A DNA stretch of 64,000 bases from Ilumatobacter sp. (GCA_035556435.1 DATMEY010000032.1:48720-112719); one strand, 5' to 3'; positions 1 to 64,000 are shown, counted from the first letter of the stretch. The notes: generated from the letters alone by a model not told the origin. Made by a program: numbers and translations.

Positions 1-2065
1 CGACGATCAGATGGTGTTGGCAGCGGGTACTGATCTCGGCCGCGTCGGCGGCGGTGTCAGCGACGACCAGCGACGTGGCGTCGGTCTGCACGTCGGCCCA
101 CCATGCAGCCGCGGCCGCGTCGAACACGGTGTCGGTGGTCGCCGCGTGGATGCGGCCGTGCTGTTCGTAGAGGCCGGTGATCTTGGGTTGGCGGGCGCGG
201 AGTTGCTTGGAGGCGTCGCCCTCCCACTGGTTGGCGAACCGGCGCACCGTGGTCAACTCGACCGCGGCGGGGAGCGCGGCCAGGTCGCGCAACAGTCCTC
301 CGGCTTCGGGTGCGCCCATCTGCGCGAAGTCGCCGAGCAGGGCGACCTTGGTGCGGTAGACACCGGCGACGCGCAGCATCTCGTCGAGCACCAACGTCGG
401 GACCATCGACGCCTCGTCAACGATCACCAGGCCGTCGCGGGGCATATCGATCGCTCCGATCCGCCAGCTCGCGATCGTGAACGCCGGCAGGTCGGTTCCG
501 TCGGTCACGACGCGCGCAGCGGCGGCCGACAACGTGAGCACCGTCACGTCACGGCGTGCGTCGGCGTAGGAGGCGGCGACCGAGCGCAGCATCGTGGTCT
601 TGCCGGCGCCGGCCGGGCCAACGACGGTCGCGACGCGCCCCTGGCCGGCGGCGATCTCGGTGACCGCGTCGAGTTGGTCGTCGCCGAGTTGCGGATCACG
701 GCGCGGGGTGACGGTGAACTCGGCCGGCTCGGTCGTGGCGGCGAGGACGCGGGCTTCGGCGTCGCGGATCACCGTTGACGTGTACTTGGCGACGTTCGGG
801 TCGGCGTACTCGGGGTCGTCGTCGGGTTCGAGCGGTATGCACTGAGCGATGAACCGTTCGGTCTCGACTTCGATCGCTTCCGCGGTCGGGCCGGCGATCA
901 GGCGGGCAACCTCGGCGGTGACGTGGGCGCGGCTCCACCACGCCCGTTGTTCGTTGAGCTCGGCGAACACGGCGGCGGTCAACCCGTCGCTCCCCGCTGG
1001 GAGGCGGCCGCCGTCGCTGACCGGGGCGGCCTGGTCGGTGAGGCCAGCGATCGCTGTGAGGTCGTTAGCGGGGACGGTGGCGCGCCACTGTTCGTGCAGG
1101 TCGACATCGCCGCGGGTCTTGCGGTGGCGGCTGCGGACGGTGGCCTGGTCCATCATCTCGGCGCGTTCGTCGCGTGTCGGTGAGCGGCCGTATTCGGCGC
1201 GCCATTCCTGTTCGAGCCGCTCGTAGGTGGCGAGGACCGCCGCCCGGCGGGTCGAGAACTGAGCGATTAGTCGTTCCGGTGTCCCGGCGATCTCGCGCAT
1301 CGGCACCCGCTTGTCGGGCGTCGCCCAGGCGACGCCGAGGCGCTCAGTCAGCCCGCGTTCGAGGACTGCGCCGTACAGGCCGCCGGCGGCGTGGGCGTGG
1401 CGGTAGAGCGCCCGCGAGTCGAGCGTGCGCCACACGCCGTCGTTGCCGCGGACCCGGTTCAAGATCGCACAGTGGGTGTGGACCTGGGGGTCGCCGACAC
1501 GTTCGCCGGGCGCGGTCGAGCGCGAGGTGCGGTGTCGGAACTTGGCGACGATCAGCCCGTCCCCGGGCACCTTGCGGACGCCGGCGACCCCGGCGCGGGT
1601 GTGCCCGGCATTGTCCTCGATGTACTCCAGCCCCGCCACTACGGCCGCGTCGTGAGCGGCTACGACCGCGGCGCGCACGTCGGGGTCGGCGGTGAGCGCC
1701 CACAGCAGGCTCACGCTCTTGGACGGCGAGAAGGTGACGTCGAACGCGGCGACCGGCTCGGCGAGCGTGCCGTCCGGGCGCGGGCGAGCCGACACCTTGC
1801 GGCCGAGTACCTGCTCCGGTAACCAGCGCCCCGACGGCAACCGTGTCCCGCCCGCGGTGGACGGGACGACGAAGCGGCCATACAGGGCCTCCATGTCGGG
1901 GGCGTCGACGAACCCGGACAGGTTGAGCAGCCCGGCCCCACGCCCGGCCCACTGTCCGGGGGCTTCCCCGCGGCCGGTGTAGTAGTCGTGGCGGGAGGTG
2001 GCGACTTCGCGGGTGAGGTAGTCGTAGCCCGTCCCGGCGGTGATGCGCCCTACCGAGGCGACCAC
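1..2065 (-). CDS. MobF/TrwC-family conjugative relaxase fused to a RecD-like helicase (TraA-like); 3' end runs off the left window edge
   Basis: Absent from the ORF track because no stop lies in the window. Manual reverse translation from GTG at 2065-2063 (GAAGGAG 6 nt upstream) gives VVASVGRITAGTGYDYLTREVATSRHDYYTGRGEAPGQW (relaxase Tyr region). It continues with GDPQVHTHCAILNRV (His motif, ~1440-1500), Walker A VVGPAGAGKTTML (~590-625) and Walker B LVIVDEASM (~405-430), with no in-frame stop. Confidence 0.85.
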   Translation of the reverse strand, partial: MVASVGRITAGTGYDYLTREVATSRHDYYTGRGEAPGQWAGRGAGLLNLSGFVDAPDMEALYGRFVVPSTAGGTRLPSGRWLPEQVLGRKVSARPRPDGTLAEPVAAFDVTFSPSKSVSLLWALTADPDVRAAVVAAHDAAVVAGLEYIEDNAGHTRAGVAGVRKVPGDGLIVAKFRHRTSRSTAPGERVGDPQVHTHCAILNRVRGNDGVWRTLDSRALYRHAHAAGGLYGAVLERGLTERLGVAWATPDKRVPMREIAGTPERLIAQFSTRRAAVLATYERLEQEWRAEYGRSPTRDERAEMMDQATVRSRHRKTRGDVDLHEQWRATVPANDLTAIAGLTDQAAPVSDGGRLPAGSDGLTAAVFAELNEQRAWWSRAHVTAEVARLIAGPTAEAIEVETERFIAQCIPLEPDDDPEYADPNVAKYTSTVIRDAEARVLAATTEPAEFTVTPRRDPQLGDDQLDAVTEIAAGQGRVATVVGPAGAGKTTMLRSVAASYADARRDVTVLTLSAAAARVVTDGTDLPAFTIASWRIGAIDMPRDGLVIVDEASMVPTLVLDEMLRVAGVYRTKVALLGDFAQMGAPEAGGLLRDLAALPAAVELTTVRRFANQWEGDASKQLRARQPKITGLYEQHGRIHAATTDTVFDAAAAAWWADVQTDATSLVVADTAADAAEISTRCQHHLIV

Positions 2066-2339
2066 GGTCCGCTCCTTCGGTGGCGGTTCGCGCGAGCGGT
2101 CACACCGGGACAGGGACGCCGGGCACGGCACCCGGACGCAGGCCGGGCCCGCGGGCGAACGCCCGCCCGCACTTTCAGTGCCAGGGTGTGACCGGAGATC
2201 AGCCCCGACCGCCACGAACCCGGACGCCAGCGGGCACCTGACGGCGCGCGCTGCCAGCGGCAGGCGGTCGGGGCTGACGGCGGGCCACCAGGGGCGCAGC
2301 GGATGCGTCCCGGCACGATGACTGGCAGCCCTAACGGGC
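2066..2339. promoter_or_regulatory. Candidate oriT / relaxase promoter region
   Basis: Non-coding gap directly upstream of the relaxase start and divergent from the 2340 operon. Contains inverted repeat GGTCACACC (2098-2106) / GGTGTGACC (2185-2193) and hairpin GCGGGCG-AA-CGCCCGC (2151-2166). Position next to a MobF relaxase is typical for oriT; the nic site was not identified. Confidence 0.3.
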
Positions 2340-2804
2340 ATGGCGCACACCACGAACAGAACCGGTGCGGAGACGCGAGGCAGCGAGGCACGGCGACGCT
2401 CGGCGACTGAGCAACACGAACGGGCGGTCAACGCGATCAACGCCTTGTTCGACCGGCTCGATGACCTCGCCGCCGCACGGCAACGCCTCAGTGAGTTCGC
2501 GAGCCGCGCCGCTGACGGTGATCCGCTGCGCGACGCCGACGGGTTGCTGCAAGTGGCCGCCCAGCTCGCTGGCGCGGTTGACGGGGTGCGCGCCGCGGCG
2601 TTGGCGGCCGCCGAGCATCGTTCACGCAACGAGCTGGCGGCCGACGTCGGCACCCGCGCGGCATCGTTGTTCCCGCGTTCGGCTGGCCCCACTCGACCCA
2701 GCAACGAGACGCTCTCGGCCGCGGCGACGACGCAGCGGCCGACCGGCCAACCGTCGATCGGCTCCGTCGAGGGCGGCGAACCGGTCGCGAGGGCCGAGCG
2801 ATGA
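2340..2804 (+). CDS. Hypothetical protein (mobile-element cargo)
   Basis: 154-aa ORF from the track. Its stop overlaps the next start (ATGA at 2801-2804), indicating translational coupling. No motif recognised. Confidence 0.5.
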   Translation: MAHTTNRTGAETRGSEARRRSATEQHERAVNAINALFDRLDDLAAARQRLSEFASRAADGDPLRDADGLLQVAAQLAGAVDGVRAAALAAAEHRSRNELAADVGTRAASLFPRSAGPTRPSNETLSAAATTQRPTGQPSIGSVEGGEPVARAER

Positions 2805-3244
2805 ACCGGAGCGGTCAGGCGGGCGGCGTGTGGGCGCTGGACGAGCTCGACCGGGTGATGCGCGGGGACGCGATCGCGTCGCGGTCGGGGTGTCGACCGG
2901 GTGGTGAGTGGGATGCGCTGCGGGCGCTGCCTGTTCGGGTGCGGCGCCGGTTGCTCGGCGCGGGCTACTTGCGTCCGGGCGGGCTCGAGCCGGACGTGGC
3001 GGCCGATCTGATCGCGTCGCAGGTGCCGGGCGTGGGCTCGGTCGACGCAGCGATCGAGTGGTACGTCCGAACGTGTCTCGCCGCGATTGCCGAGGCGCGC
3101 ACTGACGCTGGTCGACGGCGACGGGCACAGCTCGCCCGCCGCGGCGGGCACTCGACCTACTACGCGTATCGCAGCGAGTGGGCCCGCGACCGGGGTCACC
3201 AGTCGGTGTGGCACATGCGCCGCGACCGCGGGTGGGCGGCATGA
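2801..3244 (+). CDS. Hypothetical protein (mobile-element cargo)
   Basis: 147-aa ORF with ATGA overlaps to both the upstream gene (2801) and the downstream methyltransferase gene (3241). No motif recognised. Confidence 0.5.
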   Translation: MNRSGQAGGVWALDELDRVMRGDAIASRSGCRPGGEWDALRALPVRVRRRLLGAGYLRPGGLEPDVAADLIASQVPGVGSVDAAIEWYVRTCLAAIAEARTDAGRRRRAQLARRGGHSTYYAYRSEWARDRGHQSVWHMRRDRGWAA

Positions 3245-4497
3245 CCGCCGATACTGCAACCGGCCATGCGGGCGTATCGGTGATCCGTCCACGGACCCCG
3301 GTCGCAGCGCTCGACCGGGCCGACGTTCGCGACGACAGTGTGTTCGAGGTCGTCGACGTTGCTCGGCTGGTCGGCATGTCGGCGGCGTTCGTCCGCATGG
3401 TCGTCGGCCCCGTCGGCGCGTTGTCCGAGCGCGACGTGTTGGGTCTTCTCGATCAGGACGCGTTCGGTGAGACCTACGTCCCGCGTAGCCGGATCATCGC
3501 CCACCTACGAACCCTCGCCGGTCGAGTTGCACGGCCGGCCGGAGCAACCGTGGTGATGGGTGGCGAGTGGGAGTTGCGGTGCGGGCACGCCCTCGACCTG
3601 CTCGACGGCGTGGCGAACGGTTCGGTGAACTGTGTGGTGACGTCGACGCCGTACTGGGGGATGCGCGTCTACCGCGACACCCACCTGGTCGAGTGGGCCG
3701 ACGGCGAGGCGTGCGCGTACGGGCATGAACAGACACCGGAAGGGTTCGCGCGCCACACGGTCGAGGTGCTCGCCGCGCTGGACCGTGTGCTGGCCGATGG
3801 TGGGTCGGTGTGGTGGAACGTGATGGTCACGTTCAACACGCGCACCCAGGTCCGGTCGAGTGCGGTCGAGACGCTGCGGGCCATGCAGGGCCGTGACCGG
3901 CGGCGCTGGTCCGAGCACGCGTCGCGCCGCTACTCGGCCGGGCACTCCTACATCGTCGACGGCGAGCAGTGCCTCATCCCGCACGAGATCGCCAAGCGTG
4001 CGAGCCGCATTGGACTGCACGTCCGGTCGGTCATCACCTGGGCCAAGCCTGCCTGCTTACGGGAGCCTCACGGCTCACGGGTCAGCCGCAACGTCGAGTA
4101 CGTGCTCCACCTGTCCAAGCGGCGCGCGCCCAAGTTCTCGCGGGCGGCGTACAACGACACGCCAGCGGAGTGGGGCGGGCGGACTCCTCGCGAGCCACAG
4201 GCGTTGTGTGACGTGTGGTCGCTGAGCAGCTCGAGCGGGGGCGGCGGGCACGGGGCGCAGTTCCCGGTGGCGTTGCCGGGCCGGTGCATCGCGTTGTCGA
4301 CCACGCCGGGCGACGTGGTACTCGACCCGTTCGTCGGGTCGGGCACGAGCGGTATCGCCGCGCTCTACCACCGATGCCGGTTCGTCGGGCTCGACACATC
4401 ACCGGCCTACCTGGCGATCGCCGAAAGACGGCTGCGCGCGACTCAGACCATTGCGGGCCGGGGCGATCTCGACCCGCAACGGCCGATGTCGGTCTGA
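3241..4497 (+). CDS. Orphan beta-class N6-adenine/N4-cytosine DNA methyltransferase (N6_N4_Mtase family)
   Basis: Catalytic motif VVTSTPYWGM (S/D-P-P-Y type) lies N-terminal to the AdoMet motif VLDPFVGSGTSGIAA, the beta-class order. Start moved to the internal ATG at 3241, which overlaps the upstream stop (ATGA). No restriction endonuclease gene is adjacent. Confidence 0.8.
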   Translation: MTADTATGHAGVSVIRPRTPVAALDRADVRDDSVFEVVDVARLVGMSAAFVRMVVGPVGALSERDVLGLLDQDAFGETYVPRSRIIAHLRTLAGRVARPAGATVVMGGEWELRCGHALDLLDGVANGSVNCVVTSTPYWGMRVYRDTHLVEWADGEACAYGHEQTPEGFARHTVEVLAALDRVLADGGSVWWNVMVTFNTRTQVRSSAVETLRAMQGRDRRRWSEHASRRYSAGHSYIVDGEQCLIPHEIAKRASRIGLHVRSVITWAKPACLREPHGSRVSRNVEYVLHLSKRRAPKFSRAAYNDTPAEWGGRTPREPQALCDVWSLSSSSGGGGHGAQFPVALPGRCIALSTTPGDVVLDPFVGSGTSGIAALYHRCRFVGLDTSPAYLAIAERRLRATQTIAGRGDLDPQRPMSV

Positions 4498-4595
4498 CTG
4501 GCTCCTTGGAGGCGGGACGGCCTCGACGGTGGGTTGGTACCGACTTCCCCGATATGTGGCCGGGGCCGTCCCGCGAGATCAGCGGCGTGGATGTG

Positions 4596-5069
4596 TCACG
4601 CCGGGAGGTGTTCGCTGGGAGCGGTGCTTCCGGCGAGGCCGCTGAGGCGGGCGTAGCGGGCGGCGACTTCGGGGTGCAGGCGCTGGGTCTGGTTGATCGA
4701 CAGCGGCGACGAGCGGAACACGTGGTACTCGGCGGGGCTGGTCTCGTCGGCAGGGGCGGTTTCTTGGAGCCATCCGAAGGCTTCGAGTCGCACGAGTGCG
4801 TTGCGTGTCCACCGCACGGCGAGGCCGAGTTGACCGGCGACGTCGGCGATGTGCCACGTGCGGCCGGGTTGTGCGGTGATGAGCCGCAGCACGACCACGC
4901 TCGCTGGGCCGAGCACGGGCGTGAGGATCGTGAGCCCGTCGTGCGTTCCGATGTCGATCGCGATGCCAGCGGGGAAACGGCGGGTGCGGGGTTGTTCGTC
5001 AACCGTGACGGTGAAGACGGTGGCGACGTCGAGGTCGTCGGGGCGCTGTTGGGTTGGCTTCCTTCTCAT
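4596..5069 (-). CDS. Winged-helix DNA-binding protein, probable element repressor
   Basis: Internal ATG at 5069 of track ORF 4596..5513 (MRRKPTQQRPDD...). The segment VVVLRLITAQPGRTWHIADVAGQLGLAVRWTRNALVRLEAFGWLQE looks like a MarR/wHTH fold. The part of the ORF upstream of 5069 crosses the promoter/palindrome and is Arg/Pro-rich. Confidence 0.55.
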   Translation of the reverse strand: MRRKPTQQRPDDLDVATVFTVTVDEQPRTRRFPAGIAIDIGTHDGLTILTPVLGPASVVVLRLITAQPGRTWHIADVAGQLGLAVRWTRNALVRLEAFGWLQETAPADETSPAEYHVFRSSPLSINQTQRLHPEVAARYARLSGLAGSTAPSEHLPA

Positions 5070-5129
5070 ACCCCGACGATACGCATATTTGTCTTGACTG
5101 TCAAGACGATTATGCGGTACGCTGTGGGT
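5070..5129. promoter_or_regulatory. Back-to-back divergent promoters sharing a perfect 8-1-8 palindromic operator
   Basis: Palindrome GTCTTGAC-T-GTCAAGAC at 5091-5107. Plus strand: TTGACT, 18 nt, TACGCT, 6 nt, ATG(5130). Minus strand: TTGACA, 17 nt, TATCGT, 6 nt, ATG(5069). Both -35 hexamers lie inside the palindrome and both mRNAs would be leaderless or nearly so. Confidence 0.6.
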
Positions 5130-5834
5130 ATGAGCGATCAGAGGTTGTGGAGCGAGACTCGTGCCGATCGGGCGCAGCTCGCCAAGTGCATGATCTGCGA
5201 TGCCGCCGCTGATGTCGAGTGCAACGAGCGCGTGCTTCATGTGGGTAGGCGTTGGGAGATCGGGATCACTTGGCCGGGTCGTCGCCTCGGGGACCGCGAT
5301 CCGGTGCTGACAGGTCGGGAGTGCCAGGCGACGGTCGAGGACCGCCACTCTCACGGCGAGCGCGGGGGCTTTCTGTCGTACCGGGGCGCGTGCGTCGGAT
5401 GCGGGTGGGCCGCGGAGCACGTCCACGACGATTCCAACGAGGCGCTTGCCGACGCTCTCGACCACGCCCTGCCGGGGTGGCGGCAGGTGCCCGTCGTGGA
5501 GCGAGTCGGCCACGACTCGTCGGACAAGCAGCGGGTCGCCTGGCTCGACCGTGTGGGCAAGCTGTACGCGGCGCAGGGGCTCGATGACCGTCTCGCACCC
5601 GGCAACGGCGGCGTGATCCGCACATGCGCGCCGAGTTCCAGACGCGCTCTCACCACAACGGCCGGTACTACGACGTCTGCGCCGGAACCATCGCCAGCGT
5701 CGCGCAGGTGGCGACCGTTGCTCCCGAGCAGATCAGCTTGTTCTGATGCCACCCGCGGCCGTCTTTCCTACCGGCACCCGTGCGCGGCGCGCGAGGATGA
5801 CCAGCACGATGACGCCCGGAATCGAGGATCGTGA
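5130..5834 (+). CDS. Hypothetical Cys-containing protein; 3' end uncertain
   Basis: ATG at 5130 directly after the promoter, in frame with track ORF 4215..5834 (MSDQRLWSETRADRAQLAKCMICDAAADVEC...GACVGCGW...). The last ~60 codons are Ser/Arg/Thr-rich and overlap the next gene, so the true stop or a frameshift is unresolved. Confidence 0.4.
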   Translation: MSDQRLWSETRADRAQLAKCMICDAAADVECNERVLHVGRRWEIGITWPGRRLGDRDPVLTGRECQATVEDRHSHGERGGFLSYRGACVGCGWAAEHVHDDSNEALADALDHALPGWRQVPVVERVGHDSSDKQRVAWLDRVGKLYAAQGLDDRLAPGNGGVIRTCAPSSRRALTTTAGTTTSAPEPSPASRRWRPLLPSRSACSDATRGRLSYRHPCAAREDDQHDDARNRGS

Positions 5835-6240
5835 CTGGTGTGAGGCAAGGCTCGCGGCCGGTGACACGGTGGCCGCGCTCGGCACCGCGGCCGGTGTCAG
5901 CCGCCAGACCGCGAACGCGTGGCTGAAGCGCCACGGCCTCCAAGCCAGCCGCGGGCAGCGCCCACGGCCTGCGCCCGAGCAGATGGCGTCGGACTACGAA
6001 CGCACGCGCTCGATGCGCCGACTCGCGGACGAGTACGGCATCTCGCCCGCCGTCATGCGGACCTGGCTGTTCGAGGCTGGGATCGAGCCGCTCGGCACCG
6101 CCGGGCGACCCCGTGTCGCCACGATCGACCCGGAGCTGGTGGTCAAGCGCCGACAGCGCGGTGACACCTGGGCGGCGATCGCCGCCGATCTCGGCGTGTC
6201 GGTCGACACGCTGCGCCGCCGCGTCGCCGACCCGAGCTGA
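5797..6240 (+). CDS. Multi-HTH DNA-binding protein
   Basis: Three helix-turn-helix-like repeats: DTVAALGTAAGVSRQTANAWLKRHGL, RSMRRLADEYGISPAVMRTWLFEAGI and DTWAAIAADLGVSVDTLRRRVA. Start set at the internal ATG (MTSTMTPGIEDRDW); 5746 and 5809 are alternatives. Confidence 0.55.
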   Translation: MTSTMTPGIEDRDWCEARLAAGDTVAALGTAAGVSRQTANAWLKRHGLQASRGQRPRPAPEQMASDYERTRSMRRLADEYGISPAVMRTWLFEAGIEPLGTAGRPRVATIDPELVVKRRQRGDTWAAIAADLGVSVDTLRRRVADPS

Positions 6241-6280
6241 CCTCGCGCTCGTTGAGTCGCGTTCGTTGCGACTCGTGCGT

Positions 6281-9200
6281 TCATCGTTCGGGGCCGGGCC
6301 GGCGCGCGAGGTCCGATCGCGGCGAGGTCATCGTGGAGCGTTCCCCGCGGAGTCGGTCGAGTTCGCGAGTCGCGTGGCGGTGTTGGGTCTGGAGCCAGAC
6401 GGCGAGACCGGCGACATCGACACCACCGGTCGTCGTCGTGAACGTCGGATACGGGCCGAGGCGGGTGTAGGGGTGGTGTGGCTCGATTCGCATGGTGGTG
6501 TCGTCGATGCGGGCGCGAAGGCTGACACCGTGGAACTGGCCGATGTCGTGGCGTCGGTCGGGGTGCCACACGGCGGGGTCGAGGCTGAACGCATTGACGG
6601 CTTCGGCCCACGCCTCGTGTCCCTTGGCGCGGTTTCCCCAGTGGATGGTCGCGTGGTGGTCGTAACGCTGATAGGCGCCCGCCCAGGCGTGTCGTTCGGC
6701 GGTGGTGACGTGGCGGTGCCCGAACACCGGGTGCGCGGGTCCGGTCGGCTCCGGTGCTGGCGTGGGGTCGTCGCCAGGGTCGGCTCCGGTCGACACCGGC
6801 TGGTCGTCGCTGGGCGGTGCGGGCATGAGCGCGGTTCGGAGTTCGTCGCGGCGTCGACGGCAGTCGGCCAGCTCATCGGCCCGAGCGAACGCGGCAGGCA
6901 CGGGCCGGGCGCGTTCGGCCGCGATCTGGCGGTGGGCGCTGTCGATGTTGCGGACGCGGTTGGAGCGGTGCTGGCCGAGGTCGGCGAGCGTGTTGAGCAC
7001 GCTGCGTCCGAGTCCTCGGCCGCCGTCAGCGGGGTTGAGGCGGTCGTTCTCGATGCGTTGCATGATCCGAGTGCCTGGGATCTCGAGGCGGAGGCCATCG
7101 GCGCGGTGCGCGTCGAACGGGACACCAGCGAGCGTGATCGTGGCCGATTGGTTCCAACGCAGGGCGAGAAGTTGACGACCAACGTTCTGCGGGTCGGCGG
7201 GTTCGGGGCGAAGCTGGTCGATCGCGGCGATCTCGTTGCCGAGCTGTGCGATGACGCGCTCGGCGTGTTGGACCTGGTTGGTCTGAGCGGAGCGTGAAGC
7301 GTGGTGAGCGCGTTCGGCCCGTTCGAGGCGAGTGACCGCCGCTGTCAGCGCGGCGAGTTCGATGTGGCGTTGGTCGCCGGTCGCGATCGCCGCGATGGTG
7401 GCGTATTCCTCGGCCGGTGAGGCGACCGACTCGTCGCGCAGGTCGCGGGTCATCTGTTCGGGGTCGGACATGGCCTGGGCGATGAAGTGGGCCTTGCGGC
7501 GCAGGATTTGCCACGAGTTCGCGTCGGCGGTGCGTTCGGTCACGTACCGGTGCACCTCGATCGTGTCGTGCGTGTTGCCTTGACGCAGCAGGCGGCCCTC
7601 GGCCTGTTCCAACCAGTCGGGACGGTAAGGGGCGGTCAGCTCGTGGGCCGCGTAGAGCCGGGTCTGGATGTTCACGCCAACACCCATCTGCGCCGTGCTG
7701 CCGATCAGCACGCGGGTGTGCCCGGAACGCACCGCATCCCACAGCGGTTGGCGACGGTTCGGGTCGGCGATGTCGTGAACCCAGCCGATATCGCCACGCC
7801 CCACGCCACGCTCGACCAGCAGATCGGTGAGCGTCGAGTACACGGACGAGCCACCATCCGCGCGGGGAACGCCGGCGTCGCAGAACACGACCTGGGCCGC
7901 GCCAGCGCGTTCGGAGTCCGGGTACGTCCAGCCGGTGCTGCGGTGGTGGATCGCGGCGATCTGATCGGCGGCGGCGATCAGCTTGTGGTTCGGCTCGTCC
8001 CAGTCGAACCCCGTGTACTGGTGACCGGCGGTGGCCCACTTCTGGCACGTCTCGGCCGAGATCGTGGCGGGGTGTAGGGCGGCGGCGCGCGCCGTCGACA
8101 GAATCGCGATCACCGGGTCGCTGCCCTCGTCGGGTCGCTGTATGTGGCGACCCTCGGCGCGCTCAGCGCACCAGGCGGCGACCGCCATCTGTTGGAAGGT
8201 CGGTTCGGCAACATGCACCTGCGCCTTGCCGCCGTGCAGCTCAGGGAGTTGCAAGCCGAGCTCGCTGGTCAGGCGCACGTCAGCGAAGCTGCGGAACATG
8301 CGGGCCAGGTCGGGAAAGTTCTTGTACTCGCCCAGGCGGGTGACGACTCTGAGCTTGCCGTCCGCGCCGTGTTCGACCGACTCGACCGGAGCCAGGAAGT
8401 TCGCCGCCATCGCGTCGAAGTGCTCGAGGCCCGCCTCTGCGAGTGCGTGCGGGGCGACCAGGCGGGCGGCGACCCACATCTCGGCCGGGCTGTTGGTGAT
8501 CGGCGTGGCGGTCGCCATCACGACCGCTCCCGCCCCGCGCTGGGAACGTACATAGTCGGCCCGCGCCAGGATCGCCTCGGCCCGCTGCGAACCCTCCGGT
8601 AGCGGCAGGCCCTGGCGAGCGGTGTTGAGCCGGATGTTCTTCGCCAGGTGGGCTTCGTCGACGACCAGCATCCCGACGTTCATCCGGTCGAAGTACGTAG
8701 CGGCCGAGTCCTCGACCGCTTCCTTCAGCGCCTCCAGGCGTGCCTGTTCCTTCTCGATCTGCTTGGCCCACCGCTTCGAGGCCGCCCGCGACAACGTCGC
8801 GTCGGGATCGACCGAGTTGAAGTCGGCAAGCCGGCGTTCCAACGTGGCCGCCTCGACCTCGGGCGACAGAGGGATCGTCTTGAGATGGTTGTGCGAACAG
8901 ATCGCCGCGTCGAAGTCACCCGTCGCGAGCCGGGCGGCGAACTCGCGAACGGCGTCCTTCTGCGTCGACCCGTGCGGCGTCAACACCCGCGCCGCCGGAT
9001 ACAAGCGGAGGTAGTCGCGGGCGAACTGTTCGACCATGTTGCCCGGCACCGCGAACAGCGCGGTCCCGTCGATCCGCCCGGTGCGGCGGGTCTCCTGTGC
9101 GGCGATAATCATCGCCGCGGTCTTGCCCGCCCCGACACCGTGGGCCATCAACACGCCCCGGTCGGCCGACGCGAGGATGCGCCACACCACGTCTTTCTGA

Positions 9201-11578
9201 TGCGCCCGCGGGTTGAAGTCGGCCGCCAGGCCGGGCAGCGCCAGATGGGCACCGTCCCAGTGCTCGGTTCGGTACCGGTTGAACATCCGGTTGTACCGGC
9301 CTGCCAACGTCGTGGCCCGTTCGGGGTCGGCCCAGCACCACACCTGGAGGGCTTCGGTGAGGTTGTCGCGGCAGAGCTGCTCACGAGCTGTCGCCTCGGG
9401 ATCAACGATCGTGACCTCGTGCCCGCCGCTGGTGATCGTCTTGTGCATCGTCACGGGCTTCGCGTTGCACGCCCGGATCACCTGCTCGGCCATCGAGTAG
9501 CGGTCGGTGCGGAACTGCGCCGGCCCGAACGTCGCGTACCCGTCGTAGGACCACACACCTGTCGGCGGGTGGTACTTGACGGTGAGGTTCGGACCTCCAC
9601 CGTCGTGGTCACGCAGGAACGCCCCGATGTCGTCGGGACTCAGCCAGGTGACGCCGAACTCAGCGGTGATCTCGGCCGCGGTCAACGGGGTCGGCAACGC
9701 CTCGCGTAGCGCGTCGACGTTGCGGGCGAACCGGGCGTCTATCTCGACCGCGGCGAGCGCCTCGTCGAGCTTGCCAACGACGTCACCGGCGAGGTAGTGC
9801 GCGTTCAGCTCCCACGCCCCAGCCGGCGTGAAGAACGCGACCTCGCCGAGCTGGCGTTCCGCCTCGGCCTGGTCGACGCCGAGCTGCCCCGCGATGTAGG
9901 CCGGGTCGATCCGGTGCCAACGGGCCAGCGAGTTCGCCGCGGCCTGCTCGATCGTCGCGGCCGAGTCGGGCCACACGTTGTCGCTGACATCGATGATCGG
10001 GCGTTGCAGGATCGGCGCCGGCGTCGCGTCGCCGGTGTCGTCGTCGAAGTCCTCCAACGCCGCCACCGACCACCACGACGGGTCACTGCGGAACCCCTCC
10101 AGGCGCGGGTAGCGACGCCGGAAGCTCGACCGCTCGCCGCTGTCGTCGTCGGCCTCCTCGACGTCGCGGCCCGTCGCCTTCGTCTCGATCAGCGTGAACG
10201 CGTTGAGCGGCGGATACAGGGCGCGGTAGGCGCCGTACAGGTCGGCCAGCTCGGCGCGGCCCTCGTCGGTTGGCCCGTCGAAGTAGTCCAACACCCGGTC
10301 GCGCAGGCCGACCAACATGCGGAGCTGGTTGCGGTTCTTCGCTGCGCACGGGTGCTCGCGACCGTCGCGCGAGAACCCGGTCGCCGAGTCGGAGTCGGCC
10401 ACGATCGAGCCGACCGGCAACGCACGCCCGGTAGCGCTCCGCACGGCGGTCGGCTCGGGCGCGCCAACGGCTGGTGCCGTCCCGGTCGGTGCCCACTCGA
10501 GCCGCACGCCAGCGAGCGCGCTGGCAAGTGGAACGTGCGCCCGTTCGTCGGCGACAACGTTGAAGTTCTCGCGGCGGTACGCGCCACCAGGTGTGACCTC
10601 CCCGAGAACATGATCGGGGTGGTCGACCCAGTAGCGGTTGACGGTGGCGGTCGTTTCGTCGTCCAACGCGACCTGCGTCACGTTCAGCCACTCCGCCGGC
10701 GGACGTTCCTCGCCGGGCAGCGGACGGCGCAGCACCAACAGATCGGTCACGACGTCGGTGCCCGCTTCACGATGCGTCCGCGAGGGCAGCCGCATGGCGG
10801 CCACCAGGTCGACCTCCGCGGCGAGGCGACGCCGCCAGCGAGCGTCCTGGGAGTCGAGCGAGAACCGCGACGTGATCACCGCGGCCACGCCACCCGGTCG
10901 CAGCATCCCTACCGAGCGGGCAATCGCCAAGTTGTGCAAGCTGTCACCGTGCGGGTTGCCGATCCCCGGCTTGTGTGCCGAGAACGGCACGTTGCCCGTC
11001 ACGACGTCGTAGCCGCCGTTCGCCAGCGCCGCCTCGGAGCGGCCGAGATGCCATTCCTCGATGCGTGACTCGACCACGTTCGCTCCGGTCAACGCACCAG
11101 CGATCCGCACCGAGATCGGGTCGATGTCCACCGCATCGAACGAGAACCCGCGCGGTGCGAGGTCGATCCAGTCGCCCCGGCCGCAGCCCGGCTCGAACCC
11201 GACACCGTGGTCGACGCCGCGGTCCTCGAGCCAGTCCCACACGACCGCGATCACGTCCTCGTCGGTGTAGTAGGCGTTCAGCACCGAGCGTGCGGCGACC
11301 GCGCCGTAGCCCGGCCAGTGCTCCTCGATCCGGTCGATCGCCCGCACGCCGCGCTCGGTGCCCACCCATTGCGCCAAGCTCGTCCACGCCCGCAGCGCGG
11401 CCTTCTCGTTGGCGGTCAACGCCCGGTCAGGCAGCTCGGCCGCGAGGCGTGCCGCGTTCGTCGCCGCCCTCGCACGATCGCGAACGGTGCCGCCCGATGT
11501 CAGTCGAGGTCGTCGTCGCGGACGAGCATCGTCGGCGGCGTCGCGTACCGCGGCAACGTGTCCAGGTCGATCGCCCAC
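6281..11578 (-). CDS. Giant fused N6-adenine DNA methyltransferase / SNF2-DEAD-type helicase (DarB-like anti-restriction-type protein)
   Basis: Methyltransferase motifs GFEPGCGRGDW (AdoMet) and VVTGNVPFSAHKPG (NPPF/Y-like). Helicase motifs MAHGVGAGKTAAM (I), LVVDEAHLAKN (II), MATATPITNS (III) and EQAEGRLLRQGN (VI). The track ORF extends to 11995, but its first ~140 codons are Gly/Arg/Asp-rich and overlap a better ORF (11500..11883). The start is therefore uncertain: GTG 11578, CTG ~11504 or TTG 11419. Confidence 0.8.
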   Translation of the reverse strand: MGDRPGHVAAVRDAADDARPRRRPRLTSGGTVRDRARAATNAARLAAELPDRALTANEKAALRAWTSLAQWVGTERGVRAIDRIEEHWPGYGAVAARSVLNAYYTDEDVIAVVWDWLEDRGVDHGVGFEPGCGRGDWIDLAPRGFSFDAVDIDPISVRIAGALTGANVVESRIEEWHLGRSEAALANGGYDVVTGNVPFSAHKPGIGNPHGDSLHNLAIARSVGMLRPGGVAAVITSRFSLDSQDARWRRRLAAEVDLVAAMRLPSRTHREAGTDVVTDLLVLRRPLPGEERPPAEWLNVTQVALDDETTATVNRYWVDHPDHVLGEVTPGGAYRRENFNVVADERAHVPLASALAGVRLEWAPTGTAPAVGAPEPTAVRSATGRALPVGSIVADSDSATGFSRDGREHPCAAKNRNQLRMLVGLRDRVLDYFDGPTDEGRAELADLYGAYRALYPPLNAFTLIETKATGRDVEEADDDSGERSSFRRRYPRLEGFRSDPSWWSVAALEDFDDDTGDATPAPILQRPIIDVSDNVWPDSAATIEQAAANSLARWHRIDPAYIAGQLGVDQAEAERQLGEVAFFTPAGAWELNAHYLAGDVVGKLDEALAAVEIDARFARNVDALREALPTPLTAAEITAEFGVTWLSPDDIGAFLRDHDGGGPNLTVKYHPPTGVWSYDGYATFGPAQFRTDRYSMAEQVIRACNAKPVTMHKTITSGGHEVTIVDPEATAREQLCRDNLTEALQVWCWADPERATTLAGRYNRMFNRYRTEHWDGAHLALPGLAADFNPRAHQKDVVWRILASADRGVLMAHGVGAGKTAAMIIAAQETRRTGRIDGTALFAVPGNMVEQFARDYLRLYPAARVLTPHGSTQKDAVREFAARLATGDFDAAICSHNHLKTIPLSPEVEAATLERRLADFNSVDPDATLSRAASKRWAKQIEKEQARLEALKEAVEDSAATYFDRMNVGMLVVDEAHLAKNIRLNTARQGLPLPEGSQRAEAILARADYVRSQRGAGAVVMATATPITNSPAEMWVAARLVAPHALAEAGLEHFDAMAANFLAPVESVEHGADGKLRVVTRLGEYKNFPDLARMFRSFADVRLTSELGLQLPELHGGKAQVHVAEPTFQQMAVAAWCAERAEGRHIQRPDEGSDPVIAILSTARAAALHPATISAETCQKWATAGHQYTGFDWDEPNHKLIAAADQIAAIHHRSTGWTYPDSERAGAAQVVFCDAGVPRADGGSSVYSTLTDLLVERGVGRGDIGWVHDIADPNRRQPLWDAVRSGHTRVLIGSTAQMGVGVNIQTRLYAAHELTAPYRPDWLEQAEGRLLRQGNTHDTIEVHRYVTERTADANSWQILRRKAHFIAQAMSDPEQMTRDLRDESVASPAEEYATIAAIATGDQRHIELAALTAAVTRLERAERAHHASRSAQTNQVQHAERVIAQLGNEIAAIDQLRPEPADPQNVGRQLLALRWNQSATITLAGVPFDAHRADGLRLEIPGTRIMQRIENDRLNPADGGRGLGRSVLNTLADLGQHRSNRVRNIDSAHRQIAAERARPVPAAFARADELADCRRRRDELRTALMPAPPSDDQPVSTGADPGDDPTPAPEPTGPAHPVFGHRHVTTAERHAWAGAYQRYDHHATIHWGNRAKGHEAWAEAVNAFSLDPAVWHPDRRHDIGQFHGVSLRARIDDTTMRIEPHHPYTRLGPYPTFTTTTGGVDVAGLAVWLQTQHRHATRELDRLRGERSTMTSPRSDLARRPGPER

Positions 11579-11883
11579 GGGATGATCGCGTCGCCCCGGT
11601 ACATCGGCCCCAAGTCCTCGTCCGCCGACGTCGCCACCTGCCAGACCATCCACTCCAACGTCCGGCCCTGACGCACCACCTTCAAGAAGTGCCACTCCGT
11701 GCTCGGCCGCCACGTCTCCGCGAGGCCGATCACTTCCTCCACCAGATCGTCCAGCAGCTCCGCGTCCTCCGGCCACGGCATCATCAGCCGGTCCCTCAAA
11801 GCTGGGGAGGCGTAGAACAACACCATGTCCGCCAGCGTCTTGTTCGGCGGGAGCGACGGTGTCGAATAGGGATAGCTGCTCAT
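11500..11883 (-). CDS. Hypothetical 127-aa protein upstream of the giant methylase-helicase
   Basis: ATG at 11883 with GAGGAG ~9 nt upstream. Balanced composition: MSSYPYSTPSLPPNKTLADMVLFYASPALRDRLMMPWPEDAELLDDLVEEV...WHFLKVVRQGRTLEWMVWQV. Its stop lies at the most likely start region of the giant gene. Confidence 0.6.
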   Translation of the reverse strand: MSSYPYSTPSLPPNKTLADMVLFYASPALRDRLMMPWPEDAELLDDLVEEVIGLAETWRPSTEWHFLKVVRQGRTLEWMVWQVATSADEDLGPMYRGDAIIPWAIDLDTLPRYATPPTMLVRDDDLD

Positions 11884-12163
11884 TGGGAACCTTGCTCCTC
11901 GCCGCCCGGTTGCGGCGCGCCGTGTCCAACGACGACACACCCCGATCGTTCGCTTCATCATCATGGCCTCCACTCGGCGGACTCACGACCCGCACTCCCG
12001 TCGATCACTGTCGACAGCACGGATCACCACGCGGGAAGAAGCCATCACACCCCCTACAGGCACCCTCGGGCTGGCGTGGGGACGCACGATTCTTCGAGAA
12101 GGCCCACCAACGTACCGCCCGACCGCCTGCCGCCCGCGGACCCTTTGCGCGTCCCGCTCTCCG

Positions 12164-12853
12164 CTACCGCCAGAAGCCCTCGCGGCGCACCGGCAGTGGG
12201 CGGGCCGCGGTCGCCCGCGTCCGGGTTGGCGTCGACGCGCTCGGCCGGGTGAAGCCGAGCCCGTACATCCAACGCGTCAGCGAGTCGTTCTCATGCCACG
12301 CAGCAACCAGACCCTCGCACAACCTCAGAAACGATGCGTTCTCCGCCTCGGTCAGCGCCACACGTTCTCCGCCCTGGACCGCCCGCCGAAGCGGTGCCGC
12401 CAACACGCGCCGCTCGGACCCGAACCCGACCGCGGTCAACGCGCGGAACCGGTCGGCTGTCCCGACCAGCGCCGTCGACGTCGTGCCGACCGATCGGGCG
12501 TACTCCTCGAGGTCGTCGGCCAAGCCGCCGCGGGCGTCCGTCAGCGATGCGACCGCGGCGGCATAGTCGTCCACGGCCGCTGCCGGTACGTCGAACACTT
12601 GAACCTCAACGTGCTCCCAACGCCCATCAGGCGCATACAGCCCGATCGGCACCGCCCGCGCCAGCGCCGACCGCAACACACCGATCGCCTCCGCTCCAGC
12701 GGCGAACAGACCATCCGGGTCCAACGCCGCCGCGTCGTCGGCCGCGTCCGGCCGCAACCACAGCAACAGCTCCTCAACCGGCGCGGTCTCGTGAAGCACA
12801 TCGCCGTCGAGGTGCGGCACGATCAACGTCCGCCGGTCGCGCATCCGCATCAT
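12164..12853 (-). CDS. Hypothetical 229-aa protein translationally coupled to the PAPS-reductase-like gene
   Basis: ATG at 12853 overlaps the upstream stop (ATGA, 12853-12850). Sequence MMRMRDRRTLIVPHLDGDVLHETAPVEELLLWLRPDAADD... No motif recognised. Confidence 0.55.
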   Translation of the reverse strand: MMRMRDRRTLIVPHLDGDVLHETAPVEELLLWLRPDAADDAAALDPDGLFAAGAEAIGVLRSALARAVPIGLYAPDGRWEHVEVQVFDVPAAAVDDYAAAVASLTDARGGLADDLEEYARSVGTTSTALVGTADRFRALTAVGFGSERRVLAAPLRRAVQGGERVALTEAENASFLRLCEGLVAAWHENDSLTRWMYGLGFTRPSASTPTRTRATAARPLPVRREGFWR

Positions 12854-13836
12854 GTGAAGCACGCACCCGCTGAACAATCGAACGCCAGGGCGTCAACATC
12901 GAACAGCTCGCCCTGGCCGGAGTCAGCGATGACCTGGCGGCGAGTGCGCAGATCGGCCTCGCGGAGCGAGACGAGCGAACCGTGCAGGTACATGCTTCCG
13001 GCGAAGGCCACATTGCCGCGGGCGTTGAACCCGCCACCGTGGCGAATGCTGTCGTCAAGTTGGCACGCGCGCTCGAACAGGTCAGGGTGCTCCTCGCGTA
13101 GCGCCTGCCAACGGCCGTTGCCCTGATTCGGGCAGAACCAACATGCCGAACGCGGCGGTCTCGGGTGCCCGTGCTCGGTGAACCAGCGGATCGTGTCCTC
13201 GCGACGCATCCGCAACTCGATCAACGGCCAGCGATTGCTCTGCCACGGATCGAACCCTGCACAGTTCCCCGCGCCGCCGGCGTGCGCAGCCCGCGTCGTG
13301 CCACACCGGCACTCATCGCCTGGCTTCATCCGGCCGATCTCATCGAGCGAGAACCCGATCCATTGCTCGACCGTGGCGCGCTTCCATGCTCCTCGACCGC
13401 CACACAACGCCTTGACCTTGCGGGTCACCTGCCGACGCTTGTAGTCGTAGGAACACCGGTACTGACCGATGCGACCCTTGGAACCATCGGGATTGAGGAC
13501 GTGTACCGGCGGGGTCGGGTTGCTCGACGTCGGGACCGGTGAGAGCAGAGCCTGCTCCAAGCTGCCGGCGGTCACCACATGAAACTCGATCCCGGCGGCC
13601 TCAACGATCGGACGCAGGTAGCTCAGGTAGGCATAAGTCTCTGGGAGCTCGCCGTGTGTGTCGGCGAACACGATGTGGTCCAACAGCGGCAGGTCACCGG
13701 CCGCTGACATCAGCGCCAACGCACACGACTGAGTACCTCCTCCCAACGACAGAACTCGCAAGCACGGTTCGTCAGCGTTGCGCCCACTTGGGCTGCCGAG
13801 TGGAGACTGGTCGGAGTGTCGGGCAGGCGGTGCCAT
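12850..13836 (-). CDS. Phosphoadenosine-phosphosulfate (PAPS) reductase family protein (DndC/IbrA/BrxP-like PP-loop ATPase)
   Basis: PP-loop-like N-terminus VLSLGGGTQSCALALM, then FADTHGELPETYAYL, Cys-rich C-terminal part (CRCG...CAGF...ACWFCPNQ). This is typical of the PF01507 family found on mobile elements. Confidence 0.7.
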   Translation of the reverse strand: MAPPARHSDQSPLGSPSGRNADEPCLRVLSLGGGTQSCALALMSAAGDLPLLDHIVFADTHGELPETYAYLSYLRPIVEAAGIEFHVVTAGSLEQALLSPVPTSSNPTPPVHVLNPDGSKGRIGQYRCSYDYKRRQVTRKVKALCGGRGAWKRATVEQWIGFSLDEIGRMKPGDECRCGTTRAAHAGGAGNCAGFDPWQSNRWPLIELRMRREDTIRWFTEHGHPRPPRSACWFCPNQGNGRWQALREEHPDLFERACQLDDSIRHGGGFNARGNVAFAGSMYLHGSLVSLREADLRTRRQVIADSGQGELFDVDALAFDCSAGACFT

Positions 13837-13867
13837 CGACCGCTACAGGGCCACGGACACGCCGCTC

Positions 13868-13893
13868 GGGACGCACTCTCGGCGGTGCGTCCC
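13868..13893. promoter_or_regulatory. 9-bp-stem inverted repeat in a divergent intergenic region (candidate operator)
   Basis: GGGACGCAC-TCTCGGCG-GTGCGTCCC lies between the PAPS-reductase-like gene start (13836, minus) and the excisionase-like gene (13976, plus). Confidence 0.3.
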
Positions 13894-13975
13894 CGCACCC
13901 GCGACGGTGATTCACAGTCGAGTATGAGGGGCACCGAGACCACCGCGAAGAACCGACCGAACCCTCGGCCCACCG

Positions 13976-14233
13976 ATGAGGTACACGATGTCGACGTTTG
14001 ACAAGGACCGCATTCACGAGACGCTCACGGGCCAGCGTGGCCTGCTCATCACCGTGCCCGACGCCGCCGCCGTGCTCGGCTTGCATGAACGGACGCTCTA
14101 CACGCTCGCAGCCAACGACACGGCACCGGTCCCGGTCGTCCGGTTCGGTGCTCGTGTGGTCCGGTTCCGCCTCGCCGACCTACGTGTCTTTCTCGGGCTG
14201 GCCCCGCTCGACACTGAAGCACTCGCTTCCTGA
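13976..14233 (+). CDS. Excisionase-family / MerR-like helix-turn-helix DNA-binding protein (Xis-like)
   Basis: ITVPDAAAVLGLHERTLYTLAAN...VVRFGARVVRFRLADLRVFL matches the HTH_17/excisionase pattern. The alternative start ATG is at 13988. Confidence 0.65.
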   Translation: MRYTMSTFDKDRIHETLTGQRGLLITVPDAAAVLGLHERTLYTLAANDTAPVPVVRFGARVVRFRLADLRVFLGLAPLDTEALAS

Positions 14234-14284
14234 CCACGGAAGGCGCCGGGCGTGACGATCACCACATAGCTAGCTTCGCGTTCC

Positions 14285-14491
14285 GTGAGGACCGTCCCGC
14301 CGATCACCCGAACACGGGTCACCGACGATGAGGTCCGCGCGCGTGCGAACGCTTGGAAGGCCGCGCACCCCGGATTCGACGAACGCAACTTCCCCGACGC
14401 GTTCCGCGACGAATCCGGCGAGCTGATCGAGGACGACGAGTTCTTCGACGCGGTCGACCTGTTCGCGCTGTTCAACTCGCTACCTACGTAG
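14285..14491 (+). CDS. Hypothetical acidic 68-aa protein
   Basis: GTG-start ORF with plausible composition (MRTVPPITRTRVTDDEVRARANAWKAAHPGFDERNFPDAFRDESGELIEDDEFFDAVDLF). No homolog recognised. Confidence 0.35.
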   Translation: MRTVPPITRTRVTDDEVRARANAWKAAHPGFDERNFPDAFRDESGELIEDDEFFDAVDLFALFNSLPT

Positions 14492-14511
14492 GGCGTGCAA
14501 TCGGCGCGCTG

Positions 14512-14829
14512 CTACGGAGTCAGCCGAGATGCCCAGTAGGCTGGCGTCTGACGTTCGTGAGCGACTGCGACGACGCGAATCTCGTCGTCGGAGACCGCGT
14601 ACACCAACAGGTACGGGTAGCGCCTCAATCTCACCTGTCGGGCGAGTAGGACGCCGGCGAGGCCCACACCGGGGCACCCGCATTCGGGAAACGATTGAGC
14701 GTTTCGATCCGTGCGAACACGGCGTCGGCGAAGTGGTCACCACGTCCGCGATCGCGTTCCTCGTAGAAGCGTGCGGCCTCGGCGATCTCGTTGACCGCCT
14801 CGGGGGCCGAGACGAACTACTCGACTCAC
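14512..14829 (-). pseudogene. ParE/RelE-family toxin gene disrupted by two compensating frameshifts
   Basis: GTG at 14829 overlaps the antitoxin stop (GTGA). Frame A gives MSRVV and then nonsense with a stop at 14737. Frame B (~14816-14632) gives FVSAPEAVNEIAEAARFYEERDRGRGDHFADAVFARIETLNRFPNAGAPVWASPASYSPDR*. Frame A resumes at ~14637 with QVRLRRYPYLLVYAVSDDEIRVVAVAHERQTPAYWASRLTP*. The joined product is a typical ~105-aa ParE. Confidence 0.65.
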
Positions 14830-15071
14830 TCGACGGCGAGCGCAGCCTTGACCTGTTGCCGCGCCACCGACGGCTCGACACCTACCGACTCGCCGCTGGC
14901 AAATTGCTCGATCCGTCGCTCGACCTCGCGTGCCCACGCTTGTGCGCGTTCGGGTGAGTAGTCAGGGTCCGGACCTTCGAGGCTGGCAAACAGCTCGGCG
15001 GCGACATGGGCACGTTCGTCCTGCGACAGCGCCATCGCGCTACTGAGAACGCTGTCGACGTCGGTGCTCAT
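14826..15071 (-). CDS. Addiction-module antitoxin (TIGR02574-like component)
   Basis: Internal ATG at 15071 of track ORF 14826..15296. Sequence MSTDVDSVLSSAMALSQDERAHVAAELFASLEGPDPDYSPERAQAWAREVERRIEQFASGESVGVEPSVARQQVKAAL fits the LSxxER...W..E..RR...G pattern of this family. Confidence 0.7.
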   Translation of the reverse strand: MSTDVDSVLSSAMALSQDERAHVAAELFASLEGPDPDYSPERAQAWAREVERRIEQFASGESVGVEPSVARQQVKAALAVE

Positions 15072-15141
15072 GGCCAACGGTCTACTTCGCTGCCGCGCGG
15101 CGGTGCCTGCGATGACCCGATCACCGTCGGGACACACATTC

Positions 15142-15390
15142 TCAGTGCCGCGGGTCGCGGTCGCGCTGCCGGCGTGGAGCGACGACTGGTCCACCCGTTG
15201 ACGGCTGCTGTCGCCGCGGCGTGCTGACGAGTTCGAAGCGTCGACGCCACGCCGCGTGGTGCGCGGCGACCCACCACTGCAAGGTGTCGTCGTCAATGCC
15301 GTCGGGCCGCAAGCCTTGCTCGGCGACGACGTGACTGGCCGCTCGGTACTCCTTCACCAACCGAGCCAGCCCACGATCCAGCTCCGACAA
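15142..15390 (-). CDS. Small hypothetical ORF separated from its ATG and promoter by the IS256 insertion
   Basis: Track ORF (TTG start). After removing the IS and one target-duplication copy, the frame extends to an ATG spanning 16828-16826 (MGERPDPETAPLSELDRGLARLVKEY...). The C-terminal third is Arg/Pro-rich, so coding status is uncertain. Confidence 0.3.
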   Translation of the reverse strand: MSELDRGLARLVKEYRAASHVVAEQGLRPDGIDDDTLQWWVAAHHAAWRRRFELVSTPRRQQPSTGGPVVAPRRQRDRDPRH

Positions 15391-15422
15391 CGGCGCCGTC
15401 TCAGGATCAGGTCGCTCGCCCA

Positions 15423-16819
15423 GTATGAGTCCCGCGGCGTGGTGGGGTTCGCGTGACGCGATCCCTGGTGGTCGTCAGGTTCCGGGTTCGAGATCGGCGG
15501 TGACGACGTCGGCAGTATCGCGCGTGGCGTAGAGCTTGGCCATCGAGGCTTCCGAGAAGTAGCGGCGGGCGACGGCCCACTCGTCGTGTTGGTCGCCGAG
15601 GACGGCGCCGACGAGGCGGATCACGGCGGGGTCGTTGGGGAAGATGCCGACCACCGCGGTGCGGCGGCGGATCTCCTTGTTGAGTCGTTCGAGCGGGTTG
15701 TTCGACCAGATCTGGCGCCAGTGCTCGCGGGGGAACGCTGTGAACGCCAACACGTCGTGGCGGGCGCCGTCCATCAGCGCGGCGGCCTTGGGGAACCGCT
15801 CGGCGAGCATCACCGCGACTTCGTCCCAACGCTGGGCGACGTCGTCGGGGTCGGTGAGCGTGAAGATCGACCGGAACGCCGCGCCGACCATCTCCTGGGA
15901 GGCTTTGGGGACCGGGGCCATCAGGTTGCGGACGTAGTGGACGCGGCACCGCTGCCACGACGAGCCCTGGAGGTTCTTGCGGATCGCGGCCCGCAGGCCC
16001 TCGTGCGCGTCGCTGATGACGAGGCGCACGCCTGTCAGGCCGCGGGCCTTCAACGACCGCAGGAACGCCGTCCAGAACGTCTCGGCCTCGCTGTCGCCGA
16101 CGTCGACGCCGAGCACCTCACGCCCGCCCTGAGCGCTCACGCCGGTCGCCACCACGACCGCCCGGGACACGACCTGGCCGAGCGCGTCGTCGCGGACGTG
16201 GACGTAGATCGCATCGAGGTAGACGTACGGGAACTCGGTGTGGCCGAGCGTGCGGTTGCGGAACGCGGCGACGCGTTCGTCGAGGCCGGCGCAGATCCGG
16301 GAGACCTCGGACTTGGAGATCCCGCTGGAGGCGCCCATCGACTCGACGAGCGCGTCGACCGAGCGGGTCGACACCCCGGACACGTAGGCCTCCATCACGA
16401 CCGCGTGAAGGGCCTGGTCGATACGGCGGCGCGGCTCGAGGATCGTCGGGAAGAACGAGCCCTTACGCAGCTTCGGGATCGCCAACTCGAGATCACCGGC
16501 CTTGGTCGTCAACGTGCGCGGCCGGTGTCCGTTGCGTTCGGTCACCCGGTCAGCCGAGCGCTCATAGCGGCCGGCGCCGATCACCTGCGTGGCTTGGACT
16601 TCGATCAGTTCTTGGGCCAGGTACTCGGCCAGCTCGCGCACCAGATCGATGCCGCGATCGCGGTCGGAGAGCGCGACAAGAAGTTCGGACAGGGCAGACT
16701 CAGACAGAGCCATCGGTGTGTTCTCCTCGGTTCGTTCTTGCTGGAACACACCAAGGATCACGCCGATGGCTCACCGGCAGGTGGACCTACGAATCCCCAC
16801 CACCCCACGGGGCTCTATC
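15423..16819 (-). mobile_element. IS256-family insertion sequence (1,397 bp) with 8-bp target-site duplication
   Basis: Imperfect terminal inverted repeats: GTATGAGTCCCGCGGCGTGGTGGGGTTCG (15423-) versus the reverse complement of the right end, GATAGAGCCCCGTGGGGTGGTGGGGATTCG (-16819). Flanked by direct repeats CTCGCCCA at 15415-15422 and 16820-16827. Contains a single transposase gene. Confidence 0.9.
15475..16713 (-). CDS. IS256-family (Mutator-type) transposase
   Basis: MALSESALSELLVAL...RYERSADRVTERNGHRPRTLTTKAGDLELAIPKLRKGSFFPTILEPRRR...YLDAIYVHVR...VISDAHEGLRAAI...WQRCRVHYVRN...NPLERLNKEIRRRT is the canonical IS256 signature. ATG at 16713 with GAGGAG upstream. Confidence 0.95.
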   Translation of the reverse strand: MALSESALSELLVALSDRDRGIDLVRELAEYLAQELIEVQATQVIGAGRYERSADRVTERNGHRPRTLTTKAGDLELAIPKLRKGSFFPTILEPRRRIDQALHAVVMEAYVSGVSTRSVDALVESMGASSGISKSEVSRICAGLDERVAAFRNRTLGHTEFPYVYLDAIYVHVRDDALGQVVSRAVVVATGVSAQGGREVLGVDVGDSEAETFWTAFLRSLKARGLTGVRLVISDAHEGLRAAIRKNLQGSSWQRCRVHYVRNLMAPVPKASQEMVGAAFRSIFTLTDPDDVAQRWDEVAVMLAERFPKAAALMDGARHDVLAFTAFPREHWRQIWSNNPLERLNKEIRRRTAVVGIFPNDPAVIRLVGAVLGDQHDEWAVARRYFSEASMAKLYATRDTADVVTADLEPGT

Positions 16820-17042
16820 CTCGCCCATCACCCGCCGCCGGGGATCAACCGCACGTCTGTCACCACCTCGAACCGTAGGTGATCTGTCAGCCGACCACGC
16901 TCCAGCTCACGTCCGCTCACGGGGACTGAGACAAGCCACCCACCTGGGCCGATACCGCCAGTTGTGGGCAGCGGTGTGGGCAACCGACCTGCTCGGAGTG
17001 CTATCCTGCCTGGTAGATGCACATGAACGGTCTGGACCACAC

Positions 17043-17087
17043 CCCGTCCCCCAGACTGGTGCGCTAACCAGGCTGCGCCACGTCCCG
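17043..17087 (-). pseudogene. tRNA-Pro(GGG)-like 5' fragment (acceptor 5' strand, D-arm, anticodon arm) lacking T-arm and 3' acceptor
   Basis: The reverse complement reads CGGGACG-TG-GCGC-AGCCTGGTTA-GCGC-A-CCAGT-CTGGGGG-ACGGG. This gives a canonical D-arm and a 7-nt anticodon loop with GGG (one A-G mismatch in the stem). The downstream sequence has no GTTCRANYC T-loop and no CGTCCCG acceptor complement. Confidence 0.5.
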
Positions 17088-17261
17088 AAATGTATGTGCG
17101 GCCCGCAACTCTACCGACAGAATTCCCAACATTGCAGGAACCGTCCGCCAAGGTCGCGACGCCGAACCCGCGCCGTCGACCGGTGCGCGGGGTGGTTTAG
17201 GTGAGCCGCGACCCCGGTCGCTACATTCGGCCGTTTCCTCACAAGGACAGGAGCGGGCGGG

Positions 17262-17753
17262 ATGAGGTTCACCAGGTGTGCGCGCTGGGTTGGCGCTGCG
17301 GCAGCGCTTGGCATCACGGGGTGCGGAGGTGGGGGCAGTGCAGATACGTGGACCGACGCCGACGCTCCGTTCTGCAACTCGTGGAGCCGTGACGATGTCT
17401 CCGCGTTCATCCCCGAACCGAGGCTGACGGAGTACCAGCAGGGCGCAGACCGCTGCGTGTGGGAATCCCGGTCGCACATCACGTCCGGTGCCGCAACCGG
17501 TGTCGTCGAGCTGCGCGTCACCGTCTACGCCGGCACCGAGATGTACGACCGGCTGGCCGCCGCGACCGACAAGATCACCGACACGTTCGACGGCCCCGAC
17601 GGCGACGTGCTGCAGTCGAACGGGGTCTACATGTTCCTGGTCGACGGCAACACGTACTGGGTGTCAGCCACGCGCGGTAACGACTGGGACGATGCTCGCG
17701 AACAGGCGGCCCGCAGGGTCCTGCTCGCCGCTGGCAACCGATACGAGCCCTGA
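17262..17753 (+). CDS. Putative secreted lipoprotein
   Basis: Signal peptide with lipobox: MRFTRCARWVGAAAALGITGCGGGG. AGGACAGGAG RBS upstream. Confidence 0.7.
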   Translation: MRFTRCARWVGAAAALGITGCGGGGSADTWTDADAPFCNSWSRDDVSAFIPEPRLTEYQQGADRCVWESRSHITSGAATGVVELRVTVYAGTEMYDRLAAATDKITDTFDGPDGDVLQSNGVYMFLVDGNTYWVSATRGNDWDDAREQAARRVLLAAGNRYEP

Positions 17754-17816
17754 CTGACGTTCGGTCGCCGCACTCGTCACGCAGCTGGCCGGCCCGAATT
17801 GGCTCTGCGTTGGGAT

Positions 17817-18026
17817 CTAGAGAATCCCGAACAGTTCCAGGAGGCGCCAGCCGAGGTAGGCAACGAGCATCACCACGAGCAGCTTGAAGTGCCAGGGCGT
17901 CGATTCGTCGGCATCGTGGTCGGTGGGCTGGTGGGCCCCGACGTCGCAGCCACAGGTGGGGCACTTGCCCTCGACGGTGAGCGCGGTCGGCGCCCAGTAC
18001 TGCTCACACGGTTCGCAGAACGGCAT
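17817..18026 (-). CDS. Small zinc-ribbon membrane protein (69 aa)
   Basis: MPFCEPCEQYWAPTALTVEGKCPTCGCDV has CxxC...CxxC, followed by a C-terminal TM helix HFKLLVVMLVAYLGWRLLELFGIL. It is the C-terminal part of the spurious 480-aa track ORF and sits 11 nt downstream of der. Confidence 0.6.
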   Translation of the reverse strand: MPFCEPCEQYWAPTALTVEGKCPTCGCDVGAHQPTDHDADESTPWHFKLLVVMLVAYLGWRLLELFGIL

Positions 18027-18037
18027 CGGGGCCAGGC

Positions 18038-19414
18038 CTAATCGGTGCGCTTGCGGACGCGCAACTTGATCGGCACCGACCCGAAGCCGAACGCCTCGCG
18101 GATCTTGCGCTCGAGGTAGCGCATGTAGGTCTGCGGCAGTTCGCGGTTGACGAACAGCGTGAACGTGGGCGGGTCGGTGGCGCCCTGTACGGCGTACAGC
18201 ACCTTCGCCCCCCCGCCCGCGGGCTGGGCTTGCTGGGCTGCGGCGATCACCTTGTTGACGTCGCGGGTGGGCACCCGGCGGTGGTACTGCATCACCGCTT
18301 CGGCGAGTTGCGGGCGCAGCTTGTGGACGTTCTTGCCGGTGAGTGCCGAGATCTTGAGGATCGGCACGTCGCCGAGGAACTGGAGCTTCTGGCGCACGCG
18401 GGCCTCGACCTCTTGGCGTCGCTCGGTCTGGTGTTCGAGCAACTCCCACTTGTTGAGCAGGACCACGATCGGGCAGCCGGCCGCGTCGACCCGCTCGGCC
18501 AGCCGCTGGTCCTGGCCGGTGACGCCCTCGGTGGCGTCGATCACGAACAGGGCGATGTCGGCGTCGTCGATCGCCCGGAGGGCGCGCACCATCGAGTAGT
18601 ACTCGGCCGAGTCGTCGATGCGGGCCCGCTTGCGCATACCGGCGGTGTCGACGAACACGATCGGACCGTCCTCGGTCTCGACCAGCGTGTCGATCGCGTC
18701 GCGGGTGGTGCCGGCCAGGTCGTGCACCACCGAGCGGACTTCGCCCACGAGCCGATTGAACAGCGTCGACTTGCCGACGTTCGGACGGCCCACGATCGCG
18801 ACGCGGGGTGGTGCCGTGCTGGTGGGGTCCCAGGTGCCGCCGCTGTGCTCGCCGGGCGCGGGGAAGGCCTCGCCGTCGGCGTCGTCGGCGGGGACGACGG
18901 CCTTGTCGCCGAGCTGTTCGAGGACCAGGTCGAGCATGTCGCCGGCGCGCCGGCCGTGCAGGGCGCTGACCGGCACCGCGTCGCCGAGGCCGAGCGAGAG
19001 GAACTGCCACAGGTCGTCCTCGCGGCGGTTGCTGTCGGCCTTGTTGGCGACGACCATCACGGGGACGTCGAGGCGGCGCAGCCAGTCGGCGATCGACTCG
19101 TCGAGGTCGACGATGCCCACTGAGGCGTCGACCACGAACAGCACCAGGTCGGCTTCGGTGACCGCGGCCTCGACCTGGCGGCTGACCTTGTCGTCGAGGT
19201 CGGAGCCCTTCGGCATCCACCCGCCGGTGTCGATGATGCGGAACGGCACGCCGAGCCACTCGGCCTCGAGTTCCTTGCGGTCGCGGGTGATGCCGGGCCG
19301 GTCTTCGACGATGGCCGCCTGCTCGCCGATGACCCGGTTGAACAGCGTCGACTTGCCGACGTTCGGGCGGCCGACGACGACGACCGTCGGAAGATTCGGC
19401 GGGGCGAGACTCAT
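18038..19414 (-). CDS. der: Ribosome-biogenesis GTPase Der (EngA), double GTPase domain
   Basis: Two G1 motifs: VVVVGRPNVGKSTLFNR and VAIVGRPNVGKSTLFNR. KH-like C-terminus LFVNRELPQTYMRYLERKIREAF. The ATG at 19414 overlaps the upstream stop (ATGA). The track ORF up to 20248 is an over-extension. Confidence 0.95.
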   Translation of the reverse strand: MSLAPPNLPTVVVVGRPNVGKSTLFNRVIGEQAAIVEDRPGITRDRKELEAEWLGVPFRIIDTGGWMPKGSDLDDKVSRQVEAAVTEADLVLFVVDASVGIVDLDESIADWLRRLDVPVMVVANKADSNRREDDLWQFLSLGLGDAVPVSALHGRRAGDMLDLVLEQLGDKAVVPADDADGEAFPAPGEHSGGTWDPTSTAPPRVAIVGRPNVGKSTLFNRLVGEVRSVVHDLAGTTRDAIDTLVETEDGPIVFVDTAGMRKRARIDDSAEYYSMVRALRAIDDADIALFVIDATEGVTGQDQRLAERVDAAGCPIVVLLNKWELLEHQTERRQEVEARVRQKLQFLGDVPILKISALTGKNVHKLRPQLAEAVMQYHRRVPTRDVNKVIAAAQQAQPAGGGAKVLYAVQGATDPPTFTLFVNRELPQTYMRYLERKIREAFGFGSVPIKLRVRKRTD

Positions 19415-20826
19415 GACAGGGCCTTTCGCAGAGCGATTCCGTCGGTGGCGACGACTTCGACGGGGTGTGGCAGGTCGGCGACGGTGAGCCCGTCGAGGAA
19501 CCGGCCGTCGTCGGACAGGCACACGTCGGGGAGGAGGTAGCGGTGCCCGGCCGGCTCGGCGGCGAGCACGCGGGTGAGGTCGGCGCCGGTCATCAACCCG
19601 GTCACGCCGGTGTTGCCACCGAAGAACTCGTTCGCCACCGGGATGACGCGCACGTGCTCGATCGGCGCCAACAGCGGCTCGAGCACCCGAGCCCCGAACA
19701 CTCCCGTTAGTACCCCCGTCGGCAACGAACCGTGCCGGGCGCCTCGCGTGAGGGAGGGTCGGCAGGTGATGGTGACGGGTGTCTCGAACGCGAGGGGCCT
19801 GGCACCTTGCGTGATGTAGGACGTCGGGTTGGCGGGCAGCGGGGTGGCGTCGACGGCGGCGAAGAAGCCGCGGCGGACGCCGGTGGCGTCGGTGGTGGTG
19901 CCGGTGAACTCGGCTTCGAACGTGCGCGCCATGCCGATGCCGTCCTCGTGCATGGGGAAGCCTTCGTAGGCCTCGGCGGGCGGGAACGGGCGGTCGGCCA
20001 TCAGGTAGTACTCGTCGGCGGCGTGGACCATCCGGCGTCCGAGCACCGACAGGAACGTCTGCTGCCACTCCTCGACCAGGTCGACGACCCGGTTGGCTTC
20101 GTCGAGGGTGTGCAGGCGCATCGCTGCCTCGGTGTTGAACCGCGACAGGCCGAGCGGCACGAGCGCCACCGACGCCAGCTCGGGGAACCGGTCGAGGATG
20201 CCAGCCAGCGTGTGGTCGAGCACATCCCCGTCGTTCACGCCCGGGCACACCACGACCTGACCGCGAACCTCGATGCCGTGGTCGAGCAAGGCCCGCAGCC
20301 AGCGCAGGCTCATCGCCCCGCGCGAGTTCTTCAGCATCCGGTTACGTACGTCGTGGTCGGTGGCGTGGATCGACACGTGCAGCGGTGACAGCCCCTCGGT
20401 GACGACCCGTTCGAGGTCGGCCTCGGTGAACCTTGTCAGCGTGGTGAAGTTCCCGTACAGGAAGCTCAGGCGATAGTCGTCGTCCTTCAGGTACAGGCTG
20501 CGGCGCATGCCTTTGGGGAGCTGGTAGATGAAGCAGAACTCGCAGTGGTTGTCGCACGTGCGGACCCGGTCGAACACGGCCGACTGGACCTCGACCCCGA
20601 GCGGTTCGCCGGCCCGCTTGGGCACTTCGAGGTCGAACAGCTCACCGTGACGGAGCACGTCGAGTTGCACATCGGCCTCGTCGGTGAACACGCGCCACTC
20701 GATCAGGTCGCGTGGCACCACGCCGTCGACCCGAGCAATCTCGTCGCCGGGTTGCACCCCGGCGCGTGCCGCAGGAGAGTCAGGGGTGACGGCGACCGCG
20801 ACGATCGTGGAGCTGGTGGCAGGCAT
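19411..20826 (-). CDS. DUF512 radical-SAM/PDZ-domain protein
   Basis: CDNHCEFC (CxxxCxxC) cluster motif, a PDZ-like N-terminus (GVQPGDEIARVDG), and the conserved position upstream of der. Confidence 0.85.
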   Translation of the reverse strand: MPATSSTIVAVAVTPDSPAARAGVQPGDEIARVDGVVPRDLIEWRVFTDEADVQLDVLRHGELFDLEVPKRAGEPLGVEVQSAVFDRVRTCDNHCEFCFIYQLPKGMRRSLYLKDDDYRLSFLYGNFTTLTRFTEADLERVVTEGLSPLHVSIHATDHDVRNRMLKNSRGAMSLRWLRALLDHGIEVRGQVVVCPGVNDGDVLDHTLAGILDRFPELASVALVPLGLSRFNTEAAMRLHTLDEANRVVDLVEEWQQTFLSVLGRRMVHAADEYYLMADRPFPPAEAYEGFPMHEDGIGMARTFEAEFTGTTTDATGVRRGFFAAVDATPLPANPTSYITQGARPLAFETPVTITCRPSLTRGARHGSLPTGVLTGVFGARVLEPLLAPIEHVRVIPVANEFFGGNTGVTGLMTGADLTRVLAAEPAGHRYLLPDVCLSDDGRFLDGLTVADLPHPVEVVATDGIALRKALS

Positions 20827-20894
20827 AGCACGCCCTTGCGCGAAGGGCCTGCCCAGGCTACCGGTGGGCCTCCCGGGTACCCTGGGACACCGGT

Positions 20895-21947
20895 ATGACG
20901 GTTGCCACGGAAGCCCGGGTCGAACGGGTGCTGCTTGCTGAGCCGCGAGGGTTCTGCGCCGGCGTCGAGATGGCCATCAAGGCCCTGGCGTGGATGGTGC
21001 GGGCGTTCGAGCCGCCCGTCTACTGCTATCACGAGATCGTCCACAACAAGGTCGTGGTCGACCGCTTCGAACGCCAGGGCGTGGTGTTCGTCGACGACAT
21101 CGGTGACGTGCCCGAGGGCAGCCCGATCATGCTCTCGGCACACGGCTCGGCCCCCGATGTCGTCGCCGCTGCTCGCGGCCGGGGCAGCTTCGTGGTCGAT
21201 TCGGTGTGCCCGCTCGTCACCAAGGTGCACCACGAGGTCAAGGTCCGCGCCAACAAGGGCTACCGCATCGTCTACGTCGGCCACGAGGGCCACGAAGAGG
21301 CGGTCGGCACGATGGCCGTCGCCCCCACCGCGATCAGCCGGGTCGAGACGGCCGCCGAGGTCGACGCGCTGCCCGAGTTCGACGAACCGGTCGCACTGCT
21401 CGCCCAGACCACCCTGTCGCACCGCGACTGGGAGGGCGTCGCCGTGCGGGTGAAGCAACGTTTCCCCGACGTGTGGACGCCCGGCCGCAGCGACCTGTGC
21501 TTTGCCACCACGAACCGTCAGGCCTCGCTGTTGTCGATCGCCGAACGCTGCGACGCGATCGTGGTGATCGGGTCGTCGAACTCGTCGAACACGCGGGCGC
21601 TCGAACGGCTGGCCCGCGAGGGCGGCTGCGAGCAGGTGTACCGCGTCAACGGAGCCGACGAGCTGCCGGACGGGATCAGCGGCGTCGTCGGTGTGACGGC
21701 CGGCGCCTCGGCACCGGAGGAACTCGTCGAGCAGGTGCTCGCCCGGCTCGACCCAGCCCACGGTGTGGAGGTGGTGCGCATCACCGACGAGGACGAGTAC
21801 TTCCCGCCGCCGCGCAACATCCGCGACCTTCAGGCGTCGATCGAGCACGCGGCCACGACGTTGCTCGGCGGGGCCTTGCTGGAGCGGCCGATCATGGACG
21901 ACCGCAACCTGCCCGCCAGCGACGTGCTCGCCGCGCTCGCGGACTGA
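20895..21947 (+). CDS. ispH: 4-hydroxy-3-methylbut-2-enyl diphosphate reductase
   Basis: RVLLAEPRGFCAGVEMAIKAL, YCYHEIVHNKVVV, MLSAHGSAPDV, VIGSSNSSNTRAL: canonical IspH/LytB motifs. Confidence 0.95.
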   Translation: MTVATEARVERVLLAEPRGFCAGVEMAIKALAWMVRAFEPPVYCYHEIVHNKVVVDRFERQGVVFVDDIGDVPEGSPIMLSAHGSAPDVVAAARGRGSFVVDSVCPLVTKVHHEVKVRANKGYRIVYVGHEGHEEAVGTMAVAPTAISRVETAAEVDALPEFDEPVALLAQTTLSHRDWEGVAVRVKQRFPDVWTPGRSDLCFATTNRQASLLSIAERCDAIVVIGSSNSSNTRALERLAREGGCEQVYRVNGADELPDGISGVVGVTAGASAPEELVEQVLARLDPAHGVEVVRITDEDEYFPPPRNIRDLQASIEHAATTLLGGALLERPIMDDRNLPASDVLAALAD

Positions 21948-21974
21948 CCCACTTCCCCCACGTCGAGGACCACG

Positions 21975-22388
21975 ATGCTCGCTCCCAACTGGAACATGAT
22001 CCGCCTGTTCCTCCACGTGCTCGCGGCCACCGTGTGGGTGGGCGGCCAGGTCGTGCTGGCCGGGTTGGTGCCGGCGTTCCGGCGCCGCGGCCTCGACATG
22101 GCGCCGCGCATCGCCGCCCGGGCCTATGCCCGCCTGGCGTGGCCGGCGTTCGGCGTGTTGCTGATCACCGGCGTGTGGAACCTCGCCGCGGTCGACGTCA
22201 CCGACACCACCTCGGCGTATCAACAGACGCTGCTGGTGAAGCTGCTGCTCGTGGCCGTCAGCGGTGGCGCCGCGGCCGTGCACTCGGTGGGTCGTTCGAA
22301 GCTGGCGCTCGCGCTGGGCGGCGCGCTCGGTCTGCTCGGCGCTCTGGGTGCAATGTTCTGCGGCTACCTGCTGACGGCCGGCTCGTGA
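21975..22388 (+). CDS. Integral membrane protein (4 predicted TM helices)
   Basis: 137-aa hydrophobic ORF (IRLFLHVLAATVWVGGQVVLAGLV..., FGVLLITGVWNLAAV..., LLVKLLLVAVSGGAAAV..., LGGALGLLGALGAMFCGYLL). Confidence 0.7.
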   Translation: MLAPNWNMIRLFLHVLAATVWVGGQVVLAGLVPAFRRRGLDMAPRIAARAYARLAWPAFGVLLITGVWNLAAVDVTDTTSAYQQTLLVKLLLVAVSGGAAAVHSVGRSKLALALGGALGLLGALGAMFCGYLLTAGS

Positions 22389-22930
22389 CCCGCCGGCGCC
22401 GCGTGGCAGTCGCCTGGGCGGCGGTCGTGGTGGTTGCCACCGCGTGCACGGGTGACGACGACGGGGGCGAACCGGTCGCCCCGGGCGTGTCGGGCCCGGC
22501 CACCACCGAACCGGAGATGACGTCGCCGTTCTGCACGGGTATCGCCGAGGTCACCGCCCGGCTTGCCGGCGACGACCTGCCCGCCGACCTCGACGGCTTT
22601 CTGGCCGACGCCTATCAGGACCTGCTCCCCGTCGCGCCCGCTGAACTGGTGCCGTCGATCGAGGCCTTGGTCGCCTCGCTCGGGCTGTCCTCGCCGGTGA
22701 TCACCACCGTGCCGGGCACCGATGTCACACTGCCCCCCGACAACGTTGCCCCACCGGTGGTGGTCGTGACGCCCGGCGAGCAGTTGGCCGAGTACGTCGC
22801 CGAGCACTGTGCCCGGATCGACGCCAACCCGGGCCCGGCTGCCACCGTTCCCTCCGGCGGCATCGACACGGTCGCCGACACCGCACCGACCACCACGGTT
22901 CCCCAAGCACCGCCCACCAGCGGTGCGTGA
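22385..22930 (+). CDS. Putative lipoprotein
   Basis: The GTG at 22385 overlaps the upstream stop (GTGA). Sequence VTRRRRVAVAWAAVVVVATACTGDDD has a lipobox. In frame with the C-terminal part of track ORF 21206..22930. Confidence 0.6.
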   Translation: MTRRRRVAVAWAAVVVVATACTGDDDGGEPVAPGVSGPATTEPEMTSPFCTGIAEVTARLAGDDLPADLDGFLADAYQDLLPVAPAELVPSIEALVASLGLSSPVITTVPGTDVTLPPDNVAPPVVVVTPGEQLAEYVAEHCARIDANPGPAATVPSGGIDTVADTAPTTTVPQAPPTSGA

Positions 22931-23022
22931 GCCTCGATCCACCGCCAGCCTGAGGTGCCTACTCGCTGACCCCCTCACGCCGCTTCGGTCCGGGGCCGGC
23001 GGCGTCGGTACGGTGCGGGCCC

Positions 23023-24573
23023 ATGTTCCCAGGCGAGTTTGTCGACACCCATGGTTCCAAGCCCGCAGTCGTCATGGCCGACACCGGCTGGACCCAGACG
23101 TACGCCGAACTCGACGCTGCCGCCAACCAGCTCAGCCGGGTGCTGCGCAACGCCGGGCTCGAGCCGGGCGACCACATCGCGCTGTGCCTCGAGAACCATC
23201 CGCGGTATCTCGAGATCCTGTGGGGGTGCGAGTACGCCGGCCTGATCTACACGGCCATCTCCACCCGCCTCACCACCGAAGAGCTGACCTACATCGTCAA
23301 CGACTGTGGCGCCCGGGCGTTCATCGCCTCCGGGTACAAGGCCGACCAGGCCGCCGAGCTGCGCGGCCAGACGCCTGCGGTGGAACTGCGGCTGATGCTC
23401 GACACCACCATCGACGGCTACGACAGCTACGAGGCCGCGCTCGCAGCGCAACCCGCGACGCCGCTCGACGGACGCCTGGCCGGTGCCGACATGCTGTATT
23501 CGTCGGGCACCACCGGGCGCCCCAAGGGCGTGCTGCCGACGTTCGCACCGACCGCGCTGGAAGAGCGCGGGATGGGCGTACGCGGCCTGTTGCTGCTGCT
23601 GTTCGGGATGACCGACGAGAAGGTCTACCTCTCCCCTGCGCCGCTCTACCACGCCGCCCCGTTGCGGTTCTCGATGTCGTCGCTATCGATCGGGGCGACC
23701 GTCGTGGTGATGCCGCGGTTCGACCCCGAGGAGTACCTCGCCAACGTCGCCCGCTACCGGGCCACCCACACCCAAGTGGTGCCGACGATGTTCGTGCGGC
23801 TCCTCAAGCTGCCCGACGGGGTGCGCGCGGCGTACGACGTCAGTTCGCTCGAAACCGTCATCCATGCCGCCGCGCCGTGCCCGGTCGAAGTCAAGCGGGC
23901 GATGATCGAGTGGTGGGGGCCGGTCATCCACGAGTACTACGCGGGCACCGAAGGCAACGGGTTCGTCTACTGCAACAGCGAGATGTGGCTGGCCCACCCC
24001 GGCACGGTCGGTATGCCGATCGGCTGCACCGTGCACATCGTCGGCGACGACGGCGAGGAGGTGCCGGCCGGCGAACAGGGCACCGTGTACTTCGAAGGCG
24101 GCACGTCGTTCGAGTACCACAACGACCCCGGCAAGACGGCCTCGTCGCGGCACCCGCAGGGTTGGTCGACGCTCGGCGACATCGGCTACCTCGACGCCGA
24201 CAACTTCTTGTACCTCACCGACCGCAAGGCGTACATGATCATCAGCGGCGGCGTGAACATCTACCCGCAGGAGGCCGAGAACGTGCTGACGATGCACCCG
24301 GCGGTGTTCGACGTGGCCGTGTTCGGCGTGCCCAACACCGAGTTCGGTGAGGAGGTCAAAGCGGTGGTACAGCCGGTGGAGATGCCCGCCGACGACGCGG
24401 CCGCAGCCGCGCTCGCGGCCGAGCTGATCGCCTACTGCCGCAGCCAGTTGGCCGACGTGAAGTGCCCCCGATCGGTCGACTTCCGCGACGAACTCCCCCG
24501 CCACCCGACCGGCAAGCTCTACAAGCGCCTGCTGAAGGACGAATACTGGGCCGCCGCCGGCCGAGCCATCTAG
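23023..24573 (+). CDS. AMP-dependent acyl-CoA synthetase/ligase
   Basis: AMP-binding motif MLYSSGTTGRPKGV, plus YYAGTEG, GDIGYLD and PRHPTGKLYKR. Confidence 0.9.
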   Translation: MFPGEFVDTHGSKPAVVMADTGWTQTYAELDAAANQLSRVLRNAGLEPGDHIALCLENHPRYLEILWGCEYAGLIYTAISTRLTTEELTYIVNDCGARAFIASGYKADQAAELRGQTPAVELRLMLDTTIDGYDSYEAALAAQPATPLDGRLAGADMLYSSGTTGRPKGVLPTFAPTALEERGMGVRGLLLLLFGMTDEKVYLSPAPLYHAAPLRFSMSSLSIGATVVVMPRFDPEEYLANVARYRATHTQVVPTMFVRLLKLPDGVRAAYDVSSLETVIHAAAPCPVEVKRAMIEWWGPVIHEYYAGTEGNGFVYCNSEMWLAHPGTVGMPIGCTVHIVGDDGEEVPAGEQGTVYFEGGTSFEYHNDPGKTASSRHPQGWSTLGDIGYLDADNFLYLTDRKAYMIISGGVNIYPQEAENVLTMHPAVFDVAVFGVPNTEFGEEVKAVVQPVEMPADDAAAAALAAELIAYCRSQLADVKCPRSVDFRDELPRHPTGKLYKRLLKDEYWAAAGRAI

Positions 24574-24574
24574 C

Positions 24575-25330
24575 GTGCATCCGTTCCTCGACTGGCCGGG
24601 GCCGCTGGCGTTCGCCCACCGGGGCGGGGCCAGCGATCACCCGGAGAACACGCTGCCCGCGTTCCGGCACGCGGTCGAGCTCGGGTACACGTACCTCGAA
24701 ACCGACGTCCACGCCACCACCGACGGGATGCTCGTGGCGTTCCACGACGCCGACTTGTTGCGCACGTGCAACCGGCCGGGCCGGATCGACGCGCTGCCGT
24801 GGCGCGAGGTCGGCTCGGCGCGGGTGGCGGGCACCGAACCAATCCCGCTGATGGAAGACCTGCTCGACGAGTTCCCCGCGGCCCGCTTCAACATCGACTG
24901 CAAGGCCGACACCGGTGTCGCCCCGCTGGTGCGCCTGCTGCGGCGCCGCCCCGAGTTGCTCGACCGGGTGCTGATCGGCGGGTTCTCCGATGCCCGCCTG
25001 CGCCGCATCCGGGCGTCGGTCGGCGAGCGTCTGTGCACCAGCTTCGGGCCGCAGCAGGTCGCCGTGTTGACGGCCGGCGGGCGCGTGCCCCGCTGGTTGA
25101 TAGGGGGTGGCCAGGCGGCGCAGGTGCCCACCGGGCGCGGGCGGGTGCGGCTGGTGACGCAGCGGTTCGTGCGCCGGGCGCACGCTCAGGGGCTCCAGGT
25201 GCACGTGTGGACGATCGACGACGCGGCCGAGATGCACGCCCTGCTCGACCTCGGGGTGGACGGGATCATGACCGACCGGCCTGCGGTGTTGCGCGACGTG
25301 TTGCGCGAACGTGGTACCTGGTATGAGTAA
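24575..25330 (+). CDS. Glycerophosphodiester phosphodiesterase family protein
   Basis: AHRGGASDHPENTLPAFRHAVELGYTYLETDVHATTDGMLVAFHDADL and VWTIDD are GDPD signatures. Confidence 0.85.
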   Translation: MHPFLDWPGPLAFAHRGGASDHPENTLPAFRHAVELGYTYLETDVHATTDGMLVAFHDADLLRTCNRPGRIDALPWREVGSARVAGTEPIPLMEDLLDEFPAARFNIDCKADTGVAPLVRLLRRRPELLDRVLIGGFSDARLRRIRASVGERLCTSFGPQQVAVLTAGGRVPRWLIGGGQAAQVPTGRGRVRLVTQRFVRRAHAQGLQVHVWTIDDAAEMHALLDLGVDGIMTDRPAVLRDVLRERGTWYE

Positions 25331-26930
25331 CCCACACCTCACCGACATTCCCGCCCAGTTCTCTGCCAGCGGCCGCGGCGGCCTGGTCGCCAGCGCCGAT
25401 CGGCTGGCTACCGCGGCCGGCATCGAGATCCTGCGCCGCGGGGGCAACGCGGTCGACGCGGCGATCGCCACCAACGCGGCGATGGCTGTGGTCGGGCCGC
25501 ATCTGTGCGGCATCGGCGGCGATCTGTTCGCGCTCGTCCACGTCGACGGAACCGTGTACTGCCTGAACGCGAGTGGACGCGCCGGGTCGGGTGCTTCGGC
25601 TGCCGCGTTGCGCGACGATGGCTTCACCGAGATGCCGTTCCGTCACGACATCCGCACGGTCACCGTGCCCGGATGCATCGATGGCTGGGTCGCGCTGCAC
25701 GCCCGGTTCGGGTCGCTGCCACTGGCCGACCTGCTCGCCCCGGCGACCCGGTTGGCCACCGAAGGCTTTCCCGCCAGCCCGCTGCTGGCCTTCTCGATCC
25801 GCCGTGTCGACGACGCCGCCCGCCGCAACCTGGCGGTGCTCGCCGACCAGGCCACGCGGGCCGACGCCCCGGTGCGCCTACCCGGTGTGGCACGTGCGTT
25901 GGCCGCCGTAGGTGCCGACGGCCGGGCCGCGTTCTACGAGGGCGAGTTCGGCGAGGGGCTGCGACAACTCGGTGGCGGGTGGTTCTCTACCGACGACCTG
26001 ACCGACGTCCAGGCCAAGTGGGTGCAGCCCCTGAGCGCCGACGCGTTCGGTGTGACGCTGCACACGGTGCCGCCGAACTCGCAGGGTTACCTCACCATCG
26101 CCGCCGCCCGGCTGGCCACCGCGGTGGGCTTGCCCGACGACCCCGACGACCCCCAGTGGGCGCACACCTTGGCCGAGTGCGCCAAGCAGGCCGGGTTTGA
26201 CCGGCCCGACGTGCTGTTCGACGATGCCGACGGGGAGGCGCTGCTGGCCGCGATCGACGAGCGCGCGGGCCACGTCGACACGCTGCGGGCGAGCGGCCTG
26301 AACGCGCCCGGTCTCGACGGTGACACCACCTATCTGTGCACGGCCGATGCGACCGGCATGGGCGTGTCGTTGATCCAGTCGAACGCGTCCGGGTTCGGGT
26401 CGTGGCTGGCCGAGCCGAACACGGGCATCAACATCCACAACCGCGGGCTCGGCTTCTCGCTGAGGCCCGGGCACCCCGCCGAATTGGCGCCCGGCAAGCG
26501 CCCACCCCACACGCTGTCACCGGCCATCGCCACACGCGGCCGGGCACTGGCCTCGGTGTTCGGCACGATGGGCGGCGACGCCCAGCCGCAGATCCTGCTG
26601 CAACTCGCGGCGCGCCTGTTCGCCGCCGGGCAGGCGCCCGCCGAGGCGATACCGGCTGGGCGGTGGGCCCTGGCCGGGCCCGACACCGGGTTCGACACGT
26701 GGCAACACGGAGCAGCCGTCCCCGACGGTGCGCGCCTGACCGTCAACGTCGAGGGTCACGCACCCGCCGGCTGGGCAGCCGACCTGGCTGCGCGCGGTCA
26801 TCGCGTCGCCGAACTCGGGCGCTACGACACCGCGTTCGGTCACGCCCACGCGATCGTGGTCGGCAGTGACGGCCTGCTGGCGGGTGCCGCCGACCCCCGG
26901 ACAGTCGTCGGCAGTTGCGACACCGTGTAG
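25323..26930 (+). CDS. Gamma-glutamyltransferase family protein
   Basis: GGNAVDAAIA, autoprocessing nucleophile region GDTTYLCTADATGMGVSLIQSN, and TMGGDAQPQ. The ATG at 25323 overlaps the end of the upstream gene. Confidence 0.85.
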   Translation: MSNPHLTDIPAQFSASGRGGLVASADRLATAAGIEILRRGGNAVDAAIATNAAMAVVGPHLCGIGGDLFALVHVDGTVYCLNASGRAGSGASAAALRDDGFTEMPFRHDIRTVTVPGCIDGWVALHARFGSLPLADLLAPATRLATEGFPASPLLAFSIRRVDDAARRNLAVLADQATRADAPVRLPGVARALAAVGADGRAAFYEGEFGEGLRQLGGGWFSTDDLTDVQAKWVQPLSADAFGVTLHTVPPNSQGYLTIAAARLATAVGLPDDPDDPQWAHTLAECAKQAGFDRPDVLFDDADGEALLAAIDERAGHVDTLRASGLNAPGLDGDTTYLCTADATGMGVSLIQSNASGFGSWLAEPNTGINIHNRGLGFSLRPGHPAELAPGKRPPHTLSPAIATRGRALASVFGTMGGDAQPQILLQLAARLFAAGQAPAEAIPAGRWALAGPDTGFDTWQHGAAVPDGARLTVNVEGHAPAGWAADLAARGHRVAELGRYDTAFGHAHAIVVGSDGLLAGAADPRTVVGSCDTV

Positions 26931-27125
26931 GCAGACGTCAGCCCTGAGCAGTCCGCCAGGCGCCCGCCGCGGCCAGGTGCTCTCGGTCAAGTGTTCCTCA
27001 AGACGTGTCCCGTCCATGTCAAGGACGTGCCGCGCCGGCCGATGAACGCCTCGCAGTAGCAGGGCCCCAACCCCTGCTCGACCCAGCCGCCCGGCTGGGA
27101 GCCGGGAAGCGAGGACGCGAGCAGG

Positions 27126-27632
27126 ATGCGTGTGGGAACCGAGGGCCGAGCGCGACCGGTCAATGGCCGCATCGCGCGCGGCGATGGCTACACACTGGTC
27201 GAGATCGTGGTCACGATCGCGATCCTCGGGATCCTGGTCGTGGCGATCCTCAATGCAGTCATCACCGGTATCAAGGCGAGTGCCACCAGTCACAACGCTG
27301 CTCGCGTCGAGACCGCGATCGTGAACGCCGCCGACCGAATCAATCGGGCCCCGAAACGCTGCAACTACACGATGTACGCCCAGGCTGCCGTACTCAGCGA
27401 AGGCTGGGACGCTTCACAGGCCAGCGTGTTGATGCAGTACTGGGTGCCCGGCGCGACGTCGGCCAGCCCTGGCCGCTGGGAGCCCGCTAGTCCGGTGCCT
27501 TGGCAAGCAGGTAGCGGGTGCGGGGTGAACATTCGGCCCCCCGACCTAATCGTCCAAAAAGTGCTGGTCACAATTTCCAGCCCGAACGGTGCCGTGACCC
27601 GGCAGATCGAGGTGGTGAAGTCCGATGTCTGA
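27126..27632 (+). CDS. Prepilin-type (class III signal peptide) pilin/pseudopilin
   Basis: Leader ...RIARGDG followed by YTLVEIVVTIAILGILVVAIL. This is the canonical G/(F,Y,M)TLxE cleavage-methylation motif, with Glu at +5 and a hydrophobic alpha1-N helix. Confidence 0.75.
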   Translation: MRVGTEGRARPVNGRIARGDGYTLVEIVVTIAILGILVVAILNAVITGIKASATSHNAARVETAIVNAADRINRAPKRCNYTMYAQAAVLSEGWDASQASVLMQYWVPGATSASPGRWEPASPVPWQAGSGCGVNIRPPDLIVQKVLVTISSPNGAVTRQIEVVKSDV

Positions 27633-30600
27633 CACCGGCGCCCCGCGTACTGACACCCGAATCGGCGACTCCCGCGACCGCGGCATGACGCTGCCCGAGC
27701 TGATGATTGCCGTGACGGTCGCGGCCTTGATCGCTGGCGTGCTGGCGACTTCGATCATCGTCACCATGCGCCAGCGTGACAACACCGAGGGTCGCCTGAA
27801 CGTCGCCCGCGCCGAACAGAACGTCAGCATGTGGATGCCGGCCGACCTGGCCTCGGCCGACACGGTCAACACCAGCCCGTGGTTGACGCCGTGCGGCAGC
27901 GCCATGTGCGATGACATCTACCTCGGTGACGGATCGAATGTGTTGATGCTGGAATGGAGTGAGGCCGGCGAGGGTGACGCGCTGTGCCCCCCAGAAGGCA
28001 TGCACAACTGCACCGTGACCCGCGTGTCGTACAACTTCTATCCCGCACCCGACGGCAACCTGTACGAGTTGCGTCGCGTCGAGTGTGTCTCCGCCGATCT
28101 GGTGGCGTGGTCGTGCTCGCAGAACGTCATCTTGCGTGAGTTGCCCGGGCCTCCCGGTGGTGTCGACTTCGTGCCTGGCGTGGGCATGGGGGCTGTCGAG
28201 TGCATCGAGCGCGAGAATGATCCAACCCAGACCAACTGCACTCGACCTACCTGGGTCATCATCGTCAGCGAGCCACTCGACCCGTGCGCCGGCCTTGAGG
28301 CGAGCGAACTCACAGCATGCATCGGTGTCGGTGAACCTGGCGGCACGATCAAGAACGCCAACAGGGTGATCGTCTCGATCAACGGCGGTGGCGACAGCAG
28401 CGGCTCGGGCGGTGGCATCAACCAGATCAGCATCACCGCCGGTGGTACTGCTCGCCGCACCATCAGTGCCGACAGCATGACTGGCGCACCGAGTTTCCTC
28501 GAGGCGAAGAGCCGTTGTGGTGGCCCGCTGACGCTGATCATCGACCAGTCTGGCTCGATCGTCAACACCGGTTACGGCCCCGGGCGTGTGCGCGAGGCGG
28601 CGATCGAGTTCGCCCGGCTCCTCCGTGGCACTCCTGTCGACATCCAGGTGATCGAGTTCGACACGACCGCCAACGTGCTCGGCGACGGCGAGTCGGTCCG
28701 GCCCGAGCCTGGGTGGCACGAGTACTTCGAGATGAGCGAGCAGGATGATTGGGAGCGCCTCGAGTCGCTGTTGGCAGGGATGACATTCGGTGGAGGTACG
28801 AACTGGGAGGACGCGCTGTTCCACACGTTCTTCAACCCTGACGGCACCACCCCGCAGATCGTGCCCAAGACCGTGGTGTTCTTCACCGACGGTGTACCGA
28901 CCTACAGCCGACAGAGCTACCGCAACGCCTTGGGGATGCCGCCGGCGTCACCGCTCTACGACGGCAGCCTCTGGCAGACCTACAATCCCAGCAACGGCAG
29001 GTGGACCAACGGCGAGAGCGGCGCGAACTACAACCAGGGGGCCTTCCACCGCGCGGAGAACATCGCCATGAAGGTCCGCGCCGAGCAGGGCGGGTACGTC
29101 CGCATCATCGGTGTTGGCGTGGGCGGCATCAACGACAACTCGCAGTGGGTGAGCAACCCAGGCGCCGGCTATCAGAACGCGTGGGAGCACGCCTACGGCC
29201 GATACCAACAAGGAACGACCGAATACCGCAGCAACCTCGACTTCGAATACGCCAGCACCTTCCGCACCAACGGCAACTATCAGCAGGCGACCAGCAACTG
29301 GCGGTCGACGGGCGACTTCGAGCGGGGTAACGGGTTCCAGACGAACCATCGCTTCCAACGGCGAGAATCGGGTAGTTGGCAGAACACGAACGCCGCCACG
29401 TACTACGCCAACAACACCACGCCGGACGACAGCGACGGCTACCGCATCAATGGCACCACCTCGTGGGCGACGCTGACCGAGGCTCTCTACGACGCGCACC
29501 GCGAATCGTCACCGTCGAACTTCCGGGTGAGTTCCTGGACCGACGCGACCCCGACCGACTACTTCACGAGCCAGCCGTCGGCACCCACCAAGTGGCGAAT
29601 CAACGGCACACGGTCGGCCTACAACATCACCCAGGCGGTGTTCTCGGCGTACGCCCATCTTGAGCCGTCGTACTTCACTGCGACCTGGACCAACCGGACG
29701 GTCACCGACTACTACGCCGGTCAGCCGTCGGCGCCCGGACTTTGGCGAATCAACGGCACACGCGGGACTTGGACCACGATCACTGCCGCCCAATTCGCGG
29801 CCTACGCCCATCTCAACCCGACCTACTTCGATGCGAACTGGGCCGACCGTACGCCCACCCAGTACTACAGCGGCCAACCGGCCGCACCCGACAACTGGCG
29901 GATCAACGGCACTCGCGCCTGGTACACCGTGACGGAAGCCGAGTTCAACGCGTACCACGGTGGCGACACCTCGGTGAACTGGAGCCCGATGACCTGGTCG
30001 TGGGTATCGAAGGCCGTGTACGACGCGGGCGTGGCGACCGACCCGGACAGCTTCCGCGACACCGGAACCAATACGTCGCTGCCTGTGACGACACCCGGCG
30101 CCGAGTTCGAGGTGGTCGGCGCCCGCGGCACGCCGGAGGACCATTACCGGCAGGTGAAGGTCTACCCCGCCAACGGGCCATACGACGGCATCCAGGACCG
30201 CTCGGTGGCGCCCACGTCCGGGAAGACCATCCTCGCCCGGTTGGTCGCCGGCAACGACACCGGTCTGCCGTACGTGCCTGCGGACGCAGAGGGCAACGAC
30301 AACGCCGAAGAGGCGAACATGTTCGTGATCCAGGGCAACAGTGACGCAGCTTGGGCAGAACTGACACCAGCGATGAGGGCCATCGCGCTCGGCCAGTGTG
30401 GCGGCACCCTGACACTCTCGACCAAGACATCGAACGGCCAGAGCGTCTCGGCACCATTCACCTACGAGAACTCGGCGGTCTTCCACGCCGACGGCGCCGC
30501 GGTCGAGCCGTTCCAGCCAAACATCGTCACGACCAATGCCCATGATCGCCAGAAGGGTTTCGACTACGCGGTGCCGGGGGGCACGTTCATCACGACTGAG

Positions 30601-30834
30601 ATTCGGCCGCAGGCCTCGTCCGTGCTGCTGCGTTTCCAGCCGCTCGGGTGGGAATGCCGGGCTGGCGCGCGCGTGCTGGGCGCGGCCGATATGAACGAAC
30701 AACCGATCGAGCTCGTCGTCACCAATCCGGACGGTACGACCACGACGGTGCTGTCTGGGTGGAGCCAGATCTCGGTACGAATCGGAGCGAACGAGGCCGT
30801 CTCGTGCACACTTCGGGTGGCGCAGACCTCGTGA
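27625..30834 (+). CDS. 1,069-aa modular pilin-like protein: prepilin N-terminus, vWA module, Trp-rich tandem repeats
   Basis: N-terminus DSRDRG/MTLPELMIAVTVAALIAGVL (Glu +5). vWA/MIDAS region LTLIIDQSGSI ... GGTNWEDAL ... VVFFTDGVPT ... VRIIGVGVG (~28510-29130). Roughly 50-aa tandem repeats at 29440-29958. Its start overlaps the upstream gene by 8 nt. Confidence 0.75.
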   Translation: MSDTGAPRTDTRIGDSRDRGMTLPELMIAVTVAALIAGVLATSIIVTMRQRDNTEGRLNVARAEQNVSMWMPADLASADTVNTSPWLTPCGSAMCDDIYLGDGSNVLMLEWSEAGEGDALCPPEGMHNCTVTRVSYNFYPAPDGNLYELRRVECVSADLVAWSCSQNVILRELPGPPGGVDFVPGVGMGAVECIERENDPTQTNCTRPTWVIIVSEPLDPCAGLEASELTACIGVGEPGGTIKNANRVIVSINGGGDSSGSGGGINQISITAGGTARRTISADSMTGAPSFLEAKSRCGGPLTLIIDQSGSIVNTGYGPGRVREAAIEFARLLRGTPVDIQVIEFDTTANVLGDGESVRPEPGWHEYFEMSEQDDWERLESLLAGMTFGGGTNWEDALFHTFFNPDGTTPQIVPKTVVFFTDGVPTYSRQSYRNALGMPPASPLYDGSLWQTYNPSNGRWTNGESGANYNQGAFHRAENIAMKVRAEQGGYVRIIGVGVGGINDNSQWVSNPGAGYQNAWEHAYGRYQQGTTEYRSNLDFEYASTFRTNGNYQQATSNWRSTGDFERGNGFQTNHRFQRRESGSWQNTNAATYYANNTTPDDSDGYRINGTTSWATLTEALYDAHRESSPSNFRVSSWTDATPTDYFTSQPSAPTKWRINGTRSAYNITQAVFSAYAHLEPSYFTATWTNRTVTDYYAGQPSAPGLWRINGTRGTWTTITAAQFAAYAHLNPTYFDANWADRTPTQYYSGQPAAPDNWRINGTRAWYTVTEAEFNAYHGGDTSVNWSPMTWSWVSKAVYDAGVATDPDSFRDTGTNTSLPVTTPGAEFEVVGARGTPEDHYRQVKVYPANGPYDGIQDRSVAPTSGKTILARLVAGNDTGLPYVPADAEGNDNAEEANMFVIQGNSDAAWAELTPAMRAIALGQCGGTLTLSTKTSNGQSVSAPFTYENSAVFHADGAAVEPFQPNIVTTNAHDRQKGFDYAVPGGTFITTEIRPQASSVLLRFQPLGWECRAGARVLGAADMNEQPIELVVTNPDGTTTTVLSGWSQISVRIGANEAVSCTLRVAQTS
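29440..29958 (+). repeat. About 3.5 tandem ~50-aa (about 150-nt) coding repeats inside the modular pilin
   Basis: Units begin at YRINGTT, WRINGTRSAY, WRINGTRGTW and WRINGTRAWY. Consensus: W-R-I-N-G-T-R-x3-I-T-x-A-x-F-x-A-Y-A-H-L-x-P-x-Y-F-x-A-x-W-x-x-R-T-x-T-D/Q-Y-Y-x-G-Q-P-S/A-A-P. Confidence 0.75.
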
Positions 30835-33269
30835 CCATCCCGGGCCGCTTCCGTCACCCTGAACACCGGGCCATCGCCGATCAACGCGATCGTGGCTCGG
30901 TGCTGATCCTTGCGCTCGTTTTCATGGTGATTGGAGCGATGATCGTGCTGCCCTTGCTGTCGTACTCGATGGCGGTGTTGCGGGCGAACTCGGTACTCAG
31001 CAACAAGACCCAACGAATCGAAGCCGTCAAGGGCGGCCTACGTGCCTCGCTGGCCAATCCGCTCGACCTCTACAAGACGTGCGGCGAGGGTGAGTCGCTC
31101 AGTTCGGTGGACGTCAACGGGATGACGGTGTACAACGAGTGTCGCTTCCTGTACGCGGCCAAGGCGCTCGCCGAGACCGAGATCCGTTACGGAATCGTCA
31201 CCACACAGGTCGGCGAGTCGGCGCCGCCGTACCTTGCCGGGTCGCGGTACGAGCCGGTCGACCCTGACTCGGCGACCGGTTGGTTGGCCGACACCACGCT
31301 CGACTCGGTCACCGGCAACATCATGTTGCCGAACCTGCCCGTGTACGGCACCAGCCCACGCTCGCCGCTCGGTTCGCAGATGCCCGAAGACTACGTACCC
31401 GACGGATACGACAGCTGCAAGGTGTTCTTCCCGGGCAAGTACGTCGACGCGCTGACGCTCGACGGCCCGGCGTTCTTCGTCAGCGGGATCTACTACTTCA
31501 CCCAGCCGGTCACCATCCTCGGGGGCGCGCGCGTGGTCGTGGGCGACGGCACTCACGAAGGGTGCACAACCTCGCAGGAGGCGGTGTTCTACGCAGAGCC
31601 ACCACCTTCGGGCTCCCACAACGTCAACGGACTCGGCGCGACGTGGGTACTTGGCGACGCGGCTCGTGTCGTGTTCGACAACACGAGGACGCGTGACGGC
31701 TCACCGAATGCACAGCCGATCGAGTTCACGTTCAACCAGCGCTACGTCGCTCCGAAAGATCTGGCGAGCCGGCCCTCGGCCGACGTGTCGATCGTGACCG
31801 TCAACGGTGACCTGGAACGCACGCCCGACTTGCCCGGCGAGGGTCGCTATCTCGAAGTACACGATCCGGCCGATCCGGCTCGGCCGATCCTGCACGTGCC
31901 CGAGCAGTTCATCGGCGCAGTCGCCGACGACCCCGACACTCCCGATGTCAACGAGTCGGACACCGTCCGCGACACCGGCGAGAGCGCGACGGCTGCCGGG
32001 TACGTACCATCGGTGTTCACTCCCAAGCCACGGGTACCAGGTAGCCCAACCGGTGTGTCCGTCCAGACACATGACCAAACGCTGATCGTCCGCTGGTCGG
32101 CGCCCAGCGACGACGGCAACTCGCCGATCGTCGGCTACGTGGCTCGCGCAACGACAAACAACGGCGCTATCGAGGCGGGCACGTGCGCGACCAACGGTGC
32201 GCTGGAATGTGTGATCACCGGGCTCAACCCGGCGCTCGACCACAAGGTGAGTGTCGAGGCGATCAACCACTGGATGACCCAGCAGGATCCGCCGCGGACC
32301 CCCAACCCGTGGGTGTCGACGGCGACCTGGAAGCCAACCGGTAGTTCCCTACCGGCCCCGTTCGAGCCACCCGCTCCCACGGTGGCGATGTACCGCGACG
32401 AAACGGAGACCGACCCGCGCGCCGCTGGCGTGGCTCACGTCGAGTTCGTGCTCCCCACACCCACCCAGGGCAGCACGCCCGTCAGTGGATACGAGATCGA
32501 GCACCGCCAGATCACCGACGGTGACGGCGCACCCGTGACCCAGCTGTGGGAGTCGTGCAACGGTGACGAAACGCCAGACGTCAACGCGACCGTCGCCGAA
32601 CTGGACCCAGCAACGCTGTACTGCGACGTCACCGGGCTCGACCCGACCGCGTCGTACGAATTCCGAGTGGTGGCGCAAGCAACGTCGACCCTGGCGACCG
32701 CCTCACCAAGCCCCTCCCCTGTCTACGACCGGACCGACGCCGGGACGGTCGCCGCGGGCGCTCCCGATCACGCGGCGCTTGACACGATCGACCCACTCGA
32801 CCCGTACTACGGGCTGTTGGCTGCCTACGTCGAGGCCGCCTGGGAGCCGCACGCCGACCACGCGCCGCCTCCGGCGGCGTTGCCAGCTCCGGGCCCGCCG
32901 ATCCCCGTGGTCGAGTTCAACCTCATCAACCCTGATGCGACCGCGGTGATCAACATCGCCAGCTACGTGGCAGTCCCCCAGGGCCGCTTCGTACTCGACA
33001 ACCCGAGCGGCTATGACGTGCGCATCGGCGGCGGCGTGCTCGCCTCCAGCATGGCGATCGACGACAGCCGTTCCACGTGCGCTGGATCGGCGCCGCCCGG
33101 GTGTGTGCCCGACGCGCCCGAGATCGTTCCTGTCGGGCTCCGGCCGGTCGAGGTGCAACGCAAGTTCATGATCCTTTCCACCGTCACGACCGGTCGCGAG
33201 CGCTCGGTGGCGGTGGTGCAGGTCAACCAGAACGGCGCCTATGCCGTGAACTCCTGGGAAGTCCAGTAG
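30831..33269 (+). CDS. TadE/TadG-like N-terminal anchor protein with two fibronectin type III domains
   Basis: The GTG at 30831 overlaps the upstream stop (GTGA). N-terminus DRGSVLILALVFMVIGAMIVLPLLSY is Tad/TadG-like. FN3-like segments: PGSPTGVSVQTHDQTLIVRWSAPSDDGNSPIVGYV... and ...TPVSGYEIEHRQ...YEFRVVAQA. Confidence 0.65.
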   Translation: MTIPGRFRHPEHRAIADQRDRGSVLILALVFMVIGAMIVLPLLSYSMAVLRANSVLSNKTQRIEAVKGGLRASLANPLDLYKTCGEGESLSSVDVNGMTVYNECRFLYAAKALAETEIRYGIVTTQVGESAPPYLAGSRYEPVDPDSATGWLADTTLDSVTGNIMLPNLPVYGTSPRSPLGSQMPEDYVPDGYDSCKVFFPGKYVDALTLDGPAFFVSGIYYFTQPVTILGGARVVVGDGTHEGCTTSQEAVFYAEPPPSGSHNVNGLGATWVLGDAARVVFDNTRTRDGSPNAQPIEFTFNQRYVAPKDLASRPSADVSIVTVNGDLERTPDLPGEGRYLEVHDPADPARPILHVPEQFIGAVADDPDTPDVNESDTVRDTGESATAAGYVPSVFTPKPRVPGSPTGVSVQTHDQTLIVRWSAPSDDGNSPIVGYVARATTNNGAIEAGTCATNGALECVITGLNPALDHKVSVEAINHWMTQQDPPRTPNPWVSTATWKPTGSSLPAPFEPPAPTVAMYRDETETDPRAAGVAHVEFVLPTPTQGSTPVSGYEIEHRQITDGDGAPVTQLWESCNGDETPDVNATVAELDPATLYCDVTGLDPTASYEFRVVAQATSTLATASPSPSPVYDRTDAGTVAAGAPDHAALDTIDPLDPYYGLLAAYVEAAWEPHADHAPPPAALPAPGPPIPVVEFNLINPDATAVINIASYVAVPQGRFVLDNPSGYDVRIGGGVLASSMAIDDSRSTCAGSAPPGCVPDAPEIVPVGLRPVEVQRKFMILSTVTTGRERSVAVVQVNQNGAYAVNSWEVQ

Positions 33270-33272
33270 CGG

Positions 33273-33347
33273 GGTCTCGATACACCGGCTGCGCCGGCAC
33301 TCGACCACCGGTGCCCAGGGTCGGCGCGCAGGGCCCGTGTCGAGACC
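33273..33347. repeat. Family-B palindromic repeat, copy B1 (inner right arm degenerate)
   Basis: GGTCTCGATACACCGG...GGCACTCGACCACC...CCGTGTCGAGACC lies between convergent genes (stops at 33269 and 33354). Aligns with B2 at 41182-41268. Confidence 0.7.
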
Positions 33348-33353
33348 ACTGCG

Positions 33354-34514
33354 TCAGGTGAGCAGGGGGGCTACTTCGGCCATGAAGCGTTGCATTTGTT
33401 CGTCGGCCTTCTTGTAGGGGTCGCCGAGCAGGTGCGGGAAGATCGTGAGGTGCTCGACGCCGAGTAGGTCGCGGTAGAACTGGATGCCCTCGGCGACGTC
33501 GGCGGGCGTACCGAGCAGGATCGTCTTGTTGGCGATCGACTCGTCGAGCGTGGGGATCAGGCCGGGCTGGGCCGGCTTGCCGTCGGCACCCATGTAGCCG
33601 CGGCTCCACCCGTACGGGCCGAGGAACTTCCAGAACTCGTCGTGGCCCGGGGTGGCGGTGCGCACCGCCTCCTCGTAGGTGTCCTCGATGCGCACAGCGA
33701 TGACGAGCATGCGCTGCTCGCCGGCTGTCAGCGTGGTGCCGTGTGCGCCTTCGTACACCTCGCCATAGCGGTCCCACATGCGCTTGATGAACGAGTAGTG
33801 CTGGTTCCAGAACACCGCCCCGTGGCCGACGGTGGGCACGTAGTCGAGCGTGGGCGGGCTGGTGACCGCCTGCCAGATCTCGTACGGGAACACCGGCCGC
33901 GGCACCAGCGTCAGGTGCTGCACGGTGGTGCCCCGGTCGGGGATGCCCGGCACCGGGATCTGGAAATGCTTGCCGCTGAACGCGAACGTCTCCTGGCTCA
34001 GTGCCCGGCGGACGATCTCCATCGACTCCTCGAACACCTCGCGGTTGCGTTCGTCGTCGGCGCGCTGGTCGGGGTTGTCGTGCGAGCCGATCGACACACC
34101 CTTGTCGTTGAGGTGCAGCACCTCGCGCGGTACCGTGCCGCGGCCCACCCCGAGGATGCCGCGCCCGCCAGACAGGTTGTGCAAGGTGGCGAAATCCTCG
34201 GCGAGGCGCAGCGGGTTCCACTGCGGCACGACGTTGAACATCGTGCCGAGGCGGAGGCGGCTGGTGCGGGCGGCGATCCACGTCGACAGCTGGATGCCGT
34301 TCGGGATCACCTCGTAGCCCTCGTACTGGAAGTGGTGCTCGGTGGTCCAGAACGAGTCGAACCCGGCCTGTTCGGCGACCAGCGCCGAGTCGACGTAGTC
34401 GAGCACGGCCTGCCAACACTGGGCGTTGTCGTAGCGCCGGTCCATCGGTGCCGGCGGCCCGGCACCCGCGTCGTCCATCTCCACGCCGCCGAAGAAGAAC
34501 GCTCCGTAGTGCAT
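33354..34514 (-). CDS. LLM-class (luciferase-like) flavin-dependent oxidoreductase
   Basis: MHYGAFFFGG...AEQAGFDSFWTTEHHFQYEGYEVIPN...LGTMFNVVPQWNPLRLAEDFATL. The internal ATG at 34514 was chosen; the upstream part of the track ORF overlaps the divergent gene. Confidence 0.85.
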   Translation of the reverse strand: MHYGAFFFGGVEMDDAGAGPPAPMDRRYDNAQCWQAVLDYVDSALVAEQAGFDSFWTTEHHFQYEGYEVIPNGIQLSTWIAARTSRLRLGTMFNVVPQWNPLRLAEDFATLHNLSGGRGILGVGRGTVPREVLHLNDKGVSIGSHDNPDQRADDERNREVFEESMEIVRRALSQETFAFSGKHFQIPVPGIPDRGTTVQHLTLVPRPVFPYEIWQAVTSPPTLDYVPTVGHGAVFWNQHYSFIKRMWDRYGEVYEGAHGTTLTAGEQRMLVIAVRIEDTYEEAVRTATPGHDEFWKFLGPYGWSRGYMGADGKPAQPGLIPTLDESIANKTILLGTPADVAEGIQFYRDLLGVEHLTIFPHLLGDPYKKADEQMQRFMAEVAPLLT

Positions 34515-34532
34515 GCCCGTACTATCCCACAG

Positions 34533-35789
34533 GTGCCCATCACGCACCTGTTGCACGCGACGGTCGACGGCGAACCCACCGACGTGCTGATCGCCGACGG
34601 CACGATCGTGGCGGTCGCCGCAGCCGGGTCGCTGGCCCCATCGCCCGGCACCGATCTCGTCGAGTTGGTCGAAGTCGACCTGTCCGGGCACGTGCTGCTA
34701 CCCGCTGCGGTCGAGCCCCACGCCCATCTCGACAAGGCGTTTCTGGCCGAGGTGGTGCCGAACCCGGCCGGCGACCTGCACGGGGCGATCGAGGCGATGC
34801 AGGCGCACCGGCATCTGCTCACTTACGACGACACGGTCGCCCGGGCCGAGCGGGCAGCGCGGCTGATGGCACGCAACGGCTACGTCGCCGTGCGCACCCA
34901 CGCCGACACCGTGTTCGCCGACGGACACGGCAACGGGCTCACCAGCATCGCCGCCCTGGCCGAGGTGCGCGAGCGCGTGCGCGGCGTGATCGACATCGAG
35001 ATCGTCGCCCTGTCGGGCATCGGTGTGGTGGGGCCTGCCGGCGCCGGGCAGCGGGCGCTGCTGGCCGACGCGCTCGCTGCCGGCGCCGACCTGGTCGGCG
35101 GCTGCCCGCACCTGGAGGGCGACATCGAGGCCGCCACCGACGTGTTTCTCCAGATCGCCAGCGACCACGGGTGCGGCGTCGACCTGCACACCGACGAAAC
35201 GCTCGACCCCCACGCCAACGGGCTCGACGTGCTCGCCCGGCGGGTGCTCGCCGGGTTCGACCTGCCGGCCACGGCCAGCCATTGCGTGAGCCTCGGCCAG
35301 CAACCCGACGACGTGCAGCGGGCAACGGCCGAGCGGGTCGCCGCCGCGCGGGTAGGCGTGGTGGCGCTCCCCCACACGAACCTGTTCCTCCAGGGCCGCG
35401 GCCTGGTGCCGATGCCGCGCGGGCTCACCGCGGTGGCCGCGCTGCGTGCCGCCGGGGTGACCCTCGCCGCCGGGGCCGACAACGTGCAGGACCCGTTCAA
35501 CCCGGTCGGCCGGGCGTGCCCCTTCGAGACCGCCGGGCTGATGGTGATGGCCGCCCACCTGCTGCCCGGCGACGCCTGGCGATCGGTGTCGACCGAGGCC
35601 GCGGCAGTCCTCGGACGACCAGGTGCGGCGGGCATCCGGGCCGGAGCACCGGCCGACCTGCTGGCGGTCCCGGCAAGCACCGAGCGCGAAGCGATCGCGT
35701 TCGCCCCGCCCGAGCGCCGGCGCTGGATGGCCGGCCCGGTGGTTTCGACAGGCTCAACCACCTTGGTCCACTTCCACCAAGGCGGTTGA
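34533..35789 (+). CDS. Cytosine-deaminase-like metal-dependent amidohydrolase
   Basis: VLLPAAVEPHAHLDKAF (HxH), GVDLHTDE, SHCVSLG and AAGADNVQDPFNP. Start GTG at 34533 (MPITHLLHATVDGEPTDVLIADG). The last ~17 codons and the stop are encoded by repeat A1. Confidence 0.8.
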   Translation: MPITHLLHATVDGEPTDVLIADGTIVAVAAAGSLAPSPGTDLVELVEVDLSGHVLLPAAVEPHAHLDKAFLAEVVPNPAGDLHGAIEAMQAHRHLLTYDDTVARAERAARLMARNGYVAVRTHADTVFADGHGNGLTSIAALAEVRERVRGVIDIEIVALSGIGVVGPAGAGQRALLADALAAGADLVGGCPHLEGDIEAATDVFLQIASDHGCGVDLHTDETLDPHANGLDVLARRVLAGFDLPATASHCVSLGQQPDDVQRATAERVAAARVGVVALPHTNLFLQGRGLVPMPRGLTAVAALRAAGVTLAAGADNVQDPFNPVGRACPFETAGLMVMAAHLLPGDAWRSVSTEAAAVLGRPGAAGIRAGAPADLLAVPASTEREAIAFAPPERRRWMAGPVVSTGSTTLVHFHQGG

Positions 35790-35805
35790 GCCTGTCGTTG
35801 CCACC
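35738..35805. repeat. Family-A palindromic repeat, copy A1 (imperfect hairpin)
   Basis: GGTGGTTTCGACAGGCTCAACCACCTTGG - loop - CCAAGGCGGTTGAGCCTGTCGTTGCCACC, with 25 of 29 arm positions pairing. The amidohydrolase TGA (35787-35789) lies in the right arm. Confidence 0.8.
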
Positions 35806-35877
35806 GGTCGAATTCACACTGCCGTCACGCGTGCCCCGCACTCCGTGGCGCGACCACGAACTACGGTGGGCGGCGCC

Positions 35878-36600
35878 ATGGAAGGGGCTCGCGTCGTCGT
35901 CACCGGGGCTGCCCGAGGTATCGGCGCCGATATCGCGCGCCGGTTTGCTGCCGACGGGGCCCAGCTGGCGTTGATCGACGTGCTCGACGCAACCCCGCTG
36001 GCGGCCGAGCTCGGTGGCGTCGCCGTGACGTGTGACCTCGCCGACCCGGCCGCCACCGACGACGCGGTCGGCAAGGCCGTCGCCCAGCTCGGCGGCGTCG
36101 ACGTGCTCGTCAACAACGCCGGCGTGTTCCAGATCACCCCCCTGCTCGACATCACCCCCGCCGAATGGGACCGCACGATGGCGATCAATGCCCGGGCGAT
36201 GCTCGTCACCATTCAGGCCGCCGCCCGGGTCATGATCGCCCAGGGCCGCGGGGGACGGATCGTCAACATGGCCAGCATGGGTGGCAAGGTCGCCGAAGGC
36301 GGTCAGCTCACCTACGCAGCGTCGAAGGCGGCCGTCATCTCGCTCACCCAGGCCGCTGCCGCCGAACTCGGCCAGCACGGCATCACCGTCAACGCTGTGT
36401 GTCCCGGCTACGTGCTGACCGAGATGGGCGCCGACACACGCTCGCCCGAGCAGGTCGCCGGGTGGTCGGCACGCTCACCGCTCGGTCGCTGCGGCACCAC
36501 GTCCGACGTCGCCGACCTCGTCGCCTTTCTCGCCTCACCGGCCGCCGGCTACCTCACCGGCCAGGCCGTCAACGTCTCCGGAGGGATGATCGTCCATTGA
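35878..36600 (+). CDS. Short-chain dehydrogenase/reductase (FabG-like)
   Basis: VVVTGAARGIGADIARRF (TGxxxGxG), NNAG, and YAASKAAV (YxxxK). Confidence 0.9.
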   Translation: MEGARVVVTGAARGIGADIARRFAADGAQLALIDVLDATPLAAELGGVAVTCDLADPAATDDAVGKAVAQLGGVDVLVNNAGVFQITPLLDITPAEWDRTMAINARAMLVTIQAAARVMIAQGRGGRIVNMASMGGKVAEGGQLTYAASKAAVISLTQAAAAELGQHGITVNAVCPGYVLTEMGADTRSPEQVAGWSARSPLGRCGTTSDVADLVAFLASPAAGYLTGQAVNVSGGMIVH

Positions 36601-36611
36601 GCCTCGACACG

Positions 36612-37376
36612 ATGCCCGCTGACTCCCCTGCTGCGTCCGGTACCGGCCGCCTGCTCTCCTTCGACGAGGTGGCGATGACGTTCCCCGACGGCACGCACGC
36701 CGTCGACCCGGTCTCGTTCGGCGTCGACGCCGGCGAGTTCGTGTCGGTGGTGGGGCCATCGGGTTGTGGCAAGTCGACCCTGCTGCGGATCGCCTCGGGC
36801 CTCACCGCCCACACGGCCGGCACGGTCACCGTCGATCGCCGGGCGCTCGGCTACGTGTTCCAGGACGCCACCCTGCTCCCCTGGCGCACCGTACGCCGCA
36901 ACGTCGAGCTGCTCGCCGAGCTCGGCGACATGGCCCAGGCCGAGCGGCGCCAGCGGGTCGCCGAGGCGATTCACCTGGTCGGCCTGACCGGGTTCGAGGA
37001 CAAGTACCCGAAGCATCTCTCAGGCGGCATGCGGATGCGTGCGTCGCTGGCTCGCTCGCTGGTGCTCGAACCCGACGTGTTCCTGTTCGACGAGCCGTTC
37101 GGCGCACTCGACGAGATCACCCGCGAGCGCCTCAACGACGAGTTGATCGGGCTGTTCCAAGCCAAGCAGTTCGGCGCCCTGTTCATCACCCACTCGATCG
37201 CCGAGGCCGTGTTCATGTCCACCCGCGTGCTGGTGATGTCGGCCCGGCCGGGCCGCATCATCGCCGAGTTCGACGTGCCGTTCGACTACCCGCGCCCACC
37301 CGAGCTGCGCTTCGACCCCGAGTTCGCGCGGTTGTCGGGCGAGGTCAGCCAGGCCCTGCGGAGCGCCCACGCATGA
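36612..37376 (+). CDS. ABC transporter ATP-binding protein (NitT/TauT family)
   Basis: Walker A GPSGCGKSTLL, signature LSGGMRMR, and Walker B FLFDEPFGALD. Confidence 0.9.
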   Translation: MPADSPAASGTGRLLSFDEVAMTFPDGTHAVDPVSFGVDAGEFVSVVGPSGCGKSTLLRIASGLTAHTAGTVTVDRRALGYVFQDATLLPWRTVRRNVELLAELGDMAQAERRQRVAEAIHLVGLTGFEDKYPKHLSGGMRMRASLARSLVLEPDVFLFDEPFGALDEITRERLNDELIGLFQAKQFGALFITHSIAEAVFMSTRVLVMSARPGRIIAEFDVPFDYPRPPELRFDPEFARLSGEVSQALRSAHA

Positions 37377-38227
37377 GTTCCGTCGACAGCACCAGCGTGT
37401 ACACGGCCGTGCCGCCCGCCGCCCGCCGCGGACCGCGCCTCGGTTCGATCGTCGGCCCGGTCCTCGGCTTCGCGTTCTTCGTCGGGCTGTGGTACTTCAC
37501 CCACTACTGGGTGCTCGAGAACGTGTTCGGCAAGCGCAACCATCTCGTTCCTGCGCCGCACGTGGTGGTGCGCCGATCGCTCGAACCAATCCCCCGCGGC
37601 GACATGATCGCCGGGTTGGGGTGGACCGCGCTGGTGGCCCTGGTGGGCCTGATGATCGCGATCACGCTCGGCACCGCGCTGGCCGTGCTGATGGCCCAGG
37701 CCAAGCCGATCGAGCAGGCGTTCTGGCCGTACCTGATCGCCGCCCAGGCCATCCCGATCCTGGCGATCGTGCCACTGATCGGCGTGGTGCTCGGCTTCGG
37801 GTTCTGGTCGCGAATCCTCGTGTGTGTGATCATCTCGTTCTTCCCGATCGTGTCGAACACGCTGTTCGGGTTGCTCGGCGCCGAACGCAGCCAGCACGAC
37901 CTGTTCACGCTCCAGGGGGCGTCGCGCTGGACCCGGCTGCTCAAGCTGCAACTGCCCGGCGCGCTGCCGGCGATCTTCACCGGGTTCCGTATCGCGGCCG
38001 GCCTGTCGGTGATCGGTGCGGTGGTCGGCGAGTTGTTCTTCCGCAAGGGCGGCAAGGGCATCGGCATCCTCATGGACCAGTACCGGTCGCGCAACATGTA
38101 TCCCCAGACCTACGGCGCGCTGGTGCTGTCGTCGCTGCTCGGCGTCGCCGTGTTCGTGTTCTTCGGGTGGCTCAGCAAGCTGGTGATCGGCCGCTGGCAC
38201 GAGCAGACCCGCCAGGGGGCCGGTTGA
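37373..38227 (+). CDS. ABC transporter permease (NitT/TauT family)
   Basis: The ATG at 37373 overlaps the upstream stop (ATGA). Multi-pass hydrophobic protein of the BPD_transp_1 type. Confidence 0.85.
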   Translation: MSSVDSTSVYTAVPPAARRGPRLGSIVGPVLGFAFFVGLWYFTHYWVLENVFGKRNHLVPAPHVVVRRSLEPIPRGDMIAGLGWTALVALVGLMIAITLGTALAVLMAQAKPIEQAFWPYLIAAQAIPILAIVPLIGVVLGFGFWSRILVCVIISFFPIVSNTLFGLLGAERSQHDLFTLQGASRWTRLLKLQLPGALPAIFTGFRIAAGLSVIGAVVGELFFRKGGKGIGILMDQYRSRNMYPQTYGALVLSSLLGVAVFVFFGWLSKLVIGRWHEQTRQGAG

Positions 38228-38269
38228 GGCTCCCCACTCAGTGGGGCGCCGGTTGAGGCCCCCCACTCA
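38219..38269 (+). repeat. Two 22-bp direct repeats (1 mismatch, period 29) spanning the permease stop codon
   Basis: GCCGGTTGAGGCTCCCCACTCA (38219-38240) and GCCGGTTGAGGCCCCCCACTCA (38248-38269). The first copy contains the TGA at 38225-38227 and forms the small hairpin CCCCAC-TCA-GTGGGG. Confidence 0.6.
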
Positions 38270-38359
38270 CAGAGCGCCGGGTGATGCAGCATCGCCCACC
38301 GCAACCCCCGAGCTTCGGCTCCCAGCGTGAACAACAGCGTGAACAACCCAAGGAGAGGC

Positions 38360-39565
38360 ATGCATACCAACAAGCAGCGCACACGGCTGATCGCCTGCGC
38401 ATCGGTCGCGGCCCTGGCCCTCGTGGCCTGCGGCGGTGACGACGATGCCGCCGACACCCCGCCCACCGATGCCCCGAGCACCGAAGCACCGGACGTTCCC
38501 ACCACCGAAGCGCCCGACGAGGGCGTGTCGTTGGCCGGCGTGTGTCCCGACACGGTCGTGATCCAGACCGACTGGAACCCCGAGGCCGAGCACGGCTGGA
38601 TCTACGAGATGATCGGCGATCCGTACGAGATCGACACCGGGGCGGTGGCCGTGCGCGGCCCGCTCGTGGCAGGTGGGGCCGACACCGGCGTCACGATCGA
38701 GATCCGTTCCGGCGGCCCGGCGATCGGCTTCCAGACCGTCACGTCGCAGCTTTACGCCGACGACTCGATCACGCTCGGCTACGTCTACACCGACGAGGCC
38801 ATCCAGAACTCGGCCGAGTTCCCCACCGTGGCGGTGATGGCCGGCATGGAGAAGAACCCGCAGATGATCATGTGGGACCCCGAGACGTACCCCGACGTGG
38901 AGTCGATCGCCGACCTCGGTGAAGCCGGTGTCACCGTCATGTACTTCGGCGGCGCCGCCTACATGGACTACTTCACCCAGACCGGCATCTTGTCGGCCAG
39001 CCAGGTCGACGGCTCGTACAACGGCACGCCGGCCGTGTTCACGTCGCAGGAAGGCGCGTTCGCCCAGCAGGGCTTCGGCTCGGCCGAGCCGTACGTGTAC
39101 GAGCACGAGGTCGGCGACTGGATGAAGCCGATCGCCTACGCGTACATCAACGACGCCGGCTGGGAGAACTACGCCGAGTCGATCGCCGTGCGCGCCGACC
39201 GCCTCGACGAGTTGTCGCCGTGCCTCGAACTGCTCGTGCCGGTCATCCAGCAGTCGTCGGTCGACTACGTGACCAACCCGGCCGAGACGAACACGGTGAT
39301 CATCGAAGCCGTCGAAGCGTTCGACAACGGCTGGGTGTACACCGAAGGTGTCGCCGAGTACGCCGTGGCGACAATGCTCGCCGACGGGCTGCTGTCGAAC
39401 GGCCCCGACTCCACGCTCGGCAACTTCGACCTCGACCGGGTCCAGGGCCTGATCGACATCGCCATTCCGGTGTACGAGTCGCTCGGCCAGCCGCCGAAGG
39501 AGGGCCTGGTGTCCGAAGACATCGTCACCAACCAGTTCATCGACGAGAGCATCGGCCTCCCGTAA
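38360..39565 (+). CDS. ABC substrate-binding lipoprotein (NMT1/THI5-like, NitT/TauT family)
   Basis: ATG at 38360 preceded by AAGGAGAGG. Sequence MHTNKQRTRLIACASVAALALVACGGDDD has a lipobox. Confidence 0.8.
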   Translation: MHTNKQRTRLIACASVAALALVACGGDDDAADTPPTDAPSTEAPDVPTTEAPDEGVSLAGVCPDTVVIQTDWNPEAEHGWIYEMIGDPYEIDTGAVAVRGPLVAGGADTGVTIEIRSGGPAIGFQTVTSQLYADDSITLGYVYTDEAIQNSAEFPTVAVMAGMEKNPQMIMWDPETYPDVESIADLGEAGVTVMYFGGAAYMDYFTQTGILSASQVDGSYNGTPAVFTSQEGAFAQQGFGSAEPYVYEHEVGDWMKPIAYAYINDAGWENYAESIAVRADRLDELSPCLELLVPVIQQSSVDYVTNPAETNTVIIEAVEAFDNGWVYTEGVAEYAVATMLADGLLSNGPDSTLGNFDLDRVQGLIDIAIPVYESLGQPPKEGLVSEDIVTNQFIDESIGLP

Positions 39566-39571
39566 CCCCCC

Positions 39572-39615
39572 GGTTTCGACAGGCTCAACCACCGGTGGTT
39601 GAGCCTGTCGAAACC
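39572..39615. repeat. Family-A palindromic repeat, copy A2 (perfect 22+22 palindrome); probable bidirectional terminator
   Basis: GGTTTCGACAGGCTCAACCACC|GGTGGTTGAGCCTGTCGAAACC sits between convergent stops at 39565 (+) and 39620 (-). Confidence 0.85.
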
Positions 39616-39619
39616 ACCC

Positions 39620-41164
39620 TCAGGCACGCCGCAGGATGGTCTTGGCGGCGTTGCGGCCGGGGGCGCCCCACACGCCGGCGCCGGGGAACGTCGCGGCGCC
39701 GGTGAGGTACAACCCGGCAATCGGTGTGGTGTAGCGCGACAGCTCACGCTGGCGCCCGAGCAGGGCCGCCAGTGGGCCGCCGGGGAACGACGTCGCGTAG
39801 CCCTTCGGCATGCCGTACTCGCGGTCGTACACGTCCGGCGTGTTCGCCCGCCACTCGGCGATCGCCTCGCGGAACCCGTCCTCGAACAACGTCGCCGCCA
39901 CGTCGAGCCACCGCTCCGGCTCGGCCGCCGTGCTCCACCCGCCCCGGAACGCGTACGGCGTGTAGAGCACCTCGAGGCTGAGCACATGCTCGCCGGGTGG
40001 CGCCAGCGACGGGTCGAGCGCGGTCGGGAAGTTGATCAGGAAGATCGGCCGCTCGGCGATCTCGCCGCGTTGGCTGAGCGCGTGCGCAGCACCGATCGCG
40101 GCCAGGCTCGGTGCCACGAACGTGGTGCCCGAGTGCTGATCGGTGAAGCCTGCCTCGGCCAACCGCGGGTCGCGCCCACGCCATGCCGGCAGCGCGGTGA
40201 GGCGGGCGTCGATCTTCGATTCGTACCCCTCCGGCTGGGGCGTGTCGCGCCAGCGCCGCACGAACTCGCCGGCCGCCGCCGGGGCATCGCGCAGGTAGCG
40301 CACGATCGCCTCACGGGGGTCACAGGCCACCACCACCACTGGTGCCTCGATCAGTGTCCCATCGTCGAGTTCGACCCCGCGCACCGCCTCACCGACGCAC
40401 ACGATCGCGGCGACGCGGGTACTGGTGCGTACTGCTCCCCCAGCGCTGGTCAGTGCGGCCGCCAGCGCGTCGGTGAGCCGACCGCTGCCGCCCACCGGCC
40501 GCCCGACCGGGTTGACGTGCTTGGTCGCCACCGCGATCGCGCCCAGCCCGGTGCCTGGGGTGTCGGGTGAGACGCCCCATACGGCTGGCCCGGTGGCCAT
40601 CGCCGGGCCGAGCAATCCCTCGTCGGTGAAGAACCCGCGCAGCACGTCGCCGACCGACATCCGCGACCAGCGCAGTAGCCGCACCGCGGCCGGCGAGTGC
40701 TTCGCCAACGCGGTGCGCAGCAGCGACGGTCCGGTCGGGTCGGCGTTGGCAAGGTCGCGCAGCAACCGCGCCACCGGCACGGCCGCCTTGGCGTAGCGGC
40801 GATAGTTGTCGACCTGCTGCGGGAAGTGCACCGCCAGCGCGTCGAGCGTCTGGTCGACGTCGGCGAAGATCGGGGCCGGGCCGGGGGCATCCCAGCCGAG
40901 CGCCACGCCGCCTGGGTCGACGGGCAGATACTCCAGCCCGTGCGTCGCCAGGTCGAGTTCGTCGAGCAGCGGGCTGCCGCGCACCATGCCGTGGTCGCAA
41001 CTACAGATGTTGACGCGGGCGCCGACCGCGTCGTCGGTGCCGGCCGCCCCGCCCACCGTCGCGCGGGCCTCGATCACGAGCGGCGTCAGCCCTGCCCGGG
41101 CGAGATACGCCGTGCACACCAGCCCGTTGTGCCCACCGCCGACGACGATCGCGTCGGGTGTCAC
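39620..41164 (-). CDS. NAD(P)/FAD-dependent oxidoreductase, phytoene-desaturase (CrtI) family
   Basis: Dinucleotide-binding N-terminus TPDAIVVGGGHNGLVCTAYLARAGL. Start set at the internal GTG (41164), because the track start at 41194 lies inside repeat B2. Confidence 0.8.
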   Translation of the reverse strand: MTPDAIVVGGGHNGLVCTAYLARAGLTPLVIEARATVGGAAGTDDAVGARVNICSCDHGMVRGSPLLDELDLATHGLEYLPVDPGGVALGWDAPGPAPIFADVDQTLDALAVHFPQQVDNYRRYAKAAVPVARLLRDLANADPTGPSLLRTALAKHSPAAVRLLRWSRMSVGDVLRGFFTDEGLLGPAMATGPAVWGVSPDTPGTGLGAIAVATKHVNPVGRPVGGSGRLTDALAAALTSAGGAVRTSTRVAAIVCVGEAVRGVELDDGTLIEAPVVVVACDPREAIVRYLRDAPAAAGEFVRRWRDTPQPEGYESKIDARLTALPAWRGRDPRLAEAGFTDQHSGTTFVAPSLAAIGAAHALSQRGEIAERPIFLINFPTALDPSLAPPGEHVLSLEVLYTPYAFRGGWSTAAEPERWLDVAATLFEDGFREAIAEWRANTPDVYDREYGMPKGYATSFPGGPLAALLGRQRELSRYTTPIAGLYLTGAATFPGAGVWGAPGRNAAKTILRRA

Positions 41165-41181
41165 CGCGACCTCCCAGGCGT

Positions 41182-41268
41182 GGTCTCGATACACCGCCCA
41201 GAGGGCGGCACTCGACCACCTTGGCCTACGGTGGTCGAGTGCCGGGCTCTGCCCGGTGTATCGAGACC
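41182..41268. repeat. Family-B nested palindromic repeat, copy B2 (full length, 87 bp)
   Basis: Outer arms GGTCTCGATACACCG / CGGTGTATCGAGACC and inner arms GGCACTCGACCACC / GGTGGTCGAGTGCC are both perfect. The 10-nt spacers pair partially and the loop is 9 nt. Confidence 0.85.
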
Positions 41269-41282
41269 TGGTGCGCGCAGCG

Positions 41283-42560
41283 TCACGAGCGGGCCGCCTG
41301 CAACAGCGTGTGCAGCAGGACGTTGGCTCCGCGGGCGAGGTCGGCCGGAGCGGTGAACTCGGCGATGTTGTGGCTCAGCCCGTTGGCCGAGGGCACGAAG
41401 ATCATCGCCGTCGGGCACACCCGGGCCAGCATTTGGGCGTCATGCCCGGCGCCGCTCGGCATGCGCTGCGTGCTGTAGCCGAGCGCTTGGGCCGTCGCCT
41501 CGACCGTGGCGACCATCGCCTCGTCGAAGGCGACCGGTTCGAACCGCGCCAACGTCCGCCGGGCAATGGTGACGCCCTCGTCGCGCTCCAGCTCGGCCAA
41601 CCGTGCAGCCAACATCGACTCCGCCCGCTGCAGCTCGGCCTCGTCGGTGTTGCGTAGGTCGACGGTGAGCAGCGCGGTGCTGGCCACGACGTTGACGAGA
41701 TTCGGGGAGAGCTCGAGTCGCCCCACGGTGGCAACTTGCGAACCACCGAGTTCGGTGGCGATGCGGCGGGCCGCAACAGCTACCTCGGCGGCCACGTAGC
41801 CGGGGTCGTGGCGCAATCGCATCGGTGTGGTGCCGGCGTGCGCCGACTGACCGGTGACGGTGAGCTCGGTCCACGAGATGCCCTGCACGCCGGTGACGAC
41901 ACCGATGTCGACACCGACGTCTTCGAGCACGGGGCCCTGTTCGATGTGCAGCTCGACGAAGCGGTGCGGGAACGCCGCACCGGGGCACGGGAGCGGGCCC
42001 GCGTAGCCGATTCGCTCCAGCTCGTCGCCGAGCCGTGCGTGGTCGTCAGCCGCGCGCACGTCGAGCGCGTCCTCCAGGCTCATCCCGCCGACGTAGACGA
42101 GGCTGCCGAGCATGTCAGGGGCGAAACGGGCGCCCTCCTCGTCGGTGAAGAACGCGACCGTGATCGCGCGTGGCGTGTCAACGCCGGCCGTGATGAGCGT
42201 CTCGAGCACCTCCAGCCCGGCGAGCACGCCGAGGTTGCCGTCGTAGCGTCCGCCGGTGCGGACGGTGTCGATGTGCGACCCGGTCATCACCGGGGCCAGC
42301 GTCGGGTCGGTACCGGGGCGGGTGGCGAACACGTTGCCGATCGCGTCGATCGCCACGTCGAGCCCGAGGTCGCGCATCCACGTCATGACGAGGTCGCGTC
42401 CGTCGCGGTCGGCGTCGGTGAGGGCCAGCCGGGCGCACCCGCGCACGCCGTTCGGCCCGTGCACCGCGCCGACCTCGCCGAGCGCCTCGATGCGCGCGAT
42501 CAGCCGGTCGACGTCGACGCGCAGCTCGGTGGTAACGACTGGCTCAACCACCTTGGGCAC
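41283..42560 (-). CDS. M20-family Zn-dependent amidohydrolase (allantoate amidohydrolase / N-carbamoyl-L-amino-acid hydrolase type)
   Basis: VMTGSHIDTVRTGGRYDGNLGVLAGLEVLETL and SGAGHDAQ. The GTG start and first codons (MPKVVEPVVTT) lie in half-repeat A4. Confidence 0.85.
   Translation of the reverse strand: MPKVVEPVVTTELRVDVDRLIARIEALGEVGAVHGPNGVRGCARLALTDADRDGRDLVMTWMRDLGLDVAIDAIGNVFATRPGTDPTLAPVMTGSHIDTVRTGGRYDGNLGVLAGLEVLETLITAGVDTPRAITVAFFTDEEGARFAPDMLGSLVYVGGMSLEDALDVRAADDHARLGDELERIGYAGPLPCPGAAFPHRFVELHIEQGPVLEDVGVDIGVVTGVQGISWTELTVTGQSAHAGTTPMRLRHDPGYVAAEVAVAARRIATELGGSQVATVGRLELSPNLVNVVASTALLTVDLRNTDEAELQRAESMLAARLAELERDEGVTIARRTLARFEPVAFDEAMVATVEATAQALGYSTQRMPSGAGHDAQMLARVCPTAMIFVPSANGLSHNIAEFTAPADLARGANVLLHTLLQAARS
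42531..42556. repeat. Family-A half-repeat, copy A4 (solo arm)
   Basis: GGTAACGACTGGCTCAACCACCTTGG aligns with the A1 arms (GGTGGTTTCGACAGGCTCAACCACCTTGG). No partner arm was found. Confidence 0.55.
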
Positions 42561-42578
42561 CGCTCCTGGTGGACACGG

Positions 42579-43370
42579 TCACGGGTGGAACTCGAAGGCG
42601 GCGATCTCGCCGAGGGCCTCGACGAACGCGGCGACGCTGCCTTCGAACAGTTCCTTGCCGCGTTCGGCCGTCGCCAGCGTGGGGTCGCCGATGTGGCCGT
42701 CGGGGCCGAAGTCGTCCGACAGCCAGCCGAACCCGACCCGGCCACCGAAGCGCACGTACCGGTTGCCGGCCAGGTGCTCGGGCACGTTGCGGGAGGCGGC
42801 CGACATGTCGACCAGCTCGGGTGCCAGGTACAGCATCAGCGAGGTCTCGTCGATGCCCCCGTGAATGCCCATGCCCAGCTCTTCGGCTGGCGAGCTGCCG
42901 CCCTGGTCAGGAGGTACGCCGGGGTGGGCGAGGAACGTCATCAGCCCGTGCGCCAGGCGCAGCTCGCGGTTGGCGACACCCACTAGCGCCGAGTTGCCAC
43001 CGTGACCGTTGAAGAACACGAGCTTGCGGGCCGAGGTGGTGGCGACGCAGCGCCCGATGTCGTCGAGTACCCGCAGCAGCGTGTCGGCTGACAGCCAGAT
43101 CGTGCCGGCCGACCAGGCGTGCTCGTTCGACTTCGTGTACGCCAGCGACGGCAGCAACCACACGTCGATCCCCTGCCGGGCAGCCTCGGCCACGGCGGCG
43201 TCGGCGACCCGGTTGGCGATCAGCTGGTCGGTGACGAACGGCAGGTGGGGGCCGTGTTGCTCGACGGCGCCGAGCGGCTGCACGACGATCGACGCCGGCG
43301 ACAGCGCGGCGGCCACCTGCGGGGCGCGCAGGTCGGCCAACTGGCGGGTGGCGGGGACGGGCACGCTCAT
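42579..43370 (-). CDS. Creatininase-family amidohydrolase
   Basis: QPLGAVEQHGPHLPFVTD, FFNGHGGN and GIHGGIDETS are typical of creatinine amidohydrolase/MftE-like proteins. Confidence 0.8.
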   Translation of the reverse strand: MSVPVPATRQLADLRAPQVAAALSPASIVVQPLGAVEQHGPHLPFVTDQLIANRVADAAVAEAARQGIDVWLLPSLAYTKSNEHAWSAGTIWLSADTLLRVLDDIGRCVATTSARKLVFFNGHGGNSALVGVANRELRLAHGLMTFLAHPGVPPDQGGSSPAEELGMGIHGGIDETSLMLYLAPELVDMSAASRNVPEHLAGNRYVRFGGRVGFGWLSDDFGPDGHIGDPTLATAERGKELFEGSVAAFVEALGEIAAFEFHP

Positions 43371-43389
43371 CGGCCGGCCGGTCGGTCGG

Positions 43390-43899
43390 TCACTCGGTGG
43401 TGATCGCTTCGCGGACGGCGCCCTCGCGCACCGCCACCGGGGGCTTGTCGCTCCACGGGAAGTTGATCCACAAGTCGGTGCGCTTCCACACGTAGTCGCA
43501 CTTCACCACCGAGCGCGGCTTTTCGTAGATCACCGCCGTGCGGACCTCGCCGACCTTGCCTTCGCAGAACTGCTCGACCGTCTTCAGTGTGTGCCCGGTG
43601 TCGGCGACGTCGTCGACGATCAGGATGCGGGCGTCGCTCATGTCGACGAAGTCGGGGGCCGGCGGCAGGATCTGGGGCACGTCGAGGCGTTCGTCGATGT
43701 CGGTGTAGAACTCGACGTTCATCGTGTACGTGTTCTTGACCGACAGCGCGTACCCCATCGCCCCGCCGATCAACAGGCCGCCCCGGGCGATCGACAGCAC
43801 CATGTCGGGCTCGAACCCGTCATCGGCGATCATCTGGGCGAGTTCGCGGGAGGCCTGTCCGAAGGCCTCCCAGGTCAGGATTTCACGCTCTTCAGACAT
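43390..43899 (-). CDS. Purine phosphoribosyltransferase family protein
   Basis: PRPP-binding motif ILIVDDVADTGHTL, plus SIARGGLLIGG. Confidence 0.8.
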   Translation of the reverse strand: MSEEREILTWEAFGQASRELAQMIADDGFEPDMVLSIARGGLLIGGAMGYALSVKNTYTMNVEFYTDIDERLDVPQILPPAPDFVDMSDARILIVDDVADTGHTLKTVEQFCEGKVGEVRTAVIYEKPRSVVKCDYVWKRTDLWINFPWSDKPPVAVREGAVREAITTE

Positions 43900-43910
43900 G
43901 CGCCCTCACG

Positions 43911-46220
43911 CTACCCGTGCGGGCAGGCGACGATGTCGGTGGGGCGCACCGGGACGCGGTTGAGGGTGCTCGGGTCGCGGCCGGCCTGGCGGACTGCGTC
44001 GCGGATGGCCGCAGCGATTGCCGGGGTGACCGAAATGCACGGTGGCTCGCCGACCCCCTTGGCGCCGAGCGGGGCCTGGGGCTCGTATTCCTCGACGATC
44101 GAGGCCACCACCGGCGGCATGTCGAGCATGGTGGGTAGGAGGTAGTCGGTGAAGCTGGCGTTGCGGATACGCCCGTCGATCTGGACGATCTCTTCCATCA
44201 CCGCCAGCCCGAGTCCCTGGGCGATGCCGCCTTCGATCTGGCCGACGACCGACAGCGGGTTGAGCGCGACTCCGACGTCTTGGGCGGTGGCGACCTGCAC
44301 CACCTTCACCAAGCCCAGGTCGGGGTCGACGTCGACGACCGCCCGATGGGCCACGAAGGCCCACGCGGTGTGACAGTTGCCCTGGCCGTTGTGGTCGAGC
44401 CGTTCGGTCGGCCGGTGGTGGTATTCGAGTGTCTCGTCGAACACCAGCCCGGCGGTGGCCTCGACGACGGAGATCCGCAACTCCCCCGGGGTGTCCACTC
44501 CCAGATCGACGATGTCGGTGCCGTCGATCGCCAGGCGTAGCGGGTCGATGCCGTGGGCCGCGCCGACGTGCTCGAACAGACGCTCGCGCACCGCCCGGCA
44601 GGCCGCTTCGACCGCGCCCCCGCTCATCCAGGTCTGCCGCGACGCCGACGTGGAGCCGGCCGAACCGACATCGGTGTCGATCCGGTCGAGCACCACCTCG
44701 TCGACGCCCAGGACGGTGCGGGCGATCTGCTGGGCGAGCATCACGAACCCCTGGCCCACCTCGGCGGTGGCGAACTTCACGGCGGCGACACCGTCGGCAA
44801 GGCGTACCCGGGCCGTCGAGTAGTCGTCGAAACCCTCGGAGTACATCAGGTTCTTCATCGAGACGCCGTAGCCGATGCCCCGGTACACGTGCTGCGTGTC
44901 GGCGGTGCGCCCGGCGCCGCCCGGCAGCCGTAACGGGTCGCCGTCGTGGCCGCCGACCGGCTCGTCGGGGAACGGCAGCGCGACGGTTTCACGGATGCAC
45001 CGCTCGACTGGTGCCACCGAGTCCATCACCTGGCCGTGGATCAGCTCGTCGCCCGTGCGGATCGCGTTGCGCAGGCGCAGCTCGACGGGGTCGATGCCGA
45101 GCGCCTCGGCGAGCAGGTCCATCTGGCTTTCGTGGGCGTAGCAGGCCTGCACCACGCCGAACCCGCGCATCGCCCCGCACGGCAGGTGGTTGGTACGTAC
45201 GGCGTAGCCGTCGACCACCGCCGAAGGGCACCGGTACGGGCCCTGGGTATGGGTGATCGCGTTGAGGAGTACGGCCTCGGACGTGGACGCATAGGCCCCA
45301 CCGTCGAGCACGAAGCGGGCGTCGATGCGCACGATGTCGCCGTCGGGCGTGGCCCAATGCTTCATCCAGATGTTGGCCGGGTGGCGGTGCACGTGCCCGA
45401 GGAAGCTCTCGTGGCGGCTGTAGTGCATCTTCACCGGGCGCCCCAGGCGCAGGGCGAGCAGGCAGCAGTGCACCTGGAGCGAGATGTCTTCACGGGCCCC
45501 GAACGCTCCCCCGACGCCGCCGAGCACCAGCCGCACCTGCTCTTCGGCCAGGCCGAGGCAGGCCGCGATCTGCTTGCGATCCTCGTGCAGCCACTGCGTC
45601 GCGACGTACAGCTCGACGCCGCCGCCCCCGCTGTCGGGCACGGCCAGGGCGGCCTCGAGCCCGAGGAACGCCTGGTCTTGCATGCCGATCTCGTAGGTGG
45701 CCTCGACGGCGACCACGCCAGGCATCGCCGCTGCGGCGTCGGGCTCGCCGTACACGATCCGCTGGTGCCGGAAGACGCTGCCGGCGGCCAGCGCGGCCTC
45801 GGCGTCGATCAGTGGGTTGAGCACCTCGTAGTCGACCGCGATCGCGGCCAGCGCCCGGCGGGCCGTCTCAGGGTGGTCGGCGGCGACCGCCGCGATCGGT
45901 TGACCGACGTAGTTGACGACGTCGGTGGCGAACACCGGCTGGTCGTCCTCGATCAGCCCGTACGTGGGATGCCCGGGCACGTCGTCGGCGGTGATGACGG
46001 CGGCGACACCGTCGATCCGCCACGCCGGCCCGACGTCGATCGACACGATCCGGGCGTGCGGGTGCGGTGAGCGCAGCGTCGCCCCCCACAACACCCCGTC
46101 GCCCCCCAGGTCGGACGAGAACTCGAACGACCCCTGCACCTTGGCGACCCCGTCGGGGCGCCGCGGCGACGTTCCCAACGTGCCGTGCCGGTTGCCGGTG
46201 ATGGTCAGCGTGTCAGCCAC
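43911..46220 (-). CDS. Molybdopterin-binding large subunit of a xanthine dehydrogenase/aldehyde oxidase-family hydroxylase
   Basis: GTSPRRPDGVAKVQGSFEFSSD, QAFLGLEAALA, GGAFGARED and AMRGFGVVQ. The GTG at 46220 overlaps the end of the 2Fe-2S subunit gene; 46232 is an alternative. The track ORF up to 47021 is an over-extension. Confidence 0.85.
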   Translation of the reverse strand: MADTLTITGNRHGTLGTSPRRPDGVAKVQGSFEFSSDLGGDGVLWGATLRSPHPHARIVSIDVGPAWRIDGVAAVITADDVPGHPTYGLIEDDQPVFATDVVNYVGQPIAAVAADHPETARRALAAIAVDYEVLNPLIDAEAALAAGSVFRHQRIVYGEPDAAAAMPGVVAVEATYEIGMQDQAFLGLEAALAVPDSGGGGVELYVATQWLHEDRKQIAACLGLAEEQVRLVLGGVGGAFGAREDISLQVHCCLLALRLGRPVKMHYSRHESFLGHVHRHPANIWMKHWATPDGDIVRIDARFVLDGGAYASTSEAVLLNAITHTQGPYRCPSAVVDGYAVRTNHLPCGAMRGFGVVQACYAHESQMDLLAEALGIDPVELRLRNAIRTGDELIHGQVMDSVAPVERCIRETVALPFPDEPVGGHDGDPLRLPGGAGRTADTQHVYRGIGYGVSMKNLMYSEGFDDYSTARVRLADGVAAVKFATAEVGQGFVMLAQQIARTVLGVDEVVLDRIDTDVGSAGSTSASRQTWMSGGAVEAACRAVRERLFEHVGAAHGIDPLRLAIDGTDIVDLGVDTPGELRISVVEATAGLVFDETLEYHHRPTERLDHNGQGNCHTAWAFVAHRAVVDVDPDLGLVKVVQVATAQDVGVALNPLSVVGQIEGGIAQGLGLAVMEEIVQIDGRIRNASFTDYLLPTMLDMPPVVASIVEEYEPQAPLGAKGVGEPPCISVTPAIAAAIRDAVRQAGRDPSTLNRVPVRPTDIVACPHG

Positions 46221-46695
46221 CGGATGCTCCACGCGAGACGGCCACCTGCTGGACGGCTTCGATGATGCGGCCGTAGCCGGTGCAACGGCAGATGTTGCCC
46301 GACAGGGCCTCGCGAATCTCCATCTCGGTGGGCTCGGGGTTGGTGTCGAGCAGGTGATGGCTGGCCATGACCAGGCCTGGCGTGCAGAACCCGCACTGCA
46401 CGGCGCCGGCGTCGACGAACGCCTGCTGCACGTCGGTGGGTGCCGCCGGCTCGGCCAGCCCCTCGACGGTGCGCACCGGCTGCCCGACCGCCGACGCGGC
46501 CAGCACCAGACACGAACACACCAGCTCGCCACCGACCTCGACCGAACACGACCCGCACTCGCCCTGCTCGCAAGCGCCCTTCGCGGCAACCAGGCCGAGC
46601 CGCTCGCGCAGCACATACAGCAAGCTTTCACCGAGCCACGCGTCCTGCACCTCGCGGTCGACCCCGTTGACGTTGAGCGTGAAGAACTCAGGCAT
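46213..46695 (-). CDS. (2Fe-2S)-binding small subunit of the molybdenum hydroxylase
   Basis: CEQGECGSCSV and QCGFCTPG...CRCTGY cluster motifs. Confidence 0.9.
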   Translation of the reverse strand: MPEFFTLNVNGVDREVQDAWLGESLLYVLRERLGLVAAKGACEQGECGSCSVEVGGELVCSCLVLAASAVGQPVRTVEGLAEPAAPTDVQQAFVDAGAVQCGFCTPGLVMASHHLLDTNPEPTEMEIREALSGNICRCTGYGRIIEAVQQVAVSRGASGG

Positions 46696-47545
46696 GAAAC
46701 GCCCTCAACAGCAGCCGTTCGACCATCACCGCGACGGCGTGGCGGCGGTAGTCGGCGGTGGAACGGTGGTCGGTGATGGGGCTGGCCGCGGCGGCGGCCG
46801 CAACCCCCGCCTCGCGAGCCACCGCCGGGTCGAGCGTCAGTGCCGCCCAGTCGGCAGCGTCGGTGGCCAGCACCTCGGCGACCGGCGCCCGCACGATGGT
46901 GGGCGCCACCGAACCGAGCGCGATCCGCACCGAGCGGGTGCGCACGTCGGTGGCGACGCATGCCGAAGCGGTGGCGATCACCATCGCATTGCGCACCCCC
47001 ACCTTGCTGTAGCCCTGCCAACCTTCGAGCAACGGCACCTCGATCGCGGCGATCATCTCCCCCGGTTCGAGCGCCGTGCGCTTGACCCCGCGCATGAACT
47101 CGGCGACCGGCAACGTGCGCCCACCACCCGGCGACGCGAGCACTACACGGGCGTCGAGGGCGCTCAGCACCGGTAGCCCATCGCCCGCCGGGGAGCAGGT
47201 GGCGAGGTTGCCGCCGACGGTTCCGGCGTTGCGGATCTGCGGGCTGCCGACCGTGCGGGCCGCTTCGGCCAGCGCCGGCAGCAGCGACTTGAGCGGGTCG
47301 CGCTCGACGACCGACCAGCGCACCGCCGCGCCGAGCGTGACCAGCTGGGCCTCGGTGTCGATCGTGTACGACGTCAGTTCAGGCACCCGGCCCAGCGCCA
47401 GCACCATCTCGTCGCCGGTGAGCCGCCGATGGCCCTCGTTGACCTGCACCATCAGGTCGGTGCCACCGGCGAGTGGCACCGCGTGGGGGTACTCGGCCAG
47501 GGCTGCGACCGCGTCAGCCAACGAGTTCGGGGTCAACACCGGCAT
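46688..47545 (-). CDS. FAD-binding medium subunit (CoxM/XdhB-like) of the molybdenum hydroxylase
   Basis: PLAGGTDLMVQVN, IRNAGTVGGNLA and ITDHRSTADYRRH. Confidence 0.9.
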   Translation of the reverse strand: MPVLTPNSLADAVAALAEYPHAVPLAGGTDLMVQVNEGHRRLTGDEMVLALGRVPELTSYTIDTEAQLVTLGAAVRWSVVERDPLKSLLPALAEAARTVGSPQIRNAGTVGGNLATCSPAGDGLPVLSALDARVVLASPGGGRTLPVAEFMRGVKRTALEPGEMIAAIEVPLLEGWQGYSKVGVRNAMVIATASACVATDVRTRSVRIALGSVAPTIVRAPVAEVLATDAADWAALTLDPAVAREAGVAAAAAASPITDHRSTADYRRHAVAVMVERLLLRAFHA

Positions 47546-47597
47546 CGGGAAAGACTGTACAAAACGTCAACGGCGCATGAGGTCGAGGCCGCCAGGC

Positions 47598-48452
47598 TCA
47601 TTCGACGATGAGGCCGTCGATGTCGTCTTGGGCGGGGGGCCACTGTGGGTCGATCGCCTCGAGGTGGTGGCGCAGGATGCGCGCCACCACCAGGTTGCGC
47701 ACCCACTTGCGGTCGCCGGGGACGACGTACCACGGCGCCGAGCCGGTCGACGTCTCGCGTAGCGCAGCCTGGAACGCGGCCTGGTAGTCGTTCCACAGCG
47801 CCCGGTCGTCGAGGTCGCCGAGCCGGAACTTCCAGCGCTCGTCGGGGTCGTCGATACGGTCCTGGAAGCGCTCGCGCTGTTCCTCCTTCGACGTGTTGAG
47901 GAAGAACTTGACGATGCGAATGCCCTCGTCGGTGAGCATCCGCTCCCAGTCGCGGATGTGGCCGTAGCGTCGCTTCCACACCGGCTCGGGCGCGAGGTGC
48001 TTGACACGCACCACGAGCACGTCCTCGTAGTGGCTGCGGTCGAACACCGAGATCGTGCCGCGCCGCGGGGCGTGGGCATGGATGCGCCACAGGTAGTCGT
48101 GAGCGATCTCCTCCCTCGACGGCACGCCGAACGCCGACACGTTCACGGCCGCCGGGTCGAGCCCGCCGAACACGGTGCGAATCGTGCCGCCTTTGCCGCC
48201 CGCGTCGACGGCCTGGAACACCACCAGCAGGCCGGCTTGCTCCTCGGCGTACAGCTTGAGGACGAGCTCGGCGAGTTGTGCCTGCTCGACCGCCAGCTCG
48301 GCCTTGGCAGGCTCCTTCTCCCACCCGAACGTCTCGGCCGGGTCGTACTTGGCGAGGTCGACCCGCGCCCCCGCCCGGCACTTGGCGACGACGTTCGGGC
48401 CACTCCGGGCGCGCTTGGTGGACGGGAGGGTCGGGGCCGTGTCGGGCATCAC
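47598..48452 (-). CDS. ppk2: Polyphosphate kinase 2 family protein
   Basis: VVFQAVDAGGKGGTI (Walker A-like), YLWRIHAHAPRRGTISVFDRSHYEDVLVVRV and PWYVVPGDRKWVRN. Confidence 0.9.
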   Translation of the reverse strand: MMPDTAPTLPSTKRARSGPNVVAKCRAGARVDLAKYDPAETFGWEKEPAKAELAVEQAQLAELVLKLYAEEQAGLLVVFQAVDAGGKGGTIRTVFGGLDPAAVNVSAFGVPSREEIAHDYLWRIHAHAPRRGTISVFDRSHYEDVLVVRVKHLAPEPVWKRRYGHIRDWERMLTDEGIRIVKFFLNTSKEEQRERFQDRIDDPDERWKFRLGDLDDRALWNDYQAAFQAALRETSTGSAPWYVVPGDRKWVRNLVVARILRHHLEAIDPQWPPAQDDIDGLIVE

Positions 48453-48564
48453 GTCAACTTAGGTGTTCGGCCGGCGCGGTTGTGTAAGGTCGCCGGTCGG
48501 TGCCCTACCCGCGGGTAACCGGCACCACGTACCCCCAACAAAGAACACAGCGAGGAACCCCCCG

Positions 48565-50376
48565 ATGTCCCGCTCTCGGCTTGCCGCCCTTCCACTCGTC
48601 GCCGCGCTCGCGCTGGCTGCCTGCGGAGGAGGTGACGACGACACGACCGCCCCCGGCACCACTCCCGCGCCAGGCACTGGCGGTGACGGCGCACCTGCTC
48701 CCACCGCGGCTCCCGGCGTCAGCGACCCGGGCGAGGCTGGCGATGACGGCACGGGCGACGACGACGGTGGCGACGGCCCGATCGTGGTGACGTTGCCGCC
48801 CGGCACGGTGCCCGAGGCTGCGGCGGTGGCCGGCGGCACGCTGCGGGTCGCCCTGGAAGCCGAAGTCGACGGGCTCAACCCGGTGTCGAGCCAGGTCACC
48901 GCGGCGGCCGGGCTGATGATGGCGGCGGCCGTGTTCGACACCCTCGCCGCCACCGATACCGCCGGCGACCCGGTGCCCTACCTGGCCGAGTCGTTCACCC
49001 CCAACGACGACTTCACCACCTGGGACGTGAAGCTCCGCGAGGGCATCACGTTCCACGACGGCACCGCTCTCGACGCGCTGGCCGTGCAGCGCAACTTCGA
49101 GACCCAACTCGCCGACCCGCTGGTGGGCCTGGCCGTCAAGCCGTTCCACCCGGCCGAGGGCGCCACCGAGATCATCGACGAGTACACGATCCGCTACACC
49201 CTCAGCGAGCCCAACGTGCGCTTCCCCGCCCGGCTCACCACCCAGATCGGCATGGTCGCCTCGCCCACCTGGCTCGACGCAGCGATCGCCGATGCAACCT
49301 TGAACCAACGCCCGGTGGGCACCGGCCCGTTCGTGTTCGACAGCCGCAGTGAAGACTCGGTCACCCGGTTCGTGCGCAACGACGACTACTGGAACGGCGA
49401 GGTGTACCTCGACGCGATCGAGTTCGTGCCGGTCACCGACGGCGGTGTCGCGGCCGACCTGCTGTACAACGGCGAGGTCGACGCGCTGCACACCACCGAT
49501 CCGGGTACCGTCGCCGACCTGCGGTCCAACGTCGATGCGTTTCCGCAGCAGTTGCTCGACGACTCGGGCGACGACCGGTTCATCATCATGAACACGGCGA
49601 AGCCGCCGTTCGACGACGTCCGTGCCCGCCAGGCGCTCGCCTACGCCACGCCGCGGCAGTTGGTGCTCGACCTGTTCGCGGTACGCCAGTGGCGGCCCGC
49701 CTCGCAGCGGTTCATCCCCGAGAGCCCCTACCACAACCCCGACCTCGTGCAGGTGGGCGACGACGCCGACCGGGCCGTCGCCCTGGCCGCCGAGTACTGC
49801 GCCGAGCGCGGCGGTGAGACCAACCCGGTCACGAACCAGCCGACGTGCAGCAACGGCAAGATCAACATCGAGTACCAGTGGTCGGGTCCGTCGGTGTCAC
49901 AGACCCGACTTGCCGACGTGCTCGTCGACGGCTGGGGCGCGGCGTTCAACGTCACCCGCGACGAAAAGCTCCAGGACCAGAACATCCTCGAGGTCGTCAC
50001 CGGGGGCTACAACGCCGTGTCGTGGACCCAGTTCAACGACCCCGAGCCGATCAACGACAACGTGTGGGTGCTGTGCCGCACGGCCCCCGCCGAAGGCATC
50101 GCCCTCAACTTCTCGCGCTACTGCGACGAGCAACGCGACGCGCTGCTGGTCGAAGCGGCCGCCACGGTCGACGACGCGGCACGGGCCGAACTGGTGCAGC
50201 AGGCCGAGGCGCGGATCAACGAATCGTTCACGTACGTGTTCCTCGGGCACGTCCTGTGGGACTACGCGTTGGCCTCCAACGTGCACGGGCTCTGCGATAG
50301 GACGTCACCGGAAGGAACGCGCCTAATGTGTGTTCGCCAGGGAAATTTCTGGCCGACGACGGTCTGGATCGATTGA
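48565..50376 (+). CDS. Opp/Dpp-type (family 5) ABC substrate-binding lipoprotein, paralog 1
   Basis: ATG at 48565 after GAGGAA. Sequence MSRSRLAALPLVAALALAACGGGDDD has a lipobox, followed by a Thr/Pro/Gly/Asp linker. Family-5 SBP body: FHDGT..., DDYWNGEVYLDAIEF. Confidence 0.85.
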   Translation: MSRSRLAALPLVAALALAACGGGDDDTTAPGTTPAPGTGGDGAPAPTAAPGVSDPGEAGDDGTGDDDGGDGPIVVTLPPGTVPEAAAVAGGTLRVALEAEVDGLNPVSSQVTAAAGLMMAAAVFDTLAATDTAGDPVPYLAESFTPNDDFTTWDVKLREGITFHDGTALDALAVQRNFETQLADPLVGLAVKPFHPAEGATEIIDEYTIRYTLSEPNVRFPARLTTQIGMVASPTWLDAAIADATLNQRPVGTGPFVFDSRSEDSVTRFVRNDDYWNGEVYLDAIEFVPVTDGGVAADLLYNGEVDALHTTDPGTVADLRSNVDAFPQQLLDDSGDDRFIIMNTAKPPFDDVRARQALAYATPRQLVLDLFAVRQWRPASQRFIPESPYHNPDLVQVGDDADRAVALAAEYCAERGGETNPVTNQPTCSNGKINIEYQWSGPSVSQTRLADVLVDGWGAAFNVTRDEKLQDQNILEVVTGGYNAVSWTQFNDPEPINDNVWVLCRTAPAEGIALNFSRYCDEQRDALLVEAAATVDDAARAELVQQAEARINESFTYVFLGHVLWDYALASNVHGLCDRTSPEGTRLMCVRQGNFWPTTVWID

Positions 50377-50432
50377 GCCAGGACGCTCATCGGGCGGGAC
50401 CCATCCACTTACAAGATCCAGGGGGAGATCAG

Positions 50433-52247
50433 ATGAGGACGAACTATCGGCACCGCGGCGCGCAGCGCCTGGCAGCCAGCGCGGTCGTGGCCGCGCTGGC
50501 GGTCGCCGCCTGCGGCGGCAACGACGACGACAGCACCGACAACACGCCACCGGCCACCCAAGCCCCGGCCACACCCGGCGACACGAGCGCTCCGTCACCG
50601 ACCGACGCGACCCCCCCGCCGGCCACCGACAAGCCCGACACCGGTGGCCCCGTGGTCGTCACCGTTGCGCCGAACACCTCACCACCGGAAGCCGAAGCGG
50701 TCCGCGGGGGCACCGTCCGGTTCGCGATCGAGGCCGACGTCGACGGGCTCAACCCCACCAGCTCGCAGCTCACCGCGGCACCCGGCCTGGTGATGGCAGC
50801 AGCCGTGTTCGACAAGCTCGCCGAGCTCACCCCCACCGGCGCCCCCGTGCCGGTGCTGGCCGAATCGTTCACACCGAACGCCGACAACACGTCGTGGGAG
50901 GTTGCTCTCAAGCAGGGCATTTCGTTCCACGACGGCACGCCGTTCAACGCCGAGGCCGTGCGCGTCAACTTCGAGGCCCAGTACGAGAACACCCTGGTCG
51001 GCCTGGCGGTCAAGCCGTTCTACCCCGAGACCGGGGCGATCGAGGTGGTCGACGAGTTCACCGTCCGCTTCAACCTGCTCGAACCGAACGCACAGTGGCC
51101 GGCCTACATGGCCAGCCAGCTCGGCATGGTCGCCTCACCCACGTGGCTCGCCGCGGCGATCGCCGACCCCACGCTCAACCAGCGCCCGGTCGGCACCGGC
51201 CCGTTCGCGTTCGACAGCCGCAGCGAAGACTCGGTCACCCGGTTCGTGCGCAACGACGACTACTGGAACGGCGAGGTGTACCTCGACGCGATCGAGTTCC
51301 TGCCGGTGCCCGACTCGGCCACCCGCGCCGAACTGTTGATCAACGGCGCGGTCGACGCCCTGCACACCAGCGAACCGGGAGCCATCCGCGACCTCCGTGC
51401 GGCCGACGGCATCACGCGGATGGAGAACGACTCGGGCGACGAGACGTTCATCATGCTCAACACGCACGTGCCGCCGTTCGACGACATCCGTGCCCGCCAG
51501 GCACTGACGTACGCCACTCCCCGCACCGAGTACCTCACCCTGATCGGGCTCGGGGTGGTGCGCCAGGCCGACCAGATGTTCACCCCCGAGTCGCCGTACT
51601 ACAACCCCGACATCACCCAGGAAGGCGACGACCCCGATCGTGCCGTTGCCCTGGCCGCCGAGTACTGCGCCGAGCGCGGGGGCGAGACCAACCCGGTCAC
51701 CAACCAGCCCACGTGCACCAACGGCAAGATCAACATCGAGCTCCAGTGGTCGGGCCCCGACGTGGTGCAGACCCGCATCGCCGACATGCTCCAGAGCGCG
51801 TTCAGCCCGGCGTTCAACGTCACCCGCGACGAACTGCTCCAGGACACGCACATCCTCCAGGTCGTCACCTCGGGGTACAACGTGTCGACGTGGCGCCAGC
51901 TCGGCGCACTCAACCCGATGACCGACAACGTGTGGTTGATGTGCCGCACCGCCCCTGACGAGGGCCTGGCCCTGAACTTCCCCCGGTTGTGCGACCCCGA
52001 CCGCGATGCGGCGTTGCTCGCTGCCCAGGCCACCACCGACGAGACCGAGCGGGCCGCCCACTACCGCGAGGTCGTCCGCCTGATGCACGACTCGTACGCC
52101 TACGTGTTCCTCACCCACACCATGTGGGTGACGGCGTTCGACGAGAGCGTCCAGGGCATCTGTGACCGCACCGCTCCCGACGGCACGTCGTTGGCGTGTG
52201 CGATCGGTGGCACCACCTGGCATCATACGCTCTGGCTCGACCGGTAA
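50433..52247 (+). CDS. Opp/Dpp-type ABC substrate-binding lipoprotein, paralog 2
   Basis: ATG at 50433 after GGGGGAG. Lipobox LAVAACGGNDDD. Shares long nucleotide-identical tracts with paralog 1. Confidence 0.85.
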   Translation: MRTNYRHRGAQRLAASAVVAALAVAACGGNDDDSTDNTPPATQAPATPGDTSAPSPTDATPPPATDKPDTGGPVVVTVAPNTSPPEAEAVRGGTVRFAIEADVDGLNPTSSQLTAAPGLVMAAAVFDKLAELTPTGAPVPVLAESFTPNADNTSWEVALKQGISFHDGTPFNAEAVRVNFEAQYENTLVGLAVKPFYPETGAIEVVDEFTVRFNLLEPNAQWPAYMASQLGMVASPTWLAAAIADPTLNQRPVGTGPFAFDSRSEDSVTRFVRNDDYWNGEVYLDAIEFLPVPDSATRAELLINGAVDALHTSEPGAIRDLRAADGITRMENDSGDETFIMLNTHVPPFDDIRARQALTYATPRTEYLTLIGLGVVRQADQMFTPESPYYNPDITQEGDDPDRAVALAAEYCAERGGETNPVTNQPTCTNGKINIELQWSGPDVVQTRIADMLQSAFSPAFNVTRDELLQDTHILQVVTSGYNVSTWRQLGALNPMTDNVWLMCRTAPDEGLALNFPRLCDPDRDAALLAAQATTDETERAAHYREVVRLMHDSYAYVFLTHTMWVTAFDESVQGICDRTAPDGTSLACAIGGTTWHHTLWLDR

Positions 52248-52263
52248 GGGGCCGGCGGACGCG

Positions 52264-53223
52264 ATGAACTATTGGCTTCAACGTGTGGGCATGGCAGTCC
52301 TGCTGCTGCTCACGGTCAGTGCCCTCACGTTCGGAGCCATGAACGTGCTCGGCGATCCGCTGTTCAACATCTTGGGCCCGGCCGCGGCCGACGTGAACAA
52401 CCCCGCCAACGCGGAGAAGATCGCGGCGGCCAGGGCCGAGTACAACCTCGACGACCCGCTCCCGGTGCGGTACGTCAAGTGGTTGGGCGATTTCGTCACC
52501 GGCGACATGGGCGTGCAGTTCTCGAGCACGGGCCAGCCGCCGGTGACGAACCTCATCCAGGAACGCCTGCCGCGCACGCTCACGTTGCTGGTGATGGCCC
52601 AGGCGTTCGCGGTCGTGCTGGCGGTGCCGTGGGCGCTGTTTTCGGCCTCGAAGGCCAACAAGACGCCCGACAAGGTGTCGACGCTGGCCTCGTTCGCCAT
52701 GATCGCGCTGCCGGCGTTCGCACTTGCGGTGATCTTGAAGTACCTGCTGGCGATCAAGCTGGGGTGGTTCCCACTCGCCTACCGTGCCAGCGACTCGTTC
52801 CCCAAACGGCTCTGGCAGACCGTGCTGCCGGCGCTGACGATCGCGCTCCCCGCGGCCGCGGTGTACCAGCGGTTGCTGCGCACCGACTTGATCACCACGC
52901 TCCAGGAAGACTTCATCCTGATGGCCCGCAGCAAGGGCGTGTCGCGGCGCGACGTGCTCTACAAGCACGCCCTCCGGCCGTCGCTGTTCTCGTTCGTGAC
53001 GGTGTTCGGCATCAACACCGGGGCGCTGATCGGCGGGGCGTTCGTGGTCGAGAAGATCTTCTTGATCCCCGGCCTCGGCCTGACGATCGTCGAGTCGATC
53101 GCCCGCGAGGACTTCCCGGTGGTGCTCGCGATCGTGATGATCGTCACCGCCGCGTTCGTCGTGCTCAACGTGTTGATCGACGTGCTCTACTCGCTGATCG
53201 ACCCGCGGGTGCGGGCGTCGTGA
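52264..53223 (+). CDS. Opp/Dpp-type ABC permease (DppB/OppB-like)
   Basis: MNYWLQRVGMAVLLLLTVSALTFGAMNVLGDP N-terminus typical of OppB/DppB. BPD_transp_1 core. Confidence 0.9.
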   Translation: MNYWLQRVGMAVLLLLTVSALTFGAMNVLGDPLFNILGPAAADVNNPANAEKIAAARAEYNLDDPLPVRYVKWLGDFVTGDMGVQFSSTGQPPVTNLIQERLPRTLTLLVMAQAFAVVLAVPWALFSASKANKTPDKVSTLASFAMIALPAFALAVILKYLLAIKLGWFPLAYRASDSFPKRLWQTVLPALTIALPAAAVYQRLLRTDLITTLQEDFILMARSKGVSRRDVLYKHALRPSLFSFVTVFGINTGALIGGAFVVEKIFLIPGLGLTIVESIAREDFPVVLAIVMIVTAAFVVLNVLIDVLYSLIDPRVRAS

Positions 53224-54143
53224 GCGCGGCGTTCGGCACCGGAACCGGCGCGCCCCCTGTCGTGGAGGCCGCCGACGCGATGGCACCGTCGGCCACCACC
53301 GAGGGGGTTCTCCGGCGCCGGCTCGGATGGATGTTCTGGATCGCCTTGGCGTGGATCGTCGTGCTCTCGCTGGCCGCGATCTTGGCCCCGTGGCTGCCCA
53401 TTCGCGGCATCGAAGAGAAGCGCATCCTGCCCCCACCCGACTTCCCGCCGTACTCGCCGTCGGGCGACTTCTGGTTCGGCAGCGACACGCTCGCCCGCGA
53501 CATCTTCGCCCGCACCATCTACGGCGCCAGGGTGTCGCTGGTGGTGGGCTTCGCAGCGATCGGGTTCGGCATGATCGTCGGCGGCTCGCTGGGCATCATC
53601 GCCGGCTACTTCCGGGGGTTGGCCGACCGGCTGATCTCGTTCGTGTTCATCATCGCCTTGTCGTTCCCGTCGCTAGTGCTGGCGATCCTGATCACGTCGC
53701 TCGTCAACCGCAGCCTGTTCACCGTGTCGGCCACGCTCGGCGTGCTCGCGATCGCACCCGTCGGGCGGCTCGCCCGGGCCACCACCATCCAGTACGCCGA
53801 TCGCGAGTTCGTGGTCGCCGCCCGCACCATCGGCGCCAGCCACACCCGCATCATCGTGCGCGAGCTCTTGCCCAACGTGGTCATCCCGATGGGCGCGCTC
53901 GGCCTGCTCGGCATGGCCGTGGCGATCGTGGCCGAAGGCAGCCTGGCCTTCCTCGGGCTGTCGGTCGAAGATGGCGTGACCTGGGGGAAGGTGATCGTCG
54001 ACGGTGCCGGCAGCCGAGAGCTGCAAGAGGCGCCCTGGATGGCCTTCAGCCCGATCCTGATGCTGTTCATCACCGTCCTCGCCCTCAACTACTGCGGCGA
54101 CCGCCTGCGGGCACACTTCGACGTCAAGGAGATCAGTCTGTGA
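53220..54143 (+). CDS. Opp/Dpp-type ABC permease (DppC/OppC-like)
   Basis: The GTG at 53220 overlaps the upstream stop (GTGA). Motifs FGSDTLARDIFARTIYGARVSL and EFVVAARTIGASHTRII are typical of OppC/DppC. Confidence 0.85.
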   Translation: MSAAFGTGTGAPPVVEAADAMAPSATTEGVLRRRLGWMFWIALAWIVVLSLAAILAPWLPIRGIEEKRILPPPDFPPYSPSGDFWFGSDTLARDIFARTIYGARVSLVVGFAAIGFGMIVGGSLGIIAGYFRGLADRLISFVFIIALSFPSLVLAILITSLVNRSLFTVSATLGVLAIAPVGRLARATTIQYADREFVVAARTIGASHTRIIVRELLPNVVIPMGALGLLGMAVAIVAEGSLAFLGLSVEDGVTWGKVIVDGAGSRELQEAPWMAFSPILMLFITVLALNYCGDRLRAHFDVKEISL

Positions 54144-55243
54144 CCAGCGCGCCACAGCTCCAGACCGAACGGCGTCAGGGCACCGACGGCCCGCTGCTCG
54201 ACGTCACCGACCTGAAGACCCACTTCCGGAGTGAGCGCGGGCTGGTACGGGCCGTCGACGGCGTCACGTTCTCGCTCCAGCGCGGCAAGTCGCTCGGGGT
54301 GGTCGGCGAGTCGGGCTCGGGCAAGACGGTGCTGTCGCGCACCATCATGGGCCTGTTGCCGTCGACCGCGGTGCTGTCGGGGTCGGTCCGGTTCGCCGGA
54401 CAAGAGGTGCTTGGCCTCGACTCGCGCCAGCTGCGCCACCTGTGGGGCCGTGAGATGTCGATGGTGTTCCAGAACCCGATGGTGTCGCTGAACCCGTTGA
54501 TGCGGGTGGGCCACCAGATCGCCGAGCCGCTCCAGATCCACCTCGGCATGGACAAGCCGGCCGCGCTCGAGTACGCCGTCAAACTGCTCGACGACGTGCG
54601 CATCCCCGAGCCGCACAAGCGGGTGCGCCAGTACCCGCACGAGCTGTCCGGCGGGATGCGCCAGCGCGTGATGATCGCGATCGCGATGGCCTGCGGGCCC
54701 ACGTTGCTGTTCGCCGACGAGCCCACCACCGCGCTCGACGTCACCGTGCAGGCGCAGATCCTCGAACTGATCAACGAGCAGCGCCAGGAGCGCAACATGT
54801 CGGTGGTGCTGGTCACCCACGACCTCGGCGTCGTCGCCGGGCACACCGACGAGATCGCCGTCATGTACGGCGGGAGGCTGGTCGAGAAGGCGCCCACCAA
54901 GCAGCTCTTCGCGAACATGAAGATGCCCTACACCAAGTCGCTGATGCGCAGCATCCCGCGGCTCGAAGATGCCAGCCACACCCGGCTGCTCACCATCCCC
55001 GGACGCCCGCCCGACCTCGTCAACCCGCCCAGCGGCTGCCGGTTCGCACCCCGATGCGCGTACGCCCGCGAACGGTGCACGGTCGAGGAGCCACCGTTGG
55101 TGACCGCCCCGGGCACGAGCGACCACACCTACGCCTGCTGGTACCCGGTCGGTTCTCCCGAGTTCGCCGAGCGCGACGAGCAGATCATGAACGACCTTGC
55201 CGCCGGCACCGTCGCCGCATCAGCATCCAGGGCGGCCGGCTGA
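54140..55243 (+). CDS. Opp/Dpp-type ABC ATP-binding protein (DppD/OppD-like)
   Basis: GTGA overlap start. GESGSGKTV (Walker A), LSGGMRQR, LLFADEPTTALD and a C-terminal oligopeptide domain with PPSGCRFAPRC. Confidence 0.9.
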   Translation: MTSAPQLQTERRQGTDGPLLDVTDLKTHFRSERGLVRAVDGVTFSLQRGKSLGVVGESGSGKTVLSRTIMGLLPSTAVLSGSVRFAGQEVLGLDSRQLRHLWGREMSMVFQNPMVSLNPLMRVGHQIAEPLQIHLGMDKPAALEYAVKLLDDVRIPEPHKRVRQYPHELSGGMRQRVMIAIAMACGPTLLFADEPTTALDVTVQAQILELINEQRQERNMSVVLVTHDLGVVAGHTDEIAVMYGGRLVEKAPTKQLFANMKMPYTKSLMRSIPRLEDASHTRLLTIPGRPPDLVNPPSGCRFAPRCAYARERCTVEEPPLVTAPGTSDHTYACWYPVGSPEFAERDEQIMNDLAAGTVAASASRAAG

Positions 55244-56283
55244 TGGCCGGTACCGGCAAGGCCCACCTGCGCGACGACGCCGACGACATCGTGCTGCGCG
55301 TCGACGACCTCGTCGTCGAGTTCCCGATCGGCCGGAGGGCCGGCCGCAGAAAGGTCGTGGTGTCGGCGGTGGCCGGCATCAGCTTCGACGTACGCAAAGG
55401 CGAGACACTCGGCATCGTGGGCGAGTCGGGGTGTGGCAAGTCCACCACCGGCCGGGCGGTGATGCAGATCAGCCGCCCCACCGGTGGCTCGGTCGTGTTC
55501 GAGGGCGCCGACCTCACCGCGCTGCCCGCCGAGGTGCTGCGCGAGGCACGCACACGAATCCAGATGATCTTCCAAGACCCGATCTCGTCGCTGAACCCGC
55601 GACGCAAGGTCTACGACAGCGTGCGCGAGCCGCTCGACATCTGGGGCCGCGGCACCGACGCCGAACGGGCCACACTGGTCGACGAGGTGCTCGAACACGT
55701 CGGCATCGACCCCGAGCGGGCCGCCGAAAGCCGCCCACATCAGTTCTCGGGCGGCCAGTGCCAGCGAATCTCGATCGCCCGTGCGCTGGTCCTTGACCCG
55801 AGCCTGATCATCTGCGACGAGCCCGTCTCGGCACTCGACGTCAGCGTGCAGGCCCAGGTCATCAACCTGCTCGAAGATCTCAAGGCGCAGTACGGCCTGA
55901 CCCTGATCTTCATCGCCCACGACCTCGCCGTCGTCAAGAACATCAGCGACCGGGTGGCCGTGATGTACCTCGGCAAGATGTGCGAGGTGGGCTCCAGCGA
56001 GGCGCTGTACAGCGAGCCGGCGCACCCCTACACCGAGGTGCTGCTCAACTCCATCCCGGTGCCCGACCCCGAGCACGAAGCGGTCGCGGTCGACCTCGAT
56101 GGCGAACTGCCGTCGCCCGTCAACCCGCCCGCCGGATGCCGGTTCCATACGCGTTGTGCGTACGCCGACGAGGTGTGCCAGACCAGCGAGCCGGTGATGC
56201 GCCAGGTCGGCGACGCCGGCCGCGACCACTACGTCGCCTGCCACCATCCGCTGGTTCCGGCGGTGGCGGTCGCGGTCGGCTGA
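55243..56283 (+). CDS. Opp/Dpp-type ABC ATP-binding protein (DppF/OppF-like)
   Basis: TGATG overlap start. GESGCGKST, FSGGQCQR, LIICDEPVSALD and PPAGCRFHTRC. Confidence 0.9.
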   Translation: MAGTGKAHLRDDADDIVLRVDDLVVEFPIGRRAGRRKVVVSAVAGISFDVRKGETLGIVGESGCGKSTTGRAVMQISRPTGGSVVFEGADLTALPAEVLREARTRIQMIFQDPISSLNPRRKVYDSVREPLDIWGRGTDAERATLVDEVLEHVGIDPERAAESRPHQFSGGQCQRISIARALVLDPSLIICDEPVSALDVSVQAQVINLLEDLKAQYGLTLIFIAHDLAVVKNISDRVAVMYLGKMCEVGSSEALYSEPAHPYTEVLLNSIPVPDPEHEAVAVDLDGELPSPVNPPAGCRFHTRCAYADEVCQTSEPVMRQVGDAGRDHYVACHHPLVPAVAVAVG

Positions 56284-56369
56284 CGCCACGATTGGACACG
56301 GGCGCCAGTCCCGGGTCAAATGTCACCCGGCGGACGCCTTGGGGAGGCGCCGCCAGAAGGGGGACACCT

Positions 56370-58175
56370 ATGTCGACCGTGTGTCGGGCCGCGGCCGCGG
56401 CCATCACGATCGCGCTGCTCGCCGGAGCGTGCGCAGGAGACGACGACGACACCGCGTCGCCGGCCGCCACCGCTCGGGCAACCGATGCAACGGCGCCGTC
56501 GGCGAGCACGCCGTCGGGCGACACCACTGCCACTGCCACCGACACCGACACCGGCGCCGAACGGCTGGCGACCAGCCCGGCACCGACACGCGATCCGATC
56601 GTGGTCACGCTGCCACCCGACACCATCCCCGACCCGGTCACCGGAGGCACGTTCCGGTTCGGGCTCAACGCCGAGGTCGACGGGCTCAACCCCACCGCGT
56701 CGGCGCTCACCGCCGCGGCGGGTGTGGCGATGGCCGCGGCCGTGTTCGACAAGCTGGCCGAGTTCACCCCCGATGGCGTCGCCGTGCCGTACCTCGCCAG
56801 CGCGTTCACGCCGAACGACGACTTCACCACGTGGGACGTCACCCTCCGCGAGGGCGTCACGTTTCACGACGGCACCCCGCTCGACGCCGAGGCCGTCCGC
56901 TACAACTTCGCCGCCCAGTACGACAATGCGCTGGTGGGCCTGGCGCTGCGCACCTCGTACGCCGGCCCCGATTCGGCCGAGGTGATCGACCCGCTCACCG
57001 TGCGCTTCCATCTGCTCGAGCCGAACGTGTACTGGCCGGCGGTGATGGCCTCGCAGCTGGGCATGATGGCGTCGCCCACCTGGGTCGAAGCCGCCAAGCT
57101 CGACGCGACGTTGCATCAGCGCCCGGTCGGCACCGGGCCGTTCACGTTCGTCAGCCGCAGCGAGGACTCGGTCACCCGCTTCGAACGCAACCCGAACTGG
57201 TGGAACGGCTCGGTGTACCTCGACGCGGTCGAGTTCTTCCCGATCACCGAAGCCGCCACCCGCGGCGACCTGCTGCGCAACGGCGACCTCGACGGCTTCC
57301 ACTCGGTCGCCCCCGAGTCGATCCTTGCCTTCCGCGATGCCAGCGGATTCTCGGCAATGTTCAACGACGCCAGCGACGAGACGTTCTTCATGCTCAACGT
57401 CACCACCCCACCGTTCGACGACCTGCGCGTCCGCAAGGCGCTTGCGGCAGCCACCCCACGTCGCGACTACGTGACCCTGATCGCCCAGAACGTCGTGCGC
57501 CCGGCCGACCAGATGTTCATCCCCGAATCGCCGTACTACCACCCCGACGTGCGCCAGCTCGGCGACGACCCCGACCAGGCGGCGACGTTGGTGGCCGAGT
57601 ACTGCGCCGAGCGAGGCACCGAGACGAACCCGATCACGGGCACCCCGACCTGCACCGGAGGTCGCGTCAACTTCGAGTACCAACACACCGGACCCGAGGT
57701 GCTCCAGACGCGGATTGCCGACCTGGTCACCGATGCCTGGGGCGTGGCCTTCAACGTCACCCGACAGGAACTGCTCCAGGACGAACACATTCAGCAGACC
57801 GCCTTCGGCCAGTACAACGCCGTGATCTGGCAGGGCTTCGGGGCGGTCGAGCCGATGACCGAAGGCGTGTGGTTGTCGTGCCGCTCGATCGGTGGGCTGT
57901 CGTTGAACTTCCCCCGTGACTGCAACGAGGACCGCGACCAACTGTTGCTCCAGGCCCAGGCTGCCACCGACCGCGACGCCCGCATCGCCGCCTACCAGGA
58001 GATGGTGCAGATGATCAACGATGCCTACACGTACGTGTTCATGACGCACACGATGTGGGCGCAGGTGTTCTCCGACAACGTGCACGGGGTATGCGAACGC
58101 ACCACGCCCGAAGGCATCGCGTTGGCGTGCACCCAAAACAGCACGATCTGGCCGACCACGATCTGGTTGGGGTGA
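56370..58175 (+). CDS. Opp/Dpp-type ABC substrate-binding lipoprotein, paralog 3
   Basis: ATG at 56370. Sequence MSTVCRAAAAAITIALLAGACAGDDDD has a lipobox and a Thr/Ala/Asp linker. Same family-5 body as paralogs 1 and 2 but more diverged. Confidence 0.85.
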   Translation: MSTVCRAAAAAITIALLAGACAGDDDDTASPAATARATDATAPSASTPSGDTTATATDTDTGAERLATSPAPTRDPIVVTLPPDTIPDPVTGGTFRFGLNAEVDGLNPTASALTAAAGVAMAAAVFDKLAEFTPDGVAVPYLASAFTPNDDFTTWDVTLREGVTFHDGTPLDAEAVRYNFAAQYDNALVGLALRTSYAGPDSAEVIDPLTVRFHLLEPNVYWPAVMASQLGMMASPTWVEAAKLDATLHQRPVGTGPFTFVSRSEDSVTRFERNPNWWNGSVYLDAVEFFPITEAATRGDLLRNGDLDGFHSVAPESILAFRDASGFSAMFNDASDETFFMLNVTTPPFDDLRVRKALAAATPRRDYVTLIAQNVVRPADQMFIPESPYYHPDVRQLGDDPDQAATLVAEYCAERGTETNPITGTPTCTGGRVNFEYQHTGPEVLQTRIADLVTDAWGVAFNVTRQELLQDEHIQQTAFGQYNAVIWQGFGAVEPMTEGVWLSCRSIGGLSLNFPRDCNEDRDQLLLQAQAATDRDARIAAYQEMVQMINDAYTYVFMTHTMWAQVFSDNVHGVCERTTPEGIALACTQNSTIWPTTIWLG

Positions 58176-58254
58176 GGTTGCCGAGCGATCGCTCGCGCCT
58201 CCCAGCCGGCAGCACCCTCTACGGCCGGCGCGCGTCGCTACCATCTGGCCCCGC

Positions 58255-59586
58255 ATGACCGCCGACCCCGCTGCTGCCGACCCTGCCGCTGCCGACCCCG
58301 TCGCGGGCCGCTGGGCCACGCTGCGTCGCACCCCTTGGTGGCACCTGTTCGTGGCCGTGCTGCCGGCCTACGTCGTGTCGCGGCTGTGCGTGCTGGTGGG
58401 CGCCGCGGTGGTGGCGTCCGAGATTCGCGTCGACAACAACCTGGCGATCGCGAACGGCACGCCGGGCGACCCGCACAGCAGCCTCAACAGCGGCAGCGCG
58501 ATCCGGCCGATGGTCGACGTGCTGACGTCGTGGGACGGCAAGTGGTACATGGACATCGTCCGCAACGGCTACCCGCGGCGGGTCCCGCCAGATGTCACGT
58601 ACCACATCGACGAGGCCCGAGCCGCGTTCTTCCCGCTGTTCCCCATGCTCGGCCGGGCGGCCGACGCGGTGCTCCCGTTCGGCGACGTCGCCGCCGTGCT
58701 CGTGCTGAACCACCTGCTCGGCCTGCTCGCGGTGGTGCTGATCGGGCTGCTCGCGCAACGCATGTTCGGCGAACGGGTCGGGCGTACCGCGGCCGTGCTC
58801 GCCGCGGTGTTCCCGGGCAGCTTCGTGTTCTCGTTCGCCTACTCCGAGGCGCTGATGATCGCCCTCGCGGCCGGCACCCTGCTGATGCTCCACGAGCGCG
58901 AGTGGGTTGCTGCCGGGGTACTCGCCGCGCTGACCACGGCGGCGCGTCCTAACGGTGTGGCGATCGTGGTCGCCTGCGCGGTCGCCGCGGCGCTCGCGAT
59001 TCGGGAACGCCGCGACTGGCGGGCGCTGATCGCCCCCGCGCTGGCCCCACTCGGGTTCATCGCCTTCCAGATGTACGTCGGGGTGCATGCCGACGAGCCA
59101 GGCGTGTGGTTCCGCGTCCAGCGCGAGGCCTGGGGCGAAGGGGTCAGCTTCGGTTGGACGGCAGTGAAGAACACCGCTGAAGCCATTCTCCACCCGGTCA
59201 GCTCGCCCACCGACACGATCACCGCGATCAGCGTCGTCACGACCGTGGTGCTCGTCTGGCTGGCCTGGCGGGCCCGGTTGAGCTGGCCGATCTACGCGTA
59301 CTCGTGGACGGTGCTGGCGCTGATGCTCACCCCGGCCACCGTCACCGCCCGCCCGCGATTCTTGTTCACCGCGTTCCCGCTGTTGATCGGCGCCGCCAAG
59401 TGGTACGTGGAACGCCGCGAACTGCACGCCGCCGAGCACGACATCGCGTCCCCCGGCGCGGGCGCCGACGCCGGTTCGCGCCACGACGCCGGCGACGACC
59501 AACTGTGGACGTTGACGATGGTGGCCTGCGGCGCCGGCCTGGCCGTCCTCACCGGGCTCTACGGCGTGTTCGGCGCGATTCCGTAA
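58255..59586 (+). CDS. Polytopic membrane glycosyltransferase, PIG-V/mannosyltransferase-like
   Basis: SWDGKWYMDIVRNGY and FFPLFPML motifs with about 9 hydrophobic helices. The N-terminus has a short ADPAA x3 tandem repeat. Confidence 0.6.
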   Translation: MTADPAAADPAAADPVAGRWATLRRTPWWHLFVAVLPAYVVSRLCVLVGAAVVASEIRVDNNLAIANGTPGDPHSSLNSGSAIRPMVDVLTSWDGKWYMDIVRNGYPRRVPPDVTYHIDEARAAFFPLFPMLGRAADAVLPFGDVAAVLVLNHLLGLLAVVLIGLLAQRMFGERVGRTAAVLAAVFPGSFVFSFAYSEALMIALAAGTLLMLHEREWVAAGVLAALTTAARPNGVAIVVACAVAAALAIRERRDWRALIAPALAPLGFIAFQMYVGVHADEPGVWFRVQREAWGEGVSFGWTAVKNTAEAILHPVSSPTDTITAISVVTTVVLVWLAWRARLSWPIYAYSWTVLALMLTPATVTARPRFLFTAFPLLIGAAKWYVERRELHAAEHDIASPGAGADAGSRHDAGDDQLWTLTMVACGAGLAVLTGLYGVFGAIP

Positions 59587-62500
59587 TGCCCAGGCACCGT
59601 TCGTGGGTGCTGCTGGTGCTGCTCGCGTACGTGCCGGCGTTGTTGTCGGCCCCCGGGCGGATGCCGGCCGACAGCAAGCTGTACCTGTACCTCGACCCGG
59701 GGCGGCTGCTCCGCGACGCGGCCACCACGTTCGACCCGCACCAGTTCGCCGGCTGGGTGCCACACCAACACATCGCCTACCTCTGGCCGGCCGGGCCGTG
59801 GTTCTGGCTGTTCGACACGCTCGGGGTGCCCGACTGGGTGGCCCACCGGTTGTGGATCGGCACCCTGCTCGCAGCGGCCGGGCTGGGCGTGCGCTGGTGC
59901 GCCCGTGTGCTCGGTCTGGGGGCCCCCGCCGCACTTGCCGCGGCGCTCGTCTACCAGCTCTCGCCCTACCTCTTGCCGTACGTGTCGCGCACGTCGGTGA
60001 TGTTGCTTCCGTGGGCCGGCCTGGGCTGGATCGTCGGGCTGACGGTGCGGGCGACCCGTCGCGGCGACGCCCCCAGCCGCTGGGCTCGCTGGGGCGACCC
60101 GGCCGCGCTGGCGTTGGTGGTGCTGACGGTCGGTGCGGTGAACGCCACCGCGCTGGCGATGGTGGTACCCGCCCCCTTGTTGTGGCTGGTGCACTCGGTG
60201 TGGCTCGGCGACACGCGCTGGCGGGCGGCCGTCGGGGTCGCCGCACGTACCGCTGTGCTGGCAGTCGGGGTGTCGCTGTGGTGGGTGGTGATGCTCGTCA
60301 TCCAGGGGCGCCACGGCGGCGACGTACTGCCCTACTCCGAGTCACTCGCCGACGTCTCGTTTACGGCCACGTCGACCGAGGTGTGGCGGAGCCTCGGGTA
60401 CTGGCTGTTCTACGTCCGCGACCGGTTCGCGCCGACCACCACCGCGGCGCTGCCGTACCTGTCGTCGAGCCCGACGATCCTCGTCAGCTTCGCCGTGCCG
60501 GTGCTCGGCTTGATCGCGCTGGTCGCCGTGCGTTGGAGGCATCGCCGCTTCGCCGCGCTGCTGCTGGCGACGGGCCTGATCCTCGGCGTCGGCGTCCACC
60601 CGATCGACGAGCGCTCGCCACTGATGCGGACCTTCACCGGCAACGGCGACGAAGGCTTGGCCCTCGCGCTGCGCAGCAGTACCCGCGCCGTGCCGTTGGC
60701 CGTGCTCGGCCTCGCCCTGGCCCTCGCCGCCGCCGTCCAAGCGGTAGGTGGTTTCGACAGGCTCAACCACCGGTGGCCAAGGTGGTTGAGCCTGTCGAAA
60801 CCACTCAGCGCCCAATGGGTGGCTGCTGGGGTGGTGGGCGTTGTGGCGCTGGCGAACTTGCCGGCGTTGTGGCGGGCCGAGCTGGTCGACCCGGCGCTCG
60901 AACGCGACCCCGATCCGCCCGCCGCGTGGACCGCCGCAGCCAGCGCGCTCGACGACCCGGCGACGCGGGTGTTGCAACTACCCGGGCTGGAGTTCGGCGC
61001 GTTCCGGTGGGGCTATACGGTCGATCAGCCGTTGGCAACGATGGCGACCAGCGGGTTGGTCACCCGCGACCTGCTGCCACTCGGTGCTGCCGCAGCGATG
61101 GACCTGCTGTACGCGCTCGACGACCGGATTCAGGACGGCGTGCTCGAACCCGCGTCGGTCGCCACGCTCGCCAGGCTGCTCGGCACGAGCAACATCTGGC
61201 TCAGCAACGACGCCGCCTACGACCGCTTCGACGTCACCGCACCCGGCATCGTGCGTACCTGGCTCGACGCCGCGGCAGGCGTCGGCATGCCCACCGCGTA
61301 CGGCTCGCCCGAGCTCAACCACACCGAGGTCGAGATGGCCGACGCGCGGTACCTCGCCACGCCGGCCGTCACCGACCCGGCTGCGCCGGTCGTGCTCTAC
61401 CCGGTCGAGAGCCTCCCCCAGATCGCCCGGGCAGCGGCCGGCACGCTGGTGATATCCGGCAGCGGCGACGGGGTCGTCGACGCTGCCGCGGCCGGGCTGC
61501 TTCCCGAGCAGGCCGCGCTCGTCTACAGCGCGGCGATCGAGGCCGACGACCTTACGGCCACCCTCGCCGACGGCGACGGGCTACTCGTCACCGACTCGAA
61601 CCGCGCCCGAGCCCGGCACTGGCGCAGCAGCCAGGACACCACCGGGTTCACCGAGTCGGCCGGCCGTGACGGCGCCGCGCCCACCGAACTGACCGAACCT
61701 GCGGTGGGCGACGCCCGACTACCGGTGTTCGCCGATGCCGGCACTCCGGTCGACCCGGGCACGCAGACCACCGCCGAGCAACGTGGCCCGGTCGTCGCCC
61801 GCGCCAACACGTACGGCCAGCCGTTCGCGCTGCTGCCCGAGCACCGGCCGTTCATGGCGGTCGATGGCGACCCGGCCACGGCCTGGATCGCCGGTGAGCA
61901 CGGCGACCCCGTCGGGGCCGTGCTCGACCTCACGCTCACCGAGCCCGGGGTCGTGCCGACCACGCTCGTCACCGCGCAGTACGCGGGCGAGTCGGCCCAA
62001 CGCGAGATCACCGCGCTCAGCATCCGCGCCTACGACGCCACCGGTGAGCTGCTCGGCGAGCCGCAGTCCCTGACTCGCCAGGTTGGCGAGACCCCCTCAC
62101 CGTTCGACCAGGTCGCGCTTGACCTCCCGGCCGGCACGGCACGCATCACGCTGACGATCGACGCCGTCGAGGGTGGCCACCCCGGCACGGCTGGTGCCGT
62201 CGCCGGCGTCGGGTTCGCCACGGTCGACCTCGGCCTCGGCTCGACCACCGAGGTGGTGCGCACGCCGTCGGACGCGCTCGATGTCGTTGGCGCGGGCACA
62301 CCCGTGACGCTGTCGCTGACACGGCTGCGGGTCGACCCGGCCGACCGTTGGCGCGACGACCCCGAGCCGACACTGGTACGCGAGTTCGCACTACCGCAGC
62401 AGCGGGTGTTCACGGTGACGCCGACGGTGCGGCTCGACGCGCGAGCCGGCGACGAGCAGCTCGCCGGACTGCTGAACTGGCCGGCGTACGCCACGTCGCG

Positions 62501-63971
62501 CGTGGGCGGGCGGCCTGACCACGCCGGCGTGGCCGCGATCGACGGCGACCCCAGCACCAGCTGGGTCACTGGGTTCGGTGACGCCACCGCGACGCTCGTG
62601 ATCGGCGAGGTCACCGAGCCGGTCACCGAGCTCACCGTCACGCAACCGCCGGGTCGGTTCACCCGCGCCACCGCGCTGGAGTTGACCGCAGCCGACGGGC
62701 AGACCCGCACCGTCGTGCTCGCTCCGGACGCTTCGGGGGTCGCCCGGGCTGTCGTCGAGCCACCGTTGCCGGCTGGGCAACTGGCACTCACGATCGCCGG
62801 TACCGAGCCGGAATCCACGATCGACCGCCGGTTCGGCGACCGCTTCGAGCTGCCGGTGGCGATCAGCGAGGTCGCCCTCGCCGGGCTTCCCGCGCTGCCC
62901 GACTACACCGAGGCGACGGCGCTCACCGAGTGCCTGCCGATCGTGGCGATCGGTGATGCCACGTTCGATGTGGCCCTGACCACCCAGCCCGATCCGGCCC
63001 GGCCGAGCTGGCTCGGGTCGGCCGAGCTGGTCGCCCTACCGTGCGGCCACAGCGCCGACCGCACGATCGAGCTCGCGGCCGGTTCACACCTGGTGACCGC
63101 GGCCGACGCGGGTGTGCCGGTCCAGCTCGACCGGCTGGTGCTGGCGCAGCCGTTCACCCCGGCGCCGGCCACGCCGTCCGTGACGGTCGACGGTGCGGGG
63201 CGGCGCGATCGCGAGCTCGCCGTCACCGGCTGCCCCGACGGCTGCTGGGTGATCCTTGGCGAGGGCTACAACCAGGCCTGGCAGGCATCGGTCGGCGGCA
63301 CCGATCTCGGCCCTCCGACGCTGCTCGACGGCGGCTTCACCGGCTGGTGGGTCGGGCCCGAGCAGGCTGCTGACGGCACGTTCACCCTGCACGCCCGCTG
63401 GACCGCCCAACGCCCCCTCACCATCGCCTACACCCTGTCCGCTGCGACCATCGCCGCCTGCATCGCTCTTGTGGTCCTCGACCGGCGTCGACGCACACCG
63501 CCACCACCGGTCGTCGAGTGGGCGCGCAGCGCCCGTATCGAGACGTGGTCCGCGCACCGGGTCTCGATACAACGGAGGGGCGGCTTCGCCGCGGGTGCGC
63601 CACTCGACCACCGTGGGGATGGCTGGGGGGAGGTGGTTCGTGTGGGTGTCGTGTGGATGCTTGCTGGCGGGCTGCTTGTGGGGCCTGGGGGGGCGGTTGG
63701 GGGGGTGCTCGGGACGGTGGGGCTGCTGGTGTTGCGCGATCGGCGGGTGCCCGAGCTGACGGCCGCGGCGACAGTGCTCACCCTTGCGGGTGCGGTACTG
63801 ATCCGCGAGCGACGCTTGGCACCGCTGCCCGACGGCGGTTGGCCGCACGTGTTCGAGCAGTACCACGGCCTGGGAATGTTCGCGATCGCCAGCGTGGTCG
63901 TCGCCGCGGTCTGCGCCGACGACACGAAACCCGAACAGGCGGCGCCGGGCTCACTACCCTCGGCGCCGTGA
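59586..63971 (+). CDS. AftD-like alpha-(1->3)-arabinofuranosyltransferase family membrane protein (DUF3367) with discoidin-like domains
   Basis: The ATG at 59586 overlaps the upstream stop (TAATG). N-terminus MPRHRSWVLLVLLAYVPALLSAPGRMPADSKLYLYLDPGRLL...FDPHQFAGWVPHQ. F5/8-type-C-like segments AVDGDPATAWIAGEHG and AIDGDPSTSWVTGFG. Contains in-frame repeat copies A3 and B3. Confidence 0.8.
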   Translation: MPRHRSWVLLVLLAYVPALLSAPGRMPADSKLYLYLDPGRLLRDAATTFDPHQFAGWVPHQHIAYLWPAGPWFWLFDTLGVPDWVAHRLWIGTLLAAAGLGVRWCARVLGLGAPAALAAALVYQLSPYLLPYVSRTSVMLLPWAGLGWIVGLTVRATRRGDAPSRWARWGDPAALALVVLTVGAVNATALAMVVPAPLLWLVHSVWLGDTRWRAAVGVAARTAVLAVGVSLWWVVMLVIQGRHGGDVLPYSESLADVSFTATSTEVWRSLGYWLFYVRDRFAPTTTAALPYLSSSPTILVSFAVPVLGLIALVAVRWRHRRFAALLLATGLILGVGVHPIDERSPLMRTFTGNGDEGLALALRSSTRAVPLAVLGLALALAAAVQAVGGFDRLNHRWPRWLSLSKPLSAQWVAAGVVGVVALANLPALWRAELVDPALERDPDPPAAWTAAASALDDPATRVLQLPGLEFGAFRWGYTVDQPLATMATSGLVTRDLLPLGAAAAMDLLYALDDRIQDGVLEPASVATLARLLGTSNIWLSNDAAYDRFDVTAPGIVRTWLDAAAGVGMPTAYGSPELNHTEVEMADARYLATPAVTDPAAPVVLYPVESLPQIARAAAGTLVISGSGDGVVDAAAAGLLPEQAALVYSAAIEADDLTATLADGDGLLVTDSNRARARHWRSSQDTTGFTESAGRDGAAPTELTEPAVGDARLPVFADAGTPVDPGTQTTAEQRGPVVARANTYGQPFALLPEHRPFMAVDGDPATAWIAGEHGDPVGAVLDLTLTEPGVVPTTLVTAQYAGESAQREITALSIRAYDATGELLGEPQSLTRQVGETPSPFDQVALDLPAGTARITLTIDAVEGGHPGTAGAVAGVGFATVDLGLGSTTEVVRTPSDALDVVGAGTPVTLSLTRLRVDPADRWRDDPEPTLVREFALPQQRVFTVTPTVRLDARAGDEQLAGLLNWPAYATSRVGGRPDHAGVAAIDGDPSTSWVTGFGDATATLVIGEVTEPVTELTVTQPPGRFTRATALELTAADGQTRTVVLAPDASGVARAVVEPPLPAGQLALTIAGTEPESTIDRRFGDRFELPVAISEVALAGLPALPDYTEATALTECLPIVAIGDATFDVALTTQPDPARPSWLGSAELVALPCGHSADRTIELAAGSHLVTAADAGVPVQLDRLVLAQPFTPAPATPSVTVDGAGRRDRELAVTGCPDGCWVILGEGYNQAWQASVGGTDLGPPTLLDGGFTGWWVGPEQAADGTFTLHARWTAQRPLTIAYTLSAATIAACIALVVLDRRRRTPPPPVVEWARSARIETWSAHRVSIQRRGGFAAGAPLDHRGDGWGEVVRVGVVWMLAGGLLVGPGGAVGGVLGTVGLLVLRDRRVPELTAAATVLTLAGAVLIRERRLAPLPDGGWPHVFEQYHGLGMFAIASVVVAAVCADDTKPEQAAPGSLPSAP
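60747..60804. repeat. Family-A palindromic repeat, copy A3, in frame inside the AftD-like CDS
   Basis: GGTGGTTTCGACAGGCTCAACCACC-GGTGGCCAA-GGTGGTTGAGCCTGTCGAAACCAC is translated as GGFDRLNHRWPRWLSLSKP, between two hydrophobic helices. Confidence 0.85.
63509..63612. repeat. Family-B repeat, copy B3, permuted (inside-out) and in frame inside the AftD-like CDS
   Basis: GGTCGTCGAGTGG...CGTATCGAGAC-loop-GTCTCGATACAAC...GCCACTCGACCACC. The B2 inner arms form the outer stem here, and the B2 outer arms form the inner stem. Translated as VVEWARSARIETWSAHRVSIQRRGGFAAGAPLDH. Confidence 0.7.
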
Positions 63972-64000
63972 GGTTCGACCGCCGCCCCGCGGCCCTGCTC

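Follow-up and report, generated by a model that had tools for sequence, protein, structure and literature searches.

The system closest to the gene trio described here is the PilABC complex of Streptococcus sanguinis, followed by the HIJK complexes. PilABC, located at the pilus tip, consists of three minor pilins encoded in one operon, and one of them lacks Glu5 (PMC9934059). Two of its subunits are modular and carry a vWA and a lectin module, and it has been proposed that the complex resides at the tip and that pilus assembly requires it (PMC9934059; PMC8179133). The HIJK complexes are priming/tip complexes of minor pilins with a bulky Glu5-less cap (PMC9934059), and diderm pili present a vWA-bearing adhesin, PilY1, at their tip (PMC8179133). 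Modular type IV pilins have been surveyed by Raynaud et al. (2021), with vWA and FN3 (IPR003961) among the listed module types; Actinobacteria are absent from the main text of this survey (PMC8179133). Type IV pili of Actinomycetota, especially of the abundant aquatic and soil Acidimicrobiia, are essentially undescribed, and our literature search found no paper on type IV pili of Ilumatobacter or Acidimicrobiia.

Ilumatobacter sp. possesses three overlapping genes at positions 27126-33269 on the + strand, as revealed by an ORF and overlap check of the 64-kb window (i.e., the whole stretch of DNA that was analysed). The features of the locus and its neighbours are:

25311..26930, +, upstream neighbour, gamma-glutamyltranspeptidase (GGT; PF01019 in the precomputed table), outside the system
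27126..27632, +, gene 1 (ORF), small prepilin of 168 aa; leader end ..RGDG, then YTLVE
27625..30834, +, gene 2 (ORF), modular prepilin of 1069 aa; leader end ..RDRG, then MTLPE
27685..28509, +, gene 2 pilin module (residues 21-295): N-terminal helix, beta-sheet, conserved Gly-rich segment
28522..29124, +, gene 2 vWA domain (residues ~300-500) with complete MIDAS (D307-x-S309-x-S311, T392, D422)
29137..30114, +, gene 2 stalk-like region: long beta-hairpins (505-590), then four ~51-aa Trp/Tyr-rich beta-alpha repeats (~580-810)
30202..30831, +, gene 2 C-terminal beta domain (residues ~860-1069), kept in all aligned homologues
30648..33269, +, open frame of gene 3
30804..33269, +, gene 3, large pilin-like protein without Glu5, 821 aa; leader end ..RDRG, then SVLILALV
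30891..31052, +, gene 3 predicted N-terminal alpha1-like helix (residues 30-83), a 54-residue helix in the AF2 model
31095..32003, +, gene 3 conserved beta-rich core (residues ~98-400), kept in short (470-500 aa) and long forms
32049..32681, +, gene 3 two FN3 domains (residues 416-488 and 526-626), between core and C-terminal domain
32910..33266, +, gene 3 conserved C-terminal beta domain (residues ~703-821), kept in all full-length homologues; end ..NGAYAVNSWEVQ
33354..34514, -, downstream neighbour, luciferase-like monooxygenase (Bac_luciferase-type oxidoreductase; PF00296 in the precomputed table), outside the system

Genes 1 and 2 overlap by 8 nt (ATGTCTGA), and the TGA of gene 2 overlaps the GTG at 30831 in the sequence GTGA. 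In public gene calls, gene 3 starts with the GTG at 30804, which results in the 821-aa protein; the GTG at 30831 is the alternative start, and a purine-rich stretch is present upstream of both. No T2SSE, T2SSF, Peptidase_A24, sortase or Tad genes were detected in the 64-kb window by tblastn or by Pfam scans and precomputed tables, which covered the main predicted genes of the window. A preliminary description of this DNA had noticed both the overlaps and the lack of assembly genes in the window, and both are confirmed.

The proteins encoded by genes 1, 2 and 3 have in common an R-D-x-G leader end, which is followed by the sole hydrophobic stretch of the protein. For genes 1 and 2, the class III signals seen in the preliminary description are supported by scores above the cut-offs of PF07963 (21.2 bits) and TIGR02532 (16.3 bits): 25.1 and 23.3 bits for gene 1, 22.0 and 22.3 bits for gene 2. 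Furthermore, the decisive residues are invariant. G21 and E26 of gene 1 are conserved in all 31 homologues (D-3, 30/31; G-1 and E+5, 31/31), and D-3, G-1 and E+5 of gene 2 were found in 18/18 homologues each, with T22, L23 and E25 also invariant in the homologue alignment. Gene 1 is always the first gene of the cassette and directly precedes gene 2 in the related loci whose sequence extends that far; its PDB profile matches are confined to the alpha1 helix of type IV pilins. Matches of the trio proteins to the NCBIfam models for GspI/J/H and PilV are far under the cut-offs, and hhalign against E. coli GspH, I, J and K aligned the N-terminal 20-55 residues only, or nothing.

Gene 2 encodes a pilin module followed by a vWA domain whose MIDAS is invariant, four ~51-aa repeats and, at the C-terminus, a conserved domain (mean pLDDT of the AF2 model, 73.6). 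At least 329 homologues are present, mostly in MAGs of Ilumatobacteraceae. In the pilin module, the model contains a helix (23-42) at low pLDDT and strands (80-205), with low to moderate confidence; residues 210-295 are modelled with low confidence, yet R247, V248, G254, G255 and G273-274 are invariant. The vWA domain scores 16.5 bits with Pfam VWA_2, under the cut-off of 27. Despite this score, the earlier vWA/MIDAS assignment is sound, because PF00092 or PF13519 is present in most gene 2 homologues, the MIDAS residues D307, S309, S311, T392 and D422 are invariant (22 sequences), and the fold is confident in the AF2 model (pLDDT 73-92) and matches many solved vWA domains in Foldseek, including those of S. 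sanguinis PilB (7b7p/7ba2), SpaC and PitA. A profile search against PDB retrieved the vWA entry 9das (E 1.5e-7) as well. The Trp-rich repeat noted earlier is real: its four units are anchored on (W/Y)RINGT at residues 606, 657, 707 and 758, and TRF detects a 153-nt period in the DNA (29641-29917, 76% matches). The copy number of the repeats differs among homologues; the stalk-like region (pLDDT 85-92) has no Pfam family match. In the C-terminal domain (pLDDT 72-88), C925, G926-T928, C1011 and C1061 are invariant.

The leader end of gene 3 corresponds to the consensus of genes 1 and 2, with D-3 and G-1 in 29/29 homologues, but position +5 is occupied by L, M or I in 29/29 and never by E. The sole hydrophobic run (residues 31-49) lies in the predicted helix 30-83 (pLDDT 71-91; whole model, pLDDT 77.2 and pTM 0.65), and P50 is invariant. 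As the R-D-x-G site is conserved, Glu is never found at +5 and the helix comprises 54 residues, we read gene 3 as a Glu5-less cap minor pilin of the kind represented by GspK or S. sanguinis PilA; together with its two FN3 domains, it fits a "K-type" cap pilin. Matches to N_methyl/TIGR02532, Tad, PilX_N or T2SSK HMMs were not found for gene 3. The Tad/TadG-like anchor proposed for it in the preliminary description has no HMM support: neither TadE (PF07811) nor Tad (PF13400) matches any of the three proteins at E<=1, and among 26 gene 3 relatives there is no significant PF13400 match, the best being E=2.7 in 1/26. The suggested mixture of Tfp- and Tad-type N-termini is not supported either, given the shared leader end, the +5 residues and the long helix. 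The gene 3 core gave no result in Pfam and PDB profile searches; its family forms 748 clusters among 1.84 billion representative proteins. In contrast to the anchor, the two FN3 domains were recognised correctly (PF00041 in two stretches, E 1e-13; Foldseek matches to FN3 tandems, E 1e-11). They are absent from the short gene 3 homologues, and other homologues additionally possess PA14 or discoidin modules. The C-terminal beta domain is modelled with pLDDT up to ~93.

Like S. sanguinis PilABC, the trio comprises three putative minor pilins encoded together in a monoderm host, one of them without Glu5 and two of them modular with grafted binding modules, of which one is a vWA domain with MIDAS. 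The comparison of gene 2 with S. sanguinis PilB in the preliminary description was therefore apt, and the gene 2 model matches PilB (7b7p/7ba2) over ~420 columns at 11% identity in Foldseek. However, PilB is absent from the PDB profile matches of gene 2 at E<=0.1, i.e., homology at the sequence level was not detected, and gene 2 is analogous to PilB in architecture rather than its orthologue. It is over twice as large as PilB and has in addition the repeat stalk and the conserved C-terminal domain. Further differences from PilABC are that the Glu5-less subunit is the large modular gene 3 protein (821 aa) and not a small one, that this subunit carries FN3 domains (PA14/discoidin in relatives) instead of a lectin module, and that the cassette mostly lies apart from the machinery, often in several copies. 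With the HIJK complexes (GspH/I/J/K of T2SS; FimU/PilV/W/X with PilY1 of T4aP) the trio shares the minor-pilin operon and the bulky subunit without Glu5, but there are three subunits instead of four and the profile similarity is limited to the N-terminal helix. In diderm T4aP the vWA domain is located on the separate, non-pilin PilY1, whereas here it is fused to a pilin. The combination of an N-terminal IPR012902-type pilin module with grafted domains is that of modular type IV pilins, from which the trio differs in the order pilin-vWA-Trp-rich repeats-C-terminal domain and in its obligate three-gene context in Acidimicrobiia. We regard the trio as a known design in a new, lineage-specific version rather than as a new kind of system, and it leaves the current picture of type IV filaments unchanged. 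It would nevertheless extend the idea of modular pilins to a complex of three subunits whose Glu5-less cap is itself modular.

The best whole-model Foldseek matches of gene 2 are the vWA tip adhesins of sortase pili, SpaC (6m3y) and PitA (7w6b), with E 1e-7 and very low TM-scores (0.11-0.15). The assembly chemistry is different, and the trio does not show the marks of sortase-assembled pilus adhesins: all three trio proteins lack an LPXTG motif and a C-terminal hydrophobic tail or anchor, and the window has no sortase.

A synteny search, suggested in the preliminary description, showed the trio in the same order in 74 Acidimicrobiia loci, and it is therefore more than a chance arrangement. In six of these loci (L021, L026, L028, L029, L036, L055), pilB, pilC, pilD and pilT are located within 10 kb of the trio, which directly follows pilC in five of the six and precedes pilD in the three that are long enough to show it. 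The linked PilB has T2SSE (E 1e-117) and MshEN domains, PilC has two T2SSF domains, PilD has A24_N_bact (E 1e-27) and Peptidase_A24, and a PilT-like ATPase is encoded as well. Judging from these domains, the machinery linked to the trio in relatives is a T4aP-like set, not TadA/B/C/V; PilM/N/O were not seen in the loci examined. The 10-kb flanks are free of machinery in 39 of the 40 loci with full flanks. The cassette had been called isolated, which is right insofar as no machinery is nearby, but overstated, since this is the usual state of the trio. Several genomes contain 2-3 trio cassettes. Furthermore, a basic paralogous trio (213/208/483 aa) adjoins pilT-DUF429 in L084-L089 (Ilumatobacteraceae). 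It matches gene 1 with E 9e-13 and gene 3 with E 1e-7, and the pilin module of gene 2 is homologous to its 208-aa pilin adjoining the machinery in L084 (E 4e-12). In Ilumatobacteraceae genomes the pilBCDT cluster is commonly present at a separate locus, and PilB homologues are abundant there. For example, the machinery locus L090 has no trio of either type in cis, and the chromosome OZ257157.1 (5,259,373 bp), which bears the trio L077 with machinery absent from the surrounding ~10 kb (~7 kb on the side of gene 1), apparently also encodes the PilB homologue P0238.

The three proteins are thus probably minor pilins of a type IV pilus, assembled into a priming/tip complex by a PilB/PilC/PilD/PilT machine encoded elsewhere. 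The six linked loci and the common separate pilBCDT clusters support the earlier suggestion of a tip-adhesin cassette that uses such distant machinery. In this genome the machinery most likely lies beyond the 64-kb window, which has none, as judged from the relatives. The prepilin peptidase would cut all three proteins after the conserved Gly; for gene 3, the conserved site suggests this. By analogy, the subunits may have I/J/K-like roles: the bulky gene 3 protein without Glu5 would cap the complex, as GspK does in HIJK complexes, with the gene 1 and gene 2 proteins stacked under it via their N-terminal helices and the major pilin polymerising below them. Such an arrangement would display both the gene 2 vWA/MIDAS module and the gene 3 FN3 modules at the pilus tip for binding to ligands or surfaces, and translational coupling may help to hold the three subunits at matched levels.

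Alternatively, the trio could build its own short filament or pseudopilus for adhesion or secretion, with gene 1 as the major subunit and genes 2 and 3 as accessories. Indeed, gene 1 encodes a canonical prepilin of small size in which G-1 and E+5 are invariant, stands first in every cassette, and occurs with its partners in 2-3 cassettes in several genomes. However, the machinery loci possess separate, shorter pilins with a much stronger N_methyl signal (41 bits for the separate prepilin in L026; 118-127 aa in L083, L084 and L090), and these look like major pilins. A gene 1 paralogue (the 213-aa protein of the basic trio) next to the machinery is the pattern expected of a minor pilin, and no second machinery is linked to any cassette, so that a filament built by the trio itself appears unlikely.

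It is very unlikely that the proteins are membrane-anchored surface adhesins which use the prepilin-like N-terminus as a signal-anchor only, in a genome that possibly lost the machinery. The machinery-free window and the 39 of 40 fully flanked loci without machinery within 10 kb would agree with it. Against it, the strict conservation of G-1, D-3 and E+5 in 74 loci points to ongoing selection for both cleavage by the peptidase and assembly into filaments. Moreover, the trio is embedded in or located beside pilBCDT clusters in six loci, PilB homologues are abundant in Ilumatobacteraceae, and one chromosome apparently holds both PilB and an unlinked trio.

Finally, a Tad/Flp component, with gene 3 as a TadG-like protein and genes 1 and 2 as TadE/F-like pseudopilins served by a Tad machine, is highly improbable: Tad pili are common in Actinomycetota, the N-terminus DRGSVLILALV of gene 3 superficially resembles TadG-like anchors and one of its 26 relatives has the E=2.7 match to Tad, but none of the three proteins has a significant Tad/TadE match, genes 1 and 2 match N_methyl/TIGR02532 instead, and the machinery linked in relatives consists of PilB with MshEN, two-domain PilC, PilD with A24_N_bact and a PilT-like ATPase.

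If the trio proteins are minor pilins of a tip complex, the scattered cassettes could provide alternative, differently decorated tips for one machine. It is possible, and we propose this tentatively, that Acidimicrobiia have a minimal monoderm pilus (PilBCDT) with a priming or tip complex of only three subunits, of which a bare version is encoded beside the machine and decorated versions are scattered and often duplicated as interchangeable adhesive tips. In the decorated tips, one subunit may bear a vWA domain plus repeat stalk, and the Glu5-less cap may bear FN3, PA14 or discoidin modules. In Myxococcus xanthus, several alternative minor-pilin/PilY1 gene sets serve one T4aP machine; unlike the trio, these belong to a diderm and comprise four minor pilins and a separate PilY1 per set. 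Should the proposed organisation be true, gene 3 would define a previously unmodelled cap-pilin family (748 clusters, without relatives in Pfam or PDB). The paralogous cassettes, bare and decorated, represent a natural system for distinguishing which parts of a tip complex are required for priming and which for binding, and the trio, as a putative metal-dependent vWA adhesin at a pilus tip, is a testable candidate for attachment to particles, algae or other cells. As for the surroundings of the cassette, GGT upstream and the oxidoreductase downstream had been named correctly, and both flanks are kept in a relative with 59% identity.

The source of this DNA is an Ilumatobacter MAG (Acidimicrobiia, Actinomycetota), and the GC content of the window is high (~70%). 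The features of the locus are the following.

27126-33269, plus strand: genes 1, 2 and 3 of the trio (168, 1069 and 821 aa), from ORF calls and, for the gene 3 length, public gene calls
Operon flanks: gamma-glutamyltranspeptidase (GGT) upstream and luciferase-like monooxygenase (LLM oxidoreductase) downstream, from a precomputed annotation table

The preliminary description, based on sequence alone, had proposed an operon of three overlapping plus-strand genes between these two neighbours, and this layout was borne out. Genes 1 and 2 overlap by 8 nt (ATGTCTGA), a GTG at 30831 overlaps the TGA of gene 2, and in public annotations gene 3 begins at a GTG at 30804. The frames are backed by codon-position GC, and the minus-strand ORFs inside the operon (e.g., 27568-28824 and 29509-30702) were judged from the same pattern to be high-GC artefacts. 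A protein identical to the gene 2 product is listed at NCBI as a prepilin-type protein (Ilumatobacter MAG) and is also encoded on JGI contig Ga0182745_1000060. The GC content of the operon (0.64-0.66 vs 0.70-0.72 in the surroundings) suggested recent horizontal transfer, which is countered by the GGT-trio-LLM oxidoreductase order shared with a relative whose gene 2 is 59% identical; amino-acid composition explains the dip better (first-codon-position GC of gene 2, 0.57). No Rfam match was found at E≤1 across 26500-33600, the predicted fold of the 195-nt leader upstream of gene 1 is not more stable than those of shuffled controls (z -1.18), and a plus-strand promoter/terminator scan gave nothing meaningful.

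Genes 1 and 2 both scored above the curated thresholds for PF07963 and TIGR02532, in agreement with the class III signal peptides first read from their sequences. Furthermore, the cleavage-site Gly and Glu+5 of the G/xTLxE motif are invariant in the aligned homologues (31/31 for gene 1, 18/18 for gene 2). The vWA module noticed in gene 2 scores under the threshold with VWA_2 (16.5 bits vs 27) and is nevertheless genuine, since PF00092 or PF13519 is present in most of the 329+ gene 2 homologues, the MIDAS residues (D307, S309, S311, T392, D422) are all invariant among aligned homologues, the vWA fold is confident in the AF2 model (mean pLDDT 73.6, N-terminal parts weak), and this model matches many solved vWA domains in Foldseek (S. 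sanguinis PilB, 7b7p/7ba2; SpaC and PitA, which are tip adhesins of sortase pili). A reading of the trio proteins as sortase substrates was rejected on a sequence scan. The vWA domain is followed by long beta-hairpins, by the Trp-rich module, which resolves into four ~51-aa Trp/Tyr-rich beta-alpha repeats (153-nt period by TRF; copy number differs between homologues), and by a conserved Cys-containing C-terminal beta domain. None of these regions past the vWA domain matches a Pfam family.

The Tad-like N-terminus proposed for gene 3 did not hold. Tad, TadE, PilX_N and T2SSK models matched neither gene 3 nor 26 relatives (the best hit was one Tad at E=2.7), and its leader end follows the R-D-x-G consensus common to all three families. 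All gene 3 homologues have D at -3 and G at -1 (29/29 each), position +5 is occupied by Leu, Met or Ile without exception, and an invariant Pro lies 19 residues past the Gly. The AF2 model (pLDDT 77, pTM 0.65) opens with a 54-residue helix, which contains the sole hydrophobic run of the protein. Judged from these features, gene 3 most likely encodes a third prepilin and not a Tad protein. The two FN3 domains are supported by Pfam and Foldseek. The conserved core and the C-terminal domain have no relative by sequence in Pfam (26 core members scanned) or in a PDB profile search, Foldseek gave FN3 matches only, and a search for a bridging domain in weaker family members gave nothing usable (only DUF7305 at E 0.054). 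The core belongs to a small family (748 clusters in a set of 1.84 billion representative proteins). FN3 is missing from short homologues (470-500 aa), and many relatives lack any extra module; P0132 and P0139 carry a C-terminal PA14 domain (PF07691) on top of FN3, and in P0166 and P0167 an F5/8 type C discoidin domain (PF00754) replaces FN3. Gene 3 is therefore modular as well. Another homologue, P0415 (962 aa), has the gene 3 core from residue ~652 and a weak N_methyl N-terminus, and could be either a fusion of genes 2 and 3 or a gene-calling error.

A scan of species-representative genomes for synteny revealed 74 loci, all in Acidimicrobiia and mostly in Ilumatobacteraceae, in which the order gene 1-gene 2-gene 3 is kept wherever enough sequence is available; the closest match in the genome collection is 61% identical. 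The three prepilin-like genes are co-conserved and coupled and have the same cleavage-site context; two encode Glu5 and the third does not. One protein carries the vWA/MIDAS module and another FN3 or other binding modules. Two to three copies are present in 11 loci. In the complete 4.69-Mb chromosome OY970375.1, the trio is duplicated in tandem at about 3.96 Mb (L004 9472-20680; 156/829/712 aa, then 170/657/728 aa), and genes for DsbB and a thioredoxin-like protein follow directly, which fits the conserved cysteines of genes 1-3. Another locus (L018 5706-14196) has a decorated trio directly preceded by bare forms of a gene 2-like pilin and a gene 3-like protein, which share 38% identity with the L084 set described below.

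As noticed before, the window itself contains no assembly genes: tblastn (E. coli and Acidimicrobiia references) and Pfam coverage of the main predicted genes found no T2SSE, T2SSF, Peptidase_A24, secretin, sortase or Tad genes within the 64 kb. In six loci of relatives, the trio adjoins type IV pilus machinery. In one of them (L026), the order is coiled-coil protein, PilB (MshEN and T2SSE, E 1e-117), PilC (T2SSF twice), genes 1-2-3, PilD (opposite strand; A24_N_bact, E 1e-27, and Peptidase_A24), PilT-like ATPase, DUF429 and a separate prepilin. The latter has a strong N_methyl score (41 bits) and is likely the major pilin; that gene 1 instead builds a fibre of its own as the main subunit seems unlikely. 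Since only 1/40 loci with full 10-kb flanks is machinery-linked, the unlinked state is the normal one. PilB homologues are abundant in Ilumatobacteraceae, where the locus order is PilB-PilC-PilD(-)-PilT-DUF429. Six such loci (L084-L089) encode 213-, 208- and 483-aa proteins after PilT-DUF429. The 213-aa protein aligns with gene 1 along its entire length (E 9e-13), the match of the 208-aa protein is confined to the gene 2 pilin module (E 4e-12), and the 483-aa protein matches the core of gene 3 but has no FN3 (E 1e-7). By these matches the set is paralogous to the trio. The trio is linked to PilBCDT in some lineages and has a bare paralogous counterpart beside the machinery in others. A further machinery locus (L090) has neither trio type in cis. 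The chromosome OZ257157.1 bears a trio (L077) that lacks machinery in the surrounding ~10 kb (~7 kb on the side of gene 1) and is 5,259,373 bp long; the PilB P0238 is encoded on a contig of exactly this length. A JGI PilB candidate for the source genome was rejected, as it comes from a different sample.

We consider it probable that the trio is an adhesive minor-pilin tip/priming complex served in trans by a PilBCDT machine, the presence of which we infer from relatives. The core of the preliminary reading, a tip-adhesin cassette using machinery encoded elsewhere, is supported by the six linked loci. PilD would process all three proteins, and these would come together on PilC as a priming complex capped by gene 3, with genes 1 and 2 underneath. 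Polymerisation of the major pilin below the complex would leave the vWA module, the repeat stalk and the FN3 modules displayed as adhesins at the tip. The fibre would be retracted by PilT, and dispersed and duplicated cassettes could provide alternative tips. Slightly less likely than a gene 1 fibre is a role as anchored adhesins that do not polymerise, in a genome devoid of the machinery. A Tad-system component is hardly credible, given the HMM results for gene 3 and its 26 relatives.

The closest known system to this putative tip complex is S. sanguinis PilABC, followed by the HIJK complexes with PilY1. PilABC are three minor pilins from one operon, of which one has no Glu5 and two are modular; they have been proposed to reside at the tip and to be required for assembly (PMC9934059, PMC8179133). 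A wide distribution of modular pilins with vWA or FN3 modules has been described before (PMC8179133), and the HIJK cap subunit K, encoded in a minor-pilin operon, is described as bulky and Glu5-less, S. sanguinis PilA being likewise without Glu5 (PMC9934059). The trio would resemble both systems in how it works, whereas membership by homology fails. No sequence similarity to S. sanguinis PilB was found in the PDB profile search. Orthology to GspH/I/J/K was rejected and I/J/K serve as an analogy only, since hhalign similarity is confined to the N-terminal helix. Furthermore, the Glu5-less subunit is here the large modular one (gene 3), gene 2 is much larger, with an extra repeat stalk and C-terminal domain, three subunits are present rather than the four of HIJK, the cassettes mostly lie apart from the machinery and often occur in several copies, and the bare counterpart stands at the machinery. 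The trio is therefore a new lineage-specific version of a known design; no literature on type IV pili of Ilumatobacter or Acidimicrobiia was found.

The machinery loci share further features. In most of them a coiled-coil-like protein (330-470 aa) is encoded directly upstream of pilB; in nearly all, PilB has an N-terminal MshEN domain, and pilT is always followed by the DUF429 gene (L026 5489-8306 and 16516-17232; L084 8613-11782 and 15029-15748). No match to PilM/N/O families was seen in the loci examined. A Roadblock/LC7 protein and a small Ras-like GTPase are encoded ~5 kb upstream of pilB (L084 3738-4757, also L085-L089). This is the same domain pair as in MglB/MglA, which acts as the polarity switch in the pilus-driven motility of Myxococcus.

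Elsewhere in the window, positions 1-16770 resemble an integrated mobile element (Pfam scan), and glycosyltransferases are encoded at the right end.

2-3493, minus strand: TrwC relaxase with AAA_30 helicase, running off the window edge
3106-4497: N6/N4 DNA methylase, part of the putative element
4212-5834: DUF6349 protein, part of the putative element
6281-12004, minus strand: SNF2/ResIII-like helicase (1907 aa), part of the putative element
15475-16770, minus strand: Mutator-family transposase (E 1e-139)
58045-63971: PMT_2-type glycosyltransferase and GT-C AftD-like arabinofuranosyltransferase (1596 aa, E 2e-79)
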